A stretch of 64,000 bases of DNA from an uncultured Spirochaetota bacterium (GTDB lineage: Bacteria > Spirochaetota > Spirochaetia > SZUA-6 > CAVTHK01). The notes under the pieces are model-generated. The model had not been told where the DNA came from. It saw nothing but the letters and a program-made list of their open reading frames with translations, and ran no database searches. The DNA lies in NCBI GenBank assembly GCA_963734495.1, contig CAVTHK010000011.1, positions 32,001 through 96,000 on the forward strand. Reading direction: 5' to 3'. Below are positions 1 through 64,000 of the stretch, piece by piece. A program made the translations under genes and the position numbers. Position 1 is the first letter of the stretch; each line of letters begins with the position of its first letter.

Positions 1-77
1 CGCGGCTCTGCTTCGGTGTGCGCATGGGGCTGTTCTGACCACGCGTCGGGGCCTTCGCCCGGCAGTCGCCGCCGGCC

Positions 78-1040
78 TCAGCCCGCCTCGGTGCGGTCGC
101 GGCCGCTCTCCTTGGCTCTGTAGAGCGCCTTGTCCGCCTTCTCCTTGAGCTCCTCCAGCGTGCGGGCGTGGGCCGGGTAGACCGCGACGCCGAGGCTGCA
201 GGTCAGCCGGAGGTCGGGATGCTCGGCGAAGCGCAGGCGGCGCACCTCGTCGTTGACCGCGCGGCAGCGCTCGACCGCGGCCGCGGCGTCGCGTCCCGGC
301 AGGATAAAGGCGAACTCGTCGCCGCCGTAGCGGACCAGGATGTCGGTCGCCGCGAAGGCGCGGCGAAAAATCCCCGCCGCCTCGACGATCAGCCGGTCGC
401 AGAACGCCGTTCCGAAGGTCCTGTTGAGGTCGCCGAAACGATCGAGGTCGAACATGGCGAGCGCGAGCGTCGACCTCTCGAGCTCCGCGCGGCGGACGAT
501 GCCGCCGAGCGACTCGTCGTAGAACCTGCGGTTGAAAAGCCCGGTGGCCTCGTCGGTGATGGCGCGCTTGCGCGCCCCCTCGCCCCATTTGACCATCTGG
601 GACAACAGAGAGCCGGTGTTCCCGAGCCTCGTCGCGGTGATGGTGCCCATCCGCCGCAGGATCGCCGCGGCGGCCTGCGGCCGGCTCGCGATCAGCTCGA
701 GGAAGTCATTGGCGGCGAGCGCGAGCAGCTCGCAGTCCGCGATCGCGCGGCAGGTCGCCGAGCGCGCCGCCTGCTCGATGATCGACATCTCCCCGAGAAA
801 GCCACCCGCCCCGATCTCGCTCAGCGTGATCTCGGCGCCGTCGGGAGTCTTGACCGTGACCGCCATGCTGCCCGAGAGGATGACGTAGAGCTCGTCGCCC
901 GGGTCGCCCTCGCTGAACAGGGTCGCTCCCTTGCGGAGCGTGCGCAGCTGCATGCGCCGGGCGACCTGGGCCCGCTCGGCGGCGGGCAGGTCCGTGAAGA
1001 TCCCGATCCCGCGCAGCGCCGTCCCGCCTCCGGCCTTCAT
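78..1040 (-). CDS. cNMP-binding domain + GGDEF domain protein (intact GGDEF motif)
   Basis: N-half LFSEGDPGDELYVILSG...GEMSIIEQAARSAT (cNMP fold); C-half TDEATGLFNRR, MFDLDRF, RYGGDEF, ADKALYRAKESGRD. Confidence 0.95.
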   Translation of the reverse strand: MKAGGGTALRGIGIFTDLPAAERAQVARRMQLRTLRKGATLFSEGDPGDELYVILSGSMAVTVKTPDGAEITLSEIGAGGFLGEMSIIEQAARSATCRAIADCELLALAANDFLELIASRPQAAAAILRRMGTITATRLGNTGSLLSQMVKWGEGARKRAITDEATGLFNRRFYDESLGGIVRRAELERSTLALAMFDLDRFGDLNRTFGTAFCDRLIVEAAGIFRRAFAATDILVRYGGDEFAFILPGRDAAAAVERCRAVNDEVRRLRFAEHPDLRLTCSLGVAVYPAHARTLEELKEKADKALYRAKESGRDRTEAG

Positions 1041-1999
1041 CGGGCATCCTCGGGGAACAGGATCGCGCCGCCGCCCTTCTGCCGCCCGAGCAGCGGAAGC
1101 CCGACCGCGGCTGCGATCAGCGCCTCACCGCTCGCTCCGTGCTCCGGAAACAGCGCCACGCCGAAGCTGGTGGAAAGGCGCACCTGCGTGGCCCCGACGA
1201 TCGGCGAGAGGTCGAGGCGCTCCAGGGCCGCCCGGATCTCCTCCGCCCGCCGCAGCGAGGCCGCGCGGTCCGAGAGCGGAAGGACCGCGGCGAACTCGTT
1301 GCCGGTGTAGCGCGCCGCCGCCTCGGTGTCGCGCAGGTGGCGGCTGAGCTCGGTGGCCATCAGGCGCAGCACCGCGTCGCCGGCCTCGTGGCCCCAGGTG
1401 TCGTTGATGAGCTTGAAGTTGTCGGGCTTGAGCATCAGCAGCGCCACGGGCCCCTCGCCCTTGAACCAGTCGGACAGCTTTTCCTCGAGGAAGGCCTTGT
1501 TGTAAAGCCCGGTGAGCTTGTCCCCGTAGACCTGGCGCCGGGCCTCCTGGACCCAGGGGGAGTTCTCCTTGATGAGCGCATTGGCGTTGCGGATGCGGCC
1601 CGCGATGACGCGCAGCGACGCGAACAGCAGCGCGGCGAGGACCGCGGGCTCGCCCTCGAACGCGGCGTCGAAGCGGACGCCCCTGGCCGGGAAACGCACG
1701 ACGACCGCATCGCCGCCCGCGATGGCCGTCGCGTCGCGCGGCGTCTGGTCGAGGAGGTCGAGCTCGCCGAAGGTGTCGCCCGCCACCAGCTCGGCGATCA
1801 CCGAAGCCTCGCCCTCGTCGCCGCGGTTCACGATCCGGACCGTCCCCTCGACGACGACGAACAGCGCGTCGCCCGGATCGTCCCGGTCGAAGATGGTCTC
1901 ACCCGCGCCGTAGGCATGGAGACGGCTGCGCTCGGCGATGGCCTTGAGCTCGCCGAGGCTCATCGTGGCGAAGACCTCGGACCTGCGGAGCGCCGACAT
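1037..1999 (-). CDS. cNMP-binding domain + degenerate GGDEF (TGNEF) protein
   Basis: IFDRDDPGDALFVVVEG...GELDLLDQTPRDAT; DKLTGLYNK, KPDNFKLINDTWGHEAGD, RYTGNEF; ATG at 1999 preceded by GGAG; 4-bp overlap with the downstream gene. Confidence 0.92.
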   Translation of the reverse strand: MSALRRSEVFATMSLGELKAIAERSRLHAYGAGETIFDRDDPGDALFVVVEGTVRIVNRGDEGEASVIAELVAGDTFGELDLLDQTPRDATAIAGGDAVVVRFPARGVRFDAAFEGEPAVLAALLFASLRVIAGRIRNANALIKENSPWVQEARRQVYGDKLTGLYNKAFLEEKLSDWFKGEGPVALLMLKPDNFKLINDTWGHEAGDAVLRLMATELSRHLRDTEAAARYTGNEFAAVLPLSDRAASLRRAEEIRAALERLDLSPIVGATQVRLSTSFGVALFPEHGASGEALIAAAVGLPLLGRQKGGGAILFPEDAR

Positions 2000-2153
2000 T
2001 CTCGCTCCGGTGGAGGCGGCCCGGCCCGTCAGCATCCGGCCCGGCCGCGGCCTGGCGGCAGCGCGCGTCTTCACGGCAGTAGACCTTGGAAAAACATACC
2101 CGACCTTGGGCGGGAGCACAAACGCGGTCGAGCGCTCGATCGACCCGCGCAGC

Positions 2154-3158
2154 TCACCGGCTGCTCACGCGCAGGCGCTGCAGCTCGGGCTTTCCCTGCA
2201 GGAGGTGGTTGCGCAGCGCCTCCTGGTAGGCGGTCGAGCCGTCCTTGCCCCGGATCGAGGGATCGGCGCCGGCGTCAAGGAGGAGAGCGACGACGGCGGG
2301 GGTGTTCGTCGCGGCCGCGTACATGAGCGCCGTCATGCCCTGCGCGTCGCGGGCGTCGATCTTCGCGCCCGCCTGGAGCAGCGCCCTGAAGATGCCCGCG
2401 TTCCCGTTCCACCGCGCGGCGTCCATCAGGGGAGTGGAGCCGCCGGACCCTTCGACCCTGGCCCCGGCCGCCAGGATGATGCGGATGACCTCGGGGTTCG
2501 CGTTCCTGGTCGCGGCCATCGAGAGCGTCGCCGGCCCTTCGATTCCGGCGTCGTCGATCACGGCCCCGGCGGCCAGGAGGATCCTGACGATGTCGGCGCT
2601 CGCGTCCGACATGGGTTTCGTCGTGAGGGGCGGCGACCAGACCGCATAGGTCAGGGCGGTCCAGCCCCTGGTCGTCTTCGCGACGATGACCGCTCCGGCC
2701 GCGAGCAGCGCGCGGACCGCCGCGGGGTTCTTGTCGGCGGCCGCGGCCATGAGCGGCGTGTACCCCTCGGCCGTCCCCGCGTTGACTCGACCGCCCGCCG
2801 CGATGAGCGCCTTGAGCACATCCGGGTTCTTGTTTCGGCCCGCGGCCGCCGTCATCGCGGTGTAGCCCGAGCCGTTGTCCTCGTCCATGAGCGAGCCGGC
2901 CTCGAGAAGCACCCTCACGACCTCGGGGTCGGGGTTGCTTTCCGCTGCGGCGATCAGCGGCGTCTGGTGGAAGAAATTGCGTTCGCCGAGCGACGCCCCG
3001 GCCTTGAGCGCAGCCCGGATCTCCTCGGGCTTGCCGCTCCTGGCCAGGTCGACGAGCTTTCCTTTCGATGTTTGCGCGCAAACGACCGACGCGGCGAGCG
3101 CGAAGGCCGCCACGACGCGAAACGTTGAATTGTTCAGGAGAGACCTCCCCCGCCCCAC
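2154..3158 (-). CDS. Ankyrin repeat protein, probably exported
   Basis: Repeated TPLxxAA...VxxLLxAGA units; hydrophobic leader VVAAFALAASVVCA; exact start uncertain. Confidence 0.9.
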   Translation of the reverse strand: MGRGRSLLNNSTFRVVAAFALAASVVCAQTSKGKLVDLARSGKPEEIRAALKAGASLGERNFFHQTPLIAAAESNPDPEVVRVLLEAGSLMDEDNGSGYTAMTAAAGRNKNPDVLKALIAAGGRVNAGTAEGYTPLMAAAADKNPAAVRALLAAGAVIVAKTTRGWTALTYAVWSPPLTTKPMSDASADIVRILLAAGAVIDDAGIEGPATLSMAATRNANPEVIRIILAAGARVEGSGGSTPLMDAARWNGNAGIFRALLQAGAKIDARDAQGMTALMYAAATNTPAVVALLLDAGADPSIRGKDGSTAYQEALRNHLLQGKPELQRLRVSSR

Positions 3159-3245
3159 AGCCTATCCCGCCGCAGGCGTCCGGACAAGACGCCGGTCGCC
3201 GCGCGGGTCGCCGCTGCGGCGGAGCCAGTCGCGCCCCCGCCGTGG

Positions 3246-4346
3246 CTACTCCTTGTGCCGCGCGATCCAGGCCTCGTCCCAGTGGATGCCGAGGCCGGGG
3301 TCGTCGCTCATGTGGATCATCCCGTCGCGAAAATCGGGCGGCCCCATCATCTCGTTGCTGTGGGCGGTCGGGTAGTGCTCCGTGATGAGGCCGTTGGACA
3401 CCGCGGCGACGCAGGCGCAGCCGACGGGCGCGTTGCCGTGAGGAGCCATCGGCAGGTGGTGCGCCGCGGCGATCGCCGCGATCTTGAGCCACTCGCTGAT
3501 GCCCCCGCAGTCGTTCGGATCCGCCTGCACGATCTCGGCCCCGCCGCGCTCGATGAGGTCGCGGAAGCCGTAGCGGGTCTGCTCGTTCTCCCCGCTCGCC
3601 ACCGGCACGTCGAGCGCCGCCGCCACCTTGACCGCGCCCTCGATGTCGTCGGCATGCACCGGCTCCTCGAACCAGTAGGGCTCGGTGTCCTCGACCATGC
3701 GGCCGAAGCGGATCGCGGTGGACGCGTCCCAGGCGTTGTTCGCGTCGATCATCAGCTCGACGGCGGGCCCCACCGCCTTGCGCGCCGCGCGCACGCGCTC
3801 GGCATCCTCGCGCAGCGAGATGCCGCTCCAGCCCACCTTCATCTTGACGGCCCGGAACCCCTCCGACGCGTAGCTTTCCAGCTCGCGGGCGAGCTCGGGC
3901 AGACCCTTGCCCTCGCCGTAGTACCCGCCGGCCGCGTAGACCTTCACCTTTGATTGTGCCCCGCCGGTGAGCTTCCAGACCGGCTGGCCGAGCGCCTTCC
4001 CCTTGAGGTCCCAGAGCGCGTTGTCGACGACGCTCATGGCCGCCACGAAGCCGCCCTTGTGGATGGGCTTGCGCGTGCCGCCCATGTAGAGCAGCTGCCA
4101 GAGCTCTTCGGTGCGGAGCGGGTCCCGGCCCAGGAGCTTGGCCCTGATCGGGCCCTCGACGTCGCGCTTTGCGCCGGCGCCGCACGGCGCCATGCCGACG
4201 ATCCCCGCGTCGGTCGCGATCTCGACGCGGCCGCGGTCCTGTTTTTCGGTCAGGATGATCGAATTCCAGAACGGCTTGTCGAGCTTGACGGTCCGGAGCG
4301 CCGTGACCCTGATGTCCGTGATCTTCATGGCCTCAAGTGATGCCAT
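3246..4346 (-). CDS. Enolase superfamily, mandelate racemase subgroup (probable acid-sugar dehydratase)
   Basis: DNALWDLKGK, KMKVG, DAN, FEEP, GEN, QAD, APH motifs; GGAGG upstream of ATG 4346. Confidence 0.9.
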   Translation of the reverse strand: MASLEAMKITDIRVTALRTVKLDKPFWNSIILTEKQDRGRVEIATDAGIVGMAPCGAGAKRDVEGPIRAKLLGRDPLRTEELWQLLYMGGTRKPIHKGGFVAAMSVVDNALWDLKGKALGQPVWKLTGGAQSKVKVYAAGGYYGEGKGLPELARELESYASEGFRAVKMKVGWSGISLREDAERVRAARKAVGPAVELMIDANNAWDASTAIRFGRMVEDTEPYWFEEPVHADDIEGAVKVAAALDVPVASGENEQTRYGFRDLIERGGAEIVQADPNDCGGISEWLKIAAIAAAHHLPMAPHGNAPVGCACVAAVSNGLITEHYPTAHSNEMMGPPDFRDGMIHMSDDPGLGIHWDEAWIARHKE

Positions 4347-4499
4347 CTCCACGCCTCCGTGTCGAGCCCCGGGGGCGCGGATCACTCATTGAAGAAGGCC
4401 GCCGCCGGCGGTTCCGCCGGCTCTCGCGGCGCCGCGCGAGGGGCAGGCGCGACAGCCGCCCGTCGTGCTACACTGCGGCATCGTTCCGGCGGAGGCGGC

Positions 4500-5519
4500 A
4501 TGAACCCGAGACGGCAGTGGTGGGACAGCGCCAGGGAGGCGGCCCTCGATCCCTCGCGTCCCATCGTGGACCCTCACCATCATCTGTGGAAGGCGAGCCG
4601 CTGGGGCGAATACCTGCTCGACGACCTCGCCGCGGATACCGGCGGCGGGCACAACGTCGTGCAGACCGTCTTCGTGGAGTGCGACTCCCAGTACCGCGCG
4701 TCCGGACCCGAAGCATCGAGGCCGGTGGGCGAGACGGACTTCGTCGCGGCCGCCGCGGCGGAGACCGCGCTGGCCCCGGCGGGCCGGGGCGCCCGCATTG
4801 CCGCGATCGTCGGCCACGCGGACCTGACGCTCGGGTCGCGGGTCGAGGAGGTGCTCGCCGCGCACATCGAGGCGGGCCGCGGGCTGTTCCGCGGGATACG
4901 CCACCGGGCGGCCTGGGACGCGAGCATGGCCGTCGGCCGCGAAGGCCGCGAGCATCTCTATGCGGACAAGAGCTTCCGCGAGGGCTTCGCTCGCCTCGCG
5001 GAGATGGGCCTGAGCTTCGACGCGTGGAACTTTCACCCGCAGATCCCGGAGCTCGCGGCGCTCGCGCGCTCCTTTCCCGCGACCGCGATCGTGCAGAACC
5101 ATCTCGGCGGGCCGCTCGGCATCGGCCCTTACGCGGGCAGGCACGCCGAGGTGCTGGAGCAATGGTCGCGGAACATGGCGGAGCTCGCCTCCTGCTCCAA
5201 TGTCGTGTTGAAGATAGGCGGGCTCGGGATGCGCGTCTCGGGCTACGGCTGGAACGCGCGCGAGCGGCCCGCGAGCTCCGACGAGCTCGCCGCCGCGTAC
5301 GCGCCGTACCTGGAGCGCGCCCTCGCGGCCTTCGGCGCGGACCGCTGCATGTTCGAGAGCAACTACCCCGTCGACGGCGAGTCCGCGGGCTACGTGGTCA
5401 TCTGGAACGGCTACAAGAAGGCGGCCGCTTCCCTGTCGGAGACGGAGAAGGACGCTCTGTTCCGCGGCACGGCCGCCAGGGTGTACCGGCTCGCCGGCGG
5501 ACCGGGAGGCGGAACATGA
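4500..5519 (+). CDS. Amidohydrolase_2 family protein (possible sugar lactonase)
   Basis: VDPHHHLW, RGIRH, NHLGGP, FGADRCMFESNYPVD; GGAGG RBS. Confidence 0.9.
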   Translation: MNPRRQWWDSAREAALDPSRPIVDPHHHLWKASRWGEYLLDDLAADTGGGHNVVQTVFVECDSQYRASGPEASRPVGETDFVAAAAAETALAPAGRGARIAAIVGHADLTLGSRVEEVLAAHIEAGRGLFRGIRHRAAWDASMAVGREGREHLYADKSFREGFARLAEMGLSFDAWNFHPQIPELAALARSFPATAIVQNHLGGPLGIGPYAGRHAEVLEQWSRNMAELASCSNVVLKIGGLGMRVSGYGWNARERPASSDELAAAYAPYLERALAAFGADRCMFESNYPVDGESAGYVVIWNGYKKAAASLSETEKDALFRGTAARVYRLAGGPGGGT

Positions 5520-6022
5520 AGCCTGCCACGATCCTCGCGCTGCCGGCGATCCTCCTGCTCGGCTCGTGCAAGTCGCCGATCCCGCACCTCGTCTGGCCCC
5601 AGAAGGACCTCGCGCCGGCGGAGTACAACGACCCGTCCCTCTCGCGCCGTCTGCTGGTTGCATCCAGGAGCACCGACTTCAAGGCCGAGGTCGTGCGACG
5701 GCTTGCGGACGACCTGCGCGGCGACCAGGTCTACATCCGGCAGGTCGGGGTGAACCAGCTCCGTCACGCCGCCGCAAACCAGTACCAGGCCGTCGTGATC
5801 GTCAGCACGACGATGGCCCGGACGCTGGACCCGAAGGTCACGGCGTTTCTGGAGAAGGTGCGCGACAAGTCGCGCGTCATCCTGGTCACGACCTCGAGGC
5901 GCGGAGCGTGGCTTCCGGACAAGGGCGCCTACGACGCGCTCTCCGCAGCGTCGCGGATGGACGACGCGCAGCGCATCGCTGCGGAGGCTGCCGCGGCGGT
6001 GCGCCGCCGCCTCGCGCCGTAG
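5516..6022 (+). CDS. Hypothetical lipoprotein
   Basis: MKPATILALPAILLLGSC lipobox; ATGA overlap with the upstream stop. Confidence 0.75.
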   Translation: MKPATILALPAILLLGSCKSPIPHLVWPQKDLAPAEYNDPSLSRRLLVASRSTDFKAEVVRRLADDLRGDQVYIRQVGVNQLRHAAANQYQAVVIVSTTMARTLDPKVTAFLEKVRDKSRVILVTTSRRGAWLPDKGAYDALSAASRMDDAQRIAAEAAAAVRRRLAP

Positions 6023-6128
6023 CGCGCCGCGGCCCGCGCGAAGCGGCGGGCAGGCGTCGCGCCGACGCTCGCGACGAGCTCGAGGCCATTCCGGCCGGCG
6101 TGCCGGCCGACATACGGGGAGGAGCCCT

Positions 6129-7085
6129 TTGAAGTTCAGAGTCTGGCTGGAGATCCCGGTCATCGAGCCGGAGAGGCGGCGGCTGGCGGAGCACGCCGAG
6201 ATCGTAGACGACAAGGCGCTGGAAAAGGCCAGGGGAGTCCACGCGGCGATCCTCTCGGCGCGGCCCGATGCGAACGGCGCGTTCATGGACGCGATCGGAC
6301 CGGAGCTCACGCTACTGGTCCGCCACGGCATCGGCTACGACAACGTGAACGTCGCGGACGCCACGGCGCGCGGGATCCTCGTCGCGAACACCCCCGACGC
6401 GCCCACCGAGTCGACGGCGGAGCACAGCGTGATGCTGATCATGGCGGCTTCGCGCATGCTGATCGTCGCGGACCGGAAGGTCCACGGCGCGAACATCGAG
6501 CAGAAGCGGATGCAGGGGCTGGAGCTCAAGGGAAAGACGCTCGGGATCGTGGGCTTCGGCCGCATAGGCAAGCGCGTGGCGGAGATCTGCGGCCCCGGCC
6601 TCAAGATGAAGGTGCTCGCCTACGACCCCTTCGTGAAGGGGCGGCAGGCGAACGCGACCCTCGTCCCGACCCTGGAGGGGATGCTCGAGGCGGCCGACGT
6701 CGTTTCCGTCAACTGCGCGCTCACGAGCGAGACGCGCCTGATGATGAACGAAGCGAGGCTGCGGCGCATGAAGAAGGGCGCGGTGCTCGTCAACGCGAGC
6801 CGCGGCCCCGTGGTCGACGAGGACGCGCTGCTGCGAGTGCTCAAGGACGGGCACCTGGCCGGCGCGGGGCTGGACGTCTTCCACGTCGAGCCTCCGCTCG
6901 CCACTCACCCGCTGTTCGCGCTGGACAACGTGGTGGCGACTCCCCACATCGCGTCCTACACCGACGGCGGCCTGCAGGCCATGGGGCGCGGCTCGGTGGA
7001 CCAGGTGCTGCAGGTCATCCGCGGCGAGAAGCCCGGCAACCTGCTGAACCCCGAGGCGTGGCCCGGCCGCGCGGGCAGGAAGTAG
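6129..7085 (+). CDS. D-isomer-specific 2-hydroxyacid dehydrogenase
   Basis: RHGIGYDNV, GIVGFGRIG, NASRGPVVDE, GLDVF, TPHIA; TTG start after GGAGGAG. Confidence 0.93.
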   Translation: MKFRVWLEIPVIEPERRRLAEHAEIVDDKALEKARGVHAAILSARPDANGAFMDAIGPELTLLVRHGIGYDNVNVADATARGILVANTPDAPTESTAEHSVMLIMAASRMLIVADRKVHGANIEQKRMQGLELKGKTLGIVGFGRIGKRVAEICGPGLKMKVLAYDPFVKGRQANATLVPTLEGMLEAADVVSVNCALTSETRLMMNEARLRRMKKGAVLVNASRGPVVDEDALLRVLKDGHLAGAGLDVFHVEPPLATHPLFALDNVVATPHIASYTDGGLQAMGRGSVDQVLQVIRGEKPGNLLNPEAWPGRAGRK

Positions 7086-7237
7086 GCGCGGCGCGCGCTC
7101 AAGCTCTACGACGCCGCTGTTGCGGCCGGGCCTCGCCTGCGGACAAAGAAAGCCGCGAACAGGGCCGCGGAGGCGCAGGCGGCGGCGAGTCGCCTGCTGC
7201 CAGGCTGGCCGTCGTTCCGCAGAGGGAGAATTTCGCC

Positions 7238-8080
7238 TTGAAGAAAAAGAAGAAGAAGCCCGTCCATCCCCTGAGCGTCGTGGATGTCCCGGCCGGCGCG
7301 GTCGGCATTCACTGGTTCGGGCAGAGCTCATTCGGCCTCAGGAACCAGCAGGGGCGCGTGCTGTTGACCGACCCGTTCTTCCCGCGCGAGCGGCCGCCGG
7401 GCAAGTTCCTGCATGCCGCTCCGCCCGTGGAGGAGGCCATCCTCCCGGCGGATGTGGTCCTGCTGACCCATGACCACGACGACCACACATGCATCGAGTC
7501 GCTCGAGCGGCTGCGGGCTTCGCTGCCCGCAGTCTCTATCGTGGGCCCCCCCGAGAGCATCGAGCGCATGGAACGGGCCGGCTTCGACCGCATGGGCCTG
7601 GTGGCCGTCGAAGCAGGCCGCCGGCTCGAAGCCGACGGCTATGTCATCCACGCCGTGCTCTCCAAGCTGCCGGAGGGCTCGCCCGAGCGGGGCATAGACC
7701 CGCCGGGCCTGCTGCACCTGGGCTACGTGATCGAGAGCAGCGGCGGGCGCATCTACCTCTCCGGCGACCCGCAGAACGACTTCGCCGAGGTCGACCGCCT
7801 CGTCGACCCGATAGCCGCGCTCGCTCCCGACCTGGGGCTGCTGACCACCCACCCCTCCGAGGGAGAGTTCCCTTTCTTCGACGGATGCGCGAAGACGGCG
7901 CGGCGCATCGGGCTGCGGACCGCCGTTCCGTCGCACTACGAGTGCTTCGTCAAGAGGAACTACGACCCCCTCGCCTGGGCCGCGGCCTTCGGAGAGGGAC
8001 CGCCCGCGAGGCTCATCATCCCCTACAATGGCTTCTGCCTCTACTCGGCCTCCGGCAACTGGGTGCGCTGCGGGTATTGA
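7238..8080 (+). CDS. MBL-fold metallo-hydrolase (UlaG-like)
   Basis: HWFGQSSF, LTDPF, THDHDDH, YLSGD, PSHYECF; TTG start after AGGGAG, poly-Lys N-terminus. Confidence 0.85.
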   Translation: MKKKKKKPVHPLSVVDVPAGAVGIHWFGQSSFGLRNQQGRVLLTDPFFPRERPPGKFLHAAPPVEEAILPADVVLLTHDHDDHTCIESLERLRASLPAVSIVGPPESIERMERAGFDRMGLVAVEAGRRLEADGYVIHAVLSKLPEGSPERGIDPPGLLHLGYVIESSGGRIYLSGDPQNDFAEVDRLVDPIAALAPDLGLLTTHPSEGEFPFFDGCAKTARRIGLRTAVPSHYECFVKRNYDPLAWAAAFGEGPPARLIIPYNGFCLYSASGNWVRCGY

Positions 8081-8175
8081 TCCACGCGGGCGCCGGTGGA
8101 ACGACGCGGGTGACAAGGGGTATACCTGTTCCTGGACCGATGAGCCCCCGGGGCGGGGGCGGGCGAGGAGGAGAC

Positions 8176-9138
8176 GTGGCAAAGCTGGCGATCATCACGG
8201 GGTATCTGGGGCAGACGAAGGATCGGTTCCACTTCTACAACGAGGACATCGACCTCGAGACGAAGTTCAAGATGATGAACGAGATCGAGGGCTACGACGG
8301 GGTCGAGATCGTCCATCCGTACGAAGTTCTCGGCGTCAGGGAGACCCGTGCCCTTCTCGCGAAGTACCGCCTCAGGATCTCGGCGATCAACTGCAACATC
8401 AAGGCCGATCCGGCCTTCCGCAACGGCGGGGTCACGGTCGACGACAAGGCCGTGCGCGAACGGGCCGTCGGCTTCATCAAGAAGGCCAAGGATTACGCGG
8501 AGGAGATCGGCGCGAGCAAGGTGACCTGCTGCCCGCTCGCCGACGGCTACGAGTTCGTCTTCCAGCACGACTACGCGAAGGCCTGGAAGCACCTGGTCGA
8601 GTGCTTCGGCGAGGCCGGCTCCTACAAGAAGAACATCCCGCTGTTCATCGAGTACAAGCCCAGCGAGACGCGGGGCCACTGCTTCGTGGACAGCGCCGCC
8701 AAGACGCTGCTGCTCCTCAAGGACATCGGCGTCACCGAAATGGGCGTGACTCTCGACTTCGGCCACTCGGTCTACGGGAACGAGAACCCGGCCGAAGCGG
8801 TAGCGCTCCTGGCCGAGAGCCCGTTTCGCTACTACATCCACATCAACGACAACGACGCACGGTGGGACTGGGACTACTTCTGCGGCACGAAGCACTACCT
8901 GGAATACGTGGAGTTCCTCTTCTATCTCAAGAAATACGGCTACGACGATTACATGACCTCCGACACCTCGCCCACCCGGTGGGACGTCCGCAAGACCTTC
9001 GAGGCCAACTCGCGCATCACCAACAAGATCTGGAAGGCGCTCGACGGGATCGATGCGAAGAAGATGGAGCGGCTCATCGCCGCGGGCGACTATCTCGACA
9101 CCTGGAAGCTGGTCGAGGAGACCTTCTTCGCGGTGTAG
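8176..9138 (+). CDS. Xylose isomerase-like TIM-barrel sugar isomerase/epimerase
   Basis: IEYKPSETR, TLDFGH, HINDND..WDWD metal-binding motifs; GTG after GAGGAG. Confidence 0.88.
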   Translation: MAKLAIITGYLGQTKDRFHFYNEDIDLETKFKMMNEIEGYDGVEIVHPYEVLGVRETRALLAKYRLRISAINCNIKADPAFRNGGVTVDDKAVRERAVGFIKKAKDYAEEIGASKVTCCPLADGYEFVFQHDYAKAWKHLVECFGEAGSYKKNIPLFIEYKPSETRGHCFVDSAAKTLLLLKDIGVTEMGVTLDFGHSVYGNENPAEAVALLAESPFRYYIHINDNDARWDWDYFCGTKHYLEYVEFLFYLKKYGYDDYMTSDTSPTRWDVRKTFEANSRITNKIWKALDGIDAKKMERLIAAGDYLDTWKLVEETFFAV

Positions 9139-9183
9139 CGCCGGCCGTCCGCGGCGCGGCCCGCGCGGAGGGAGGCGGGAACG

Positions 9184-9729
9184 ATGATCAAGCGGAGCGC
9201 AGTGGAGAAGGCGCGGAGATGGGCGTTCGAGACCTTCCGAAAGGCCGGCGTCCCGATCCGTGATGACGAGAAGGACAAAATCGAGATCGCCGATTTCGGG
9301 CTCGGCCGGTTCGACGAGCAGGGCATGCACCTGTTCACGATGGTGGCGACCGAACGCTACGCGGCCAAGGCCCTGGCGCTCGCGCCGCTGCAGACCGAGC
9401 CGGAGCACTGGCACCCGCCGGTGGGAGACGATCCTGGCAAGCAGGAGACGGTGCGCGTCGTGTGGGGCACGCTCTACTTCTACCTCCCGGGCGAAGACAC
9501 GCTGAAGAAGGGCTTCGTCCCGGCGGGCCGGGATGCGGTCTTTACCTGCCGGCACGAGCTCGTGATGAAGCGCGGCGATCAGCTCACGCTCAAGCCCGGA
9601 CAGAAGCACTGGTTCCAGGCGGCCGCAGAAGGCGCGGTGATCTACACCTTTTCCAGCACCGCGCGCGACGTGCTCGACGGCTTTACGGACCCCGACGTCC
9701 AGCGGGTCACGAAGATCGTGGAGGGCTGA
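9184..9729 (+). CDS. D-lyxose/D-mannose isomerase family (cupin)
   Basis: IEIADFGLG, YAAK, PEHWHP, GKQET, HWFQA, FSSTARD..D.FTDP. Confidence 0.88.
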   Translation: MIKRSAVEKARRWAFETFRKAGVPIRDDEKDKIEIADFGLGRFDEQGMHLFTMVATERYAAKALALAPLQTEPEHWHPPVGDDPGKQETVRVVWGTLYFYLPGEDTLKKGFVPAGRDAVFTCRHELVMKRGDQLTLKPGQKHWFQAAAEGAVIYTFSSTARDVLDGFTDPDVQRVTKIVEG

Positions 9730-9883
9730 CAGGCGCGGCGGGAGCCATTTGACCGGAGGCGCGGATATGCAGACATTTGATCCGTGCGAATTCCAGTAAA
9801 GTTCCGGCCGTTCCTTCTCCTCGAGCACGGATACCACGTACCAGAAGGGCTGGAGCGCGGGAGCTTGCGCGAGGAGGCATGAC

Positions 9884-11287
9884 ATGAACAGGCAATCCGT
9901 CGACACGCTCGTCATCGGCGGCGGGCCGGCCGGGACCCCGCTTGCCATGGCGCTGGCACGGGCCGGCAAGAGCGTGATGCTCGTCGAAGACGGGCCGGGG
10001 CTGGGCGGGACCTGCCTCTTCCACGGCTGTGTCCCTTCAAAGATTTTCCGCGAGTCCGCGACAGTCCGGACGATCGTCAGGCGCGCCGGAGACTTCGGCG
10101 TTGCCGGGAGCGCGGCCGTCCCCGCGGTGGACTGGTCCGCCATCCAGAGGCGCCGACACGATATCCTGAACCGGCGCGCAACGGGAGCCCTCGCCGGAGC
10201 TCGGCAGCTCCCGTCGCTCTCGGTGGTGTTCGGGCGGGCGCGCCTGGCCGGAGGCGGCGCCGCGCGGATAGAAGGTCACGACGGCGTCATCGAGGTGGGG
10301 TTCAGGAACGCCGCGATCGCGACCGGATCGGTATCGAACCGGCTGCCGGTCGAGGGCGCCGAGTCGCCCGGCGTGCTGTCCTCCGAAGGCATCATCGGCA
10401 TCGGGTATGTGCCCGCCTCGCTGGTCGTGATCGGGGGCGGACCCATCGGCGTCGAGATGGCCCAGATCTTTCACATGCTGGGAAGCTCGGTGACCATACT
10501 CGAAGCGCTGCCATCCATCCTCACCCCTGTGGACCGCCCTCTCGCCGCGCGGCTGCGGGAAATTCTCACCAGGAGCGGAATTCCGGTGGAGACGGGTGTC
10601 ACGGTCGAGCGAATCGAGACGACCCCCGACGGTCACCGCGTGCACTACAGCAAGGACGGCGCATCCCGCACGGCGGAGGCGCGTCTGGTGCTGACGGTGG
10701 TCGGCCGCCGGCCGAACATCGACAACCTGGGCCTCGAGAATACGGGCGTCAAGTTCGATGCTCACGGGATCCATGTCGACGCTCACCTCGAGACCGACGA
10801 GCCAGGCATCTTTGCCCTGGGAGACGTGGTCGGACAGCCGATGTTCGCTCACTGGGCGACCGCGCAGGCGCAGGCTCTCGCACGTTACCTGCTCGCGGGC
10901 GACGCAGCCTTTCCCAGGCCCGAGCACAATTCGGCCGTCATTTTCTCATATCCGGAGGCCGGCATGGCCGGCCTTACCGAAGAGGCGGCTCAAGCCGCCG
11001 GCATGGACGTCGGCGTCGCCGAGTACAACTACGCCGTCGACGCGCGCGCACAGATATCGGGGAACGCCGAAGGCATGCTCCGCATCGTCTATCGGCGCGA
11101 CGGGCAGAAAGTGGTGGGTGTTCACGCCCTCGTCGAGGGAGCCGCCGATCTCATGGGCGAGGCCGCCCTCGCGGTGCGCAGCGGCATGCGCCTCGCGGAC
11201 GTCGCAGACGCGATCCACCCGCACCCGACCCTCACGGAATCGTTCGCGCTTGCCGCGCGTGCGGCGATGGCTGCGGGCCGCGGCTGA
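9884..11287 (+). CDS. Dihydrolipoamide dehydrogenase-family flavoprotein disulfide reductase
   Basis: IGGGPAG, GGTCLFHGCVPSK redox disulfide, IGGGPIGVE, C-terminal HPHPTLTE. Confidence 0.9.
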   Translation: MNRQSVDTLVIGGGPAGTPLAMALARAGKSVMLVEDGPGLGGTCLFHGCVPSKIFRESATVRTIVRRAGDFGVAGSAAVPAVDWSAIQRRRHDILNRRATGALAGARQLPSLSVVFGRARLAGGGAARIEGHDGVIEVGFRNAAIATGSVSNRLPVEGAESPGVLSSEGIIGIGYVPASLVVIGGGPIGVEMAQIFHMLGSSVTILEALPSILTPVDRPLAARLREILTRSGIPVETGVTVERIETTPDGHRVHYSKDGASRTAEARLVLTVVGRRPNIDNLGLENTGVKFDAHGIHVDAHLETDEPGIFALGDVVGQPMFAHWATAQAQALARYLLAGDAAFPRPEHNSAVIFSYPEAGMAGLTEEAAQAAGMDVGVAEYNYAVDARAQISGNAEGMLRIVYRRDGQKVVGVHALVEGAADLMGEAALAVRSGMRLADVADAIHPHPTLTESFALAARAAMAAGRG

Positions 11288-11521
11288 GGCCCGCGGAGTC
11301 CGCGGCGCCGGACCGCGCCGCGTCCTCGGCCGCGTAGACGACGGTCGGCGTGTGCCAGTGCACACGCGTGCGCGTCCCGGGGCGCGAGCTTCCCGAAAGC
11401 CTGCGGGGATCACCATGCGGCCCCTGTGCGTCCTGGTCCGTGCGGCCGTCTTGACCGCTGCAGGTGGCGGACTTATTTTGAGCGCTGCGGCGAAAGCCGC
11501 ACATCCAATCGGAGACGGACT

Positions 11522-11980
11522 GTGAGCACGCAGGACATCACCAACTACATCGAGGTTGACGACCGCACTGTGACCGGTGGACAGCCCACCGAGGATCAGC
11601 TCAAGTCCGCTGCCGCGGAGGGGTTCGTCACCGTCATCAACCTCGGGGTCCTGGACCCGAAATACGCGCTCGAGGACGAAGCGGGGCTCGTGCAGTCCTG
11701 CGGGATGAGCTATCACCACATCCCGGTGGACTGGGAGAATCCCACCGAGACGGACTTCGCCGCCTTCGAGCGCGCGATGAGCGCGCTCCCCGAGGGGAAG
11801 ACTCTGATCCACTGCGCCGCCAACTTCAGGGTGACGGCCTTCTACTCGCTGTACGCGCAGAAGCATCTCGGGTGGTCCGAGGATCGAGCCGACGAGCTTC
11901 GCGCGCGCATATGGAAGGACCGCGCGAATCCGGTCTGGGAACGGTTCATCGCGAAGATGAAGGCCCGCATCGCCGGGTAG
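11522..11980 (+). CDS. Protein tyrosine phosphatase-like / BLH (DUF442) domain protein
   Basis: TGGQPT, VINL, YHHIPV, LIHCAANFR (CX5R); GTG start after GGAG. Confidence 0.82.
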   Translation: MSTQDITNYIEVDDRTVTGGQPTEDQLKSAAAEGFVTVINLGVLDPKYALEDEAGLVQSCGMSYHHIPVDWENPTETDFAAFERAMSALPEGKTLIHCAANFRVTAFYSLYAQKHLGWSEDRADELRARIWKDRANPVWERFIAKMKARIAG

Positions 11981-12003
11981 GGCGGGAGCGGCAGCGGCGG
12001 GGG

Positions 12004-12761
12004 CTACCGCCCCTCGGGGTCCTTGCGGCCGAAGAGCTCAGCGGCCCCGGCGTCGAAGCGGCGCGAGGCCTCGATGATTCCGGCCACCAGCCCGGCGCCG
12101 TCGCCGGCCCGCGCATCACGCGCCGCGGCGATCACGGTCTCGCATTCGAGACGGTCCATGGCGAGGCACGGCTTCGACCAGGCGCCCCTCGTCGCCCTTC
12201 GGGGACCACGAAGAACCCGTGCTTGTCCGCGTGAACGACCTGCCCCGGCCGCACGCGGCAGCCGAAGGCCTCGACCTCGCAGCCCCAGCGCACGGGGTAG
12301 GCGTGGGCGTGGCTCACGCAGAGGCGCCGCGCGATCGGCTTGAACCCGGCGTTGCGCATCTCGTCGAGGTCGCGCACGGCGCCGTCGGTGATGGTGCCCA
12401 CGCAGCCGAGGGCGCGGTGCGTGTTGGCCTGCACCTCGCCCCAGAACGCGCCCCAGCAGCGCGGCTTGTCCAGATCCTGGGCGACGATGATCTTGGGGCC
12501 CGGCTCGCGCGCGATGTACTCGAGGTAGCGCTCGTAGGCGTCCGCGACTTTCTTGTGCTCGGGGTTGCCGGGCTCGAGCACGACGGTGACCGCGTAGCCC
12601 GCCATCGGGCCCATCTGGGGCGCGAAGTCGGTGGTCTCCTCCAGGTTGAACACATTGTCGAGCGGGTCGCGGCGCGAGATCTGCTCCCAGCCGTTGGCGA
12701 TGGTCGGCGTGTTCCAGCGCTTGAGCGCGAGCAGCTCCCCGTGGGACATGGGTCGTTTCAT
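12004..12761 (-). CDS. RraA/HMG-aldolase family protein (two apparent +1 frameshifts near 12197 and 12166)
   Basis: NTPTIANG, WGEVQAN, TDGAVRDLDE, VHADKHG; removing two single bases restores EGDEGRLVEAVLAMDRLECETVIAAAR... to TAG at 12004. Confidence 0.8.
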
Positions 12762-12823
12762 GCTGCCGTGAAACCTATGCCTCACCGGCCCGGACTGTCA
12801 AATTGAAGGCTGCCGCGGCGAAT

Positions 12824-13684
12824 CTACGGCGATTCGGGATGGAGCATCCGGCGCACGGTCTCGACGAGCACGTCGTCGTCGAAGACGCGGCGCCAGTCCG
12901 TGCGAATCACGCGCTCGAACCCGATCCTGATCGCGACTTGCGCCGCGTCGGAGAACGGGAAGTCCGTCTGCCCGAAGACGATGGCCAACGGGATCTTCGT
13001 GTGGCCCAGCATGAAGGCCCGCGCCGCCTCTTCCGGCACACCGCGCCTGACCGCCTCGTCCACGGCCTGCCGCATGAGCGTCGCCGCGCCCGCCACCACG
13101 ACCTCCGCGGCGGCCGGCTCGAGGATCGTCATGTCGCGCACGGTGATGCGGTGGCATTTCACGACGGGCGCGAACATCAGCCGGCACAGCTCCTCGGCTC
13201 CGGCAAAGAGCTCCTCGCGGCCGCTGTCGAGCGCCACGACGATGTCCTGCGGCGCCGCAATCCCCCCGAAGAGGTCGGCCTTCGCCTCGGGCGTCTGCTG
13301 CTCGACGAACAGCGGGGGATGGCACGGGTGCGTGACCACGAACGTGCAGTCGGGCCGGCGCGCGAGCTCGCCGGCATAGGCGGCCGCCGGGTCGAGCAGG
13401 ATCATGACCGAGTCGGCCTTCATCATAGGGACTATCTCAGCGGAGATCGCGCCGATGAGCCGGTCGGGGACCGCGAGCACGACGTAGTCCGCGCGAGAGA
13501 CCGGAGCGTAGCCCTCGGTGACCGCGAGGCCTTCGGCCGCCATCGCGTCCCGCCTGTCCGCGGCCTTCTCGATCAGGGCCAGCCGAACACCGGTGCGCGC
13601 CAGGTTGTTGCGGATGCGCGTGCCCATCTTGCCGCCCGCCCCGACGAGAGAGACCGTCTTGCCCTGTAGAACGTCGCGGCTCAT
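12824..13684 (-). CDS. ApnO-like NAD-dependent oxidoreductase (D-apionate oxidoisomerase family)
   Basis: VGAGGKMGTRIRNNL, LAVPD, LDPAAAYAG, THPCHPPLF, FGGIAAPQDIVVAL, ILEPA, FMLGH, FSDAA. Confidence 0.8.
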   Translation of the reverse strand: MSRDVLQGKTVSLVGAGGKMGTRIRNNLARTGVRLALIEKAADRRDAMAAEGLAVTEGYAPVSRADYVVLAVPDRLIGAISAEIVPMMKADSVMILLDPAAAYAGELARRPDCTFVVTHPCHPPLFVEQQTPEAKADLFGGIAAPQDIVVALDSGREELFAGAEELCRLMFAPVVKCHRITVRDMTILEPAAAEVVVAGAATLMRQAVDEAVRRGVPEEAARAFMLGHTKIPLAIVFGQTDFPFSDAAQVAIRIGFERVIRTDWRRVFDDDVLVETVRRMLHPESP

Positions 13685-13701
13685 CGCTTGCTCCCTTCGC
13701 C

Positions 13702-14310
13702 TCATGGCTCGCCTCTGAGCAGGCGTTCGCCCACGGCACCCGCCGGGTGGATGACGGCGAACTGCTCGCGGGTGTAGCCAGTGAGCTCCATCAGCGCTAT
13801 GCAGATCGCGTCGAACACGGCCACGACGGCCATCGTGCTCGTCGTCGCCAGCATGTTGAGCTCGTCCGCTTCCGCTTCGACGCGCACCTCGAGCACCACG
13901 TCGCTCTCCCGGCCGAGCGGCGAGCCCCTGTTCTCCGTCACGCCGATCACGAACACCTTCTTGGCTTTCAGTGCGGGGAGCAGGCGCACGATCTCGCCCG
14001 TACCGCCCCCCTTGGACACGAGGATCGCCACATCGCCGGGTTGAACCGAGCCGAGGCCGCCGTGGACCGCGTCCGCGGGCTCCAGAAAGAAAGCCGGCCG
14101 CTCGACGCAGGACAGCGAGTGAGCAATCTTGCGCGCGGCCGCGCCCGAGGTCCCAGCGCCCGACGTGACGACGCGTCCCTTGCATGCGGCGATCGCCTCG
14201 ACGCAGCGCACGAAGGCGGCGCGGTCGACCGTCTCGCGCAGGCGAGCGAGCTCACGCTCCCCGACGCTCCAGACGTGCAGCGCCTTCTGCCAGATGCGGT
14301 CCGCGGTCAT
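13702..14310 (-). CDS. SIS-domain sugar-phosphate isomerase (KpsF/GutQ-like, no CBS)
   Basis: SGAGTSG, DAVHGGLG, SKGGGT, ATTST, FAVIHPAGAVG. Confidence 0.9.
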   Translation of the reverse strand: MTADRIWQKALHVWSVGERELARLRETVDRAAFVRCVEAIAACKGRVVTSGAGTSGAAARKIAHSLSCVERPAFFLEPADAVHGGLGSVQPGDVAILVSKGGGTGEIVRLLPALKAKKVFVIGVTENRGSPLGRESDVVLEVRVEAEADELNMLATTSTMAVVAVFDAICIALMELTGYTREQFAVIHPAGAVGERLLRGEP

Positions 14311-14389
14311 GGCTGTCGCTCCTCTTCCCCAGTCGCCTGGAGCCGATCTACACTCTGCCGAGGAAACGGCGGCGTTTCAAGAACGCGGA

Positions 14390-15674
14390 ATGGGACATGA
14401 AGTCAAGGTAGCGGCGACCCGCGACCACTTCGAGCGCGACGGCGCACCCTTCTTCTATCTCGGCGACACCGTGTGGGCGGCCTTCGCCAACGCCACGCTC
14501 GAGGAATGGGAGCAGTACCTCTCTTTCAGGGCGCGGCAGGGGTTCAATGTCGTGCAGATCAGCGTCCTGCCGATCACCCACGACACGAGCGTGTGGGACC
14601 GCGCGATCGAGCCGTTTCACAGGGACGCGGGCGGCCGGCCGGACTTCGGCCGGCATCAACGAGGCGTATTTCGACAAGGCTCAGGCGATGTTGCGGAGGG
14701 CGACCGACCTCGGCTTCGTGTCTTCGCTCGGCCTCCTGTGGTGCAACTACGCCCCGGACTCGTGGGCGGCCCGGAGGCTGAACAACGCGACCGTGATGCC
14801 GCTCGAAGCCGTGGCGCCGTACGTGCGGTGCGCCGCCGGTTGTTTCGAGCGCTTCGATCCGGTCTATTTCGTGAGCGGAGATACGAGGTTCGAGTCGCAG
14901 CGCGAGACAGGACACTACCTGGCCGCCCTCGACGCCCTCAAGAGCGCGAGCCCGCGCGCGCTCGCCTCGATGCATACCAGCCCCGACGGGGAGCTGCCCG
15001 AGCAGCTCGCGCGATCTCCGCATCTGGACTTCGCCATGTACCAGTCCGGACATCGGGCCGCGACGCAGGATCTCGCCTGGAAGCTTGCGGAGCGCCTCGC
15101 GGCCGCGGCGGTCAGGCGGCCGATCGTCAACGGCGAGCCGTGCTACGAAGCCCACGGCCGCACCCCCGGCGGGCAGGGCCGCTTTACCGCGTACGAGGTC
15201 CGCAGGGCGATGTGGCAGGGGCTGCTTTCCGGCGCCAAAGCCGGCGTCACCTACGGGGGGCACGGGCTGTGGTCCTGGCACCGGCAGGGCATGCGCTTCC
15301 TCAACGCTGCGAACGCACTCGAGCCGCTCGAGTGGCACGCCAGCCTGCACCTCCCGGGCGCCTGGGACTATGCCTTTGCGCGCTGGGTCTTCGAGGCCTT
15401 CGACCTCTTCTCCATCGAGGCGTCTCAGGCGCTGGTGCCGGGGGCGGGCGCGGGCGTTCGCGCGGCCGCCAGCGCGAGCGGCGCGCGCGTTGCCGTCTAC
15501 GCGCCGCAGGCCTGCGACATCGAAGTGGCGGCGGACCTCCGCTCCCACCGGCTCACGCTGGCGCTCCTCGACGAGCGCCGGATCGTCTGTCCGCGGGTCG
15601 AGGCGACCTCCGCGGGAACGCTCCTGCGGATGGCCGGCGTCAACAGCGACGTGCTGCTCGTCGCGGTCGCGTAG
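14390..15674 (+). CDS. DUF4038 apiosidase-like glycoside hydrolase (apparent +1 frameshift near 14652)
   Basis: DGAPFFYLGDTVW...RARQGFNVVQ in one frame, continuing as INEAYFD...QSGH...NGEPCYE...TYGGHGLW in the next. Confidence 0.82.
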
Positions 15675-15690
15675 GACCCGGTGCGCTTCC

Positions 15691-15719
15691 TTGACACCGC
15701 CGGGAACCGCGGCTATTCC
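15691..15719 (+). promoter_or_regulatory. Putative sigma70 promoter
   Basis: TTGACA-17 bp-TATTCC ending 10 nt before ATG 15729. Confidence 0.45.
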
Positions 15720-15728
15720 GGGACCGCA

Positions 15729-18104
15729 ATGATCCGCTTTCCACCGTCCACCATCGTGGCGGCCGCGGCCGCGGGCGGCGTCGAGCGCAGGGCCGCGGCC
15801 GTGCTCGCCGAGGAGATCGAGAAGCGCACCGGCATCACGCTCGAGACTCGCGACGCGCGGGGAGCGCGCGCAGCCGCGGTCATCGCGCTGGGCACCGAAG
15901 CGTCGCTGCGCCTGGCAGGCGGCGGGTGGGACGCCGAGCTGCGCGGGCTGGCAGCGCCCGGCGCGGAGGGCTATCGCCTCGTCGTGCGCGATGGCCTCGC
16001 GCTGGTCGCGGGCGCGGACCCGCGCGGCGTGCTCTACGGCGTGGGGCGCCTGCTCCGCGCGATGGAGCTGCGGCCGGGCTCGATCGAAGCGCCCGGCCTG
16101 CGCGTCAGCGGCGCGCCCCGCATGAAGCTGCGCGGCTCGCAGCTCGGCTACCGGCCCAAGACCAACGCGTACGACGCCTGGACGCCCGCTCAGTTCGACC
16201 AGTACATCCGTGAGCTCGCGCTGTTCGGCGCCAACGCCATCGAGATACTCCCGCCCCGCACCGACGACGCCGCCGACAGCCCGCACTTCAAGGTGCCGCC
16301 GCTCGAGATGATGGAGCGTCTCTCCCGGATCATCGACTCCTACGGCCTCGACGTCTGGGTGTGGTACCCGAACATGGCGCGCGACTACGCCGACGCTGCC
16401 GTGCGGGCAGCGGAAGAGGCGGAGCGCGACGACGTGTTTCGCCGCCTCGCGCGGGTCGATGCCGTGATGATCCCCGGCGGCGACCCCGGCGACCTCGAGC
16501 CGGCCCTGCTCTTCGCGTGGTCCGCTCGCGTCGCGCAGATCCTGCGGCGCCATCACCCGCACGCGAAGATCTGGATCTCGCCTCAGGTCTTCAAGCCGGG
16601 CCCGCGCTGGATGCAGGAGTTCCACACCGAGGTCGAACGGGAGCCCGAATGGCTCGGCGGCCTGGTCTATGCGCCGTGGGTTCCCTGCACGCTCGAGGAG
16701 CTTCGCGCCCGCACGCCTGCGCGCTATCCCATCCGCAACTACCCGGACGTCACGCACAGCCTCAACTGCCAGTTCCCCGTGGAGGACTGGGACCTGGCGT
16801 TCGCCCTCACGCTCGGGCGCGAGTGCTGCAACCCGCGCCCCGTCGCGGAGAAGCACATCCATAACCTCCAGGCGCCTCACGTCGTCGGCGACCTCGTCTA
16901 CTCCGAAGGGATCAACGACGACGTCAACAAGCTCATCTGGCTCGACCAGGACTGGGACCCGGAACGGCCGGTGGTCGAGACCCTGCGCGATTTCGGCCGA
17001 CTCTTCGTCGGGCCCGATTACGCCGAAGGCGTGGCGCAGGGCCTGATGGCGCTCGAGCGCAACTGGCGCGGCCCGCTCGTTGCCAACGACGGCGTGGAGA
17101 CGACGCTCGCGCAGTGGCGGTCGATGGAGCGCCGCGACGGCGGCTCCGCGCTCGCGAGCTATCGCTTCAAGATGGGCCTTCAGCGCGCGTACTACGACGC
17201 CTATGTCCGCCGCCGTCTCCTGTCCGAGAGGGCAATGGAACTCCAGGCGCTTGAAATACTGGAGAAGGCGCCCGCCGGCCCTGCCGCTCTCGCGGCCGCC
17301 CTCGATCGCGCCGAAGCGCTGCTGCGCTCCTGCGATCGCGACGGGCCGTCGACCCATCTGCGAGACCGCTGCCGGCAGCTCGCGGACGAGCTCTTCGCGG
17401 AGATCGGCTGGCAGACTTCCGTGCCGCGCTACCAGGCCATCGGCTGGGCGCGGGGCGCGTTCATGGACGGCATCGATGTGCCCCTCAACAACCGCCGCTG
17501 GCTGCTCGCGGAGCTCGCCCGCGTGCGGGCCGCCGGGGCGGAGGCGGAGCCCGAGGCACTCCGCGCGATCGTCGAGCGCACCAATCCCGGCCCCGGCGGC
17601 TTCTACCACGACCTCGGCACTCCCGCGGGCTGGGAGGTCGTCGCGCGCGGGCCGGGACAGACCTGGGCCGCCGACCCCGGCGCCCTGGCCGCGCCATTTG
17701 CCGACTTCGAGCCCGCGGGGCTTCGGCTCTTCTACCCGGACGCCTCGCAGGTGGCCGCGCGCCGGGACGTGCCGCTGGCATGGATCAATTGCGTCTCGGT
17801 CAACTACACCACTCCGCTGCGCCTGAGCTACCCGACGATCGAGCCCGGCACGGCCTGGCGGCTGCGCGTCGTCTACTTCAAGTGCCGCCACTCTCCCGCC
17901 GTGCGCCTGCTCGCGGGCGGCATCGTGGTGCATGAAACGCTCCGCATCGCCGATGCGACGGCCGATGCGGGCTACGACCCGGTCCGCGAGTACGCGATCC
18001 CGCCCGAAGCGACCCGCGGCGGCCGGCTGGATCTCGAGTGGCAGCCGCAGCCCGGCACACGCACGTTCGGCGTTTCCGAAGTGTGGCTGATGCGCGAGCC
18101 CTGA
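15729..18104 (+). CDS. Large hypothetical glycoside hydrolase-like protein (GH20/GH67-type N-terminal domain)
   Basis: AAAVLAEEIEKRTG...GAEGYRL...GADPRGVLYGVGRLLR N-domain; then a probable TIM barrel (RGSQLGYRPKTNAYD, YSEGINDD) and a beta-rich C-terminus. Confidence 0.7.
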   Translation: MIRFPPSTIVAAAAAGGVERRAAAVLAEEIEKRTGITLETRDARGARAAAVIALGTEASLRLAGGGWDAELRGLAAPGAEGYRLVVRDGLALVAGADPRGVLYGVGRLLRAMELRPGSIEAPGLRVSGAPRMKLRGSQLGYRPKTNAYDAWTPAQFDQYIRELALFGANAIEILPPRTDDAADSPHFKVPPLEMMERLSRIIDSYGLDVWVWYPNMARDYADAAVRAAEEAERDDVFRRLARVDAVMIPGGDPGDLEPALLFAWSARVAQILRRHHPHAKIWISPQVFKPGPRWMQEFHTEVEREPEWLGGLVYAPWVPCTLEELRARTPARYPIRNYPDVTHSLNCQFPVEDWDLAFALTLGRECCNPRPVAEKHIHNLQAPHVVGDLVYSEGINDDVNKLIWLDQDWDPERPVVETLRDFGRLFVGPDYAEGVAQGLMALERNWRGPLVANDGVETTLAQWRSMERRDGGSALASYRFKMGLQRAYYDAYVRRRLLSERAMELQALEILEKAPAGPAALAAALDRAEALLRSCDRDGPSTHLRDRCRQLADELFAEIGWQTSVPRYQAIGWARGAFMDGIDVPLNNRRWLLAELARVRAAGAEAEPEALRAIVERTNPGPGGFYHDLGTPAGWEVVARGPGQTWAADPGALAAPFADFEPAGLRLFYPDASQVAARRDVPLAWINCVSVNYTTPLRLSYPTIEPGTAWRLRVVYFKCRHSPAVRLLAGGIVVHETLRIADATADAGYDPVREYAIPPEATRGGRLDLEWQPQPGTRTFGVSEVWLMREP

Positions 18105-18167
18105 GCCGGGTTGTCGAGTCTGCCCGATCGCGGCGCAGCGTCCTGCTGTCTGCCTTCCCTTTTGAGC

Positions 18168-18196
18168 TTGCGTTCGCGCGTGAACGGTTGTACGCT
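18168..18196 (+). promoter_or_regulatory. Putative sigma70 promoter
   Basis: TTGCGT-17 bp-TACGCT upstream of the AGGAGG RBS of 18221. Confidence 0.5.
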
Positions 18197-18220
18197 GTTT
18201 CCATTACATAGGAGGAAAGC

Positions 18221-18634
18221 ATGCCTAACTACGCTCTGATGCAGATCGAAGGAATCGGTGCGGCGAACAGCGCGAAGATGAAGAAGGCGAAGGTCCGCAC
18301 GACGCGCGGATTGCTCAAGAAGGGCGCGACGCCCAAGGGACGCAAGGAGCTCGCGGCGCAGTCGGGGGTCAGCCAGGCTGTCATACTGAAATGGGTCAAC
18401 ATGGCGGACCTGTTCCGCGTCAAAGGGATCGGCAAGCAGTACTCCGAGCTCCTGGAAAAGGCCGGCGTCGACACGGTCAAGGAGCTGCGCACGCGCAAGG
18501 CGGAGCACCTCGTCGCGAGCCTCGCGAAGGCGAACTCCGGCAGCAGGAGACTGGTCCGGCAGCTCCCTGGTCTCAAGCGGTGCCAGTCCTGGATCAACGA
18601 GGCGAAGAAGCTGCCTCCCGCGGTGACCTACTGA
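18221..18634 (+). CDS. DUF4332 helix-hairpin-helix protein
   Basis: IEGIG, WVNMADLFRVKGIGKQYSELLEKAGVDTVKEL; AGGAGG RBS. Confidence 0.88.
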   Translation: MPNYALMQIEGIGAANSAKMKKAKVRTTRGLLKKGATPKGRKELAAQSGVSQAVILKWVNMADLFRVKGIGKQYSELLEKAGVDTVKELRTRKAEHLVASLAKANSGSRRLVRQLPGLKRCQSWINEAKKLPPAVTY

Positions 18635-18719
18635 TCCGTCGGAGCAGCGCGGTCGTTGACCGCGGTCTCTTCGCGCGCCGCGGACGCGCGCGCGCTTATC
18701 GCGCTCAAGGGGAGGACTC

Positions 18720-19019
18720 ATGGACATTGGAAGCCTGATCGTCAACCTGATAGCGGGAGCAGCCGGCGGCAATGCCGCCGGGTCGCTGATGAAGGAGAAC
18801 AGCCTCGGCACGCTGTGGAACTCGGTGGCCGGCGTGGTGGGAGGCGGGCTCGGCGGCGCGATCCTTCAGGGCATCGTCCCGTCCATCGGCGCGATCGCCC
18901 AGGGCGGCTCGCTCGACATCGGCTCGCTCATAGGCCAGATCGCCGGCGGCGGCGTGGGCGGTGGCGTGCTCATGATCATCGTCTCGCTCATCAAGAACGC
19001 CCTCGCGCAGAAGAAGTAA
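18720..19019 (+). CDS. Small Gly-rich membrane protein
   Basis: Hydrophobic GxxGG-rich helices; GGAGG RBS. Confidence 0.8.
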   Translation: MDIGSLIVNLIAGAAGGNAAGSLMKENSLGTLWNSVAGVVGGGLGGAILQGIVPSIGAIAQGGSLDIGSLIGQIAGGGVGGGVLMIIVSLIKNALAQKK

Positions 19020-19078
19020 CCGGGGACAAGAGCCATCGCTGGCCGCGCGCGCTTCGCGAGGGGCGCGCGCGGTTGGCG

Positions 19079-19852
19079 CTATTTGATCCGCCCGAGAAAG
19101 CGCAGCAGCCCGTCGAGGATCGTGAGCGGGTGCGGCGGGCAGCCGGGGATGTAGAGATCCACCGGGACGACCGAATCCGCGCCATCGTGCGCCTCGGGGT
19201 GGCCGCGGTAGGGGCCGCCTGCCACCGCGCAGGCGCCTACCGCGATCACGACGCGTGGGCCGGGGAGCGCGCGCCAGGTCTTTTCCAGGGCCAGACGCAT
19301 GTTCTCCGTGACCGGACCGGTGATCAGCAGGCCGTCCGCGTGACGCGGAGAGGCCACGAACTGGATGCCGAAGCGGCCCAGGTCCCACCCGATCGTGTTC
19401 AGCACGTTGACGTCCGATTCGCAGCCGTTGCAGCCCCCGGCCGACACCTGCCGCAGCTTGAAGGAGCGGCCGAAGAGGCGCGCCGCCTCGGCGTGCAGGG
19501 CCGCCGGCGGCCTCGGAGCGGGACGGTCGGGCTGCGCTGGCCGCACCACCAGGTCTCCGCGGCGCGCGGCTGCCAGCTGGTGGTCCCGGCCAAAGGAAAT
19601 GGCGCCGAGCGGGCAGGCGCTCTCGCAGGCGCGGCAGAAGATGCACGCACCCGTATCGAGCTCGAGCGCGGAAGCCGCCTGGATCGCGTCGGTGGGGCAG
19701 CTCTCGATGCAGGCGCGGCAGCCGTCGGGGCAGGAGACCGCCTGCATCTCGGGCCGGCCGGCGAAGCGGGCGGGCAGCTCCGGCGCCTTGCCGCGCGGAT
19801 AGGACATCGTCCGGTATCCCTGGCGCATCCGCTCCAGGAGCACCCTCAGCAT
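19079..19852 (-). CDS. Ehr/group-4 hydrogenase small subunit (NuoB/HyfI-like) fused to a 2x[4Fe-4S] domain
   Basis: CPDGCRACIESCP, CIFCRACESACP; GGCNGCE, SPRHAD, GACA, PGCPP. Confidence 0.92.
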   Translation of the reverse strand: MLRVLLERMRQGYRTMSYPRGKAPELPARFAGRPEMQAVSCPDGCRACIESCPTDAIQAASALELDTGACIFCRACESACPLGAISFGRDHQLAAARRGDLVVRPAQPDRPAPRPPAALHAEAARLFGRSFKLRQVSAGGCNGCESDVNVLNTIGWDLGRFGIQFVASPRHADGLLITGPVTENMRLALEKTWRALPGPRVVIAVGACAVAGGPYRGHPEAHDGADSVVPVDLYIPGCPPHPLTILDGLLRFLGRIK

Positions 19853-19928
19853 TGTTTCCTCCTACCGCGTGGCGTCCTCGCCACGCGCCAAGCCCCGAAT
19901 CCTCGAGGGGCCCGCTGCCCGGCGGCCG

Positions 19929-21443
19929 TCACAGGTCGTGCCCGCAGTACGACAGGTTGAAGCTCTTGTTGCACAGCGGAAAATCGGCGATCTGCTGCCC
20001 CCGCATCGCCATCGCGAGCCCGGGCCAGTTGTGGACCGAGGGGTCTACGACGTCGTAGCGGGCGAGGGCGCCGCCGCGTCCGGTCGCGAGGACGTGGCAG
20101 ATCTCGCCGCGCCAGCCTTCGACCAGGCTCACGACGAGCCGGTCCGCGGCCCAGCCGCCGCGCTGCTGCGTCGAGCCGCGCCGGCCGCGTGAGGGCGCGG
20201 GGGCTTCCGCGAGCACCGGGCCTTCGGGCAGCGAGCCGAGCAGGCGGTCGGCCAGGTCGAGCGACGCCTTGACCTCGAGCCACCGCACCCACGCGCGGCC
20301 GTACACGTCGCCGGCGGGCCACGTGGCGAACGGCGTGGCCACCTCGGCGTACACGCCCGCGGGGAAGCATCGTCGCACGTCCATCTCCAGGCCGCACGCG
20401 CGGGCCGCCACTCCGACGAGGCCGAGCTCGCGCGCGGTCTCGGCCGAAAGGGCGCCCGTGCCTTCGAACCGGCTCGTCACCGTCGGCGTGGACCACAGCA
20501 GCGAGACCGCGCCGGTGGCGTCGCGCCGCACGGCCGCGAGGCGCTCGCGCATGGAGGCGGCCTGCTCCGCGTCCACGTCCCACGCGAGCCCGCCCGGACG
20601 GACGAGCCCGCGGCCGAAGCGGTTTCCGCACAGGACCGCGGTGAGGTTCAGCACGTCGCCTCGAATGCGGCCGCAGTAGGACGAGGTGGGGAGGAACCCC
20701 ACGTCGCCGGCCATGGCTCCGAGGTCGCCGATGTGATTGGCCGCGCGCTCGAGCTCCAGGGCCACCGCCCGCAGGGCCTGGGCGCGCGGAGGCGCGGGCG
20801 TCGCGGCCAGCGCCTCGGCCGCCTGGCAGTACGCCAGCGCATGGCCCACGGAAGTGTCGCCCGCCAGCGTCTCGACGTAGTGGATTCGCCGCTTCTCCGC
20901 GCCCTGGTTCAGGCCGCGGAGAACGCCGCGGTGCTGGTAGCCGAGCGATATCTCGAGGGACAGCACCTCTTCGCCGCGGCACTGGAACCGGAAGTGGCCG
21001 GGCTCGATGATGCCCGCGTGGACGGGGCCCACGGCGACCTCGTGCACCTCTTCACCCTCGACGCGGTAGGCGGGAAAGTCGCCGGCCGCCACCCCGCGTG
21101 ACGGGGGAAAGCGCAGCGGCTTGAGCCAGGGGTGGCCTTCGGGGACGATGCCGTGCTCCTCGAGCAGCGCGCGCTCGAAGGCCTGGGCCTGCGGGCACAG
21201 CGGGGTAAGCGCGTGGTAGCTCTCGCGCACCAGCGTCGAGGTTACGGAGAGACTGACGCGGTCGCGGGCGAGCACGGCAAGGAGCTGAACGCCGCCGCCG
21301 GCCGCCGGGACCCCGGTGAGGGCGGCGAGACGGGCGCCTTCGCCGACCGCGTCGAGGACGGTGTCGCGGAACGCCTCGACCGGGATGAGCGGGCAATCGG
21401 CGCGGGCGAAGGCCGCCGCGTTGCGGATGATGAGCTCGCTCAT
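19929..21443 (-). CDS. Ehr large subunit (NuoC/D, HyfG-like) lacking the NiFe-binding CxxC motifs
   Basis: VGPVHAGIIEPGHFRF, LGYQHRG, ETLAGDT in place of RxCGxC, EGWRGE, DFPLCNKSFNLSYCGHDL in place of DPCxxC. Confidence 0.92.
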   Translation of the reverse strand: MSELIIRNAAAFARADCPLIPVEAFRDTVLDAVGEGARLAALTGVPAAGGGVQLLAVLARDRVSLSVTSTLVRESYHALTPLCPQAQAFERALLEEHGIVPEGHPWLKPLRFPPSRGVAAGDFPAYRVEGEEVHEVAVGPVHAGIIEPGHFRFQCRGEEVLSLEISLGYQHRGVLRGLNQGAEKRRIHYVETLAGDTSVGHALAYCQAAEALAATPAPPRAQALRAVALELERAANHIGDLGAMAGDVGFLPTSSYCGRIRGDVLNLTAVLCGNRFGRGLVRPGGLAWDVDAEQAASMRERLAAVRRDATGAVSLLWSTPTVTSRFEGTGALSAETARELGLVGVAARACGLEMDVRRCFPAGVYAEVATPFATWPAGDVYGRAWVRWLEVKASLDLADRLLGSLPEGPVLAEAPAPSRGRRGSTQQRGGWAADRLVVSLVEGWRGEICHVLATGRGGALARYDVVDPSVHNWPGLAMAMRGQQIADFPLCNKSFNLSYCGHDL

Positions 21444-23041
21444 GGGCCGACCCCCAGCTGGGCCGCGGCCTGGCCGATCAGCCGCGAGAGCGGGGCGGGC
21501 AGGTACAGGCCGAGCAGAAGCACGACCAGGCCGAGGGCGATCGGCGGAAGCAGGGACCACAGCGGCTCCCGAAGGCGCTCGGGCTCCGCGGCGTGCGGCG
21601 CGGCAGGCGCGACCGCGACACCGACAGCCGCGGTCGCGACCGCGTCGCTCGCGTGCGCCGGGGCCGCGGCTGCCGCCGCCCCACCGTGCGCAGGCGACGC
21701 GACGGACGGGCCGGCGTCCGCCTTCCCATAGACCATCCTCAGGGCGACGGCCGTCATCCCCGCGAACGCCATCGCGAGGGCGAAGAGCATCAGGCCCGCG
21801 ATCCAGAAGCGGCCGGCCTCGAAGGCGCGCCGCACGATCAGGAGCTTGCTCACGAAGGGGCCGGAGGGCGGCATGCCGGTGATCGCGAGGAGGCCCGCGA
21901 TCCACAGGGCGGCGGTCGCGGGCATGCGCGCGCGAAGGCCCGTCGCCTGCGCGACCGCTTTTGAGCGGGCGCCCATCAGGATGTTGCCCGCCGCGAGAAA
22001 GAGCATGCCCTTGGCCATCGTGTGATTGCCCGCGTGCAGCAGCGCGGCAAAGCCGCCCGCGCCGCCGAGACCGGCGCCGAGCGCGAGCAGGCCCATGTTC
22101 TCGACGCTGGAGTAGGCGAGCATCCGCTTGTAGTCTGCCTGCCGCACGAGGAAGGCCGCGGCCGCGACCACCGAGAGGATCCCGAACCCGACGAGCAACG
22201 AGCCGCTGAAGTCGCCGAGCCCCGCGGCCCGGAGGATGGAATGCATCCGGAGGATCGCGAGGAACGCGCAGTTCAGCAGTGCCCCCGAGAGAAGCGCGGA
22301 CACGGGCGAGGGGGCTTCGCTGTGCGCGTCGGGCAGCCACGTGTGCAGGGGAACCAGGCCCATCTTCGTGCCGTAGCCCACGAGGAAGAGCACGAAGGCG
22401 GCCTTGAGCCACACGGGATGGAGCTTCGGGCCGTCGGTGACCAGCTCCGTGACCGTGAGCGGGAGCTGCTGCACGCCGTCGAAAGAGGCGGCGATCGCGA
22501 GGAAGAAGTTGCCCAGCAGGGCGAGCGCGATGCCCACCGAGCAGATGAGCAGGTACTTCCAGGTCGCCTCCAGAGAGCGGTGGTGCCTGTGGAACGTGAT
22601 GAGCGGGGCCGAGGCCAGCGTCGTCGCCTCGACCGCGACCCAGAGCAGGCCGACGTGCTGGCTCGTGGCCACCAGCGTCATCGACGAGAGGAAGAACAGC
22701 AGGCACGCGGTAAAGACCGCCTCGGGCGAGTTGGTAAAGACGAAGTCCTCCTCCGGGTCGGTGTGGTCCGCGCCGCGCTCCTGCGCGAGGTAGCCGACGG
22801 TGTAGACCGCGACCGCGAGGAAGAGCGCGCTGGTGAGCGTCAGGAAGTAGAGCGCCGCGGGACCGATCGCGAGCCAGTCGGTCGTGTCGACCTCCAGCGG
22901 AAAGGTCCAGGCGCGGGCGGTCAGCCCCGCGTGGGCGACGGCGGCGAGCAGCAGCAGGAGCCGGCGCGCGCGGTCCGATCGGATGAGAAAGCAGGCGGCC
23001 CCCGCGACCGCCGGAACCAGGATCAGGGCGAGCGGCGTCAC
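21440..23041 (-). CDS. hyfF: Proton-translocating membrane subunit (HyfF-like)
   Basis: WVAVEATTLAS, EATWKYL, GYGTKMGL.PLHTWLPDAHSEAP, KRMLAYSS. Confidence 0.88.
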   Translation of the reverse strand: MTPLALILVPAVAGAACFLIRSDRARRLLLLLAAVAHAGLTARAWTFPLEVDTTDWLAIGPAALYFLTLTSALFLAVAVYTVGYLAQERGADHTDPEEDFVFTNSPEAVFTACLLFFLSSMTLVATSQHVGLLWVAVEATTLASAPLITFHRHHRSLEATWKYLLICSVGIALALLGNFFLAIAASFDGVQQLPLTVTELVTDGPKLHPVWLKAAFVLFLVGYGTKMGLVPLHTWLPDAHSEAPSPVSALLSGALLNCAFLAILRMHSILRAAGLGDFSGSLLVGFGILSVVAAAAFLVRQADYKRMLAYSSVENMGLLALGAGLGGAGGFAALLHAGNHTMAKGMLFLAAGNILMGARSKAVAQATGLRARMPATAALWIAGLLAITGMPPSGPFVSKLLIVRRAFEAGRFWIAGLMLFALAMAFAGMTAVALRMVYGKADAGPSVASPAHGGAAAAAAPAHASDAVATAAVGVAVAPAAPHAAEPERLREPLWSLLPPIALGLVVLLLGLYLPAPLSRLIGQAAAQLGVGP

Positions 23042-23071
23042 GCGCTACTCCTTGCCACGCGCTACTCCTTG
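23039..23071. repeat. Perfect 16-bp direct repeat (period 17) covering the hyfE stop, RBS and hyfF start
   Basis: CACGCGCTACTCCTTG at 23039-23054 and 23056-23071. Confidence 0.9.
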
Positions 23072-23712
23072 AGCATCGTCAGGCGGTCGGTGTCGATGTG
23101 GTCGAACTCGCGCCGGATGTGCAGGATCGCGATCCCCATGACGAAGACCGCGGCGAAGATGTCGAGCAGCACGCCCAGCTCCACCAGGAGCGGCGCGCGC
23201 ACCGCCGTGGCCAGGCCGAAGGCGTAGATGCCGTTCTCTATGGCGAGGTAGCCGATCACCTGCGTGATCGCCTTGCGACGCGTCACGACCACGAAGAGCC
23301 CGACGAGGATCGTGAACAGGGCCACGGGCACGAAGAAGCGCGAAGCGATCGGGCCGGGCAGCTCCAGACGCGCGCCCAGCGCGACCGAGGCGGCGAGGAG
23401 CGCGATGCCCGCGAGCAGCGAGACGGTAAAGCCGACCATCGGCTCGACTTCGCGCCGCACCTCGGCCGCCCGCATCGCCCGGCCGAGCATGGCGGGGAGC
23501 ACGACGGCCTTGAGCAGCGTGCTCGCGGCCGCGACGACGATGACTTCGGCCGTGAGCTCGCCCCACTGCCGCAGCAGCGGGAACACGCCGAGCAGCAGCG
23601 CCTGCACCGCCACCATCCGCAGGCACTGGGCGATGCGGCTCGTGCCGAGCATCTGGAAATTGGCGAGCACCAGGAGGATCACCAGGAGGTTGGAGAGGCT
23701 GTCCAGGCTCAC
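23062..23712 (-). CDS. hyfE: Membrane subunit (HyfE-like)
   Basis: RRKAITQVIGYLAIENGI, PLLVELGVLLD, FDHIDT. Confidence 0.88.
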   Translation of the reverse strand: MSLDSLSNLLVILLVLANFQMLGTSRIAQCLRMVAVQALLLGVFPLLRQWGELTAEVIVVAAASTLLKAVVLPAMLGRAMRAAEVRREVEPMVGFTVSLLAGIALLAASVALGARLELPGPIASRFFVPVALFTILVGLFVVVTRRKAITQVIGYLAIENGIYAFGLATAVRAPLLVELGVLLDIFAAVFVMGIAILHIRREFDHIDTDRLTMLKE

Positions 23713-23793
23713 GTCGGTTCCCTCAACGTCGGCACCCTCACGTCGGTTCCTTCAGCGTCGGCACCTTCACATCGGTTCCTTCACGTCAGCACC
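23709..23793. repeat. Three imperfect copies of a ~29-bp unit (six 14-15-bp sub-units) at the hyfC/hyfE junction
   Basis: Minus strand GGTGCTGACGTGA AGGAACCGATGTGA AGGTGCCGACGCTGA AGGAACCGACGTGA GGGTGCCGACGTTGA GGGAACCGACGTGA. Confidence 0.9.
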
Positions 23794-24686
23794 AGGATAA
23801 AGGCGATCAGGGAGAAGACCGAGGCCATCACGAGGGCCTGCGGCACCCGCAGCAGCTTCAGGCGCGCCATGGAGCTCTCGACGACGCCCGTCGCGGCCGC
23901 GACCGCCGCGAGCCCGGCGAGCGACGCGACGAGCCGCAGGGGCCAGCTTCCCACCGGAGGCACCAGCGCGTCGACCAGCAGCCCCCCGAGCACCCAGAGC
24001 TTGAGCGCGGACCCGTACTCGATGAGCGCGAGGTCGGGGCCGCCGTGGTCGAGGATCATCACCTCGTGGATCATCGTGAGCTCGAGGTGCGTGTTGGGGT
24101 CGTCGAAGGGGATGCGCGAGTTCTCGGCGAGGAACACCAGGACGAAGGCCACCGCAATCAGCAGCACGGTGGCCGCATGCCCGCCCATGAGAGGGTGCGG
24201 ACCGGGGCCGAGAAAGATGCCGGACAGCGAGAGCGAGCGCGAAGCCGCGGCGAGCCCGGCGAGGCCGAGGAGCAGCGCGGGCTCGGCGAGCGTGGAGAAC
24301 CAGGCCTCGCGGCTCGCGCCCATCCCTTCGAAAGCGCTCCCGGTGTCGAGCGCGGCGAGCACCGTGAAGAAGCGGCCCAGCCCGAGGAGGTAAGCGAGCA
24401 GGATGAGGTCGCCCGCGAACGACACCAGGCCCGGCTCGCCCGCGAAAGGAAGCAGCGCGAGCGCGGCCGCGGCGGTGCCCGCGCCCACCAGCGGGCCCGC
24501 CTTGAGCAGCCACGTCGCGGTGCCGCTGTAGACCGTGCCCTTGCGCAGGAGCTTGGCGAGGTCGCGGTAGAGCTGAAGCAGAGGCTGGCCGCGCCTTCCG
24601 GCGAAGAACGCCTTGACGCGGTTTGTGACGCCCGGAAGCAGGGGCGCGAGCGCGAACGCCAGGATGACCGCCGACAGGGAGCGCAT
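23781..24686 (-). CDS. hyfC: NuoH/HyfC-like membrane subunit
   Basis: GQPLLQLYRDLAKL, DTGSAFEGMGASRE, ENSRIPFDDPNTHLELTMIHE. Confidence 0.9.
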   Translation of the reverse strand: MRSLSAVILAFALAPLLPGVTNRVKAFFAGRRGQPLLQLYRDLAKLLRKGTVYSGTATWLLKAGPLVGAGTAAAALALLPFAGEPGLVSFAGDLILLAYLLGLGRFFTVLAALDTGSAFEGMGASREAWFSTLAEPALLLGLAGLAAASRSLSLSGIFLGPGPHPLMGGHAATVLLIAVAFVLVFLAENSRIPFDDPNTHLELTMIHEVMILDHGGPDLALIEYGSALKLWVLGGLLVDALVPPVGSWPLRLVASLAGLAAVAAATGVVESSMARLKLLRVPQALVMASVFSLIAFILVLT

Positions 24687-24689
24687 CGC

Positions 24690-26663
24690 CTACCTCAGCT
24701 TCCACACCAGGAGCACGAGCACCGTCGCCGCTATGTAGAGGATGTAGACCTGGATCGTCGCCTGCTGGAGCGGGCGCAGGCGTGAGGCGGCCCAGGCCAC
24801 TGCGGCGAACAGGGGCGAAAAGAGCTTGTGAAGGAAGGGATCCTTCGGCTCGGTGTGCAGGCCGCTTGCGCCGGGAAACGGCCCCTCGGGCCGCTTGATC
24901 CGGGGACCGCCGCCGAGAAGAGGGCGGAACGCGTCGGTAATGGCCTGCGCGAACGAGGCGGCGGTGTACTGCATGCGCGGCGTCGGAGCGAGGTAGCCGC
25001 AGTCCCAGGTGGGGCCGCGGCGCACTTCTTTGCCGGCCAGCGCCGCCCGGCGCACGAGGGCGAAGACGGCGATGAGGGCGAGCAGAACCGCGCCCGCGAT
25101 CGAGACGCCGGCGAGCGGCCGCGTCAGGTCTGCCCACGGCGCGGCCGGGGCCGGGGCGACCGGGCCGACGACGCCCAGCAGCAGCTCGAGCGGCGCCCTC
25201 AGGGCCCGGACCACGATCGGCGCGGCCAGGCCTACGCCGGCGCATGCCAGGGCCAGCAGCACCATGGGCAGCAGCATCGTCCACGGCGCCTCGCCTGCCG
25301 CGCGGATCTCCGGCTCGCGCGGCTCCCCGAGGAAGACGATGCCGAACGCCTTGGCGAAGCAGGCGGCCGCGAGGCCGCCTATCAGCGCGAGCGCGGCGAT
25401 CACGGCGAGGCCGGCGGCGGCGATCGCGGGCACGAGCGCGCCGACCGGCACGACGCCGCGGAACGCCGCGAGGGCGATGAGCAGCTCGCTCGCAAACCCG
25501 TTCAGCGGCGGCAGCCCGGCGATCGCGGCCGCGCCCACCAGGAACGTCGCGCCGGTGACCGGCATGACCTTGAGCAGGCCTCCGAGGCGGTCGAGCTCGC
25601 GCGTACCGGTGGCCGCGTCGACGGAGCCGGCGCCGAGGAACAGCAGGCTCTTGAACAGCGCGTGGTTCAGCACGTGCAGCAGCGCGCCGCAGAACCCGAA
25701 CGCGGCCAGCGCCGGCAGCCGGTAGCTCAGGCCGAGCAGCCCGAGCCCGATGCCGAGCGCGATGATCCCCATGTTCTCCACGCTGTGGTAGGCGAGCAGC
25801 CTCTTGAGGTCGTGCTGCGCCAGCGCGTAGACCACGCCGAGGATCCCCGACACCGCACCGATCGCCAGCAGCGCCCAGCCCCACCAGGGCTGCACACCGC
25901 CTAACAGCGTGACGGTGCGCAGGATCCCGTAGAGGCCGGTCTTGATCATCACGCCGCTCATCACCGCGGACACGGGCGACGGCGCGGCGGGGTGCGCCTC
26001 CGGGAGCCACACGTGCGCCGGCACGAAGCCGGCCTTGGTCCCGAAGCCGGCGAGCGCCAGCGCGAAGAGCACGCCGGCGGGCGCGCCGTCCGCGGCCGCG
26101 AGGCCGCCGTGCCCGCGGTCGAGCAGCAGGAAGTACGCGAGCAGGAACGCCGTGCCGATGTGGGTCGCCACGAGGTAGGTCCAGCCGGCGCGGAGCGTGC
26201 CTTCATCCTCGCCGTGGGTCATGACCAGGAAGAACGAGGCGAGCGACATCACTTCCCACGCGATGAGGAAGAGCAGCCCGTTCGCCGCTGCGAGCACGAG
26301 GAGCATGGCCGCGCCCAGCGCGTCGAACCAGAACCAGCTGAAACGGCCGCGGCGCACGTAGGCCGGCGTGTAGAAAGCCGCGAGGGCCGTCACGAGGGAA
26401 ACGGGAATGATAAAGAAGGCTGCCAGGCCGTCGATCGACAGCGCGAGCTCGGCGCCGGGCAGCTCCCACGGCAGGGAGAGCGTCGCGGGCGGGCCCCCCG
26501 CGAGGCCCAGCGCGCCCGCGGCCGCGCCCAGCAGCCCGCCGGCCACGGCCCCGCCCGCGCCCACGGCGGCCGAGAGCGCAGGCCTGCGGCGAAGCAGCGC
26601 CGAGAGCGCGCCGCCGCACGCGAACGCGCCGAGCGCGGCGACGAGAAGCACGATGGCTGTCAT
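24690..26663 (-). CDS. hyfB: Proton-translocating membrane subunit (HyfB-like)
   Basis: FLIAWEVMS, KAGFVPAHVWLPEAHPAAPSPVSA, KRLLAYHSVENMG, TWDCGY, RMQYTA; start 26663 or 26675. Confidence 0.9.
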   Translation of the reverse strand: MTAIVLLVAALGAFACGGALSALLRRRPALSAAVGAGGAVAGGLLGAAAGALGLAGGPPATLSLPWELPGAELALSIDGLAAFFIIPVSLVTALAAFYTPAYVRRGRFSWFWFDALGAAMLLVLAAANGLLFLIAWEVMSLASFFLVMTHGEDEGTLRAGWTYLVATHIGTAFLLAYFLLLDRGHGGLAAADGAPAGVLFALALAGFGTKAGFVPAHVWLPEAHPAAPSPVSAVMSGVMIKTGLYGILRTVTLLGGVQPWWGWALLAIGAVSGILGVVYALAQHDLKRLLAYHSVENMGIIALGIGLGLLGLSYRLPALAAFGFCGALLHVLNHALFKSLLFLGAGSVDAATGTRELDRLGGLLKVMPVTGATFLVGAAAIAGLPPLNGFASELLIALAAFRGVVPVGALVPAIAAAGLAVIAALALIGGLAAACFAKAFGIVFLGEPREPEIRAAGEAPWTMLLPMVLLALACAGVGLAAPIVVRALRAPLELLLGVVGPVAPAPAAPWADLTRPLAGVSIAGAVLLALIAVFALVRRAALAGKEVRRGPTWDCGYLAPTPRMQYTAASFAQAITDAFRPLLGGGPRIKRPEGPFPGASGLHTEPKDPFLHKLFSPLFAAVAWAASRLRPLQQATIQVYILYIAATVLVLLVWKLR

Positions 26664-26778
26664 GCCTGCCGGCAACCTCGAATCGCGGCCCCTTCAGGCC
26701 GGACGACGCGGATTGTTCCACGGCGGGCCGCCGCGTGTAAATGGGGGACCGGCGCGCTCGCGGGCCGTTGGCCCAAAC

Positions 26779-26807
26779 TTGACATCTGCATAGGCGGCCC
26801 ATACTGT
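26779..26807 (+). promoter_or_regulatory. Putative sigma70 promoter of the sugar ABC operon
   Basis: TTGACA-17 bp-TACTGT. Confidence 0.6.
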
Positions 26808-26909
26808 GGCCGGTGACTGAGCATTCGACGTGTCGGCGCCGACCACCGGGGGGCTCATCCGAGGCTCCACGCGTGATTGGTCGGCACCGAGCAGGAGCAT
26901 CGACGTCCG

Positions 26910-27860
26910 ATGGGTGACGGCAGCGGAGTATCGGCCCTGGCCAGGTGGCGCACCCGCGTAGTCAAGCAGGGACTGCGGAACTGGGACCTCTACCTGCTCG
27001 TGCTGCCTCCTCTCCTCTATTTCGTCGTTTTCAAGTACATCCCGATGTACGGAGCCCAGATAGCGTTCCGCAAGTTCATGCCCACGCTGGGAATCTGGCG
27101 CAGCCCGTGGGTCGGGTGGGACCAGTTCGCCGCGTTCTTCGCCTCTTACAAGTTCGCGACGATCATGGGCAACACGCTCGTTCTGAGCGCGTACAAGCTT
27201 CTCGCGGGGTTTCCCGTGCCGATCATCCTCGCGATCGCACTGCATTACTGCGCTCAGACCCGGATCAAGAAGACGGTCCAGATGGTCACCTACGCTCCCC
27301 ATTTCATCTCGGTCGTCGTTCTGGCCGGGATCATCGTGCAGGTGCTCTCGCCGCGCGTGGGGGTGGTGAACAGGATCATCGTGCTCCTGGGCGGCAAGGC
27401 GACGCTGTTCATGGGCGAGCCGGCGTACTTCAAGTCGATCTATGTCTGGTCGGACGTCTGGCAGGAGATGGGGTGGGGCTCGATCATCTTCCTTGCCGCG
27501 CTGGCGGGGATCAACCCGGAGCTTCACGAGGCGGCGATCGCGGACGGGGCCAGCAAGATCCAGCGGATCGTTCACATCGACTTTCCCGGCATCATGCCGA
27601 CCGCGGTGATCCTCCTTATCCTCAACGTCGGACGCATCATGTTCATCGGGTTCGAAAAAGTGCTGCTGCTGCAGAACCCTCTGAACCTGGCGGCCTCGGA
27701 GATCATCGATACCTACGTGTACAAGATCGGGCTCGCCTCCGCGGTGCCCAACTTCTCGTACTCGACCGCCATAGGGCTCTTCTCGTCGGCGATAGGTTTC
27801 GTGCTGCTGCTGGCGGTCAATCGAATCGCCAGGGCATTCGGCGAGACGAGCCTATGGTAG
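26910..27860 (+). CDS. Carbohydrate ABC transporter permease (LplB-like)
   Basis: FKYIPMYG, YAPHFIS, ELHEAAIADGASK (EAA loop), IDTYVY. Confidence 0.92.
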   Translation: MGDGSGVSALARWRTRVVKQGLRNWDLYLLVLPPLLYFVVFKYIPMYGAQIAFRKFMPTLGIWRSPWVGWDQFAAFFASYKFATIMGNTLVLSAYKLLAGFPVPIILAIALHYCAQTRIKKTVQMVTYAPHFISVVVLAGIIVQVLSPRVGVVNRIIVLLGGKATLFMGEPAYFKSIYVWSDVWQEMGWGSIIFLAALAGINPELHEAAIADGASKIQRIVHIDFPGIMPTAVILLILNVGRIMFIGFEKVLLLQNPLNLAASEIIDTYVYKIGLASAVPNFSYSTAIGLFSSAIGFVLLLAVNRIARAFGETSLW

Positions 27861-28789
27861 GTGGCAGGCCCCACGGGGACACCGCGCGGACGGCGCGGGG
27901 ACGACGGGTTCGCGAGTCGCGGCAGGACCGGATCTTTAACGCCGTCAACTACGCGTTCCTGTCGCTGTGCTTCCTCGCGGTTCTCTATCCGCTGGTGTTC
28001 GTGGTCAGCAGCTCGTTCAGCTCGCCCGAGGCCGTGATCTCGGGCCGGGTCTGGCTGTGGCCGGTCAATCCCAACGTCGAGGGGTACAAGCTGGTCTTCC
28101 AGAGCAGCGAGATCTGGCTCGGCTACGGGAACACCCTCTTCTACACGGTCGTCGGGACATTCATCAACGTGCTGCTCACGATCATGATCGCCTATCCGCT
28201 CGCCCGCAGGGACTTCTACGGCAGGAACACTCTCATGTTCCTGGTGACCTTCACCATGATGTTCTCGGGCGGCATCATCCCGACCTTTCTTCTCGTTCGT
28301 GCGGTCGGCATCCTGAACACCAGGTGGGCCATGATCCTCCCGAACGCGGTCGCCGCATGGAACGTGATCATCACGCGCACCTACTTCGAGGCGACGATTC
28401 CGGGCGAGCTGCTCGAGGCTTCGCAGCTCGACGGCTGCAGCAACACGCGATTCATCCTCGCGGTCGTGATTCCGCTGTCGGGGCCGATCGTCGCGGTGAT
28501 CACGCTGTTCTACGCCGTGATGCACTGGAACGCCTTTTTCAGCGCGTTGATCTACCTGAGGGACTCCAGGCTCTACCCCCTGCAGATCATCCTGCGCGCG
28601 ATCCTCCTCGAGAACCAGATCGACTACCAGATAGCCACGAATCTGGAGCAGGAGGAATCCCGCCAGATGATCGCCCAGCTGCTCAAGTTCGCGCTGATCG
28701 TCGTGGCCAGTGCTCCCATGCTGCTGATCTACCCTTTCGTGCAGAAGTACTTCGTCCGCGGGGTTCTGATCGGAGCGCTCAAGGGGTAG
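27854..28789 (+). CDS. Carbohydrate ABC transporter permease (LplC-like)
   Basis: FSGGIIPT, ELLEASQLDG, YPFVQKYFVRGVLIGALKG. Confidence 0.92.
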   Translation: MVGGRPHGDTARTARGRRVRESRQDRIFNAVNYAFLSLCFLAVLYPLVFVVSSSFSSPEAVISGRVWLWPVNPNVEGYKLVFQSSEIWLGYGNTLFYTVVGTFINVLLTIMIAYPLARRDFYGRNTLMFLVTFTMMFSGGIIPTFLLVRAVGILNTRWAMILPNAVAAWNVIITRTYFEATIPGELLEASQLDGCSNTRFILAVVIPLSGPIVAVITLFYAVMHWNAFFSALIYLRDSRLYPLQIILRAILLENQIDYQIATNLEQEESRQMIAQLLKFALIVVASAPMLLIYPFVQKYFVRGVLIGALKG

Positions 28790-28893
28790 ACGTCGGCCGG
28801 GGAAAGGAGGTTGCCGCGCAAGAGGCGCATGACAGGACGAGAGAGACGGAGAGCTCCGGCGCGTCGCGCCGGCATCGCACAAGGAGGAGAGGG

Positions 28894-30555
28894 ATGACCA
28901 AGCACTGTTCGATTCGCGTGGCCATGGCGGTTCTGCTGCTCATCGTGCTCGGGGCGGCGGGGCTCTCTGCCGCGCCCCAGAAAGAAGCGGCGGCGGCCGG
29001 CCCTGCGGTGACCCCGCCCGGCCAGTACCCGATCGTGGCCGACAAGGTGACGATCAAGATCCTGGCGAGCCTGCACCCGTACACGGGGGACATGACCAAG
29101 CTCTGGTTCACCAAGTTCTACGAGGACAAGACGAACGTCCACGTCGAATGGGAACAGATTCCGGATGAGCAGGCCCCCGAAAAGATCAATGTCCTGATCG
29201 CCGCCAAGGAGCTCCCCGAGGCCTTCCTGCACGGCGACTTCAACTTCAGCCGCTCACAGCTCATGGTCAACGGCGGAGCAGGCATCTTTATCCGGCTGAA
29301 CGATCTCATCGACAAGAACACCACGTACCTCAAGAAGATCTTCGCCGATCGGCCCTACGTCCGCTCCGCGATGACCGCGCCGGACGGCAACATCTACTCG
29401 TTCCCGAAGATCGGCGAGTGCTACCACTGCGTGCACGAGGTGCGGGCGTGGATCAACAAGCCCTGGCTCGACAAGCTGGGCCTGCAGGTGCCCCAGACCA
29501 CGGACGATCTGTACAAGGTGCTCAAGGCCTTCAAGACCAGGGATCCCAACGGCAACGGCAAGGCCGACGAGATACCGATGGCGGGCGCGATCAGCCGGGG
29601 CGGCTACAACAACGAGATCGACAAGTGGTTGATGAACGCGTTTGTCTACAGCTACTTCACGGACACCGGCGAGCTGTCCTTTGTGCACGTCGAAAACAAG
29701 AAAGTCTTCTTTGTGGCCAGCACGCCGCAGTGGCGCGAAGGACTGCGCTACATGCGGATGCTCTATCGCGAAGGCCTCATCGACCCCGAGAGCTTTACCC
29801 AGGCCAGGGACCCGGGACTCAAGCAGAAGTCGGAGAACCCCCAGGTCCAGATTCTCGGGTTCGTTCCGTCGGGCAGCATCAGCGCGTTCAACATCTATTA
29901 CGGCGCGAGCGGACGCTACAAGGACTGGGTCCTGGTGCCGCCGCTGAAAGGTCCCGCCGGCTACCAGGTCGCCTACACCGGGCCGTACCGTATTCTTCCC
30001 GGTCTGGAGGTGACTTCGGCGGCCAAGCGGCCTGACGTCATCACCCGCTGGGCCGACTGGTTCTACACCGAGGAGGGCACCCTCACCGCGAACATGGGCC
30101 AGGAAGGGGTCGGATGGCGCCGCGGCAAGCCCGGCGAGCTCGGGGCCAACGACAAACAGGCGGTCTACGTGCGCCTCACGCCTTACGGGCGCAAGGACGA
30201 TTACGCCTGGGGCTCGACCGCGCTCAACGACTTCAGGGTCGAGCTCAGTCTCGGACAGGCGACGCTGCGGGAGTTCGCGCAGGAGCCCATCCTCTACAAG
30301 GCGGCCAACCTCTACGACCAGTACAGGCCCAAGGAGTTCCTTCCGAACCTGTGGTTCTCCGAAAAGGAGTCCGCCGAAATGGCCGAGCTGGCGCTCACGA
30401 TCAGGGATTTCGTCGTGGCTTCCGATGCCCAGTTCATCACCGACAAGAAGAACCTGGACGGAGCCGACTGGGACAACTACCTCAAGGAGCTCGAACGGCT
30501 CAACGTCAAGCGGTACGTGGAGATGACGCAGAAGTCGTACGACTCGGTCAAGTGA
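28894..30555 (+). CDS. Carbohydrate ABC transporter solute-binding protein (LplA-like)
   Basis: Signal peptide; WINKPWLDKLGL..PQTTDDLY.VLKAFKT.DPNGNGKADEIP; AGGAGG RBS. Confidence 0.92.
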   Translation: MTKHCSIRVAMAVLLLIVLGAAGLSAAPQKEAAAAGPAVTPPGQYPIVADKVTIKILASLHPYTGDMTKLWFTKFYEDKTNVHVEWEQIPDEQAPEKINVLIAAKELPEAFLHGDFNFSRSQLMVNGGAGIFIRLNDLIDKNTTYLKKIFADRPYVRSAMTAPDGNIYSFPKIGECYHCVHEVRAWINKPWLDKLGLQVPQTTDDLYKVLKAFKTRDPNGNGKADEIPMAGAISRGGYNNEIDKWLMNAFVYSYFTDTGELSFVHVENKKVFFVASTPQWREGLRYMRMLYREGLIDPESFTQARDPGLKQKSENPQVQILGFVPSGSISAFNIYYGASGRYKDWVLVPPLKGPAGYQVAYTGPYRILPGLEVTSAAKRPDVITRWADWFYTEEGTLTANMGQEGVGWRRGKPGELGANDKQAVYVRLTPYGRKDDYAWGSTALNDFRVELSLGQATLREFAQEPILYKAANLYDQYRPKEFLPNLWFSEKESAEMAELALTIRDFVVASDAQFITDKKNLDGADWDNYLKELERLNVKRYVEMTQKSYDSVK

Positions 30556-30579
30556 CGGAGCAGGCCGTGTTTGTTCTGT

Positions 30580-30620
30580 CCCGGGCTCCCGGCCCGCGCC
30601 GGGGCCCGGGCTTTGCTTTC
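30580..30620 (+). terminator. Putative intrinsic terminator
   Basis: CCCGGGCTCCCGGC...GCCGGGGCCCGGG hairpin followed by CTTTGCTTT. Confidence 0.55.
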
Positions 30621-30639
30621 GCGAAAGGATTAATTGCCC

Positions 30640-31875
30640 ATGGATCTGCACGAATACTCCCGCGATTTCGTGAGCAGGTGCGTCGCCGACCAGGACGCCT
30701 ACGGCGTGCTGAGCGCCCTCTGCGAGCAGGTCGGCTCGAGGCTGTCAGCGAGCGACGAGGAGCGGCGAGCCACGGAAATGGTGATCTCGCAGCTCTCGCG
30801 GCACGGGTGCGAGACTGAGATCTCGGAGTTCTCCTATCCCGGCTGGAGACCCGGCAGGAGCACCGTGCTCGTTCATGAGCGCGGCTCTGTGAGAGAGCTC
30901 GCGAGCCATCCTCTCGGTTGGTGTCCGGGCACATCGGTGAGCGCGCCTGTGGTCGACGCCGGACCCGGAATGAAAGAAGATTTCCAGAGCGACGCGATCC
31001 GCGGAAAGATCGTGCTCGTTTCCGACGAGACCAGGCCCGGACAGAAGGAGCTGCACAGATCGGTCAAGTACGGGCTCGCGGTCGAGGCGGGAGCGGCGGG
31101 GTTCGTCTTTTACGGCAGGAGGCCGGGAGGGCTCGTCGCGATGGGCGCGGCCAACCTCGATCCCAAGACAGGCGCCATTGCGGGCGTCGGGATCTCGTAC
31201 GAGGACGCCATGTACCTCAAGAGAAAGGGCGAGGCTGTGACGCTGGAGATCGCCTCCACGAGCACCGCCGAGCCTGTCACCTCCCGCAACGGCATCGGGC
31301 TGAAGAGGGGAAAGGCCGCCGAGGAGATCATCGTCTGCGGGCACATCGACTCCTGGTTCTCCGAAGGCGCCGTGGACAACGGGTCCGGCATCGCAATGAT
31401 CGTGGAGCTTGCCAGACTGACCCGGGCCTACAAGCTCGCGAGAAGCGTCCGGTTCGTCACATTCGGTTCCGAGGAGCTCGGGCTGCACGGCTCCAAGGCG
31501 TATACGAGGGCGCATGAGGATCTCTCGAACGTCGTCTGCGTCCTCAACCTCGACTGTTCCGCGGTGCGGGAGGGGACCCTCACGGTCACCACGAACGAGA
31601 ACGACCGGTTCCGGGGCTTCATGACTGAGATGAAGAAGCAGCTTCACACGGACTTCTACCTCTACGACGAGATCACGCGGTACTCCGATCACTACTCGTT
31701 CAGACAGAAGGGCGTCCCGTGCGCCGCCCTCTTGTCCAGGAGCCCGGCTTACGCTTTCGCGCACACCGACTATGACAGCCTCGACAAGGTTTCGCCCGAG
31801 TCCTTTACCGTCCCCCTCCTCGTCGCGGGGGTCACTCTGATCGAATGCGCGATGCGCGACGTCTCTTTCCGCTGA
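30640..31875 (+). CDS. M28 family metallopeptidase with PA domain
   Basis: CGHIDSW, GAVDNGSG, FGSEELGLHGS, LNLD, SDHYSF, HTDYD; no signal peptide. Confidence 0.9.
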   Translation: MDLHEYSRDFVSRCVADQDAYGVLSALCEQVGSRLSASDEERRATEMVISQLSRHGCETEISEFSYPGWRPGRSTVLVHERGSVRELASHPLGWCPGTSVSAPVVDAGPGMKEDFQSDAIRGKIVLVSDETRPGQKELHRSVKYGLAVEAGAAGFVFYGRRPGGLVAMGAANLDPKTGAIAGVGISYEDAMYLKRKGEAVTLEIASTSTAEPVTSRNGIGLKRGKAAEEIIVCGHIDSWFSEGAVDNGSGIAMIVELARLTRAYKLARSVRFVTFGSEELGLHGSKAYTRAHEDLSNVVCVLNLDCSAVREGTLTVTTNENDRFRGFMTEMKKQLHTDFYLYDEITRYSDHYSFRQKGVPCAALLSRSPAYAFAHTDYDSLDKVSPESFTVPLLVAGVTLIECAMRDVSFR

Positions 31876-31917
31876 GAGCCCGGCATCGGACCGTTCGCAG
31901 AATCACTGGAGGCAGCC

Positions 31918-33090
31918 GTGAAGATCACAGGCATTTCGACGATGGCAATCAGTCTCCGCCGGCCCCGCTGGTATTCCCCCGAGAGGGCGGGAACAAAGCG
32001 GGGGTGGGGCAGGCTGAGCAGGCTGACTCCGCATCGCCCCGAACCGGTGCTGGAGTACATCGTCGTGAGGATGGACACCGACCAGGGGGTCAGTGGGGTG
32101 GGGGAGACAGCGCCCGACATCGCGTTCTTCGGCGAGACGCTTGAAGAGGTAAAGACCGCGATCGACAGGTACTTCGGCCCGCGCCTCATCGGGAAGGATC
32201 CCTTTGACCGCGAGGAGATGCTGTACCAGCTGGATTTCCGCGGGAACTCGTGCGCCCGCTCCGCGCTCGACCTGGCGATCCACGACCTGATGGGAAAGGC
32301 TCTCGGAGTGCCGGTCTGCGACCTGATCGGGGGCCGCTGCAGGGAAGAGGTCGTGGCCGCCCTCGAGATAGACGGCGGCCCGCCCGAGGAGATGGCGAAG
32401 CTGTGCGCGGAATACGTGGCTCAGGGCGTGCGCGCCTTCAAGCCCAAGATCGGCGGTTACCCCGACGAAGACGTCCAGCGGCTGCGGGCGATCAGGGAGG
32501 CCGTAGGCAAGGACGTGACGATCCGGGCCGATGCCAACCAGGGCTACACGCCCAAGGAGGCGATCAGGCTCTGCCGCCAGGCCGAAAGGTACGACGTCGG
32601 GCTGGAGCTCCTCGAGCAGCCGGTCGCCTATTGGGACCTCAAGGGGATGGCCGAGGTCAGGAGGGCGGTGGACACCCTCATTGAGGCGGACGAGAGCTGC
32701 TACGGCATCCACGACGCCATGAACATCATCCGGCAAGAGGCCGCGGATGTGATCAACATCAAGGTGGAGAAGGTGGGCGGCCTCTACAACGCCAAGAAAG
32801 TCGCGGCCCTGGCCGAGGCCGCAGGGCTTCAGTGCGTGATCGGCACCGCCTTCGGCCTCGGCATCACGATCGCGGCCAAGCTGCACCTGGCCGCATCGAC
32901 GAAGATCATAAAGGACCCTGTGGAGTTCACCGAGATCCGATTGCACGACAACCTGCTGTCGCCTCCTGACGACAAGCGTCTCACGTTGCCGCTGCGCGAT
33001 GGGTTCCTGGACGTGCCTGAAGGGCCGGGCTTCGGCGTGTCGTTCGACGAGGAGAAACTCGTGGCGCACCGCGCGGGAATCGTCGACTAG
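31918..33090 (+). CDS. Enolase superfamily, muconate-lactonizing-enzyme subgroup (paralog A)
   Basis: FKPKIG, DANQG, EQP, ADES, INIK (Lys/Lys type), GPGFG. Confidence 0.92.
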   Translation: MKITGISTMAISLRRPRWYSPERAGTKRGWGRLSRLTPHRPEPVLEYIVVRMDTDQGVSGVGETAPDIAFFGETLEEVKTAIDRYFGPRLIGKDPFDREEMLYQLDFRGNSCARSALDLAIHDLMGKALGVPVCDLIGGRCREEVVAALEIDGGPPEEMAKLCAEYVAQGVRAFKPKIGGYPDEDVQRLRAIREAVGKDVTIRADANQGYTPKEAIRLCRQAERYDVGLELLEQPVAYWDLKGMAEVRRAVDTLIEADESCYGIHDAMNIIRQEAADVINIKVEKVGGLYNAKKVAALAEAAGLQCVIGTAFGLGITIAAKLHLAASTKIIKDPVEFTEIRLHDNLLSPPDDKRLTLPLRDGFLDVPEGPGFGVSFDEEKLVAHRAGIVD

Positions 33091-33101
33091 AGGGAAACTG
33101 C

Positions 33102-33142
33102 CGGCCGGCTGCGGTTCCGCGGTGCTGTCCCGCAGCCGGCCG
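33102..33142. terminator. 13-bp perfect inverted repeat between convergent genes (probable bidirectional terminator)
   Basis: CGGCCGGCTGCGG-15 nt-CCGCAGCCGGCCG. Confidence 0.6.
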
Positions 33143-33155
33143 TCCCCACCGGGCG

Positions 33156-34335
33156 TCAGTCCACGATGTCCGAGATGTGCTTCTTCGCCCTGCCCTCGTC
33201 AAAGGCGACGCCGAAGCCGGGCCCCTGCGGGACGCTGAAACAACCGTCCTTGAGAGGCAGAGTGAGCAGCTTGTCGTGCGGCTGGACGAGCAGGTTGTCG
33301 TGGAGCCTCACCTCGGTGAACTCGACGGCATCCCTGATGATCTTGGTCGACGCGGCCAGGTGCAGCTTGGCCGCGATCGTGATGCCGAGGCCGAAAGCGG
33401 TGCCGATCACGCACTGCAGGCCCGCCCCCTCGGCCACCGCGGCGACCTTTTTCGCGTTGTAGAGGCCGCCGACCTTCTCGATCTTGATGTTGAGCACGTC
33501 GGCCGCACCCTGCCTTACGATGTTCATCGCGTCGTTGACGCCGTAGCAGCTCTCGTCCGCCTCGATCAGGATGTCGACCGCGCTCTTCACTTCAGCCATG
33601 CCCCTCAGGTCCCAGTACGCGACCGGCTGCTCCAGGAGCTCCAGGCCGACGTCGTACTTTTCCGCCAGCCTGCAGAGCCTGATCGCCTCCTTGGGCGTGT
33701 AGCCCTGGTTGGCGTCGGCCCGGATCGTCACGTCCTTGCCCACAGCCTCCCTGATCGCCCGCAGCCGCTGCACGTCCTCGTCGGGGTAGCCGCCGATCTT
33801 GGGCTTGAAGGCGCGCACGCCCTGCGCCACGTACTCCGCGCAGGCCTGGGCCATCTCGTCCGCAGGTCCGCCGCCGATCTCGAGGGCGACCAGAGACCTT
33901 GTCCCTGCACATCCCGCCGATCAGGTCGAAGACCGGCACGCCGAGGGCCTTGCCGAGAAGGTCGTGCACCGCAAGGTCGAGCGCCGAGCGGGCGCACGAA
34001 TTGCCGCGGAAATCCAGCTGATAGAGGATCTCCTCCCGGTCGAACGGATCCCTGCCCACGAGCCGCGGGCCGAGGTACCGGTCGATCGCGGACTTTACTT
34101 CCTCCAGGGTCTCCCCGAAGAACCCGATGTCGGGAGTGGCCTCTCCGAAGCCTATGGCTCCCGAGTCGGTCTCGATCTTCACGATCACGTACTCGAGCAC
34201 CGGCTTCGGCCTGTGCGGGGTGATCCTGCTGAGCCTGTCCCATTCCCTCTTCGTGCCGGCCCTGACGCGCGAAGTGTAGCCGCGCTTCGGCGTGGAAAGG
34301 GAGTACGCCGTGGTGGATACCTTGGTAATCTTCAT
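33156..34335 (-). CDS. Enolase superfamily, MLE subgroup (paralog B; apparent +1 frameshift near 33895)
   Basis: Two ORFs each highly similar to paralog A; deleting one base gives KVLVALEIGGGPADEMAQAC versus EVVAALEIDGGPPEEMAKLC. Confidence 0.88.
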
Positions 34336-34348
34336 GATCGACTCCTTG

Positions 34349-35227
34349 TTACTGACCGGACTTGTGGCTGCCTCTCTCGACCAGCTTCATCAGCACAGGC
34401 CCCTGGGCGCGGATGTGCTCCGACAGCAGTCTGCGGGCGCGTATCCAGTCTCGCGCAATGAGAGCCTCGATGATCCGGCGGTGCTGCAGGACCATCCTGT
34501 CTACCACTGCCGTCTCCGGAGCCGCGTAGTAAAACAGCGCCGTGTAGTACCTGGCGATGTACTGCTGGAAGAACTGGCGTATGTAGAGGTTACCGGACTT
34601 GTCGATGAGGTAGTCGTGCATCCGATTGTCGAGCACGGGCCGCGCACCCCTCGCGAGACTCCGGTCGCCCTCGAGCATCTCGCGCAGATCCGCCTTCCGC
34701 AGCCGAAAGCGCGACAGCTCGAGCGCCTTGAGCTCGAGAGTCCCGCGAACTTCGAGGTACGCGTCCATGTCTTCCTGCCGGACCGGGTGCACGAGCCATC
34801 CGCGCCGCGGCACGTGCTCGATCAGCCCTGCGCCCACGAAACGGTTGAACGTCCGGCGGATGATGGACCTGCCGATGCCCAGCTCTCTGGACAGCGCCTG
34901 CTCCCGCACGTACGTCGCGCGCCTGCGCAGGCTCGCGTGCATGATCGTCTTGAGCAGCGTCTCGTCCCAGTCTCCCGGCGTCGGTGGCGCGGGGACGGGC
35001 CTGCGACGCGCCTTTCTGCGCGCTCCCGGGCCGGGCACCTCGAGCCTGCGGTTGGGGAGCTTCGTGATGAGACCTTCGCCGACGAGGGCCTCGACCGCGG
35101 CGCGCAACGGCGTCACGCTCACGCCGTAGCGTCCCGCCAGGCCGGCCAGCGAGAGCCGGCCGCGGGGGATCTCGCCCGACTCGATCCGCTGCGCGAGGTC
35201 CGCTCGTATGTAGTCCGTCAGCTTCAT
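34349..35227 (-). CDS. GntR/FadR family regulator with two tandem wHTH domains + FCD
   Basis: LAGRYGVSVTPLRAAVEALVGEGL and LSRELGIGRSIIRRTFNRFVGAGLIEHVPRRG; then LEVRGTLE...D..MH...SGN...QH..II.AL. Confidence 0.85.
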   Translation of the reverse strand: MKLTDYIRADLAQRIESGEIPRGRLSLAGLAGRYGVSVTPLRAAVEALVGEGLITKLPNRRLEVPGPGARRKARRRPVPAPPTPGDWDETLLKTIMHASLRRRATYVREQALSRELGIGRSIIRRTFNRFVGAGLIEHVPRRGWLVHPVRQEDMDAYLEVRGTLELKALELSRFRLRKADLREMLEGDRSLARGARPVLDNRMHDYLIDKSGNLYIRQFFQQYIARYYTALFYYAAPETAVVDRMVLQHRRIIEALIARDWIRARRLLSEHIRAQGPVLMKLVERGSHKSGQ

Positions 35228-35275
35228 CGCCTGTCCCCGCCGCCTGCCTCCGCTGCCGGACGGTCCCGAATTTGC

Positions 35276-35318
35276 TTGACTTCCCGCAACTCGTACCGTA
35301 AAGTCCGCATAGTGTCAA
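35276..35318. promoter_or_regulatory. Overlapping divergent sigma70-like promoters (ABC operon / gntR)
   Basis: Plus: TTGACT-17 bp-TAAAGT (35276-35304); minus: TTGACA-17 bp-TACGAG (35318-35290). Confidence 0.5.
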
Positions 35319-35430
35319 CAAAATAAAGTTAGGAGCGCTTCCCACAAGGGCGCCCGTTCGACCGCACCGTCGCGGAGCCATCGGGTTTCGTTGAAGCCCT
35401 CATGAGTCTCTTGAGAAAAGGAGTGTGCCA

Positions 35431-37032
35431 ATGAAAAGGAAGCTCTCCCGGGTGCTCGCGCTGGCGGCAATCCTCTGCCTTGCCGCATCAGGCGGCCTGT
35501 TCGCGACAGGCGCCGCCGAAGGCGGAGCGGCCGCCGCGCCGGGAACGCCCAAGAAGGGCGGGACCCTGAACGTGGGGCTGCACATCCCCTTTGCGACGCT
35601 GGACTGGCAGGCTACGGTGCAGCACCCCGCGCCCCAGGTGCAGAGCAACGTCTGGGAAGGCCTCACCGCGTTTGGCAAGGACTTCACCGCCGTCCCTGAG
35701 CTCGCCGAGTCGTATCAGGCCTCACCCGACGGACTGGTCTGGACCTTCAATCTGCGCAAAGGAGTGCTCTTCCACAACCTCAAGGAGATGACCTCGGCGG
35801 ACGTCAAGGCTTCGGTCGAGCGATGGATCAAAGTGGGGCCGAAAGGCCAGTCGCTGCCGTTTGACAGGATCGAGGCCCCGGACAAGTACACGGTTCAGAT
35901 GTACTTCAAGACTCCGATCGGCCAGACCCTCCTGCTCCTCCTCGGGTCGGACGAGAACAAGTGCGTCATCATGCCCAAGGAGGTGTGTGACGCCTCGCCG
36001 AAGCCCAACGTCCTTTCCGCGATCATCGGCACGGGCCCGTACAAGTGGACGGAGTACAAGGAGGACCAGTACATCAAGCTCACCCGCTTTGACCAGTACG
36101 TCGCGCGCACGGATGCGCCCAACTACCAGAGCGGAAAGAAGGTCCCGTACGTCGACCAGATCATCTTCTGGATCGTGCCGGAGGTTTCCACGCGCATCGC
36201 CGGCGTCAAGTCCGGCGAGTACGACTTGACCATCTACGTTCCCGAAACTGAGTACGACAGCCTGAGCAAGACGCCCGGTGTCGTTCCGGTCATCGTGGGG
36301 CCCGGCTTCAACTTCTACATCATGTTCAACCACCAGAAAGGTCTCACGAGCAACCTCTACATCCGCAAGGCCATCCAGGCGGCCATCAACTGCGACGAGG
36401 TGATGGCCGCTGCGGTCCCCAACCCGAAGTTCCGCTTCCTCAACCCGAGCTTCTTTCCCCCGGTGAGCCCCTACAGCAACAACGCGCGCGCCGAGCTCTA
36501 CAACCAGGGCAGCGTCGCCAAGGCGAAAGAGTACCTGGACAAGGCGGGGTACAAGGGAGAGCCCATCACTTTCCAGGCGATCTCGACCAGGCCGGAGACT
36601 ATCCGGATCGGAGTCGCGTTGGTCGAGCAGTTCAAGAGGGCGGGCATGAACGCTTCGGTCCTCAGCTACGACCTGCAGACCTGGATCGCGAAGCGGCGGG
36701 ACGGCAACTCCCTGATGATGTACAACTCCGGCGGCAACTGGATAGATCCGTCGCTGTACCAGCCCGAGTTCAGCGGGACCTTCCCCTCCAAGGAGACCGG
36801 ATTCAGCGACCCCGAGGTCGACAAGGTCTTTGCCGCGCTCAACCGCGAGACCGATACGCAGAAGCGCAAAGTGCTCGCCGAGCAGCTGCAGACGCTGTTC
36901 TACGACAAGGTCGCGACGTACAGCCTGGGGTACTACTACCGCATGGCAGTCAAGCGCGACTACGTCATGGACCCCGAAGGCAACCTCGCGCTCGGAAACC
37001 TGACGCTGAACAACATCTGGCTGAACAAGTAG
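35431..37032 (+). CDS. ABC transporter solute-binding protein, family 5 (peptide/nickel)
   Basis: Signal peptide; PELAES...WTFNLRKGVLFH, IGTGPYK, IRKAIQAAIN. Confidence 0.93.
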   Translation: MKRKLSRVLALAAILCLAASGGLFATGAAEGGAAAAPGTPKKGGTLNVGLHIPFATLDWQATVQHPAPQVQSNVWEGLTAFGKDFTAVPELAESYQASPDGLVWTFNLRKGVLFHNLKEMTSADVKASVERWIKVGPKGQSLPFDRIEAPDKYTVQMYFKTPIGQTLLLLLGSDENKCVIMPKEVCDASPKPNVLSAIIGTGPYKWTEYKEDQYIKLTRFDQYVARTDAPNYQSGKKVPYVDQIIFWIVPEVSTRIAGVKSGEYDLTIYVPETEYDSLSKTPGVVPVIVGPGFNFYIMFNHQKGLTSNLYIRKAIQAAINCDEVMAAAVPNPKFRFLNPSFFPPVSPYSNNARAELYNQGSVAKAKEYLDKAGYKGEPITFQAISTRPETIRIGVALVEQFKRAGMNASVLSYDLQTWIAKRRDGNSLMMYNSGGNWIDPSLYQPEFSGTFPSKETGFSDPEVDKVFAALNRETDTQKRKVLAEQLQTLFYDKVATYSLGYYYRMAVKRDYVMDPEGNLALGNLTLNNIWLNK

Positions 37033-37046
37033 ACTCGAGCGGATCG

Positions 37047-37072
37047 GGGGCGCGCGGAGCAACGCGCGCCCC
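37047..37072. other. GC-rich hairpin after the SBP gene (mRNA stabiliser or attenuator)
   Basis: GGGGCGCGCG-GAGCAA-CGCGCGCCCC. Confidence 0.5.
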
Positions 37073-37113
37073 TCGCTTTGCACTGTCCTGGAGTCGACGA
37101 AGAGGGGAAAGCG

Positions 37114-38061
37114 ATGTGGGCATACGTGGTGCGAAGGATCCTCGCGTTTGTGCCCACTATTTTCGTCGCGATCACGCTGATCTTTATCCTTACCCGGATG
37201 GTGCCCGGCAACCCCGTCTGGTCGCTCGTCGGCTACCAGGGCGTTTCTGACGAGAGGGTCAAGGAGGTGTCGCACGACATGGGGCTGGACAGGCCTGTCC
37301 TCGTGCAGTACATCGCCTGGCTGCCCAAGGTGCTGCGGGGCGACTTCGGGAACTCCGTGTTCTTCAACAGGCCCGTGATCGCGATCATCGCGGAACGGTT
37401 CCCGGTCACTCTGAGCCTGGCGGGGCTGTCGATGCTGCTCACCCTGGTGATGGCCCTCCCGCTGGGCATCCTCGCGGCGACCCGCCAGAACTCGTCGCTG
37501 GACCAGGCATCCATGGTGTTCTCCACCCTGGGCGTCTCCATTCCGAATTTCTGGCTCGGCTTTCTGCTGATGCTGCTCTTTGCCGTCATCCTGCGCTGGT
37601 TTCCCGCGGCAGGCTATCGGCCGGCTTCCATGGGCATCGTGCCCTGGCTCACCCGGCTCGTCCTGCCGGTGTTGACGCTCTCGATGTCGCAGATCGCGCT
37701 CCTGGTGCGCCAGACCCGCTCGAGCATGCTGGACGTTCTCGGCGAGGAGTACATCGTCACGGCGAGGGCGAAGGGCCTGAGCGAGGCCAAGGTGATCTAC
37801 AAGCACGCGCTCCGCAACGCGTTCGTGTTGATCATCACCATCATAGGTCTCACGTTCGCTCTCAGCCTCGGGGGGTCCGTGCTTGTCGAGACCGTTTTCG
37901 CGATCCCCGGCATCGGTCAGCTCATCACGACCGCCGCCATTCGTCGCGACTACCCCGTCATCGAGGGCGGCATAGCCTTTCTCACCGCGCTTTCGCTCGT
38001 CGCCAACCTGCTCGTGGACCTCTCCTACGCGATCATCAACCCGAGGGTGAGCTATGAGTGA
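37114..38061 (+). CDS. Peptide ABC transporter permease (DppB-like)
   Basis: GLDRP...QY, SIPNFWLG, YIVTARAKGL, DLSYAIINPR. Confidence 0.93.
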   Translation: MWAYVVRRILAFVPTIFVAITLIFILTRMVPGNPVWSLVGYQGVSDERVKEVSHDMGLDRPVLVQYIAWLPKVLRGDFGNSVFFNRPVIAIIAERFPVTLSLAGLSMLLTLVMALPLGILAATRQNSSLDQASMVFSTLGVSIPNFWLGFLLMLLFAVILRWFPAAGYRPASMGIVPWLTRLVLPVLTLSMSQIALLVRQTRSSMLDVLGEEYIVTARAKGLSEAKVIYKHALRNAFVLIITIIGLTFALSLGGSVLVETVFAIPGIGQLITTAAIRRDYPVIEGGIAFLTALSLVANLLVDLSYAIINPRVSYE

Positions 38062-38956
38062 CCGACCCGCAAGCCTCGCGGCGCCCGTCCGACGACGGTG
38101 GCACGAGGAGCTCCGGCGGATGTTCGGCAACAGGCTGTTCCTCCTCGGGCTGGTCATCCTCTTCCCCATATGCGTCGCCGCCGTCGCTGCTCCCTGGCTC
38201 ACGCCCTACGACCCCGTCAAGATGGATACCAGGAACTCGCTCCTTCCGATGAGCCTGGCGCACCCGTTTGGCACGGACGAGCTGGGTCGCGACGTGCTCT
38301 CTCGCGTCCTCTTCGGTGCGCGCATTTCGCTGCGGGTGAGCAGCCTGTGTGCCCTGTACTGCGCGCTGTTCGGAGTGCCGCTCGGTCTCCTGTCGGGCTA
38401 CTACCGGGCTCTGGATGCGGTGATCGGCCGGGTGGTGGACGCCCTCATGGTGTTCCCCGGTCTCATCATGGCCATTATGCTCATGGCTGCCCTCGGACCC
38501 GCCGAGACGAACGTCGTCATCGCGATGACCATCCTCTACACTCCGCGCATCGTCCGCGTGGTCCGCAGCTCGGTGATACAGCTCAAGTCTCAGGACTTTG
38601 TCGACGCCGCACGCGTGATCGGCGCGAGCGACGCGCGCGTCCTCCTGGTCCACATATTGCCCGGCGCGACTGCGCCGCTGATAGTCCAGGTCACCTTTCT
38701 GTTCGCATTGGCGATCCTGGTCGAAGCGAGCATGAGCTTTCTCGGCCTCGGGACGCCCCCGCCCGCGCCCAGTTGGGGAGTCATCATCAGCGACGGCAGG
38801 GACTTTATCGGGACCGCGCCGTGGCTCATGTTCTTTCCAGGTCTGGCCATATCTCTGGCCGTGATGGGGCTGAACTTTATGGGCGACGGGCTTCGGGACG
38901 TTCTCGACCCGCGACTGCGCAACACGGCCCGCGGGATCGGGAGCTCGGTGAGCTGA
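38054..38956 (+). CDS. Peptide ABC transporter permease (DppC-like)
   Basis: HPFGTDELGRDVLSR, FVDAARVIGAS, GDGLRDVLDPR. Confidence 0.93.
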   Translation: MSDRPASLAAPVRRRWHEELRRMFGNRLFLLGLVILFPICVAAVAAPWLTPYDPVKMDTRNSLLPMSLAHPFGTDELGRDVLSRVLFGARISLRVSSLCALYCALFGVPLGLLSGYYRALDAVIGRVVDALMVFPGLIMAIMLMAALGPAETNVVIAMTILYTPRIVRVVRSSVIQLKSQDFVDAARVIGASDARVLLVHILPGATAPLIVQVTFLFALAILVEASMSFLGLGTPPPAPSWGVIISDGRDFIGTAPWLMFFPGLAISLAVMGLNFMGDGLRDVLDPRLRNTARGIGSSVS

Positions 38957-38958
38957 AG

Positions 38959-39999
38959 ATGGGTGATCGTGGAGCCCGGGTCGTGCGGAGCGCAGGCGCC
39001 GCGCACCTCCTGGAGATCAAAGGCCTCGAGACCCGCTTCTTCACCGACGCGGGCGTCGTGCGCGCGGTCGACGGCGTGGACCTGTGGGTCGACAGCGGCG
39101 AGATCCTCGGAGTGGTCGGGGAGTCCGGCTGCGGAAAGACCATGACGGCGCGCTCGATCCTCAGGCTCATCCCCAAGCCGGGCAGGATCGTCGCAGGAAG
39201 CATCGTCCTTGACGGCGTGGACCTCCTCGCACTGCCCGAAGCCGAGATGCGCGCGATGAGAGGCAGAGACATCTCCATGGTCTTCCAGGAGCCGATGGTC
39301 AGCCTCAACCCCGTGTTCCGAGTCGGCAACCAGATCGAGGAGATCCTCGTGACTCATCGCAGGACGATGAGCAGGGGAGAGCGGAGAGAGCGTGTTCTCG
39401 AGCTCCTGCGGCTCGTCGGGATCCCCTCGCCTGAGCAGAGAATGCGCAGCTATCCCCACGAGCTCTCAGGCGGCATGCGGCAGCGCGTCATGATCGCCAT
39501 GGCCCTGGCCTGCGGAAACCCGAAGCTGCTGATCGCAGACGAGCCCACTACGGCTCTGGACGTCACGATCCAGGCCCAGATCCTCGAGCTCTTCCAGAAG
39601 CTCCTCAGGGAGATGGGAATGTCGGTGATGCTCATCACGCACGATCTCGGTGTGGTCGCGGAAACGGCGAACCGGGTCGTCGTGATGTACGCCGGGAGCG
39701 TCGTGGAAACCGCTACCGTCGGGGAGCTGTTTCGCGCTCCCCTGCACCCGTACACGCGCGGCCTTCTCCGGTCCCTGCCCCAGGCCGGAAGGGACAGCCG
39801 CAAGGGCCTCCTGTACACCATCCCCGGCGCCGTCCCCGACCTCCTGCACCTCGCGCCCGGATGCAAGTTCTTCGACCGGTGCCCCTATGCCAGGGCGGAG
39901 GTGTGCCGGGGGACCGAGCCAGCCCTCGAGGAGCCTGAGCCCGGTCACTCTGTCCGCTGCAGGCGGATTGGTGATATCCGCGACGGAGGGCAAGCGTGA
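38959..39999 (+). CDS. Peptide ABC transporter ATPase (DppD-like)
   Basis: [29 protein letters not shown], Cys-rich tail. Confidence 0.94.
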
Positions 40000-40982
40000 C
40001 AGGCGCGACAGAAGCGAAAGCGCCCTTCTTTGCCGTGCGGAATCTCACAAAGCGCTTCCCCGTCCGCAGAGGCGTGTTCCTCCGGACAACGGGCCACATC
40101 AGTGCCGTGGACGACATCAGCTTCGAGGTCGACCAGGGCACCACTCTCGGGCTCGTGGGGGAATCCGGGTGCGGCAAGACCACGACCGCGCGGATGATCC
40201 TCCACCTCGAGAAGCCGAGCGCCGGGCAGATGCTGCTCGAGGGTGAAAACACGGTCGACATTCGGGGAGAGCGCCTGCGGCAGTTCCGCCGTCGCGTGCA
40301 GCTCATCTTCCAGGACCCCTACTCGTCCCTGAACCCCCACAGGAACATCGAGCAGATCATCGGGGAGCCCTTTGTCGTCCACAAGCTCTCGCGACGAGCC
40401 CAGGTCCGCGAGAGGGTCGCCGCAACCCTCGAGCTCGTGAACCTCCCATCCGATACCATGCGCAAGTATCCCCATGAGCTCTCCGGAGGCCAGCGTCAGC
40501 GCGTCGGTATAGCCCGCGCCCTCACGTTGAGCCCCAAGATCGTGGTCTGCGACGAACCGGTCTCCGCGCTGGACGTGTCCATCAGGTCTCAGATCATCAA
40601 CCTTCTGATCGATCTGCAGAAGAGGCTCGGTCTCACCTACCTCTTTATCGCGCATGACCTCTCGGTGGTCGAGCACGTGAGCGATCGGGTTGCGGTCATG
40701 TACCTGGGAAAGATCGTCGAGATGGCGCCGGCCGGCGCTTTCTTCGCCGGGCACCTGCACCCGTACACCGAAGCCCTCCTCTCCGCGGTCCCGGTGCCCG
40801 ATCCCGGGCGAAAGCGGGAGCGCATCATCCTCTCCGGCGACGTGCCGAGCCCCTTGAACCCGCCGAGCGGCTGCAGGTTCCGCACCCGCTGCCCTCTCGC
40901 CCAGGGCATCTGCGCGAAGCAGGAGCCGCAGCTCAAAGAACGCTCAGCGGGGCATTTCGTCGCCTGTCATCTGCGAGGGTGA
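39996..40982 (+). CDS. Peptide ABC transporter ATPase (DppF-like)
   Basis: [36 protein letters not shown]. Confidence 0.94.
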   Translation: MTGATEAKAPFFAVRNLTKRFPVRRGVFLRTTGHISAVDDISFEVDQGTTLGLVGESGCGKTTTARMILHLEKPSAGQMLLEGENTVDIRGERLRQFRRRVQLIFQDPYSSLNPHRNIEQIIGEPFVVHKLSRRAQVRERVAATLELVNLPSDTMRKYPHELSGGQRQRVGIARALTLSPKIVVCDEPVSALDVSIRSQIINLLIDLQKRLGLTYLFIAHDLSVVEHVSDRVAVMYLGKIVEMAPAGAFFAGHLHPYTEALLSAVPVPDPGRKRERIILSGDVPSPLNPPSGCRFRTRCPLAQGICAKQEPQLKERSAGHFVACHLRG

Positions 40983-42499
40983 CAAGGGATGAACCCGTGA
41001 AGCCGAACATCGTGGTGATCCTTGCCGACGACGTCGGGTATGGCGATTTCGGCAGCCTCAACCCCGCCTCGAAGATCCCGACCCCGAACATCGACGGCCT
41101 GGCGCAAAAGGGCATGGTCTTTACCGACGCTCACTCCGGCTCGTCCGTGTGCACGCCGTCGCGCTACGGGCTGCTCACGGGGAGGTACTGTTGGCGGTCG
41201 CGGCTGCAGCGAAGCGTTCTGTACAGCTACGAGCCCCCGCTCATCGAGCCCGGACGCCCGACGGTGGCGACCGTGCTCCGCGGGGCGGGGTACCGCACCG
41301 CGTGCGTGGGCAAGTGGCACCTCGGCCTCGGGTTCTCCGCGCGCGAGGGAAGACCCGTCGATTTTTCCCGCGAGCTTCCGTGGCCGGAGGCCGACCGCGC
41401 GCTCGAGGAAAGCATGGACTTCGAGGCGCCGGTCACGGGCGGGCCGCTGGCGCTCGGGTTCGACTCCTTCTTTGGCACGTCGGGCTGCTCGACCTGCCAG
41501 CCGCCCTACGGCTTTATCGACGGCGACCGGTTCGTCACCCCCCCCTCGTTCTACGTGGAGCGGTTCCCCTATACGGGGAGACCGGGCATGACCGCGCCAG
41601 GTTGGGACCACGCAGAGGCAGACCCGACATTCGCGCGCAAGGCTGTGGAGTTCGTGCTCTCCCAGAATGGGTCCTCGCGGCCCTTTTTCCTCTACCTCGC
41701 CGCGTCTGCCGCCCACGAGCCTTGCGTGGACAAAGTCGTCCCCCGGTTCGCCCGCGGCCGCAGCGCGGCGGGGCCCAGGGGCGACCTCGTCTGGCTTTTC
41801 GACTGGATCGTGGGCCAGGTCGTGGAGGCTCTTGCCCGCATCGGCCAGCTGGACAACACGGCGATCTTCGTGACCAGCGACAACGGGGCGCTTCCCGGCG
41901 ACCGGGTCATGACGGCTTCCGGCCGCGAGGAGTATCGGACCTACGGCCACAGGTCCTGCGGAGACTGGCGGGGATACAAATCGCACATATGGGAAGGCGG
42001 ACACCGGGAGCCGTTGATCGTCTCGTGGCCGGGCCGCATCGAGCCGGGCTCGATCTGCGATGCGCTGGTCTGTCTGAACGACGTCGTGTCCACGGCCTCG
42101 GAAATGGCGGGAGCTTCCGTGCCGCGAGGGGCGGCCGAGGACAGCCGCAGCTTCCTGCCCCTCCTTCTCGGCAGGACGCCGGGCGAGCCCGCGCGCGTCG
42201 ACCTGGTCCACCATTCCGTGACCGGCGTGTTCTCGATCAGGCGCCGCGAGTGGAAGCTCATTCACGAGACCCTCGGCTCCGGCGGCTGGCCTCCCCCTGC
42301 CGGCGGGGGGCCGCAGCCTGGCAGTCCCGGTCAGCTCTACAACCTGGCGCTGGATCCGGCCGAGAAGAACAACCTGTTTGGTCGCGAGAAAGGCATCGTG
42401 CGCGAGCTCACCGAGCTCCTCGAGCATACCCGTTCCGACGCCGATTCGCCCCGGGCCGAGGCGCGCGGGCGCAAGACCCCTCTGGAGGATGAAACATGA
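40979..42499 (+). CDS. Cys-type (formylglycine) arylsulfatase-family protein, cytoplasmic
   Basis: PNIVVILADDVG, CTPSRYGLLTGRY, GKWHLG, TSDNG, WEGGHREP. Confidence 0.93.
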   Translation: MTRDEPVKPNIVVILADDVGYGDFGSLNPASKIPTPNIDGLAQKGMVFTDAHSGSSVCTPSRYGLLTGRYCWRSRLQRSVLYSYEPPLIEPGRPTVATVLRGAGYRTACVGKWHLGLGFSAREGRPVDFSRELPWPEADRALEESMDFEAPVTGGPLALGFDSFFGTSGCSTCQPPYGFIDGDRFVTPPSFYVERFPYTGRPGMTAPGWDHAEADPTFARKAVEFVLSQNGSSRPFFLYLAASAAHEPCVDKVVPRFARGRSAAGPRGDLVWLFDWIVGQVVEALARIGQLDNTAIFVTSDNGALPGDRVMTASGREEYRTYGHRSCGDWRGYKSHIWEGGHREPLIVSWPGRIEPGSICDALVCLNDVVSTASEMAGASVPRGAAEDSRSFLPLLLGRTPGEPARVDLVHHSVTGVFSIRRREWKLIHETLGSGGWPPPAGGGPQPGSPGQLYNLALDPAEKNNLFGREKGIVRELTELLEHTRSDADSPRAEARGRKTPLEDET

Positions 42500-43473
42500 A
42501 GGACCAGAAGCTGCTCTACCTGTCGCGCGCCGACGTCGAAGCCGTCGGTCTCTCCATGCGCGAGATCATCGAAAGCGTCGAGGCCGCCTTTTGCGAAAAG
42601 GGATGCGGCCGCGTCGAGATGCCCCCCAAGCCGGCCGTGCACCCGGGGGCCAATACCTTCGCGCATGCCATGCCGGCCTTTATCCCCGCGCTGCGGTCGG
42701 TCGGGGTCAAGTGGGTGAGCGGCAACCCGGACAACCCGAAGCAGGGGATCCCCTACATCAACGGGCTCGTCATCCTGAACGACCCGGAAACCGTCTCGCC
42801 CGTCGCGGTCATGGACTGCACCTGGATCACGGCCAAGCGCACCGGCGCGGCCACAGCTATCGCAGCGAAGTATCTGGCGCGCAGCGAGGCGAAGACCATC
42901 GGCATCCTCGGCGCGGGGGTGCAGGGGTTCGGCAACCTCGAGGCGCTCAAGAGCCTTTTCCCGATCGAGCACGTGACCGTCTACGACCTTCGGCCCGAAG
43001 CCGCGCGACTCTACCGCGAGAAGGCTCTTTCGGCGTGGCCGGACATGACCGTGGTCGTCGCCACCGGCCCGCGCGAGGCCGTCGAGGGGATGGACCTGGT
43101 CGTGACCGCGGGGCCGACCGTCCGACCGCCGCATGCAACCATCAAGGCGGGCTGGCTCGGTGCCGGCAGCTTCGCGTCGATGGTGGACTACGACTCCTAC
43201 TGGGACCGAGCGGCGCTCAGGGAGGCGGACAAGTTCACGACCGACGACGTCCCGCAGCTCGAGGACCACAAGAAGCTCGGCTACTTCCTGGACATCCCGC
43301 CCGTCTACGCGGAGTTAGGCGAGATAGTGGCCGGGCTGAAGAAGGGGCGCGAAAGCAGCCGCGAACGCAACATCGCGTGCAACCTGGGGCTCGCCATAGA
43401 CGACATGGCGGTGGCGCCCCTCATCTACGAGCGGGCGCGCGAGCGCGGCATCGGCACCTGGCTCCCGCTGTAG
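42496..43473 (+). CDS. Ornithine cyclodeaminase/mu-crystallin family protein
   Basis: HAMPA, GVKWV, ITAKRTGA, GILGAGVQG, ELGEIVAG, GLAIDD. Confidence 0.92.
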   Translation: MKDQKLLYLSRADVEAVGLSMREIIESVEAAFCEKGCGRVEMPPKPAVHPGANTFAHAMPAFIPALRSVGVKWVSGNPDNPKQGIPYINGLVILNDPETVSPVAVMDCTWITAKRTGAATAIAAKYLARSEAKTIGILGAGVQGFGNLEALKSLFPIEHVTVYDLRPEAARLYREKALSAWPDMTVVVATGPREAVEGMDLVVTAGPTVRPPHATIKAGWLGAGSFASMVDYDSYWDRAALREADKFTTDDVPQLEDHKKLGYFLDIPPVYAELGEIVAGLKKGRESSRERNIACNLGLAIDDMAVAPLIYERARERGIGTWLPL

Positions 43474-43495
43474 CGGCGTTCGCGGCCGCGTCCCC

Positions 43496-45190
43496 CTACA
43501 CCACCAAGGTGCGGCTCTGCTCGCGCATGTAGAGCGGCACGTACCAGCGGCCGCCGGCGTTCTTGCCCGTGGAGCCGGAGCCCTTCCAGCCGCCGAAGGG
43601 TTGGAAACCAGGCCACGCGCCTGTCGTCGAGCCCTGCGCGCGGTTGGCGTAGACCACGCCGGCCTCGACGCGGTCAAAGAACACCGCCGCTTCCTCTTCG
43701 CTCCCGTAAAAGCCGGCCGTGAGCCCGTAAGGGGTGTCGTTCGCCAGGCGGATGCCTTCATCTATATCCTCAACCGGCGCGACGGTGAGGATCGGCAGAA
43801 ACATCTCGTGCTTCCACAGCCTGTGGCTCAGGGGAATGTCCGCCGCGATCGTCGGCTCGCAGAAGAAGCCCTGCGCGAAGGCGCCTTCGGTGAGCACTCT
43901 GCCGCCGGTCACGATCCTGCCCGCGCGGGCGAGCTCGCCGGTGAACTGCCGGTAGTCTCGATACGCGGCCTCGTTGATCACGGGGCCGAGGAAGACGCCG
44001 CGCTCCGTCGGGTCGCCGATGACGAGCCTCCTGGTCGCGGCGACGAGACGCTCCAGGAGCTCGCCGTAGACCTGCCGCTCGACAAAGAGGCGCGAGTTGG
44101 CCGAGCACTTCTGGCCCTGCAGGCCGAAGGCCGAGCGGACGATGCCGGCCGTCGCCCGCTCGAGGTCCGCGTTCCGCGAGACGATGCACGGGTTCTTGCC
44201 GCCGAGCTCGAGGATCGTCGGCCGCGGGTGACGGCCCGAAGCGAAGGCACGGTAGATCCCCATGCCCACATCGAGCGACCCCGTAAAGGTGATGCCGTCG
44301 ACCCCGGGGTTGGTGACCAGCTCCTGGCCGATCGTACCGCCCGGGCCCGTGACGTAGTTGAAGACGCCGCCGGGAATCCCGGCGTCCCGCAGCGCCTCCG
44401 CGAGCAGGCGCCCGGTCCAGGGCGTCTTGCTCGCGGGCTTGAAGACCACAGCGTTCCCCGCTGCGAGCGCTGCCCCGGTGGGGCCGCCGGTCAGGGCGCC
44501 AGGGAAATTGAAGGGACTGATCACGACCCAGACCCCGTGGGGCCGGAGCACCGAGACGTTGCGGACGTTGATGCCGGGGATCGGGTCCTTTCCCATGGAC
44601 GCGACGAAGCCGCCGTTGGCCTCGACCTGGTCGCAGGCGTAGCGGATCAGGTCGGCGGTCTCGGCCGCGTCGCCCAGCGCCTCCGTGCGGATTTTGCCGA
44701 CCTCGAGCGAGATCGCTGCCCCGAAGTCGTAGATGCGCTCGTCGATGATCGCGGCCGCCCGGCGGAGGAGGCGCACGCGCTCCTTCCACGGCGTGCCCGA
44801 CCATGCGGGCCACGCCTTGCGCGCCGCCTCGATCGCCTGGCGGCCGTGCTCCGCCGTGCCCTGCGGGAACAGGCCGAGCACCCAGTCACGGTTGATCGGC
44901 GAGCGGTCCTGGAACTGGTTGGCCGCCCGCACCTCCCGGCCTCCGATGATCATGCCGTACTCGCGCCCGAGCCTCGCCCTGGTGTCTGCGAGGGCCTTCT
45001 CGTAGCGCGCGTGGAGCTGCTCAGGCGGGTTGAACATTGTGGCGTACGTCAACTTGAAGGGAGCCGCCGAATGGCTTCCCGCTGTCCTGCGCGTGATGGT
45101 CTTGCCGGGCGCCTTTCTTGCCCTCGCCTTTCTTCCGGGGGCCCTGACTGCTTTCCGGGTCGCTGCTTTCGTCACTCTCCGCGTCGCCAT
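43496..45190 (-). CDS. Aldehyde dehydrogenase, 1-pyrroline-5-carboxylate dehydrogenase-like
   Basis: ISPFNFP, FTGS, ELGGKN, FGLQGQKCSA, EMFLP, GSTTGAWPGFQPFGGWKGSG; GGAGG RBS. Confidence 0.9.
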   Translation of the reverse strand: MATRRVTKAATRKAVRAPGRKARARKAPGKTITRRTAGSHSAAPFKLTYATMFNPPEQLHARYEKALADTRARLGREYGMIIGGREVRAANQFQDRSPINRDWVLGLFPQGTAEHGRQAIEAARKAWPAWSGTPWKERVRLLRRAAAIIDERIYDFGAAISLEVGKIRTEALGDAAETADLIRYACDQVEANGGFVASMGKDPIPGINVRNVSVLRPHGVWVVISPFNFPGALTGGPTGAALAAGNAVVFKPASKTPWTGRLLAEALRDAGIPGGVFNYVTGPGGTIGQELVTNPGVDGITFTGSLDVGMGIYRAFASGRHPRPTILELGGKNPCIVSRNADLERATAGIVRSAFGLQGQKCSANSRLFVERQVYGELLERLVAATRRLVIGDPTERGVFLGPVINEAAYRDYRQFTGELARAGRIVTGGRVLTEGAFAQGFFCEPTIAADIPLSHRLWKHEMFLPILTVAPVEDIDEGIRLANDTPYGLTAGFYGSEEEAAVFFDRVEAGVVYANRAQGSTTGAWPGFQPFGGWKGSGSTGKNAGGRWYVPLYMREQSRTLVV

Positions 45191-45229
45191 GCTGCGCCTC
45201 CTATGACCTGGCGTCATCGCCAGGTCCCA

Positions 45230-45254
45230 AGCCCCCCCAATCCTTGGGGGGGCT
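45230..45254. other. Perfect 11-bp hairpin (C7/G7 stem) in intergenic region
   Basis: AGCCCCCCCAA-TCC-TTGGGGGGGCT. Confidence 0.7.
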
Positions 45255-45295
45255 ACGAAAGTACTCGCGCATCTCGCCGCCGTCCACCACGGGGC

Positions 45296-46495
45296 TTATA
45301 GCGGACCGGTCCCCCGCGGCTCCATCTCGCGGTCGAGGCCGAACGGGTTGTCCGCGGCCCCGAGGCGGCCGGCGAGCAGGTCCGCGAGCAGGCGGCTTCC
45401 CGCCGGGCTCGCCATTACGCCGTGGCCGCTGTACCCCGTGTTGACCCAGAGCCCTTCGACCCCGGTGGGCCCGATCAGCGGGCGGTGATCAGGGGTCATC
45501 GTGTACCGCCCCGCCTGGATCATCCACTGGATCGCGCCGTGCTCCCAGACGTCCCGCCAGAAAGGGGCGACGCGCGCGGCGGCGATCGGGCTCGCCGGGT
45601 CGAGCAGGCGGAAGGCGAGCTCGTGATCGATCCCCACAGGATCGGAAGGGTGCGTGGCCGCAGTGGTGGGGTCCGTGTAGAGCAGGTAGGCGCCCTGGAG
45701 CGCGGGCCTCCAGTGGACCCCGGTGTCCTCGTCGATCGTCATCGGCGCGTCGGCCGGCACCTGCGGGAGGTCGGGGAGCACGATCTTCTGCCGCCGCACG
45801 GCAGTCACCGGAAGCTGCACGCCCGCCTCGTGCGCGACCAGCGCCGAAAGCGGCCCGGCTGCGATCACCGCGGTGCGCGTGCTGATGACGCCCGCCGTCG
45901 TCTCCACGGCGGCCAGGCGCCCGCCCGAAAGCCGGAAGCCGGTCACGCTGCACCCGACAGCGGCCGGCGCGGCGGAGGCGGCGGCGAGCCCGTGCGTCAG
46001 CCGCTTCGGGTCGATGAAGCCGTCGCCCTGCCGGAAGCGCGCCTGGATCACGTCGGGGCTCGCGTAGGGAAAGCGGCGCCGCACCTCGCCGCCCGTGAGG
46101 ATCTCGATGTCCTTCTGTCCCCAGGAGTGCTGCTGCGCGACCAGCTCGCGCTGCCGCGCCGCGGCCGCGGGATCGGTCGTGAGGAAGAGGTAGCCCTGCG
46201 GTCGGACCCCCGGGTCATACGCTGTCTGGCGGGTCACCTCGGCGAAGTGGAGGAACAGCTCGACTGACTCGCGCACGAGGTCCATTTCTTCGCGGGTGTC
46301 GAACTGCAGGCGGAAGCCGCCGGTGGCCGCGGCTGTGGTCAAGGTCGCCAGTCTCGGCCTGCGCTCGACGATCAGCGGGTGCATCCCCGCGCGCGCGGCA
46401 AAGAAGGCGGTGGCCGCGCCCACGACCCCTCCGCCGACGATGACCAGGTCAGCGGTGCGGGGCGGCTCTCGCAGGTAGGTGATGGTCGGCCCCAT
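45296..46495 (-). CDS. FAD-dependent oxidoreductase (DAO / sarcosine oxidase beta family)
   Basis: VIVGGGVVG, GFIDP, IAAGP, YTMTPDHRPLIG, GYSGHGVM. Confidence 0.92.
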   Translation of the reverse strand: MGPTITYLREPPRTADLVIVGGGVVGAATAFFAARAGMHPLIVERRPRLATLTTAAATGGFRLQFDTREEMDLVRESVELFLHFAEVTRQTAYDPGVRPQGYLFLTTDPAAAARQRELVAQQHSWGQKDIEILTGGEVRRRFPYASPDVIQARFRQGDGFIDPKRLTHGLAAASAAPAAVGCSVTGFRLSGGRLAAVETTAGVISTRTAVIAAGPLSALVAHEAGVQLPVTAVRRQKIVLPDLPQVPADAPMTIDEDTGVHWRPALQGAYLLYTDPTTAATHPSDPVGIDHELAFRLLDPASPIAAARVAPFWRDVWEHGAIQWMIQAGRYTMTPDHRPLIGPTGVEGLWVNTGYSGHGVMASPAGSRLLADLLAGRLGAADNPFGLDREMEPRGTGPL

Positions 46496-46563
46496 CGTTG
46501 CCCCCCGCAGCAAAGGTGGTGGCAGCGGGAGCCCGCGGTCAAGGGGCGCGCAGCGTCGGCGCG

Positions 46564-47839
46564 TCAGCCGGAGGTGACGGGATTGCTGAGGGCGAGCAGC
46601 GTGCCCGCGGTGTCGCGCACCTCCACGACGCACCAGCGCGACCTGCCGGCGGCGACAGGGCGCGCGCCCTCGCCGTCCGCACGGAGCTCCAGCGGCGGCT
46701 CGCCCTCGCGCACGAGGCGCACGAGACTTCCGGGCGGGCAAGCGCCCCACCGGACGTTGCCGCCCTCGAAGGCCAGGCGCGGACCCGAGGTCAGGTAGAG
46801 CCGGCCGGCTGCAACGGCGGCAAGGATGGCGGCTTCGGTCCTGTCTTCGGCGGCGACCATATTGAACCCGACGTGGTCCTCGATGCCCGGCCCGTGGGCG
46901 TCGGTGCCTGCCGTCGCCACAAGCCGGTGCCCCTGCCGCAGCCACTCGTACCACAGCGCCAGAGCGCGCTCGTTGTTGCTTTCGCCCCCCCAGGGGCCGT
47001 TCCACACTTCGACGACACCCGCGGTTCCGGGCATCATGTCGTCGAACCGCCAGTCGCAGCCCGTGCAGTGAGGGTCGCCGACCGACGTCGGGTGGGCGAT
47101 CACGAAGAGCCCGCCGCGCCCCCGCACGTCGGCCGCGATCGCCTGCATGCTCCTGCCGCTTTCGATCACGCCCCAGTCGATCCAGTCGCGCGTGCCCAGG
47201 CTCAGCGCGTGGCCGTGGAACGTCGTGAGCTCGAAGCCCCCCATCACGAGCAGGTCGGCGGAAGTCATCTCCCCGATGCCCGCGAGGTGCGAGATCGTGT
47301 TGTGATCGGTCAGCGTGACGAAGTCGAGCCCGGCCGCGCGGGCGGCAGCGAGGAGGGCAGGCGTTTCCCAGGACCCGTCTGAGGCGACCGTGTGCGCGTG
47401 CAGGTCGCCCCGGTACCAGCCGGGCCCCGAGCGCCCGGGGCGCGCTCCGCGCGATGCAGCCGGCGCCGCGGGCGAGGGCGTCGTCGCCGCCCCCCGCTGC
47501 CAGTCGACGAGGACCTCGTAGGGGCAGGGCCCGCTCACGCGGTGGACGTGGATCACGACCGACCACTCGCCCGCGGGGAGCGGGCCGCGGAGGTAGCCCG
47601 GCGTCGCAAGGCTCGGGCCGATCGAGACCGAGTGCGAAGCTGCCGCCGCGGTGGCCGGAGCCGCGGAAGCCCTCAGGGTCGAAGAGGCTCAGGCAGAGCA
47701 TGTTCGAGAGCCTGCCGGGCTCACCGGCCGCGAACCTCAGCTCCAGATCAAGCTGCCCCGCCCCGGCAGGCACGCGGAACGTGCGCGCTACGTGGGTCTT
47801 CTGGTCGCTCGGGGAGAGCGTGCCGCCGAATCTCAGCAT
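46564..47839 (-). CDS. CehA/McbA-type PHP metallohydrolase (apparent +1 frameshift near 47638)
   Basis: N-part LFDPEGFRG joins, after one base is removed, ATPGYLRGPLPAGEW...GDLHAHT.ASDG, TDHN, AHP, GTDAH, SNPV. Confidence 0.82.
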
Positions 47840-47850
47840 TCGAAGCGTGG

Positions 47851-48186
47851 CTACGCGGTCGTCAGAGCGGCCCGCTGGCGGGAGACGTTTCTGCGGATGA
47901 TCGTCTCGAGGCCGTCCATGAAGTGGGAGATGCACTGACAGGAGAGCGAATAGTACACAGTGGTGCCCTCCTTGCGGTCTTCGACGACTCCCGCGGCCTT
48001 GAGCAGGGAAAGGTGCTTGGAAATCGTAGACGTGTCGGAGCCCACCATCTCCGTCAGCTCACACACGCAGTACGGGTGTTTCTGCAGCTTTTCGACGATG
48101 AAGATGCGGGTCGGGTGCGCAAGCGCCTTGAGGATGCGGGCCCTCGCCTCGGAGCGCGCCCTTTCGCCGGCCGTCATTCCCTTCAT
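47851..48186 (-). CDS. arsR: ArsR/SmtB family repressor
   Basis: KALAHPTRI, CVCEL, STISKHLSLLK.AGVV, YYSL.CQC; divergent from the ars genes. Confidence 0.9.
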   Translation of the reverse strand: MKGMTAGERARSEARARILKALAHPTRIFIVEKLQKHPYCVCELTEMVGSDTSTISKHLSLLKAAGVVEDRKEGTTVYYSLSCQCISHFMDGLETIIRRNVSRQRAALTTA

Positions 48187-48189
48187 TTG

Positions 48190-48263
48190 ATGGTAATATG
48201 GCCAAACTGGCCGGGCGCGTCAATCCCCGTTGACATGACTTTGCTGCTTGGCTACATTGCCAA
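48190..48263. promoter_or_regulatory. Divergent promoters, each with its -10 box inside a TTGGC-N6-GCCAA-type palindrome (probable ArsR operators)
   Basis: Plus TTGACA(48230)-17 bp-TACATT within TTGGC-TACATT-GCCAA; minus TTGACG(48223)-17 bp-CATATT within TTGGC-CATATT-ACCAT. Confidence 0.72.
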
Positions 48264-48290
48264 CAACGGAATCCGAAAAGGAGGTGTCCC

Positions 48291-48533
48291 GTGACGGTGC
48301 AGATCCTGGGCGGCGGCTGCCCCAAGTGCCACCAGCTCGAGAAGAACGCGAAAGAGGCGATCGCGCGCCTGGGCATCAACGCGACGGTGGCCGCGGTCAC
48401 CGATATGGACAAGATCGTTGAGATGGGCGTCATGGTCACGCCCGCCCTCGCCGTCGACGGCACGGTGAAGAAGGCCGGTGCCGTCCTGTCGGTCGACCAG
48501 ATCACGCAGATCCTGAAAGCGAGCGCGGGATGA
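48291..48533 (+). CDS. Small thioredoxin-like redox disulfide protein (MTH895 type)
   Basis: ILGGGCPKC, GVMVTPALAVDG; AGGAGG RBS. Confidence 0.9.
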   Translation: MTVQILGGGCPKCHQLEKNAKEAIARLGINATVAAVTDMDKIVEMGVMVTPALAVDGTVKKAGAVLSVDQITQILKASAG

Positions 48534-49762
48534 GCTCTCTGGAGACTCGCCCGCGGCCTGCTGACCGGCTGCGGGCGGCGTTGTCGGAAAAGAAGAATCA
48601 GGCGCTGCTGATCCTCTTCGGGGTGTTCCTGTTCGCTTACCTCGTGCCGTTCGCCCATCCGCGCGTGAGCGGCGCCGTCAACGAAGCCTTCGCGATGCTG
48701 GGCGAGTACGCGCGGCAGCACGTGCTGCTGTGCCTGGTGCCCGCTTTCTTCATCGCGGGCGCGATCACGATGTTCCTCAACCAGCAGTCCGTGATCCGCT
48801 ACCTCGGGCCGAACGCGCCCAAACCGGTGGCGTACAGCGTGGCCGCCGTGAGCGGCACGATTCTCGCCGTCTGCTCGTGCACAGTCCTTCCTTTGTTCAA
48901 GGGCATCTATCGCAAGGGCGCGGGTCTGGGGCCCGCAGTCTCCTTTCTCTATTCCGGGCCCGCGATCAACGTGCTGGCCATCGTGCTGACGGCCAAAGTG
49001 CTCGGGCCCGAGCTGGGCCTTGCGCGGGCGCTCGGCGCCATGGCATTTGCCGTGCTCATCGGCCTGTCCATGCACATGATATTCCGCCGCGAGGACGAGC
49101 AGCGGACCACCAATGCGGCGATGTTCGAAGGCGAGGTCCCCGCCGCGCCTCGTTCCCTCGGGCAGACCTCGATCATGATGGCCGCGATGGTGGGGATCCT
49201 CGTCTTCGTGAACTGGGCGCCTTCAGCGGGGGCCGCGGGGGCATGGGACGTGGTGTACAGGGCGAAGTACCTGATCACGGCCGCCTTCGGCCTGCTGCTC
49301 GTGTACTCGCTCCTGCGATGGTTCGAGCGCAGCGAGCTGCGCGACTGGGTCGCAGCCACCAGGGACTTCGCGGTGCAGATCCTGCCGCTGCTCTTTGGCG
49401 GAGTGCTCGTGGCAGGGTTTCTCTTGGGGCGGCCGGGCCACGGCGCGCTCATCCCCCAGGGCTGGGTCGCGGGGCTCGTGGGCGGAAATACGCTGGGCGC
49501 CAACCTGATCGCGTCGGTGTTCGGCGTGCTGATGTATTTTGCCACGCTGACCGAGGTCCCGATCATGCAGGGGCTGATCGGCGCCGGCATGGGCCAGGGG
49601 CCGGCCCTCGCGCTGCTGCTCTCGGGACCGTCTCTTTCCCTCCCTTCGATCCTCGTCATCGCGGGCGAGATCGGCTGGCGCAAGACCGCGACTTATGCCG
49701 GTCTCGTGGTAGTGTTCTCCACGCTGACCGGCCTCGGCTATGGCGCCCTGATGGGACGGTGA
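48530..49762 (+). CDS. ArsP/DUF318 family permease
   Basis: LAVCSCTVLPLF, FLYSGPAIN, MYFATLTEVPI, GPSLSLP. Confidence 0.88.
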   Translation: MSSLETRPRPADRLRAALSEKKNQALLILFGVFLFAYLVPFAHPRVSGAVNEAFAMLGEYARQHVLLCLVPAFFIAGAITMFLNQQSVIRYLGPNAPKPVAYSVAAVSGTILAVCSCTVLPLFKGIYRKGAGLGPAVSFLYSGPAINVLAIVLTAKVLGPELGLARALGAMAFAVLIGLSMHMIFRREDEQRTTNAAMFEGEVPAAPRSLGQTSIMMAAMVGILVFVNWAPSAGAAGAWDVVYRAKYLITAAFGLLLVYSLLRWFERSELRDWVAATRDFAVQILPLLFGGVLVAGFLLGRPGHGALIPQGWVAGLVGGNTLGANLIASVFGVLMYFATLTEVPIMQGLIGAGMGQGPALALLLSGPSLSLPSILVIAGEIGWRKTATYAGLVVVFSTLTGLGYGALMGR

Positions 49763-49768
49763 CTCTGA

Positions 49769-50204
<436 letters not shown>

Positions 50205-50215
<11 letters not shown>

Positions 50216-51450
50216 CAACGAAGCGGCGGCAGGCAGGCAGGTGAGAGGGCTCGGGCTCTTCGACCGCTATCTCACTCTCTGGGTATTCCTCTGCATTGTC
50301 GCGGGCATTATTCTGGGACGCCTCGCTCCGGAAACGGCGAAATTTCTCGACGGCCTGTCGATCTATTCTGGCGGCGCGCCGGTCGTTTCCATCCCGATCG
50401 CGGTCTGCCTCTTCTTCATGATGTTCCCGATCATGGTCAAGATCGATTTCCGCGAGGTGGTCCAGGCCGGCCGCAGCGCGAAGCCCGTCGCGCTGACGCT
50501 GTTCGTCAACTGGGCGATCAAGCCCTTCACGATGTACGCCATCGCCGTGTTCTTCCTCGGGGCGGTCTTTCGCGGCTTCATCGGCGCCGATGCCGTCGAT
50601 CTGGTCAAGATGCCCTTCGGCCTGGACCTGCCGGTGGGCGCGACGTACGGCTCAGGAACGGTCGTGCTGTCGGAGGGCGCCAGGATGCTGCAGGTGCCGC
50701 TGTGGCGCAGCTACCTGGCCGGCTGCATCCTGCTCGGGGTCGCGCCCTGCACCGCGATGGTGCTGGTGTGGGGCTAGCTTGCCCGGGGCAACGACGGTCA
50801 CACCCTCGTGATGGTGGCCATCAACTCGCTGACCATGCTGCTGCTGTACGGACCGCTCGGCGGCTTGCTGCTCGGAGTCGGCCGGCTTCCCGTGCCCTGG
50901 CAGGCGCTGGTGCTCTCGATCGCGATCTACGTCGCCTTGCCGCTGGTGGCCGGCTACTTCGTCCGTCGATGGATCATCGGCGCCAGAGGCGAAGCGTGGT
51001 TCCGGGAGAAGTTCCTGCACGTGCTCTCGCCGATCACGACCGTCGCGCTCCTCGCTGACGCTGGTGCTTCTGTTCTCGTTCAAGGGCGACGTGATCGTCG
51101 CAAACCCGCTGACGATTCTCTGGATCGCCGTGCCGCTCTTTATCCAGACCATGCTCATCTTCTGGCTCGGTTACTGGCTGGCCCGCGTTCTGAGGCTGAC
51201 CTACGCCGACGCCGCCCCCACCGCGATGATCGGGGCGTCGAACCACTTCGAGGTCGCCATCGCCACCGCGACCATGCTGTTCGGCCTGTCCTCCGGCGCG
51301 TCCCTCGCCACGGTGGTCGGCGTGCTGATCGAGGTCCCGGTGATGCTGATGCTGGTGCGCATCTGCCTGAAGACCACGCGGTGGTTTCCGCAGACGGCGC
51401 CTGCCGCGGCGGTCGCGCAGGCACGGCCGACACGAGGTCGTTCCGCTTGA
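50205..51450 (+). pseudogene. acr3: ACR3 arsenite efflux transporter, interrupted in this sequence (TAG at 50775, +1 frameshift near 51054)
   Basis: [64 protein letters not shown]. Confidence 0.8.
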
Positions 51451-51454
51451 GGCC

Positions 51455-52222
51455 TCACCGCGCCGAGACGCCCCCGTCGATGACCAGCTCGCTCCCGGTC
51501 ATGTAGCGCGACTCGTCGGTGGCGAGGAACAGGATCCCCCAGGCGATGTCGTCCGGCTGGGCGAGGCGGCCGAGCGGGGTCATCGCCGTTCGTTTCTCCC
51601 GCACTCCCGGCTGCGAATGGAAGTTGCGCGTCATCGGCGTTTCGACGAACCCCGGGAAGACCGCGTTCACCCGGATGCCCTCGGATGCGTATTGAATCGC
51701 CGCTGTCTTGGAGAGCGCCCGGACCGCCCCCTTGGATGCGGCGTAGGCCGTGCCGAAGTCGTCCCCCACGATCGCGTAGACCGAAGCGGTGTTGATGATC
51801 GAGCCGCCGCCCGCGGCGCGCATCAGAGGGACCGCGTGCTTGATCCCGAGGAACACGCCCCTCGCGTTGGTGGCGAAGGTGACCTCCCACCCTTCCACGG
51901 TCGTGTGCTCCACCGTCGGCCGCGAAAGCGGCCCTCCGCGCCCGGCGTTGTTGACGAGCACGTCCAGCCTGCCGAAGAGGCTCCTGACGCCGTCCATGAC
52001 GCGGGCCCACCCCGGCTCGTCGCTCACGTCGAGGTGCTCGAAGACGACCTTGACGCCGCCCTTGCCGAGCTCCGCGGCAAGCGTCTGGCCCGCCTCGTCG
52101 TTGATGTCGGCGATCACGACGCCCGCTGCGCCGTGGGCGGCGAAGAGCCGGCAGGCCGCCCCGCCGATTCCCGATGCGCCGCCGGTGACGAGGGCGACCT
52201 TGCCCCGCAGCCTTCCGTTCAC
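51455..52222 (-). CDS. SDR family oxidoreductase
   Basis: [27 protein letters not shown]. Confidence 0.93.
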
Positions 52223-52285
52223 GAAAACCTCCGTCTGCGGCGATGATAACCCGGAGGCGCCCCGTTCTGCAGTCCGGCGACGCCC

Positions 52286-54205
52286 CTATCCCTCGTGCAC
52301 CGCGGTGCGTGTCGCCGTCCGCTGGGTCGCCAGGGAGACCAGCACGAGCACCACGAAGCTGAACGGGATCGAGATGATCCCAGGGTTCGCCAGTGGTATC
52401 GGCGCCTTGAGCGGGTCCAGGCCGTAGAGGCTGTACATCGTCGGCGAAAAGAGAATGAGCCCGATCGAGGAGGCGATTCCGGCGATGATGGAGGCCGTGA
52501 TGCCGGCGGCCGTCGCTTTCTTCCAGAACAGCATCATGATGATCGCCGGCAGGTTTGCCGAAGCGGCCACGGCAAAGGCGAGCCCCACCAGGAACGAGAC
52601 GTTCACGCCCTTGAAGATGATCCCGAGGACGATGGCGACGAACCCGACGGCGAAGGCAACGACCTTGCCGACGAATACCTTCTGCTTGTCACTGGAGATC
52701 AGCCCTCCGAACCGGTCCAGAAGGTCGTGGGCCACCGCGCCCGAGGCCGCAATGATGAGCCCGCTCACCGTGCCCAGAACGGTCGCGAAGGCGATCGCCG
52801 AGATCATGGAAAAGAGAAAGGTTCCAAACGTGCGGGCCAGCAGCGGTGCCGACATGTTGTCGTCCAGCAGGTTGACCACGCCCCCTGTCATCGCGCCGAG
52901 TCCCATGAAGAGCGTGAGCACGTAGAACAGGCCGATGGCGGCGATCGCCACGATGGTCGACTTGCGCGCCGCCGCGGCGCTGGGCACCGTGTAGTAGCGG
53001 ATCAGGATGTGCGGCAGAGCGGCCGTGCCCAGGAAGAGAGCGATCATGAGCGAGGCGAAGTCGATCCGCTGCAACGGCGTGCCGTCGACGCGGAAACGGA
53101 GCCCGGGGCGGAGGATCCGGCTCCCTTCGGTGAGAACCGGATAGTAGACAGTCACCTTGTCCTGGCCGTCCGCGAACCGTGTCGACTTCCACAGTCTCAC
53201 CTTGCTCTGGCGATCGCCGATGAGGCTGAGGAACTTGAAGGGTCCTATCGGGCCGGTCCTCACCTCGGGTCCGGTCTTTCCCGCGATCGCTTCCATGTTC
53301 CCGACCAGGGCAAGCTGATTGTCGCGAGAGGCCGGAGCCCCGTTGATGACGTCCGGCTGCCCGGGCCGCGTTACCACCGACTGAGTCTCCTGCAGGCGGA
53401 CGGTGCCTTCCGCCTTTTCGACCTTCCACCAGGTCGACGTGCCGTCGCGCAGGAGCCTGGCGAACCGCAGGCCTCCGGCATCGACGACGGCGGCCACGCT
53501 GTAACGGGGGTCCTCCGCGGCAAGCGTCCCGCCGGTCTCCGCGGCGTTCAGGGTTGCGTACTGCTTGAACGGCACGCGGCCCCCCTGGTCGGGCGTCGTC
53601 GAGAGCCCGCGCAGGCTCACCGCCGCCACCAGGACCAGGGAGAACACGATCAGGAGGGTCCCCTTGATGAACTGCACGTAGGTCGTGGAGGTCATGCCGG
53701 CCGTAGCCACGATGGTGACGACGATGAAACCGACCATGATGACCCCTGCGTAATGCGGCAGGCCGAGCAGCGGGGTCACAAGAACGCCGGCGCCCACCAT
53801 CTGGGGAATGAGGTAGCACAGCGAGACGAGCAGCGTGCTGATGGCGGCCGCGAGCTTGATGCCCTTGTTGTCGAACTTGGCGTCCAGCGCATCGGTGAAC
53901 GTGTACTTGCCGAGCCGCTTGAGCGGCTCAGCCACGACGAAGAGCGCCACGATCCAGCCGGCGAGGTAGCCGATGGAATAGAGGAAGCCGTCGTACCCCG
54001 CTGTGGCGATCATGCCGCAGATCCCCAGAAAGGAGGCCGCTGAGAGGTAGTCCCCCGCGAAGGCCACGCCGTTTACCGACCAGTGGATCCGGCTTCCGGC
54101 CGCATAGTAGCCGCTCGCTGACCTCGCACGCCCCGCGAAGTAGAAGGAGATGGCCAGCACCAGGGCGACAAAGAGCACAAAGAGAGCAACGGGAAGGATG
54201 CCCAT
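52286..54205 (-). CDS. actP: Cation/acetate symporter (SSS family) with a large soluble insertion
   Basis: NGVAFAGDYLSAASFLG, YLIPQMVGAG, GTAALPHILIRYYTVP, AFATVLGTVSGL, AASANLP. Confidence 0.88.
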   Translation of the reverse strand: MGILPVALFVLFVALVLAISFYFAGRARSASGYYAAGSRIHWSVNGVAFAGDYLSAASFLGICGMIATAGYDGFLYSIGYLAGWIVALFVVAEPLKRLGKYTFTDALDAKFDNKGIKLAAAISTLLVSLCYLIPQMVGAGVLVTPLLGLPHYAGVIMVGFIVVTIVATAGMTSTTYVQFIKGTLLIVFSLVLVAAVSLRGLSTTPDQGGRVPFKQYATLNAAETGGTLAAEDPRYSVAAVVDAGGLRFARLLRDGTSTWWKVEKAEGTVRLQETQSVVTRPGQPDVINGAPASRDNQLALVGNMEAIAGKTGPEVRTGPIGPFKFLSLIGDRQSKVRLWKSTRFADGQDKVTVYYPVLTEGSRILRPGLRFRVDGTPLQRIDFASLMIALFLGTAALPHILIRYYTVPSAAAARKSTIVAIAAIGLFYVLTLFMGLGAMTGGVVNLLDDNMSAPLLARTFGTFLFSMISAIAFATVLGTVSGLIIAASGAVAHDLLDRFGGLISSDKQKVFVGKVVAFAVGFVAIVLGIIFKGVNVSFLVGLAFAVAASANLPAIIMMLFWKKATAAGITASIIAGIASSIGLILFSPTMYSLYGLDPLKAPIPLANPGIISIPFSFVVLVLVSLATQRTATRTAVHEG

Positions 54206-54491
54206 CTATCGGCCCTCCTTGTTGTCGGCAAGCTCCGCCTCTTTGCGGCTGCACGCGCGGTTGTAGAAGTAGGGCCAGGACCAAGGCGAGGACGATGAGC
54301 CCCATCCCGTACACGACGGCCAGGTTCAGCCCTGCGACGACCGTCACGCCCATGAGCGAAGGATCGATCAGATTGATGGCGACGAATCCCGCGTACACGG
54401 TGCAGTAGATCACGAACATGATCACGCCCAGACGCCTCTTGAATGCGAACGCGGGGTCCCTGCCGGCGGATGCGGCTGGCTGGTGCAACAT
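54206..54491 (-). CDS. DUF485 (YjcH-like) small membrane protein (apparent +1 frameshift near 54270)
   Basis: KRRLGVIMF.IY..VYAGFVAIN...GLNLAVVYGMGLI; one-base deletion gives FYNRACSRKE...EGR-TAG directly abutting the actP ATG. Confidence 0.8.
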
Positions 54492-54629
54492 GCGACGACC
54501 TTCCTTTTCTCTGTCGTTGTGGCTGTTTATCTCATTCCTGCACTCAGAAAGCAAGCAACTCCCCGCCCGCCCCCGCCGGCCGGCGCGGCTTGGAGAAGGC
54601 GGGCGAACGGGATACGATGGACCAGGCCG

Positions 54630-57600
54630 ATGAGCGAAGAAATCTGCGTGGGCCTTCACTGCCATTCCAACCTCAGCGACGGAAGCCTCACGCCCGAACA
54701 GCTTGCCGAGCTTGTCGCGTCGCACGGCGCCCGGTACGCGGCCCTCACGGATCATGACACCGTCGCGGGATCCCGTCGTTTCCGACAGGCTCTTTCGCGC
54801 CTGGGCGTCGGCTGCGTCGACGCGGCCGAAATCACGACCGCCTCGCCCTGGGGTGAGATCCATCTGCTGGCCTACGGCGTGCGCGTCGACGACGAGAATC
54901 TTCTGGCCCTGCTCGAGGCGACTCGCCGGCGCACAGATCCCGGCGTGCAGGGCCTGGTCGATTCCCTCCGGCGCTTCGGCTCCCGGGCGGATCCTCCGCA
55001 TCCGCAAACGGCCGGCCCCGCCGAGGTGATTGCCGCGATCCACGCGGCCGGCGGCGCGGCCTTTCTCGCTCACCCGCTCTCCTACGCCTTTGACGCGGGT
55101 TCCCTCGAGCCGATCATCGCCGAGCTCGCGGCTGCCGGGCTGGACGGACTGGAGGCGATCTACCCGGGGTATGCCCCGCAGAATGTAGAGAGGCTGCTGG
55201 ACCTCGGCCGGAAGTACGCCCTCGCGATCAGCGCGGGAAGCGACTACCACGGCCCGGGCATGGCCGGTCCGGTCTCGCCCTGCGTTACCATGGACAGGCA
55301 GCGTTGGGAGGCGTTGCGGGATCATATCCTGCGCGTGGCTCCTCAGGGCCGGGGCGGGGGCGACGGCGCGCCGATTCCGCTGCCGGTTGCCAGTCGAGTG
55401 CGCCTGGGCGGATCTGCAGCCCGTGTCATCTTCCCCGCCGTCCTCGCGATCGTCCTCTTTCTCGTGACGATCTTTGCGGTGCTCATCCCGAGCTTTGAGC
55501 GCGTTCTCATGGAGAAGAAGAAGGACCTGATCCACGAGCTGACCAATTCCGCTGTGAGCGTCCTCGCGGAGTTTGCCGCCGACGAGCGGGCCGGCTCCCT
55601 GACGCGCGAGCAGGCACAGAGCGCCGCGGCTGCCCGCATTCGGGATCTCCGCTACGGCAAGGAGGGCAAGGACTACTTCTGGATCACCGACACGCATCCC
55701 ACGATGATCGTTCACCCCTACCGCCGGGAGCTGGAAGGCACGGACGTCTCGGGGTACATGGACGCCAACGGCGTGCGGGTCTTCGTGGAATTCATCAAGG
55801 CGGTCCGGGAAAAGGACGAGGGCTACGTCGAGTATCTGTGGCAGTGGAAGGACGACGCGCACCGCATCGTGCCCAAGCTGTCATTCGTCAAACGCTTCGC
55901 CCCCTGGGACTGGGTGGTGGGCACCGGCGTCTATCTCGACGACGTGAACTCCGAGATCACGGGGATCGCGGGCCGCTTTATCGGGCTGGAGGCGGCGGTT
56001 TCCGTCGTGCTGTCCCTTCTTCTGGTCTTCATCGCGCACCAGAGCCTGGCCGCCGAGCGGCGTCGCCGGGTCGCAGAGTCCAGCCTGCGGGAATCTCACG
56101 AGAAGTACCGGGCGCTGGTGGAGGCGTCGACCGAGGGGATGCTCATCGTGGTCGGCGGCGCCTGCACTTACGCCAACAGGACGCTGCAGGACATGCTTGG
56201 TTTTACCGAGGCGGAGATCTCGCTCCTCGGGGTCGCCGACCTGATCCGGGCCCGCGAGGGAGACGACGCGGCCCGGCGCGCGTTTCTCGACTCGCTCTCC
56301 GGCGATCCCGCGCGATCAGCGGCGCCTGCCGGCGAGTTCCCGCTGGCGGGCCGCGACGGGCGGACGGTGGATGCGCTGCTCACGGCCTCCCGATTCGACG
56401 TGGCCGGCCGGGACAGCGCGATTATCACAGTAAAGGATCTGGCGGCACGGCGGAGGGCCGAGGCGGCCGCCGACTCCGTCGGCCTGTCCGACGCCCTGTG
56501 GAAGGGCGTCGCGATCGGGATCTTCAGGGCAACCTGGGGCCGCAGAGCGTTCCTGCTGGCCTGCAACCCCGCGGCGCGCGAGATCCTCGGCCTTTCCGGA
56601 GACACCGACATCACGCAGGTCAACCTCTTCAGCCTGCTGGCCGATCAACGCGAGGGGGAAAAGCTCTACAGCGACCTCTCCGAGGGCATCGCCTTGCGCG
56701 AGCGCGAGGTTCGCCTGCAGGGGCTCGACCGCCGCGAGCGTGTCGTCCTCCTTTCCGCGGCGGTGGAGTCGGACGCCGACAGCGGCGAAACGCGCTGCCT
56801 CGACGGCGTCCTGCAGGACGTGACCGAGCTCACGCGACGCCGCCAGAGAAGCGAGGAGCTCATGGCGGAGCTTGAGACTTCATCGCTGCTCCTGCTGGAC
56901 TCAGTGGAGAGATATTCAACGCCCGCCGCGACCTGCGATATGAACACCCCGATCCGGACGGCAGCGGGGCGCATGAGCCGGACCCGCCAGGACGCCCTGG
57001 TGGTGCTGACCCCGGCCGGGGATCCTGTCGGGATCGTGACGGATCGCGACATGCGAGAGCGCGTCGTGGCCGCCCAACTGGATCCGCAGCGACCGGTGCG
57101 CGAGATCATGAGCTCGCCCCTGGTCACGACGCGCCAGAGCTCGCCGGTCTACGAGGCGATTCTCCTGATGCGCGAGCGGGGCATCGCGCATCTGGCGGTC
57201 AAGGACCCGGAGGGCCGGGTGGTCGCCGTGACGCGGGGGATGGACCTGTTGCGGATGCAGCGTCAATCCCCGGCCATGATTCGTCAGGAGATCCGGGCTG
57301 CCGGCTCCGTCGAGGATCTCACGGAGTGCCGGTCCAGAGTGGCGGACCTGGTGCGGGGTCTGGTTGCGGGCGGCGCGCGACCGCGATCCGCCGTTCGGGT
57401 CTTCTCCATGGCCTCCGACCTGATCGTCGAGCGCCTCGTCGACTTTGCCGTTCGCGAGCTCGGCGACCCTCCCGCCGCTTTCGCCTTTGTGGCCATAGGC
57501 AGCGAGGGACGCCGGGAGCAGACTCCAGCCTCGGACCAGGACAACGCGATCGTCTACGCGGACGCGGCCGACGCGGAGAAGGCCCGCCGCTACTTCGTGT

Positions 57601-58253
57601 CCCTTGGCGAAAGCGTCTGCCGGCGGCTGAATGAGGTAGGGGTCCCTTACTGCCAGGGCGGTATCATGGCCATGAATCCCGAATGGTGCGTTCCCCTTGA
57701 GAAGTGGCGAGGCTATTTTGCCCGCTGGATCCGGGAGCCGGAGCCCGAGCAGGTCTTGCGCTTCAACATCTTCTTCGACCTCCGGTGCACGACGGGGAAC
57801 GGCGAGCTCGTCGAGGCGCTGCTCCGAACCGCGCGGGACCTCGTCGCGGCGACGCCTTCGTTTCTTCTCCATCTGGCGCAGGACTCACTCGGGAAGCGGG
57901 TGCCCGCCAACCGTAAGGCGGGCGACATCGATCTCAAAGAGGCAATGTCGCTCGTTGTCAATTTTGCGCGGGTCTACAGTCTGCGTCACGGCGTCGACGC
58001 CACCAACACGCTCGAACGACTGGACGATCTGCGCGACGCCCGGGTTCTCAGCCGCTCTTCGCACGCGAACATCACTCAGGCCTACGAGCTCCTGATGCGT
58101 CTGCGGCTCGGGCTCGATTCGTTGACGCACAGGGCTGCCGTCGACCCGGCTTCGCTGCCGCGCGATCAGCAGGCGCTGCTACGGGACGCCGTGGCGGAAC
58201 TGCCGGTGCTCCAGAAGAAGATGGCCTTTGATTTCCTCGGCCAGGCGCTGTAG
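54630..58253 (+). CDS. Membrane sensor: PHP - TM - single Cache - TM - PAS - PAS - CBS pair - DUF294 nucleotidyltransferase-like - DUF294_C
   Basis: LHCHSNLSDG/TDHD/AHP/GSDYHG; LRYGKEGKDYFWI..MIVHP..YLWQW..KLSFVK.FAPWDWVVGTGVY; GIVTDRDMR..V.EIMSSP; GSEGRREQTPASDQDNAI; IFFDLR; DLK. Confidence 0.88.
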   Translation: MSEEICVGLHCHSNLSDGSLTPEQLAELVASHGARYAALTDHDTVAGSRRFRQALSRLGVGCVDAAEITTASPWGEIHLLAYGVRVDDENLLALLEATRRRTDPGVQGLVDSLRRFGSRADPPHPQTAGPAEVIAAIHAAGGAAFLAHPLSYAFDAGSLEPIIAELAAAGLDGLEAIYPGYAPQNVERLLDLGRKYALAISAGSDYHGPGMAGPVSPCVTMDRQRWEALRDHILRVAPQGRGGGDGAPIPLPVASRVRLGGSAARVIFPAVLAIVLFLVTIFAVLIPSFERVLMEKKKDLIHELTNSAVSVLAEFAADERAGSLTREQAQSAAAARIRDLRYGKEGKDYFWITDTHPTMIVHPYRRELEGTDVSGYMDANGVRVFVEFIKAVREKDEGYVEYLWQWKDDAHRIVPKLSFVKRFAPWDWVVGTGVYLDDVNSEITGIAGRFIGLEAAVSVVLSLLLVFIAHQSLAAERRRRVAESSLRESHEKYRALVEASTEGMLIVVGGACTYANRTLQDMLGFTEAEISLLGVADLIRAREGDDAARRAFLDSLSGDPARSAAPAGEFPLAGRDGRTVDALLTASRFDVAGRDSAIITVKDLAARRRAEAAADSVGLSDALWKGVAIGIFRATWGRRAFLLACNPAAREILGLSGDTDITQVNLFSLLADQREGEKLYSDLSEGIALREREVRLQGLDRRERVVLLSAAVESDADSGETRCLDGVLQDVTELTRRRQRSEELMAELETSSLLLLDSVERYSTPAATCDMNTPIRTAAGRMSRTRQDALVVLTPAGDPVGIVTDRDMRERVVAAQLDPQRPVREIMSSPLVTTRQSSPVYEAILLMRERGIAHLAVKDPEGRVVAVTRGMDLLRMQRQSPAMIRQEIRAAGSVEDLTECRSRVADLVRGLVAGGARPRSAVRVFSMASDLIVERLVDFAVRELGDPPAAFAFVAIGSEGRREQTPASDQDNAIVYADAADAEKARRYFVSLGESVCRRLNEVGVPYCQGGIMAMNPEWCVPLEKWRGYFARWIREPEPEQVLRFNIFFDLRCTTGNGELVEALLRTARDLVAATPSFLLHLAQDSLGKRVPANRKAGDIDLKEAMSLVVNFARVYSLRHGVDATNTLERLDDLRDARVLSRSSHANITQAYELLMRLRLGLDSLTHRAAVDPASLPRDQQALLRDAVAELPVLQKKMAFDFLGQAL

Positions 58254-58274
58254 GCCCCTGCGCCGAGGCGGGCG

Positions 58275-59594
58275 TCACGAGCGGCGGAAGATCCTGGCGA
58301 GCAGGCCGCGGGGCGGCGCGATGCCGAAGAATCCGGAGATCTGGTTGGCGAGCTCCCGGCGCAGGATCTGGAAGGAGAAGTGCTTGCGCGCGAGCTCGAA
58401 GTTCTTGTCCGTCATCTCCTTCCTGCGCCGGGGATCGGTGAGGACCCTACTGACCTCCTTGACCGCGGCGTCCGTGACGTAGCCGTCGATCGCGATCACG
58501 TCGAAGCCCTTGGGCTCGATGTCCACGATGAAGACAGAGTAGCGGTTGACCAGGATCGGTTTGCGGAAATACACTGCTTCGAGAAACGCGTTGCCGAACC
58601 CTTCGTAAATGCTCGGGTAGGTGATCAGGTCCGCGTGCGGGTAGACGTCCCACAGCGAGTACCCGCCTGCTTCTCCCCGCGCCTCCTCGTTGAGCCTGTT
58701 GTGGATAAAGTGCAGCGGCACTCCCTGACGCAGGCCCCAGTTCCTCACCCAGTCGGCGTACTCCGGGCCTTCGTCGTCCATGGTGTGCGAGACGACGAGC
58801 TTCGCGTTGGGCATGTTGAGCAGCTCCACCAGGTAGATGGCCTGCTCGATGCCCTTGCGGAACACGACCCTCGTCGGCTGGAGGATGATGACGTCGTCCT
58901 CCTTGAAACCCATGTCCGAGCGGAAACGACGGCCGTCGCGCGGGCGGGGGGCCTTCTTCTCGAAGTCCATGACGTTGTAGATGAGGCGCGCGGCGATATT
59001 CCTGCGGGCCGCAAGCTCCGTCTGCGCCACGGAGTTGATCACGACGTGGCTGATCGTGGGGAGGTCGGGAGGAAACGCGGCGGCGAGGATGTCCTGGCAG
59101 GCGCTGCTCAGGAAGCGAGTCCGCTCCCAGAAGAAGTCGTGGTGGTGGGCGATGGTCGGGATTCCGGTCTCGGCGATGAGCTCCGTGAGCGCGACGCCCA
59201 GGGGGACGTGCATGGGGATCGCGAGGGCGTTCTCCACGACGAGCAGGTCGATGCCGAACTTCTCGACGAACTCGTACAGCCGGTCCTTGAGCTGCTCCTT
59301 GAGCCCGTGCAAGGCGTCGGTGGTCTTGCGCGTCCTCCGCTGGCCCGAGAACAGCGTCTTCGTGAGCTCGAGCACGGCGGGATGGCCGAAAAAGGCCTCG
59401 GGCACGAGGAGGCTCGCCGCGGGGTCGCGGTCCAGCTCCCCGGCGAACCAGAAGCACTTGTGGCCGAGCTCCCTGAAGACCGAGGCCCACTTGGACGCCT
59501 CGAGCGAGACCCCGTCGAGGCCGCGGAAGCGGGTCGAGACGAAGCCGACACGGAGCGACGCGTCGCGGCGGCCGCCCGAAGCGCCCGGCTTCAC
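58275..59594 (-). CDS. Glycosyltransferase family 4 (mannosylglucosylglycerate synthase-like)
   Basis: STRFRGLDGVSLE..KW, HHHDFFWER, LQPTRVV.RKGIE, TYPSIYEGFGNAFLEA; GTGA overlap with the upstream gene. Confidence 0.85.
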   Translation of the reverse strand: MKPGASGGRRDASLRVGFVSTRFRGLDGVSLEASKWASVFRELGHKCFWFAGELDRDPAASLLVPEAFFGHPAVLELTKTLFSGQRRTRKTTDALHGLKEQLKDRLYEFVEKFGIDLLVVENALAIPMHVPLGVALTELIAETGIPTIAHHHDFFWERTRFLSSACQDILAAAFPPDLPTISHVVINSVAQTELAARRNIAARLIYNVMDFEKKAPRPRDGRRFRSDMGFKEDDVIILQPTRVVFRKGIEQAIYLVELLNMPNAKLVVSHTMDDEGPEYADWVRNWGLRQGVPLHFIHNRLNEEARGEAGGYSLWDVYPHADLITYPSIYEGFGNAFLEAVYFRKPILVNRYSVFIVDIEPKGFDVIAIDGYVTDAAVKEVSRVLTDPRRRKEMTDKNFELARKHFSFQILRRELANQISGFFGIAPPRGLLARIFRRS

Positions 59595-61258
59595 GGAGCG
59601 TCCCCCAGCCACGCCGTCTGGCGCGGGGCCAGGCGGCGCGGCGCGGACCCGCCGCGGATCAGCTCGATCGCGCCGCGCGCACCCGGCAGGCGCTTCAGGT
59701 CGACCGAAACGCCGCGGTCCGAAACGTTCTGCAGGCAGAGCACCTGCCGGCCGTCCGGCGCCGTGCGCTCCACTGCGAACAAGGCGTCGCCCGCGTCGAG
59801 CACGCGGTGGGCCGTGCCGGGGGCGAACGCCGGGTGCGCGGCTCGCACTTCCAGCAGCCGTTTCACCCGCGCGAACACCCGCGCGCGCCGCGAGCGCGGA
59901 TCGGCGAGCTCCGCTTCGAGCGCCGCGAGCTCGAGCCGCTGCCTGTTGATCGCGCGGTTGCTGCCGCTGCGCTCGGCGCCCTCGCGCCAGCCCGTCGAGC
60001 CGAACATGCTGTGGAACCAGATGCCCGGCACGCCGGGAAGCGCCAGCGCGATCGCGTGCGCGCCGACCAGCCGGTCGACCCAGGCTTCGACGGGCTCGCG
60101 CGGATCGGTCAGCGCGTCGCCGTAGTTGATGTTCAGCTCATAGGGGCTCGCGCTGCCGTCGCTGCCGGTCCGGTAGGAGACCAGGCCTCCGTGCGCCAGG
60201 GCGCGGTCCACGAGAGCAGCCGCCTCGGCGTCGGTGAGGAGGCCGCGCGCGGCGTTCAACCCGATCCCGTCGTGCGACGCGAGGAAGTTGAAAAACGTCG
60301 TCCGCGGCGACGGGGAGGCGAGCGCCGCGGCCCACCGCGAAAGGGCCGCAGCGCTTCCGGCATGAAACGAGTGCAGCACCAGCGGCGGCAGCGCGAAGTT
60401 GTAGACCATCTGCGCCTCGTTCGCGCCGTCGCCGAAGTAGGAGACGTTTTCCTCGTGCGCCACGTTGGTCTCGGTCACCAGAGCGACGTGGGGCGCGGCG
60501 CGGTCGAGCACCGAGCGGTAGAGCTGGATGACGCGGTGCGTCTCCGGCAGGTGCACGCACGAGGTGCCCATCCGCTTCCAGAGGTAGGCGATCGCATCGA
60601 GCCGGATGATCCCGGCGCCGCGCGAAGCGTAGGAGAGCAGCGTATCGATCGTCTCCAGCAGCACCTCGGGGCGGGCGAAGTTCAGGTCGACCTGGTCGTC
60701 GGAGAACGTGGTCCACACGAGCCTCTCGCCGGCGGGCGTCGCGAACCTCGTGAGCAGCGGCAGCGTGCGCGGCCGCGTCACCATCGACAGGTCGGTCCCT
60801 TCCGCAACGGTGATGAACCAGTCGCGGTACCTCGGGTCGTCGTCGAGGAAACCCCTGAACCAGGCGCTGCGTACCGACACGTGGTTGAACACCGCGTCGA
60901 GCATGAGGCGGAATGTCCGTCCGAGGCGCGCCACGTCGTCCCAGCTCCCGAGCGCCGGGTCGACCGCGCGGTAGTCGATCACCGAGAAGCCGTCGTCCGA
61001 CGACGAGGGGTAGAAGGGGAGGATATGGACAAAGGTGAAGGTCCCCGCCAGGCGGCGCTCGCAGAAGCGGCCGAGAGCGGCCAGCGGCGGTGAGCCCGCC
61101 TCGCGCACCATGTCCGCGTACGTGATGAGCACGGCGTCGCGTTCGGTAAAGCCGCCCGCGGGCTGCTCAGGCATCCGGCCGCGCCACGCCTCGATCAGCC
61201 GCTCGATGCGCGCGTCGGTCTCGCGGCCCGACTGCTCGCCGTAGAGAAGCTCGGTCAT
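59591..61258 (-). CDS. GH13_18 sugar phosphorylase (glucosylglycerate phosphorylase/YcjM-like)
   Basis: LITYAD, HILPFYPSSSDDGF, WTTFSDDQVDLN, RLDAIAYLWK, TETNV, FLASHDGIG, PYELN. Confidence 0.9.
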   Translation of the reverse strand: MTELLYGEQSGRETDARIERLIEAWRGRMPEQPAGGFTERDAVLITYADMVREAGSPPLAALGRFCERRLAGTFTFVHILPFYPSSSDDGFSVIDYRAVDPALGSWDDVARLGRTFRLMLDAVFNHVSVRSAWFRGFLDDDPRYRDWFITVAEGTDLSMVTRPRTLPLLTRFATPAGERLVWTTFSDDQVDLNFARPEVLLETIDTLLSYASRGAGIIRLDAIAYLWKRMGTSCVHLPETHRVIQLYRSVLDRAAPHVALVTETNVAHEENVSYFGDGANEAQMVYNFALPPLVLHSFHAGSAAALSRWAAALASPSPRTTFFNFLASHDGIGLNAARGLLTDAEAAALVDRALAHGGLVSYRTGSDGSASPYELNINYGDALTDPREPVEAWVDRLVGAHAIALALPGVPGIWFHSMFGSTGWREGAERSGSNRAINRQRLELAALEAELADPRSRRARVFARVKRLLEVRAAHPAFAPGTAHRVLDAGDALFAVERTAPDGRQVLCLQNVSDRGVSVDLKRLPGARGAIELIRGGSAPRRLAPRQTAWLGDAP

Positions 61259-62112
61259 CCCTTGACCCCTCCGGCGACGAGGCCCTTCTCCAGGTACTTC
61301 TCGAAGCTCAGGAACAACGCGACGATCGGGATCGTCATGATCGTGCTCGCGGCCATCACCACGTCCCAGCGCGTGTTCAGCTGCTCGGAGATCGACAGCA
61401 GCTTGATGGGCAGCGTGAAGTTCTCGCGCCGGTTCAGGAACACGAACGCGTAGAGGAACTCGTTCCACGCGATCATGAAGGTGTAGATCGTCACCGACAC
61501 CATGGCCGGGACCGAGAGCGGGATCGTGATGCGCACGATCACCTGCGGCCGGCTGCAGCCGTCGATGAGCCCGGCCTGCTCGATCTCGTCCGGAATGGTC
61601 TTGAAGTATCCTGACAGCATGTAGAGGGCGACCGGCAGCGTCTGCGCCATGTAGGTGAGCACCAGGACGGCGAGGTTGTCCTGCACCTCGACGGAGAACA
61701 GACCCCCGAGCTTTACCATCATCGCGAACAGCGGGATGATCAGCAGCACCCCGGGGAACAGGTACACGACCAGCACCAGGTTCATAAAGAGGCGCTTGCC
61801 GGGAAAGCGCAGGCGGGCCACGGCGTAGGAGCCCATCGTCGCGACGACGATCGCGATCAAAGCGGTGGTCGGGGCGACGACCGCGGTGTTCGCCAGGTTC
61901 CTCGCGAAGCCCATCTCCCTGAACAGGATCCGGTACGCGTCGAGGTGGATGCGGCTCGGGAAGAAGACCGGCGTGCGGCCAAAGAGCTCCATCAGGTTCT
62001 TGGTCGACGAGGTGACCATCCAGTAGAAGGGGAACACGATCACGGCGAGCGCCGCGGCGAGCGCCGCCCAGAACAGAGCACGGTTCCGGCGCGCCCTCGC
62101 CGCGGTCACCAT
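61255..62112 (-). CDS. Carbohydrate ABC transporter permease (YcjP-like)
   Basis: FPFYWMV, IPDEIEQAGLIDGCS, AWNEFLYA, GLVAGGVKG. Confidence 0.92.
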   Translation of the reverse strand: MVTAARARRNRALFWAALAAALAVIVFPFYWMVTSSTKNLMELFGRTPVFFPSRIHLDAYRILFREMGFARNLANTAVVAPTTALIAIVVATMGSYAVARLRFPGKRLFMNLVLVVYLFPGVLLIIPLFAMMVKLGGLFSVEVQDNLAVLVLTYMAQTLPVALYMLSGYFKTIPDEIEQAGLIDGCSRPQVIVRITIPLSVPAMVSVTIYTFMIAWNEFLYAFVFLNRRENFTLPIKLLSISEQLNTRWDVVMAASTIMTIPIVALFLSFEKYLEKGLVAGGVKG

Positions 62113-63071
62113 TGCAGCACCTTCCGGATGTACACGGGCATGAAGCCCGCGAGGATCAGCACGAGGAACATCGCGGTGGCCGCGCCCTCGCCGAAGTCGA
62201 AGAGCTTGAAGCTGAACTCGTAGGTGAGGATGGGCAGCACGCGCGTGCCGAAGCCTCCGCCGGTGAGCAGGAAGACGTCGTCGAACTTGTTGAATGTCCA
62301 CATCAGGCGGATGAGAAAGACAGTCCCGAGCACGGTCCGCACCTCGGGCAGCGTGATGTGCCAGAAGCAGGTCCACCGCCCCGCTCCGTCCACACCGGCG
62401 GCCTCGTAGAGCGTCGCGTCGATGGCCTGGAGGCGCGCGAGGATCATGAGCATCGCGAAGGGGAAGTAGCGCCAGCCTTCGATGAGCACGACGATGGGAA
62501 GAGCGAGCCCCTGCCTCCCGAGCCAGGGGACCGGCTCTTCGATGAGCCCGAGGGAGAGGAGCGCCCAGTTGACCACGCCGCGCACCGTCGGGTCGAGGAG
62601 CCACCTCCAGACGTAGGCGACCGAGATCAGCGGCGCGATGTAAGGGACGAGGAACACGGCGCGCGTGAGGCCGCGTCCGCGGAAACTGCGGTTCAGAAGC
62701 AGGCTCGCGCCCAGTCCGGCCATCACCGTCACGATCGTGCCCGAGACCGCGTACACGATCGAGGTCCGCAGGGCGTCGGGGAACGCGAAGTCCCGTGCGG
62801 CCCGCAGGTAGTTGTCGATGCCGACGAAACGGGCACGGAACACGTCGTTGAGGTTGTCGAGCCCGACCCTGTGGAGGCTGATCCACACGTTGAAGACGAC
62901 GGGAAAGATGACCAGGCCCACGACGATGGCGAACGTGGGCACGATCATCGCGTAGGCGAGGCGCGCCTCGCGCCGTTCCAGCAGCGTGCGTCTGTAGCGC
63001 ATGGCGATCCCTCGAGGCATGCGCGCGCCCCCGCCGCGGTCCTCGCGGGCGGGGGCGGCGGCCGCCTTCAC
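62106..63071 (-). CDS. Carbohydrate ABC transporter permease (YcjO-like)
   Basis: FVGIDNY, WRYFPF, LYEAAGVDGA, FNKFDDVFLLT; start could be 63020 or 63002. Confidence 0.9.
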   Translation of the reverse strand: MKAAAAPAREDRGGGARMPRGIAMRYRRTLLERREARLAYAMIVPTFAIVVGLVIFPVVFNVWISLHRVGLDNLNDVFRARFVGIDNYLRAARDFAFPDALRTSIVYAVSGTIVTVMAGLGASLLLNRSFRGRGLTRAVFLVPYIAPLISVAYVWRWLLDPTVRGVVNWALLSLGLIEEPVPWLGRQGLALPIVVLIEGWRYFPFAMLMILARLQAIDATLYEAAGVDGAGRWTCFWHITLPEVRTVLGTVFLIRLMWTFNKFDDVFLLTGGGFGTRVLPILTYEFSFKLFDFGEGAATAMFLVLILAGFMPVYIRKVLQW

Positions 63072-63073
63072 CT

Positions 63074-64000
63074 TTACTTCTTATCCGCCATCCGGGTCTT
63101 GTACAGCTCCTCGACGCGCTGCTGCAGCCAATCGGCTGCCTGCTGCGGGGTCATCTTGCCTTCGACGACGCTGCTGACGGCCTGCGGCACCAGCAGGCGG
63201 CCTTCGATGTCGCCGACGACCGCGCGCTCCACCGGGCCCATCTGCGGGGCGTAGGCCCAGCGCTGCATGCTGTTGTAGCCGTTCACGACCGTGTCGATGA
63301 CCGACTTCGGGTAGCGCTTGAAGATGTCGTGCTGCGACCAGGCGTCGACCGCGGTGGTGCGCACGGGGATCTTGCCGTTGGGCGCGAGGAACAGGATGTC
63401 GATGTAGTCCTGGCCCGTGAGCATGAACTTGAGCAGCCGCACGGAAGCGTCGGTGTCGGTCCCCTTGAAGATCGCCATGGGCACGAGCTGCCCGAAGGTG
63501 GCGCTGCCGCCGCGCCTGCCTTTCATGCTGGGCGCGAAGCCGGTGAGCTCGCCGAGGTTCCGGACCGTGGGCTCGACCCCCTTCTGCAGCCCGACGAGGT
63601 CGTCCATGACGTAGGTCGAGTACCAGAGCATGGCGGCCTGGCCGGTGATGTAGAACTGCCGCGCCTGCATCCAGTAGTTGGGCCCGGGCGCCGCGTACTT
63701 CTGCAGGCCCGTGTAGAAGGCCAGCGCCTCCACCATCTCGGGCGAGCTCATGGCCACCCTGCGGTCCTTGTCGAAGGGGAAGGCGCCGTTCGACATCGCC
63801 ACCTGCTCGAAGATCTGGTGCCCGTAGTTCTGGCCGGGGTCCGTCCCGAGGGTGAGGGCATAGAGGAAGCCGTCCCTGCCCTTGAGCGCCTCGGCGGCCT
63901 TCTGGATGTCGTCCCAGCTGATGGGCGCGGCCAGGCCCGCCTTCTGGAACGCGTCCGTGCGGTACCACAGGGCCTGGATCCAGCCGTCGAACGGGACGGC
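63074..64000 (-). CDS. Carbohydrate ABC transporter solute-binding protein (YcjN-like), 5' end outside window
   Basis: Open frame to the window edge: AVPFDGWIQALWYRTD, GQAAMLWYSTY, GKMTPQQAA. Confidence 0.88.
   Translation of the reverse strand, partial: AVPFDGWIQALWYRTDAFQKAGLAAPISWDDIQKAAEALKGRDGFLYALTLGTDPGQNYGHQIFEQVAMSNGAFPFDKDRRVAMSSPEMVEALAFYTGLQKYAAPGPNYWMQARQFYITGQAAMLWYSTYVMDDLVGLQKGVEPTVRNLGELTGFAPSMKGRRGGSATFGQLVPMAIFKGTDTDASVRLLKFMLTGQDYIDILFLAPNGKIPVRTTAVDAWSQHDIFKRYPKSVIDTVVNGYNSMQRWAYAPQMGPVERAVVGDIEGRLLVPQAVSSVVEGKMTPQQAADWLQQRVEELYKTRMADKK

Follow-up and report, generated by a model that had tools for sequence, protein, structure and literature searches.

GGDEF cyclases, with the homodimeric PleD and WspR as examples, are treated as symmetric homodimers, a picture that a widespread, ancient family joining a live subunit to a metal-free partner would change. 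In the class III cyclases, mammalian adenylyl cyclase (C1/C2) and soluble guanylyl cyclase (alpha/beta) are pseudo-symmetric pairs of paralogous domains; both subunits contribute to each site, of the two sites one is catalytic and the second degenerate, some members are fused into a single chain and the product is a cyclic mononucleotide. In cGAS and DncV a single catalytic center makes a linear intermediate, which must be repositioned before the ring is closed; in Cas10 an active palm domain operates next to a degenerate one, and in GdpP-type GGDEF-DHH/DHHA1 proteins the GGDEF domain is degenerate. Within the GGDEF family, the Hypr enzyme GacA is described, in the accessible part of its report, as breaking the symmetry of its homodimer in making cGAMP (PMC6456294). 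The same text names the residues acting across the GGDEF dimer, the Glu at the fourth GGDEF position and the first Arg (Arg/Tyr) of N-R-R, and gives Hypr enzymes a Ser in place of Asp344 and, at the cross-dimer position, a residue other than Arg (PMC6456294). The metal-ligand roles of Asp327 and Glu/Asp370 follow the accessible portions of PMC7288161 and PMC12943098, the latter of which names Lys332 as a transition-state stabilizer.

Here we analyzed a 64,000-nucleotide window of DNA from an uncultured Spirochaetota bacterium, in which the ORF list and translation confirm two genes on the minus strand, the strand of every feature whose coordinates are given below. The upstream partner, gene B (P0002; 1037-1999), encodes a 320-aa protein with a cNMP-binding domain and a degenerate GGDEF domain, and the downstream partner, gene A (P0001; 78-1040), encodes a 320-aa cNMP-binding and GGDEF protein, both assignments drawing on ORFs, Pfam and homologs. 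The TGA stop of B overlaps the ATG start of A as ATGA (1037-1040). A Shine-Dalgarno-like GAGGA (1047-1051), 6 nt 5' of A's ATG and within the final codons of B (P-E-D), is a putative ribosome-binding element of gene A; another such sequence, GGAG (2005-2008), lies 5 nt 5' of B's ATG at 1999 and favors the 320-aa start of B over a GTG at 2119. P0003, the closest homolog of B among those listed, is likewise 320 aa long. Upstream of the pair is a minus-strand gene for an ankyrin-repeat protein (2154-3158), followed farther off by genes for an enolase-superfamily protein and an amidohydrolase, and downstream is a convergent gene for a 1526-aa Ig-domain protein. These neighbors are not conserved, the upstream gene being different at a Treponema-group locus, and no cAMP or cGMP cyclase gene adjoins the pair in the gene neighborhood of the window. 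The sequencing runs listed as containing positions 1-2200 are all DNA runs with small shares (at most 0.20), none of them RNA.

Both proteins match the same two Pfam families. In A, the cNMP-binding domain (residues 33-119; 684-944) matches PF00027 at 1e-25 (90 bits, cut-off 27.5) and carries a canonical cassette, GE...RSA, and the GGDEF domain (residues 160-316; 93-563), also delimited by alignments to solved cyclases, matches PF00990 at 1.1e-34 (120 bits, cut-off 23.8). In B, the corresponding domains are a PF00027 match at 6.1e-20 (residues 29-107; 1679-1915; 71.4 bits, cut-off 27.5) with the phosphate-binding cassette GE...RDA, and a GGDEF-like PF00990 match at 2.2e-31 (residues 159-298; 1106-1525; 109.3 bits, cut-off 23.8) that was aligned to PleD. 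TIGR00254 is matched by A at 127.7 bits and by B at 107.4 bits (cut-off 37.4), and in a sequence search both proteins matched solved GGDEF cyclases in the PDB at 1e-19 to 1e-24. Beyond the general GGDEF domain model, no NCBIfam model scored above its cut-off with A, with B or with a fusion, and the match of A to the Cas10 palm2 Pfam family fell under its cut-off (22 bits vs 27). A pairwise alignment of A and B gave 29% identity across 297 residues.

Residue numbers are those of PleD, carried over via B-PleD, A-WspR and A/B alignments. In A, the motif D-L-D-R-F-G (432-449) and the N-R, G-T and C-D that follow it keep the metal-binding Asp327 and also Asp329, and replace Lys332 with Gly, Asp336 with Arg, His340 with Thr and Gly343 with Cys; the G-G-D-E-F motif (312-326, within RYGGDEF) is present, as are Lys442 and Arg446 in the C-terminal AK..GR. 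In B, the motif K-P-D-N-F-K (1412-1429), followed by N-D, G-H and G-D, keeps Lys332, Asp336 and His340 and has Lys and Pro at the metal-binding Asp327 and at Ile328, and T-G-N-E-F (1292-1306, within RYTGNEF) stands in place of GG(D/E)EF, with Gly368 changed to Thr and Glu370 to Asn. Thus the coupled pair of ~320-aa cNMP-GGDEF proteins in the original prediction, its motif reading of A and B and the retention of the guanine-reading Asn and Asp in both (Asn335 and Asp344, 120/120 homologs of each) are all borne out. The predicted loss of B's C-terminal Lys and Arg held for one residue of the two: in the B family the motif reads L-P-L-x-G-R-x-R/K-G-G, with Gly in the Arg446 column (119/120) but a conserved Arg in the Lys442 column (119/120).

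Conservation was assessed in 120 listed homologs of each protein, with 48-100% identity to A or 46-100% identity to B, and in a wider sample of 96 modules (50 B, 46 A) from 50 loci. Among the homologs of A, Asp327, Asp329, Asn335, Asp344, Lys442, Arg446 and each residue of the GGDEF motif are found in 120/120, the GGDEF residues also in 46/46 modules. Position 332 is Gly in 108 and Ser in 12 of the 120 and is never Lys. Position 330 of type-1 A, the type found in the window, is Arg in 85, His in 26 and Lys in 9 of 120. A cis compensation for the lost Lys332 by this residue was considered and set aside; basic or aromatic residues are common at this position in ordinary cyclases. In the homologs of B, Lys327, Pro328, Asp329, Phe331, Lys332, Asn335, Asp336, Gly339, His340, Gly343 and Asp344 are all invariant (120/120, and 50/50 modules). 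Asn330 is likewise present in 120/120 of the listed homologs and is variable in the wider 50-module set. Gly369 and Asn370 are each found in 119/120 and Glu371 in 112/120, and the residues listed for the family at position 368 are Met, Asn, Leu, Ala, Gln and Ser, with Gly absent from them. The residues that act across the dimer also differ between the partners: Glu371 and the NRR motif are each present in 120/120 homologs of A, and the column of the first Arg of NRR holds Lys in 105, Arg in 13 and Gln in 2 of the 120 homologs of B.

Identical states recur, with few or no exceptions, in 120 homologs of each protein and in 96 modules, which places the pattern far beyond chance, and a scan of all columns without preselection recovered the same asymmetric set of residues. 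The asymmetry is conserved and is not decay, and the choice of residues kept and lost looks role-specific. A profile search of 1.84 billion proteins was followed up in 147 representatives taken from its best 150 matches, and 109 instances of the K-P-D motif were found among them. For A, a comparison within the window's own genome is informative, since 8 of the 9 other GGDEF domains with Asp327 and GG[DE]EF retain Lys332, Asp336 and His340, a finding that makes A's state unusual for a stand-alone cyclase. The one domain that departs from this comes second in an ORF with a tandem GGDEF-GGDEF arrangement.

The absence of the proposed transition-state Lys from A (a role taken from the accessible part of PMC12943098) and of the metal ligands from B would fit a pair in which neither protein is enzymatic and which serves as a cyclic-nucleotide and guanine-nucleotide receptor or scaffold. 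Such strict conservation of Asp327, Asp329, GGDEF, Lys442, Arg446 and NRR in A (each 120/120) would be unexpected of a mere receptor, however, and the c-di-GMP-binding RxxD site of degenerate GGDEF receptors is mostly missing: the window's A reads AATD and its B reads RDTE at this inhibitory site (Arg359, Asp362; five residues ahead of the GGDEF loop), Arg359 is found in 23/120 type-1 A proteins and 3/120 type-1 B proteins, and Asp362 is found in 12/120 of the latter. We consider a purely non-enzymatic pair very improbable.

B-type genes were found in 92 of 401 genomes of the spirochete phylum, belonging to 50 of 153 genera, and all 92 of these genomes also carry an A-type gene, so that the pair occurs in about a quarter of the spirochete genomes sampled. 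At 115 of the 138 listed B-type places the A-type place is directly downstream on the same strand, the other 23 being without an adjoining A, and 26 of 30 fetched loci have the B-then-A arrangement. 'Solo' forms of B with K-P-D, GGDEF and RxxD also exist. In one clade the two proteins are a single chain: 20/20 fetched ORFs of 657-687 aa consist of a B-module followed by an A-module, and the same order was found in 59 of 64 database relatives examined for one fusion. In five relatives of A the chain ends in a DHH/DHHA1 phosphoesterase, a C-terminal extension absent from the window's A. Several sources annotate B-type proteins as 'diguanylate cyclase', a label to be viewed with caution.

In a tree of 81 modules, a single branch with support of 100 separates all A modules from all B modules, and each half again contains type-1, type-2 and fused subclades, supported at 99-100, with the exception of B type 2, which is not one clade (seven core rows join at an SH-aLRT of 87, and L011 and L022 lie apart). 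The trees of A and B mirror each other, and their topology indicates one old duplication followed by co-diversification of the two partners. As the K327-P328 replacement is found in 50/50 B modules, D327K is, on the module alignment, ancestral to the whole B family. The loss of Lys332, Asp336 and His340 from A is limited to type 1, the clade of the window: type-2 and fused A modules have Arg332 and Glu336 (Asp in 1/26, L028), and His340 is kept in 20/20 fusion modules and in 4/6 named type-2 modules (Asn in L012 and L027). Tandem duplicates are common, and A and B are themselves paralogs, two points consistent with independent proteins that are neighbors merely through tandem duplication. We consider such independence extremely improbable given the adjacency at 115 of 138 listed places across about 50 genera, the mirrored subclades, the fused clade and the overlap of the window's genes.

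At one locus the pair is identical to proteins that sources name as belonging to Treponema denticola and T. putidum. The published DgcA (TDE0125) was considered as an ortholog of A, which could have refuted obligate pairing, and was rejected because the NCBIfam equivalog model for DgcA hits another protein of that genome, 378 aa long, and not the pair. This protein of the Treponema denticola group scores 614.6 bits against NF041606 (DgcA; cut-off 370), compared with at most 82.8 bits for the proteins of the pair; the NF041606 model presumably corresponds to TDE0125.

We next consider how the two chains might meet. The predicted A:B complex scored 0.68, the best of three controls scoring 0.00, and this mark was reached by 58 of 80 solved complexes and by 2 of 110 mismatched pairs. 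Contact agreement between runs was at least 94% and the pLDDT of the partner at least 87. The modeled interface sets A residues 117-162 against B residues 114-165, parallel and in register, and catalytic residues are absent from the list of confident interface contacts. The score, obtained for that pair alone, may reflect a resemblance to cNMP-domain proteins whose dimers have been solved. AlphaFold2 models of a natural B-A fusion (pLDDT 83.2 and pTM 0.38 with 20 sequences, pLDDT 81.5 and pTM 0.42 with 66) gave confident domains, with linker helices and a mutual arrangement of low confidence and an interface that could not be read.

Several elements of the original prediction bear on these results. 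Conservation of the pairing across homologs, which it put forward as a check, is widespread in Spirochaetota and extends to fused B-A proteins in one clade, and the proposed A:B heterodimer gains support from the complex model and further from the natural fusions. The complementarity of the losses, its central claim, is conserved within type 1 but was not a founding feature of the family, type-2 and fused A being near-canonical. Gating by a cyclic nucleotide suits A, in which the phosphate-binding cassette hardly varies (Gly, Arg, Ser and Ala each in 119/120 and Glu in 115/120 listed homologs), but extends less well to B, in which the cassette Arg is kept in 112/120 close homologs and is Gln, Phe, Tyr, Met or His in other lineages, the Treponema denticola group having Gln.

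On balance, we think that A and B form a heteromeric GGDEF cyclase with one catalytic half-site, in which A is the donor and B a metal-free acceptor. In the proposed assembly, the chains would run parallel, held together by the helical linkers and by the helices at the C-terminal ends of the cNMP domains, an arrangement that would set the GGDEF domain of A face to face with that of B. A would serve in both sensing and catalysis: its pocket for a cyclic nucleotide, in which cAMP or cGMP would act as the activator, is intact, and it would supply the metal ligands Asp327 and the third GGDEF residue, the pyrophosphate-holding Lys442 and Arg446, the general-base Glu at the fourth GGDEF position and an Arg that stacks on the partner's base. 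B would be a conserved non-catalytic half-site with the guanine readers Asn335 and Asp344, a phosphate loop with Lys332, and Asp336 and His340. The Lys-Pro at the metal-binding Asp and the Asn at the second ligand suggest that B holds its guanine nucleotide metal-free, without activation of the alpha-phosphate. The A:B dimer would then contain one complete catalytic center, where A's Glu would deprotonate the 3'-OH of the B-bound nucleotide for attack on the alpha-phosphate of the A-bound Mg-GTP, yielding pppGpG. The cross-dimer residues are invariant in A and relaxed in B, as expected if the reaction runs in one direction only, from B's site to A's. Several observations run against this donor-acceptor reading. 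The general-base Glu, kept in 112/120 B proteins, would be superfluous in a purely passive acceptor, and the near-canonical state of type-2 and fused A means that in those forms A could also act as a conventional A:A cyclase inside a larger oligomer. B lacks an adjoining A at 23 of the 138 listed places, 'solo' B forms exist, the confident contacts of the complex model leave out the catalytic residues, and the fusion models gave no confident mutual arrangement of the domains.

A could instead be an ordinary homodimeric, cNMP-activated diguanylate cyclase and B a regulatory pseudo-enzyme, which would either titrate A into inactive A:B dimers or sense GTP or another guanine nucleotide, in the latter case relaying the signal in an (A:B)2 assembly where two A domains meet. 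There is precedent for degenerate GGDEF domains acting as regulators by binding GTP or c-di-GMP, A contains the full set of residues with a known need in metal and GTP binding, type-2 and fused A often have the RxxD inhibitory site (as type-2 and fused forms often do) in addition to a near-canonical active site, and the complex model has pairing without catalytic juxtaposition. A type-1 A:A site, however, would miss Lys332, Asp336 and His340 twice, the three residues that B keeps in 120/120 and that 8 of 9 comparable domains of the same genome retain, and the parallel A:B coiled coil of the model would place the GGDEF domain of A beside that of B and not beside that of another A. Moreover, the ATGA overlap and the single-chain fusions enforce a 1:1 stoichiometry that fits a subunit better than a titrating inhibitor. 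Taken together, a regulatory B is possible but rather unlikely.

Returning to the donor-acceptor cyclase, c-di-GMP would be made if pppGpG were rebound in reverse orientation for a second round at the same center. That pppGpG can exit and re-enter a GGDEF enzyme is indicated by the accessible part of a study in which WspR converted purified pppGpG to c-di-GMP (PMC2270323). The pair raises the question of whether a one-center GGDEF enzyme can close the ring or releases a linear dinucleotide, and pppGpG and c-di-GMP are indistinguishable as products from sequence. A two-part cyclic-di-GMP synthase with the metal site in one partner is probably what A and B constitute. That the physiological product is linear pppGpG (pGpG where A is fused to DHH/DHHA1), released as a signal under cAMP/cGMP control, appears distinctly unlikely; if it were so, the residues kept by each partner would be a natural dissection of donor and acceptor functions for all GGDEF enzymes. 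More generally, the pair sorts the 'ultra-conserved' GGDEF residues into two groups, those that would serve activation of the donor GTP and those on the acceptor side, and Lys332, Asp336 and His340 seem to be needed on the acceptor side only. Our literature search returned nothing showing any of these three residues acting in trans or assigning a function to Asp336 and His340, no biochemical results for any member of the family, and no paper on a cNMP-GGDEF pair, on a K-P-D GGDEF variant or on a diguanylate cyclase heterodimer in which one subunit is degenerate; the arrangement proposed here was not found described there.

How does the pair compare with the systems introduced above? The CD-NTases cGAS and DncV differ from A and B in fold and Cas10 is a distant relative, and we claim no homology-based membership for A or B. 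Unlike in GdpP, the domain fused to DHH/DHHA1 in relatives of the pair is of the A type and has an intact GGDEF motif. XC_0249 of Xanthomonas is said to be a single protein and is reportedly activated by cGMP, and we know of no description of a paired degenerate paralog for it. As far as the accessible text goes, XC_0249 has a cNMP-binding domain followed by a GGDEF domain, as in A and B (PMC3770947). GGDEF domains with an RxxD inhibitory site differ from the type-1 pair, in which neither A nor B has the full site. Like the class III cyclases, the pair joins paralogous domains of which one is degenerate, and fused forms are known. The analogy to class III drawn in the original prediction is nevertheless a loose one, as each GGDEF domain binds its own GTP and the published trans-acting residues are kept in A and not supplied by B. 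Because the GGDEF reaction joins two nucleotides, each bound by its own domain, one live half-site makes one bond and an unfinished product.

The pair resembles GacA in the asymmetric use of two GGDEF half-sites and in the importance of cross-dimer residues; it differs in that the GacA homodimer, as its partially available report has it, has both sites live (PMC6456294). Neither partner has the Hypr residues, A having Asp344 and the cross-dimer Arg in 120/120 and B having Asp344 in 120/120 and Lys at the Arg position in 105/120. With PleD and WspR, A and B share fold and family and the plan of a sensor domain followed by a dimerizing helical linker, and A matches them in its metal, guanine and phosphate ligands. 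Unlike in PleD and WspR, two different chains pair here and the metal ligands are found in one alone: type-1 A is without Lys332, Asp336 and His340, and B has Lys-Pro for Asp327 and Ile328 and Asn for Glu370.

The two genes are adjacent on the minus strand, B upstream (1037-1999) and A downstream (78-1040), each with 320 codons and each encoding a cNMP_binding and a GGDEF domain (Pfam). As read from the sequence, the stop codon of B and the start codon of A overlap in an ATGA (1037-1040, minus strand), a GAGGA is found 6 nt 5′ of A's ATG, inside the last codons of B, and a GGAG is found 5 nt 5′ of B's ATG (1999). The proteins are 29% identical across 297 residues in pairwise alignment, and the window's own genome holds only one copy of the pair. 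The B tail, L-I-L-F-P-E-D (1041-1060, minus strand), is kept in 90% or more of the type-1 B proteins, and because its final codons spell the GAGGA that is A's likely ribosome-binding site, part of this conservation may act at the RNA level. Upstream of B, 155 nt away and likewise on the minus strand, is an ankyrin-repeat gene (2154-3158, 334 aa; Ank_2, 7.2e-38) whose product resembles a signal peptide at its N-terminus; the gene is absent at the Treponema-group locus. A gene for a 1526-aa bacterial Ig-like repeat protein (L051:1458-6035, equal to G000:C11:27458-32035 of the same genome, plus strand; Big_7, 9e-68; Big_13, 3.9e-26) ends just within the window, convergent with the 3′ end of A.

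PleD numbering was transferred through B-PleD, A-WspR and A/B alignments. The active-site descriptions in the cited papers have two Mg ions bound by D327, the I328 backbone and E370, guanine bound by N335 and D344, and phosphates bound by K442, R446 and the backbone of residues 330-332, and name K332 as the transition-state stabiliser (PMC12943098, PMC7288161). A (D-L-D-R-F-G..N-R..G-T..C-D, GGDEF, AK..GR) has the metal and triphosphate residues and is without K332, D336, H340 and G343; B (K-P-D-N-F-K..N-D..G-H..G-D, T-G-N-E-F) has these four residues and is without both metal ligands and G368. N335 and D344 are common to the two. The alignments bear out the motif reading of the original prediction for both proteins. 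Its claim that B has lost the C-terminal K/R holds for the R446 column (Gly in 119 of the best 120 listed homologues) but not for the K442 column (Arg in 119 of the same 120), and the conserved C-terminal motif of the B family is L-P-L-x-G-R-x-R/K-G-G.

Column counts were taken across 240 sequences, the best 120 listed homologues of each protein in a word-index search (46-100% identity for B and 48-100% for A), which come from Spirochaetota wherever their sources name them. Among these, K327, P328, D329, N330, F331, K332, N335, D336, G339, H340, G343 and D344 are each found in 120/120 B sequences, and N370 in 119/120. The A sequences are equally uniform (120/120 each) at D327, D329, F331, N335, G339, D344, D362, R366, G-G-D-E-F, K442 and R446; position 332 is Gly in 108 and Ser in 12 and never Lys, position 336 is K, T, A or R and never Asp, and position 340 is His in 1/120. 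A scan of all columns for asymmetric conservation, with no positions preselected, recovered the same residues, together with the NRR motif, D362, family-specific invariant residues of the helical linker and the L-I-L-F-P-E-D tail of B. Searching 1.84 billion cluster representatives with a B-family profile yielded 2638 proteins at E <= 1e-30, and 109 instances of the K-P-D-initial motif were found in proteins of <=720 aa among 147 examined of the best 150 matches. The near-invariant B columns and the recurrence of the K-P-D motif show strong purifying selection on the altered site of B, which is a conserved variant and no dying gene. The proposal that the losses are not random is thus upheld by near-invariant states in the best 120 listed homologues of each protein.

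In a phylum survey of 401 genomes searched with A and B at E <= 1e-40, B matched 92 genomes (50/153 genera) and A matched 105 (54/153 genera). Listed places were merged, each being assigned to whichever query gave the lower E-value, which left 138 B-type and 140 A-type places among the matches listed; at 115 of these 138 B-type places, an A-type place in the same orientation follows immediately downstream. Among the same listed matches all 92 B-bearing genomes also hold an A type, and 13 genomes hold A-like genes only, all at lower similarity. B is followed by A in 26 of 30 fetched loci, and the remaining four have a "solo" B with K-P-D, GGDEF and RxxD and no adjoining A (L016:1477-2610, L023:1462-3063 and L026:1462-3129, minus strand; L030:1363-2445, plus strand). 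In these solo genes K-P-D-N-F-K occurs together with an RxxD site and a GGDEF/HGDEF loop that is complete or almost so. Two of them have an N-terminal extension of ~200 aa, and all four form one B subclade in the tree described below; their genomes also hold paired or fused copies.

In all 20 fetched open frames of ~660 aa, a B module precedes an A module in a single polypeptide. A database search with one such fusion returned 67 proteins at E <= 1e-50; the 64 examined comprise 59 with B ahead of A and five in which an A module is fused to a DHH/DHHA1 phosphoesterase. These five database proteins (P0476-P0480) carry the phosphoesterase at the C-terminus; in P0476 its D-x-D, DHH and GGGH motifs seem to be intact, and two of the five have a type-1 A (D-L-D-R-F-G). 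A gene of the A-DHH/DHHA1 type also follows a B gene at L029:2007-3935 (plus strand). Such fusions might link the system to linear-dinucleotide turnover. Gene fusion is classic evidence for physical cooperation of the two parts, and the B-A fusions are therefore evidence that A and B work together physically. The pairing of A and B is real, old and widespread: a conserved pairing, the absence of which was named as refuting the original prediction, is present both at those 115 places and in 20/20 fusions.

A maximum-likelihood tree (quick search, LG+G4, SH-aLRT) was built from 81 of 96 modules (single cNMP+GGDEF units) from 50 loci, leaving out 14 rows from near-identical genus mates (L005, L006, L007, L010, L014, L015 and L038) and the A module of L008 (>5 X). 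A branch with support 100 separates A from B. Each half contains the same three subclades, with support 99-100, apart from B type 2, whose core joins at 87 but which is not recovered as one clade. In type 1 (the window, the Treponema denticola group and others) B has N370, the L-P-L-x-G-R motif, an F-P-E-D tail and no RxxD, and A has G/S332 with variable positions 336 and 340. In type 2 (L012, L017, L021, L027, L028 and L029) B usually has R-G-D-E-F, and A has R332, E/D336, RxxD and often H340; in the fused type (L031-L050) B has R-G-N-E-F and A has R332, E336 and H340. Because K327-P328 is found in 50/50 B modules of the 96-module table, loss of the metal Asp from B stands as the founding event. 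The loss of K332, D336 and H340 from A is a later step, specific to one clade, and fusion originated once. The mirror-image losses of the original prediction describe the window's clade but not the origin of the system, since B's loss is founding and A's losses are later and clade-specific.

The window's own genome has 17 GGDEF-like domain matches. With A set aside, K332, D336 and H340 are kept in eight of its nine domains with D327 and GG[DE]EF. The one domain without them lies outside the window in a tandem GGDEF-GGDEF ORF (G000:C17:31134-32801, plus strand, 556 aa), where it comes second after a canonical domain (D-F-D-Y-F-K..N-D..G-H, GGDEF). It has D327, GGEEF and K442 together with H332, M336 and Y340, so the same three residues are missing as in A. 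Within this genome, then, their loss is seen only alongside a physically coupled second GGDEF domain. A membrane-anchored GGDEF protein (G000:C10:228812-230527, plus strand) with N327, G332, E336, S340, an intact GGDEF loop and R442/R446 is a further non-canonical half-site.

The residues of the phosphate-binding cassette have a functional role in cNMP domains. The A cassette, G-E...R-S-A, is nearly invariant; the B cassette Arg is kept in the window's B and in 112 of the best 120 listed relatives, and is replaced by Gln in the Treponema denticola group and by F, Y, M or H elsewhere. With the cassette near-invariant in A and its Arg lost from some B proteins, cyclic-nucleotide control probably enters through A, and the predicted cyclic-nucleotide gating would fit A but not B in lineages without the Arg.

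A complex of full-length A and B, modelled with family alignments, two GTP and two Mg as had been proposed, passed with scores of 0.68, 0.66 and 0.69 (best of three controls, 0.00); the pass mark is reached by 58/80 solved complexes and 2/110 mismatched pairs, a calibration that is only rough here because custom alignments and riding ligands were used. Contact agreement between runs is >=94% and partner pLDDT is >=87. The confident interface pairs A 117-162 with B 114-165, parallel and in register, and takes in some segments of the cNMP domains as well as the first helices of the GGDEF domains. None of the catalytic loops is in the confident interface list of this model. Likeness to solved dimers of cNMP-domain proteins may lie behind the pass, and only the A:B pairing was modelled, so the model supports pairing but not hetero-specificity. 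The parallel stalk would place A's GGDEF domain beside B's, the geometry needed for a dimer with one catalytic centre.

Our literature searches found no paper on a cNMP-GGDEF pair of this kind, no heterodimeric diguanylate cyclase with a dedicated degenerate subunit and no K-P-D GGDEF variant. The proteins of one fetched locus (L009) have identical entries from Treponema denticola and T. putidum, named "GGDEF domain-containing protein" and "cyclic nucleotide binding domain/GGDEF domain protein" by their sources. The one T. denticola cyclase that our searches found described as characterised is DgcA/TDE0125 (PMC12878829). The NCBIfam DgcA equivalog, which we infer stands for TDE0125, scores 614.6 bits (cut-off 370) against another protein of the same genome, 378 aa long, and <=82.8 bits against the pair proteins, and DgcA/TDE0125 is thus most likely a different gene from the pair. 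The pair is of real interest for the c-di-GMP field.

As described for GGDEF dimers, the fourth GGDEF residue (Glu) deprotonates the 3′-OH of the GTP in the opposite domain and a conserved Arg stacks on the base in the opposite site (PMC6456294). By A's alignment to the Hypr structure the stacking Arg is the first R of N-R-R, a Tyr in Hypr enzymes. Both cross-dimer residues are found in 120/120 of A's best listed homologues; in B's best 120 the Arg column is K in 105, R in 13 and Q in 2, and the Glu column is E in 112. With its catalytic and cross-dimer residues kept, A appears equipped both to activate its own GTP and to hold and activate the nucleotide of its partner. An A homodimer would carry the same residues, and the main rival is that A is active in this form with B as a regulatory pseudo-enzyme; we consider this less likely. 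The evidence best supports a heteromeric enzyme with a single catalytic centre, a reading that we favour with some reserve. In such an enzyme, A would activate its own GTP as electrophile and would hold and activate the partner's nucleotide as nucleophile, and B would bind a guanine nucleotide with Lys in the metal's place, its own alpha-phosphate not being activatable. K332, D336 and H340 would be acceptor-side residues, acting either on the nucleotide held by B itself or across the dimer, which would explain their retention in B and permissible loss from A. Most simply, the dimer would have a one-way first step giving pppGpG, and ring closure would follow at the same centre once the intermediate was rebound in the opposite sense. 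WspR is reported both to release pppGpG and to convert purified pppGpG to c-di-GMP (PMC2270323), which makes release and re-entry chemically plausible. The strict picture of complementary halves of one composite site, taken from the class III cyclases, is unsupported as stated for the A/B pair, in which the published cross-dimer Glu and Arg sit in A.

Follow-up and report, generated by a model that had tools for sequence, protein, structure and literature searches.

Among the enzymes that modify proteins with nucleotides, GlnE takes AMP off again with a second nucleotidyltransferase (NTase) domain, whereas the mark left by DrrA is removed by a separate enzyme; in the GlnK-AmtB case, GlnD exerts its final control on a transporter by way of a small protein encoded alongside it. 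RNase AM and Cv1693, a pAp phosphatase, act on 5'-phosphorylated nucleotides, from which they split the phosphate at the 3'-O. In Pseudomonas, a soluble cNMP-CBS-DUF294 protein and its exonuclease partner (PP_0354/PP_0353 in P. putida KT2440, PA3233/PA3232 in P. aeruginosa) belong to an acetate/short-chain-acid regulon; the pair adjoins actP-yjcH in P. aeruginosa PAO1 and lies near glcB, not actP, in KT2440 (PMC9927547), which backs the remark of the initial annotation that such soluble pairs often flank actP. Two reports also describe co-regulation of the pair with acs, actP, and scpC by MxtR/ErdR (PMC9927547; 10.64898/2026.09.07.749794), and expression of the PA3232-PA3235 cluster rises ∼16-fold on propionate (PMC9765439).

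The gene described here occupies positions 54630..58253 (+ strand, stop codon included) of a 64-kb window, the whole stretch of DNA that was analyzed, and encodes a receptor of 1207 aa (P0002). The longest frame at this position (54483..58253, 1256 aa) opens with GTG; translation from the ATG at 54630 fits the N-termini of homologues, whose consensus has few residues ahead of the HCHS motif. As the initial annotation held, the open reading frame is continuous (open over all 3,621 nt), and Pfam and hydropathy find all the domains listed there, in the order PHP, transmembrane (TM) helix, sCache_2, TM helix, two PAS domains, CBS pair, DUF294, and DUF294_C. Every motif that it named was located in the protein, and its statement that kinase, GGDEF, and HTH domains are absent stood: neither these families nor MCP appear among the Pfam matches to the 1207 aa.

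At least 120 listed database proteins (37 to 58% identity) match this domain arrangement from end to end; 113 of the 120 listed homologues carry Pfam matches to PHP, Cache, and DUF294 in one protein. By sequence comparison, this shared architecture is far beyond chance. A scan of one-genome-per-species contigs by pattern matches, subsequently confirmed, yielded 576 relatives in about 15 named phyla, and the best 80 of these come from Spirochaetota, Chloroflexota, Armatimonadota, Actinomycetota, Acidobacteriota, Myxococcota, Sumerlaeota, Planctomycetota, and others. Because the 80 loci were selected with a Cache-domain pattern and then ordered by score over the full length, they are biased towards PHP-bearing forms. 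The family is real and widespread; in the same order, however, 30 genomes all lack a full-length copy, so the receptor gene is not a core function.

The sCache_2 sensor (55506..55967, + strand; aa 293-446; Pfam, 142 bits) is predicted to be extracytoplasmic. It lies between TM helix 1 (55425..55490, + strand; aa ∼266-287; Kyte-Doolittle hydropathy maximum, 3.02) and TM helix 2 (55977..56039, + strand; aa ∼450-470; maximum, 2.55), the latter followed by the sequence ERRRRV with its RRRR stretch. Hydropathy agrees with the topology proposed earlier, in which the N-terminal PHP domain and the C-terminal PAS-CBS-NTase part share one side of the membrane. Sequence comparison also supports the earlier view of the sensor as a carboxylate-type Cache: it matches acetate-bound 4K08 (E = 1e-34) and the PscD sensor domain (5G4Y/5G4Z; E = 5e-33), and, in sequence comparison, retains all seven residues through which PscD contacts glycolate, acetate, propionate, and pyruvate (Y90, W92, H103, F126, Y143, W145, and K156; PMC5062169). 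Their counterparts, Y349, W351, H362, F385, Y402, W404, and K416, form a predicted C2/C3-carboxylate pocket and are identical in 60 of 60 family sequences. PscD Met129, reported as ≤2.5 Å from the modeled pyruvate methyl group, corresponds to Phe388. The receptor shares its seven ligand contacts and two-TM periplasmic placement with the sCache_2 sensors of the chemoreceptors PscD (P. syringae), McpP (P. putida), and Adeh_3718 (E = 1e-34 to 5e-33), but those sensors feed an MCP signaling domain for chemotaxis, whereas the output here is an NTase.

Between sensor and output lie PAS domain 1 (56100..56468, + strand; aa ∼491-613; Pfam PAS_8/PAS at 491-541, NCBIfam TIGR00229 at 487-613), PAS domain 2 (56556..56828, + strand; aa 643-733; PAS_9, 35.4 bits), and the CBS pair (56898..57266, + strand; aa ∼757-879; Pfam CBS in two stretches from 763). 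In the model of the NTase part (pLDDT 91.2), residues 13-135 overlay CBS pairs, among them several structures that were solved with AMP or ATP. The DUF294 Pol-beta-type NTase core follows at 57336..57749 (+ strand; aa 903-1040; Pfam, 154.6 bits), and DUF294_C, a predicted helical substrate-binding domain, at 57912..58235 (+ strand; aa 1095-1202; 79.4 bits). The NTase motif, G957-S958...D969-Q-D971 (G-X11-D-X-D), and D1050 are invariant in all 60 family sequences compared. No PDB sequence match was found for the NTase part. Besides CBS pairs, the top Foldseek matches were the GlnE N-domain (1v4a), DrrA (6yx5_B), and the GlnE C-domain (3k7d); likewise, a VIA search of 48,161 chains returned 3k7d_B (Z = 26.6), 6yx5_B (Z = 26.4), and 1v4a_A (Z = 25.8), with 292 to 314 residues aligned, above rows of CBS pairs at Z ≤ 18.8. 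In DrrA and GlnE, the part that aligns with DUF294_C is the helical domain. The description of a GlnD/GlnE-like NTase with an intact motif was therefore apt, the nearest folds being the GlnE adenylylation/deadenylylation domains and DrrA.

The PHP phosphoesterase domain (54630..55364, + strand; aa 1-245) is TrpH/RNase AM-like by Pfam, PDB, and Foldseek comparison and is predicted to be cytoplasmic. Pfam PHP covers residues 9-71 (28.4 bits), the N-terminal part of the model only. All motifs are present (H10-x-H12, S16-D17-G18, T40-D41-H42-D43, E67, H78, A147-H148-P149, and G203-S-D205-x-H207), and none of the nine metal ligands varies among 60 family sequences, an argument for catalysis. RNase AM (TrpH/YciV) and Cv1693 are the closest matches to aa 1-250 in both sequence and fold: PDB sequence matches are 7ug9 (E = 8e-19; TMt, 0.85), followed by 9etk, 3e0f, and 2yb1; the model (pLDDT 89.6) lies closest to 7ug9 and 9etk, both RNase AM; and the best NCBIfam models are 3',5'-nucleoside bisphosphate phosphatase and RNase RNM. 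The receptor domain has the same complete set of metal ligands but a shorter insertion region (aa ∼100-130), modeled with low confidence, and is fused to, or encoded beside, a membrane receptor. Because it scores far below the equivalog cut-offs of the characterized enzymes (107 versus 400 bits and 99 versus 375 bits), we assign it to a distinct subfamily. A profile of this subfamily found 4,617 cluster representatives at E ≤ 1e-30. Among the 140 new top matches, all 52 proteins of ≥900 aa carry CBS-DUF294, 14 of 17 mid-length proteins are PHP+sCache_2 pieces, and none has a kinase, GGDEF, or MCP output; among these top matches, the subfamily is either stand-alone or fused solely with Cache...DUF294 proteins.

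Divergent from the receptor gene lie a DUF485 (YjcH-like) gene (54204..54491, − strand; Pfam, 32.9 bits over residues 18-74) and a gene for a 639-aa ActP/MctC-like monocarboxylate:cation symporter (52286..54205, − strand; Pfam SSF), which scores 414 bits against MctC and 369 bits against ActP in NCBIfam, both under the equivalog cut-offs. The initial annotation had noted this divergent DUF485-actP pair; both genes and their orientation are as described, but frame comparison with three relatives (L002, L003, and L021) adds the correction that, in this assembly, a 1-nt frameshift affects the last third of DUF485. A nearby ACR3 gene has an in-frame TAG and a garbled C-terminal half, an apparent assembly error or pseudogene. 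The actP linkage is conserved across phyla: tblastn places an actP-like match near the receptor in 69 of 80 loci, and DUF485 occurs in 63 of 80. The row is mostly operon-like, with actP upstream of the receptor on the same strand in 58 loci and within 279 nt in 47 of these. Apart from the receptor and DUF485-actP, no gene family exceeded 11 of the 80 loci in the neighbor clustering. Five loci (L004, L036, L038, L079, and L081) have adequate flanks and no actP match; one of them (L036) has another SSF symporter downstream. A further locus, L062, has an analogous DUF4212 plus SSF symporter pair in place of DUF485-actP. Rfam gave no matches in the 64-kb window.

PHP is present in 72 of 80 loci, fused in 63 of 80 tree rows and, in nine loci, encoded by an ORF of its own immediately upstream of the receptor gene. 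Five of the eight PHP-less loci have a DEDDh exonuclease (RNase_T/DnaQ-type) together with a soluble cNMP-CBS-DUF294 gene, and the other three have, in place of PHP, an AP_endonuc_2 gene, whose product shows weak NCBIfam similarity to CbiR phosphodiesterase and deoxyribonuclease IV and is possibly an Endo IV-like TIM barrel. None of the 72 PHP-bearing loci has a DEDDh match, which supports the suggestion that PHP replaces the usual DEDDh partner, albeit on only about three independent changes on the tree. No HD, PP2C, or Fic-type remover was seen as a partner in the examined loci.

The best reading of this locus, in our view, is a GlnD-like writer/eraser that is gated by carboxylate and works on the acetate-uptake machinery; we give it about an even chance. 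Each part of the earlier interpretation that could be tested in silico was supported. The receptor would be a one-protein transmembrane signaling enzyme. Outside the cytoplasm, its sCache_2 domain would bind acetate or possibly another C2/C3 monocarboxylate (propionate, pyruvate, or glycolate), and the signal would pass through TM helix 2 and the two PAS domains to the CBS pair in the cytoplasm, a probable reader of adenine nucleotides. The output, a GlnE/DrrA/GlnD-type NTase formed by DUF294 with helical DUF294_C, would most likely put an NMP (AMP or UMP) on one of the acetate-uptake proteins whose genes adjoin its own, with ActP and the small DUF485 subunit as the first candidates; the cytoplasmic N-terminal PHP metallo-phosphoesterase would hydrolyze the NMP phosphodiester again, tuning carboxylate uptake to supply and energy state. 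Found beside an acetate transporter in many phyla, the receptor looks like an undescribed control of acetate uptake. In one study, a P. putida pp_0353 single mutant lost growth on pyruvate, while deletion of the NTase gene pp_0354 had no such effect (PMC9927547), a pattern that would be expected if loss of an eraser leaves a transporter over-modified. A later preprint reports, for both deletions, growth effects on propionate and pyruvate that are only moderate (10.64898/2026.09.07.749794), which would count against a writer/eraser. Also against it, the nearest relatives of PHP are RNA or nucleotide phosphoesterases, not known de-AMPylases, and the bond geometry at which RNase AM and Cv1693 cleave differs from that of a Tyr-O-P-5'-nucleoside bond; the partners that stand in for PHP, RNase_T-type DEDDh and the possibly Endo IV-like protein, are likewise nucleic-acid enzymes.

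Some of the same evidence suits other explanations. The NTase might act on nucleic acid or nucleotides, producing an acetate-responsive, untemplated RNA 3' tail or a linear or cyclic oligonucleotide signal, a product that PHP or, in other lineages, DEDDh would trim or degrade. The Pol-beta NTase superfamily also includes RNA-tailing enzymes, and characterized members of the PHP, DEDDh, and AP_endonuc_2 families all cut nucleic-acid or nucleotide phosphoesters; the receptor PHP is nearest to RNase AM (7ug9, 9etk) and pAp phosphatase (2yb1), PHP-less loci use an RNase_T/DnaQ-type 3'-5' exonuclease, and the AP_endonuc_2 partner is weakly CbiR- or deoxyribonuclease IV-like. We nonetheless judge this unlikely: among NTases, only GlnE and DrrA, both protein AMPylators, rank near the top in both fold lists (although crowding by CBS matches may hide RNA-tailing NTases there), with alignments spanning the catalytic and helical substrate-binding domains; Pfam groups DUF294_C with GlnD_UR_UTase (a weak match here), in agreement with PMC3710099; the window contains no RNA element by Rfam; and membrane transport proteins are the sole conserved neighbors. 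Slightly less likely still is that the actP linkage is mere co-regulation, the target being a soluble protein encoded elsewhere (acetyl-CoA synthetase, a PII-like protein, or a transcription factor) or the receptor itself. The targets of GlnD and GlnE are indeed soluble and encoded elsewhere, the P. putida pair and its MxtR/ErdR co-regulation fit such an arrangement, and so do the 5 of 80 loci without actP despite adequate flanks. Against it, no gene pair other than DUF485-actP keeps company with the receptor across phyla, neighbor clustering found no acs or PII-like gene in 12 or more loci, and L062 exchanges the pair for an analogous one.

PHP itself could be something other than the eraser in the writer/eraser reading: either a second output under its own regulation (for example, a pAp or short-RNA hydrolase) or a metal- or nucleotide-binding gating module. 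Its distinct-subfamily scores and short, poorly modeled insertion point that way. We think this improbable given the nine invariant ligands, the restriction of PHP fusions, among the top profile matches, to Cache...DUF294 proteins, and the phosphoesterase gene that adjoins the receptor wherever PHP is missing. We find it scarcely credible that PHP and the receptor are really separate genes joined by an error of assembly or gene calling, even with the DUF485 frameshift and ACR3 TAG nearby and PHP a separate ORF in 9 of 80 loci: the frame is unbroken, the nearest relative (L002, 57% identity) has the same fusion, as do the other fused tree rows, and nearly all listed homologues combine PHP, Cache, and DUF294 in one protein.

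GlnE and the AMPylation domain of Legionella DrrA/SidM are, from the predicted model, the best structural matches to aa 745-1207 and have the G-X11-D-X-D motif in common with the receptor; their sequence identity to it is only 11 to 16%, and, unlike the receptor, neither is membrane-bound or Cache-gated. GlnD is likewise a single polypeptide with a Pol-beta NTase, a helical substrate-binding domain, a metal-dependent hydrolase, and ligand-sensing domains, but it is soluble and uses an HD-domain remover and ACT sensors where the receptor has PHP, Cache/PAS/CBS, and two TM helices; GlnD targets PII, whereas neighbor clustering found no PII-like gene near the receptor. The soluble Pseudomonas pair shares the CBS pair, DUF294, and DUF294_C core and also has a metal-dependent phosphoesterase partner, in its case an RNase_T (DEDDh) exonuclease. 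That pair is cytoplasmic, with a cNMP-binding-domain input and a separate nuclease protein, whereas the receptor has a PHP-TM-sCache_2-TM-PAS-PAS input and a fused phosphoesterase. The CBS-DUF294 module is already known, and the receptor would be a variant of it with that input and a fused PHP domain.

P0002, a 1,207-amino-acid (aa) protein encoded at 54630..58253 on the plus strand of the window, is best regarded as a widespread but unpublished transmembrane version of a known, functionally uncharacterized module. Databases already hold the family under generic names ("cache domain-containing protein," "PAS domain S-box-containing protein"), and we found no description of a PHP-Cache-DUF294 architecture in the literature searched, subscription journals and supplements lying outside that search. 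The gene occupies a single open frame (54483..58253, plus strand), and the ATG at 54630 agrees with the N termini of homologues, whose consensus starts a few residues ahead of the first PHP motif. Along the protein, Pfam matched PHP (residues 9 to 71, weakly, at 28 bits), sCache_2 (residues 293 to 446, 142 bits), PAS_8/PAS (residues 491 to 541), PAS_9 (residues 643 to 733), two CBS stretches from residue 763, DUF294 (PF03445; residues 903 to 1040, 154.6 bits versus a cutoff of 21), and DUF294_C (PF10335; residues 1095 to 1202, 79.4 bits versus a cutoff of 22.5). By hydropathy, transmembrane (TM) segments at approximately 266 to 287 and 450 to 470 bracket the Cache domain, and an RRRR stretch follows the second. 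The continuous ORF and domain order reported in the initial annotation are thus borne out, and every motif it listed was found in P0002. Pfam detected no kinase, GGDEF, MCP, or HTH family in P0002, nor, at E ≤ 0.01, any HD or ACT family; cNMP_binding, the N-terminal domain of the soluble relatives, likewise had no Pfam match, and PHP-TM-Cache-TM-PAS-PAS holds that position. Because of the two-TM topology and the extracytoplasmic location of Cache domains, the N-terminal PHP and C-terminal PAS-CBS-nucleotidyltransferase (NTase) parts would share the cytoplasmic side. A promoter/terminator scan of 54000 to 58600 returned nothing relevant to the receptor above shuffles, and Rfam gave 0 matches over the whole window.

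A word-seeded search yielded 267 proteins at E ≤ 0.001 from 7,999 scored candidates. The best 120 of these (query included) are 924 to 1,294 aa long and 37 to 58% identical; all 120 have Cache and DUF294 Pfam matches and 113 have a generic PHP match, while of the seven without it, at least P0046 and P0091 match a profile of the PHP subfamily described below. Among one-genome-per-species contigs, at least 598 stretches match two Cache-domain peptide patterns, and at least 576 encode relatives. We studied the best 80 of these 576 or more loci, Cache-bearing forms only (L002 to L081); they come from Spirochaetota, Chloroflexota, Armatimonadota, Actinomycetota, Acidobacteriota, Myxococcota, Sumerlaeota, Planctomycetota, Methylomirabilota, Gemmatimonadota, Verrucomicrobia, Omnitrophota, Ignavibacteriota, and others. 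In a FastTree built from the window and 79 of the loci (80 rows; L041 was left out), P0002 clusters with spirochaete sequences, the nearest among the tree rows being L002 (57% identity). The receptor gene is patchy rather than core, since a full-length copy was absent from all 30 genomes of the same order. One of these genomes (G017; contig C259, stretch L082) encodes at 3450-5969 an 839-aa protein in which an unassigned N-terminal region of ∼170 aa precedes sCache_2, PAS, and DUF294/DUF294_C; without PHP and CBS, and with no actP or nuclease gene nearby, it adds another variant to the Cache-gated DUF294 proteins.

Residues 281 to 460 of P0002 match only four PDB sequences, led by 4K08 (Adeh_3718; E = 1e-34) and the PscD sensor domain, PscD-SD (5G4Y/5G4Z; E = 5e-33). 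The available text of the PscD study (PMC5062169) lists glycolate, acetate, propionate, and pyruvate as PscD-SD ligands and Y90, W92, H103, F126, Y143, W145, and K156 as ligand contacts; it reports that all seven are identical in McpP and Adeh_3718 and that the Adeh_3718 crystal (4K08) held acetate. By HMMER alignment mapping, all seven contacts are kept in P0002 (Y349, W351, H362, F385, Y402, W404, and K416), and these pocket residues do not vary among the 60 aligned receptors (the window protein plus 59 clean full-length receptors). At the sequence level, then, the 7/7 match to PscD supports the proposal of a carboxylate-type Cache receptor. PscD Met129, located ≤2.5 Å from the methyl group of modeled pyruvate in the same source text (PMC5062169), corresponds to Phe388 in P0002, a replacement that could alter preference among C2 versus C3 acids. 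The best NCBIfam model over the Cache region was that of the monocarboxylate sensor kinase MctS, with a score far under its cutoff.

A PDB sequence search with aa 741 to 1207 returned CBS proteins only, and no NTase. We therefore cite structure: an AlphaFold2 model of aa 745 to 1207, built from 60 sequences, has a mean pLDDT of 91.2, and its best non-CBS Foldseek matches were the GlnE N-terminal domain (1v4a; E = 1.3e-9), DrrA (6yx5_B; E = 2.1e-9, TMt = 0.71), and the GlnE C-terminal domain (3k7d; E = 4.4e-8), all from known protein nucleotidylyltransferases. A Foldseek-independent VIA structure search of 48,161 chains gave 3k7d_B (Z = 26.6; root mean square deviation [rmsd], 3.2 Å over 311 aligned residues), 6yx5_B (Z = 26.4; rmsd, 3.4 Å over 292), and 1v4a_A (Z = 25.8; rmsd, 3.3 Å over 314); CBS pairs ranked after the GlnE and DrrA chains (Z ≤ 18.8). 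The kinship of the NTase part to GlnE and DrrA is thus visible by fold alone, being absent from the PDB sequence search. The Pol-beta motif G-X11-D-X-D reads G957-X11-D969-Q-D971 in P0002, and residues G957, S958, D969, D971, and D1050 are identical in all 60 sequences; we infer that D1050 is the third catalytic carboxylate. These residues confirm the intact GlnD/GlnE-like motif noted at the outset, and because of the fold matches together with the spacing G957-X11-D969-X-D971, the module at aa 745 to 1207 is predicted to be a GlnE/DrrA-type NTase plus a helical substrate-binding domain. The available part of one survey (PMC3710099) lists DUF294_C alongside GlnD_UR_UTase as a C-terminal domain found in Pol-beta-superfamily NTases.

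At the other end of the protein, residues 1 to 260 match TrpH-type PHP proteins in the PDB: 3e0f (E = 1e-21), 9etk, 7ug9 (named "5'-3' exoribonuclease"; E = 2e-18), and 2yb1. The PHP model has a pLDDT of 89.6, with low confidence limited to residues 101 to 130 and the tail. Its nearest fold is the PHP domain of RNase AM (7ug9; E = 8.3e-19, TMt = 0.85), followed by Vibrio cholerae RNase AM (9etk; E = 7.2e-18), 3e0f/3o0f, and 2yb1, the last solved with Mn, AMP, and phosphate. The metal-ligand set is complete (H10, H12, D17, H42, E67, H78, H148, D205, and H207, with D41) and identical in 60 of 60 sequences. The PHP domain forms a separate subfamily, because its scores fall far under the NCBIfam equivalog cutoffs of the pAp phosphatase and RNase RNM models with which we compared it (NF041577, 107.3 versus 400 bits; NF047791, 98.9 versus 375 bits). 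A profile of this subfamily picked out 32,807 cluster representatives (E ≤ 1e-3) among 1.84 billion; 4,617 of them reached E ≤ 1e-30.

Sequence encoding PHP is present in 72 of the 80 loci; in nine of these it forms its own ORF, immediately ahead of the gene for a receptor of ∼980 aa. The nine split loci are eight from Actinomycetota plus L066, whose split may be an assembly frameshift because its two ORFs overlap. Five PHP-less loci, four of them from Myxococcota (L046, L061, L067, and L076) and the fifth being L068, carry genes for a soluble cNMP-CBS-DUF294 protein and an RNase_T/DnaQ-type (DEDDh) exonuclease, and these genes adjoin the receptor and DUF485-actP; the soluble homologues of L061 and L068 align to aa 745 to 1207 at 30% and 26% identity, respectively. 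Three further PHP-less loci carry a gene for an AP_endonuc_2 TIM-barrel protein (L062:14050-14931, L070:3273-4097, and L077:12973-13785), which is convergent to the receptor gene and lies 2 nt from its stop in L070 and L077. The best NCBIfam match of this xylose isomerase-like protein was CbiR phosphodiesterase, under the cutoff, and deoxyribonuclease IV is another weak match. As a possible third type of phosphoesterase partner it is no more than a lead, and its presence may be coincidental: the three loci form one clade, and two of them are 88% identical. With the L076 exonuclease as query, tblastn matched neither the 64-kb window nor any of the 72 loci that have PHP. The mutual exclusion of PHP and a DEDDh neighbor, which the initial annotation proposed to test, thus holds in these loci, the exonuclease occurring in five PHP-less loci and in 0 of 72 with PHP. 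Two cautions apply: the split, DEDDh, and AP-endonuclease groups each form one clade on the FastTree, so that three changes suffice, and the query by whose full-length similarity the 80 loci were ranked itself bears PHP.

In the window, the receptor gene lies divergent from a DUF485 gene (54204..54491, minus strand) and a gene for an ActP/MctC-like symporter of 639 aa (52286..54205, minus strand), as first annotated. By tblastn with these two proteins, 69 of the 80 loci have an actP-like gene and 63 have DUF485; the linkage to actP is accordingly conserved across phyla, with four of the 69 matches weak (L013, 50% over 139 aa; L044, L056, and L062, 32 to 39%) and corresponding to other SSF symporters. 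One of these, L062, has at 7336-9768, upstream of the receptor, genes for a DUF4212 small membrane protein and a VC_2705-like SSF symporter, which replace DUF485 and ActP; DUF4212 is a small-subunit family analogous to DUF485. No actP match was obtained in 11 loci; in six of these the upstream flank is shorter than 2.5 kb. When 896 greedily called neighbor ORFs lying within 6 kb were clustered, ActP (58 loci) and DUF485 (44 loci) were the sole families to recur broadly; the next most recurrent neighbor family reached 11 loci. The usual layout is DUF485-actP-receptor, because actP lies upstream on the same strand in 58 loci and ends ≤279 nt from the receptor match in 47 of them; in the window, as in L002, its nearest relative, the layout is divergent. 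Matches of the window ActP to the SSF and ActP models fall into two stretches, with ∼160 unmatched residues between them (residues ∼197 to 359). This insert is probably extracytoplasmic, because it comes after the sixth hydrophobic segment, and seems typical of a receptor-linked ActP subfamily, because the median length of receptor-linked ActPs elsewhere is 636 aa. A gene for a SatP-type (Gpr1/Fun34/YaaH) acetate/succinate channel occurs in L043, L060, L065, L069, L071, L072, L073, and L075 (∼8700 to 9800, minus strand) and in L006; in the Actinomycetota loci it has an extra C-terminal region fused, sits between actP and the stand-alone PHP gene, and gives the neighborhood a second acetate transporter. 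Downstream of the receptor, window positions 58275 to 63802 (minus strand) carry genes for a GT4-type glycosyltransferase, an alpha-amylase-family protein, and an ABC sugar-transporter permease and binding protein; these do not recur in related loci and seem unrelated to the receptor.

The DUF485 neighbor is present and divergent, as annotated, but relative to L002, L003, and L021 it has a 1-nt frameshift at ∼54265 to 54285, in its last third; the conserved C terminus, along with the stop that immediately precedes the actP ATG, lies in a different frame, from either an assembly error or pseudogenization. Nearby, an ACR3/SBF-type arsenite transporter gene (50205-51506, plus strand) has an in-frame TAG at 50775-50777, and its C-terminal half reads as an Arg-rich stretch, apparently out of frame; it belongs to an ars-like cluster with an ArsP permease gene (48530-49762) and a low-molecular-weight phosphatase/ArsC-like gene (49769-50215). 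The ACR3 interruption, together with the DUF485 frameshift, suggests assembly indel errors or decaying genes.

In the mechanism we propose, the Cache domain would sense external acetate or another C2/C3 acid, and the PAS and CBS domains would combine internal state, with modulation by adenylates; the GlnE/DrrA-type NTase would nucleotidylylate an acetate-uptake protein, for which ActP or DUF485 are the only broadly linked candidates, and PHP would hydrolyze the phosphodiester, undoing the mark. This full chain, a carboxylate-gated, adenylate-modulated, GlnD-like writer/eraser whose functional steps are all deduced, is the most economical reading, and we give it an even chance. Phenotypes of the soluble pair in Pseudomonas putida KT2440 would fit such logic. 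The available text of PMC9927547 describes pp_0354 (CBS protein) and pp_0353 (RNase_T family) as an operon whose promoter is bound by ErdR; it reports growth on acetate unaffected by deletion of either gene, and growth on pyruvate impaired by deletion of pp_0353 or actP-I but not of pp_0354. On pyruvate, loss of the nuclease mimics loss of the transporter, and loss of the NTase is silent. A later preprint (10.64898/2026.09.07.749794) describes, in the part available, only moderate effects of pp_0353/pp_0354 deletion.

The main rival, that the NTase product is RNA, an oligonucleotide, or a nucleotide, strikes us as unlikely overall; it is suggested by the partner enzymes, because RNase AM-like PHP, RNase_T-like DEDDh, and Endo IV-like TIM-barrel families all act on nucleic-acid or nucleotide phosphoesters. 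Against it, the nearest folds of the NTase itself are protein nucleotidylyltransferases. That the target is a distant soluble protein instead of the transporter is quite unlikely in our view. The actP gene is absent by tblastn from five loci despite adequate flanks (L004, L036, L038, L079, and L081; in L036, another SSF symporter lies directly downstream), and Acs, also considered a candidate target in the initial annotation, does not appear as a recurring family among the neighbor clusters of the 80 loci.

It is improbable that PHP is an independent output or regulatory module. A complex prediction of PHP with CBS-DUF294, made without controls, scored 0.00 in both runs and is weighed neither for nor against any reading. 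Among the top 150 matches to the PHP-subfamily profile, 140 are new proteins: 52 are ≥900 aa, every one matching a CBS-DUF294 profile; 71 are ≤330 aa; and the 17 of middle length comprise, by Pfam, 14 PHP-sCache_2 pieces, two with PHP only, and one PHP-BTAD-AAA_16 protein. None of these 140 pairs PHP with a kinase, GGDEF, or MCP partner. That the fusion is an assembly artefact is scarcely credible, given how often PHP recurs with the receptor; contig pieces from four metagenome runs (six runs carry 5 to 12% of sampled words) are short and partly divergent, none bridges the PHP/TM junction, and 54241 to 54381, the region of the DUF485 frameshift, is uncovered.

Within the writer/eraser reading, we tentatively suggest, with some doubt, that P0002 may represent a new class of bacterial receptor, a ligand-gated "receptor nucleotidylyltransferase" of which it would be the first case, reversibly AMPylating or UMPylating ActP-DUF485, with PHP as a new de-nucleotidylylase that evolution could interchange with the DEDDh exonuclease. 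If so, its output would be distinct from phosphorylation, methylation-coupled chemotaxis, and cyclic nucleotides, and protein nucleotidylylation would be added to the chemistries through which membrane receptors give their output; a further consequence for PHP and DEDDh enzymes would be a role in removing protein-linked nucleotides; acetate uptake would have a posttranslational layer comparable to GlnD-GlnK-AmtB for ammonium; and the widespread DUF294-exonuclease pairs in the acetate regulon of Pseudomonas and Vibrio would be explained. Should the product be RNA or a nucleotide, it would count as a new nucleotide signal responding to acetate; in both cases, a function would be gained for a domain family spanning at least ∼15 named phyla. 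Deletion studies, in the portions available, gave no function for the soluble DUF294-exonuclease pair. The transmembrane form gives the DUF294 module a predicted ligand, through a Cache pocket identical to those of known acetate/propionate sensors, and indicates a likely partner, as DUF485-ActP lines up with the receptor, operon-like, across many phyla; with writer and candidate eraser physically fused, the idea is directly testable with one construct.

Among known systems, RNase AM shares with the PHP of P0002 its fold and complete metal-ligand set; we rejected orthology because of the scores below equivalog cutoffs. Membership in GlnD was also rejected: P0002 is without GlnD's HD hydrolase and ACT sensors, and the likeness is in logic only. 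As in PscD, McpP, and Adeh_3718, sCache_2 lies between two TM helices. From the PP_0354/PP_0353 module P0002 differs by its input, its membrane location, and its fused PHP, and the adjacent RNase_T-type exonuclease gene is absent from its locus. In another cited work, PP_0354 is described, in the part available, as a cNMP-2xCBS-nucleotidyltransferase, with protein modification suggested from the analogy of PII uridylylation. The available texts also place the Pseudomonas aeruginosa PAO1 homologues next to actP and yjcH (PMC9927547) and report PA3232-PA3235 to be ∼16-fold up on propionate (PMC9765439). P0002 resembles this module in its CBS pair followed by DUF294 and DUF294_C and in its association with actP/yjcH and short-chain acids, an actP-like gene accompanying its family in the window as well as in the related loci.
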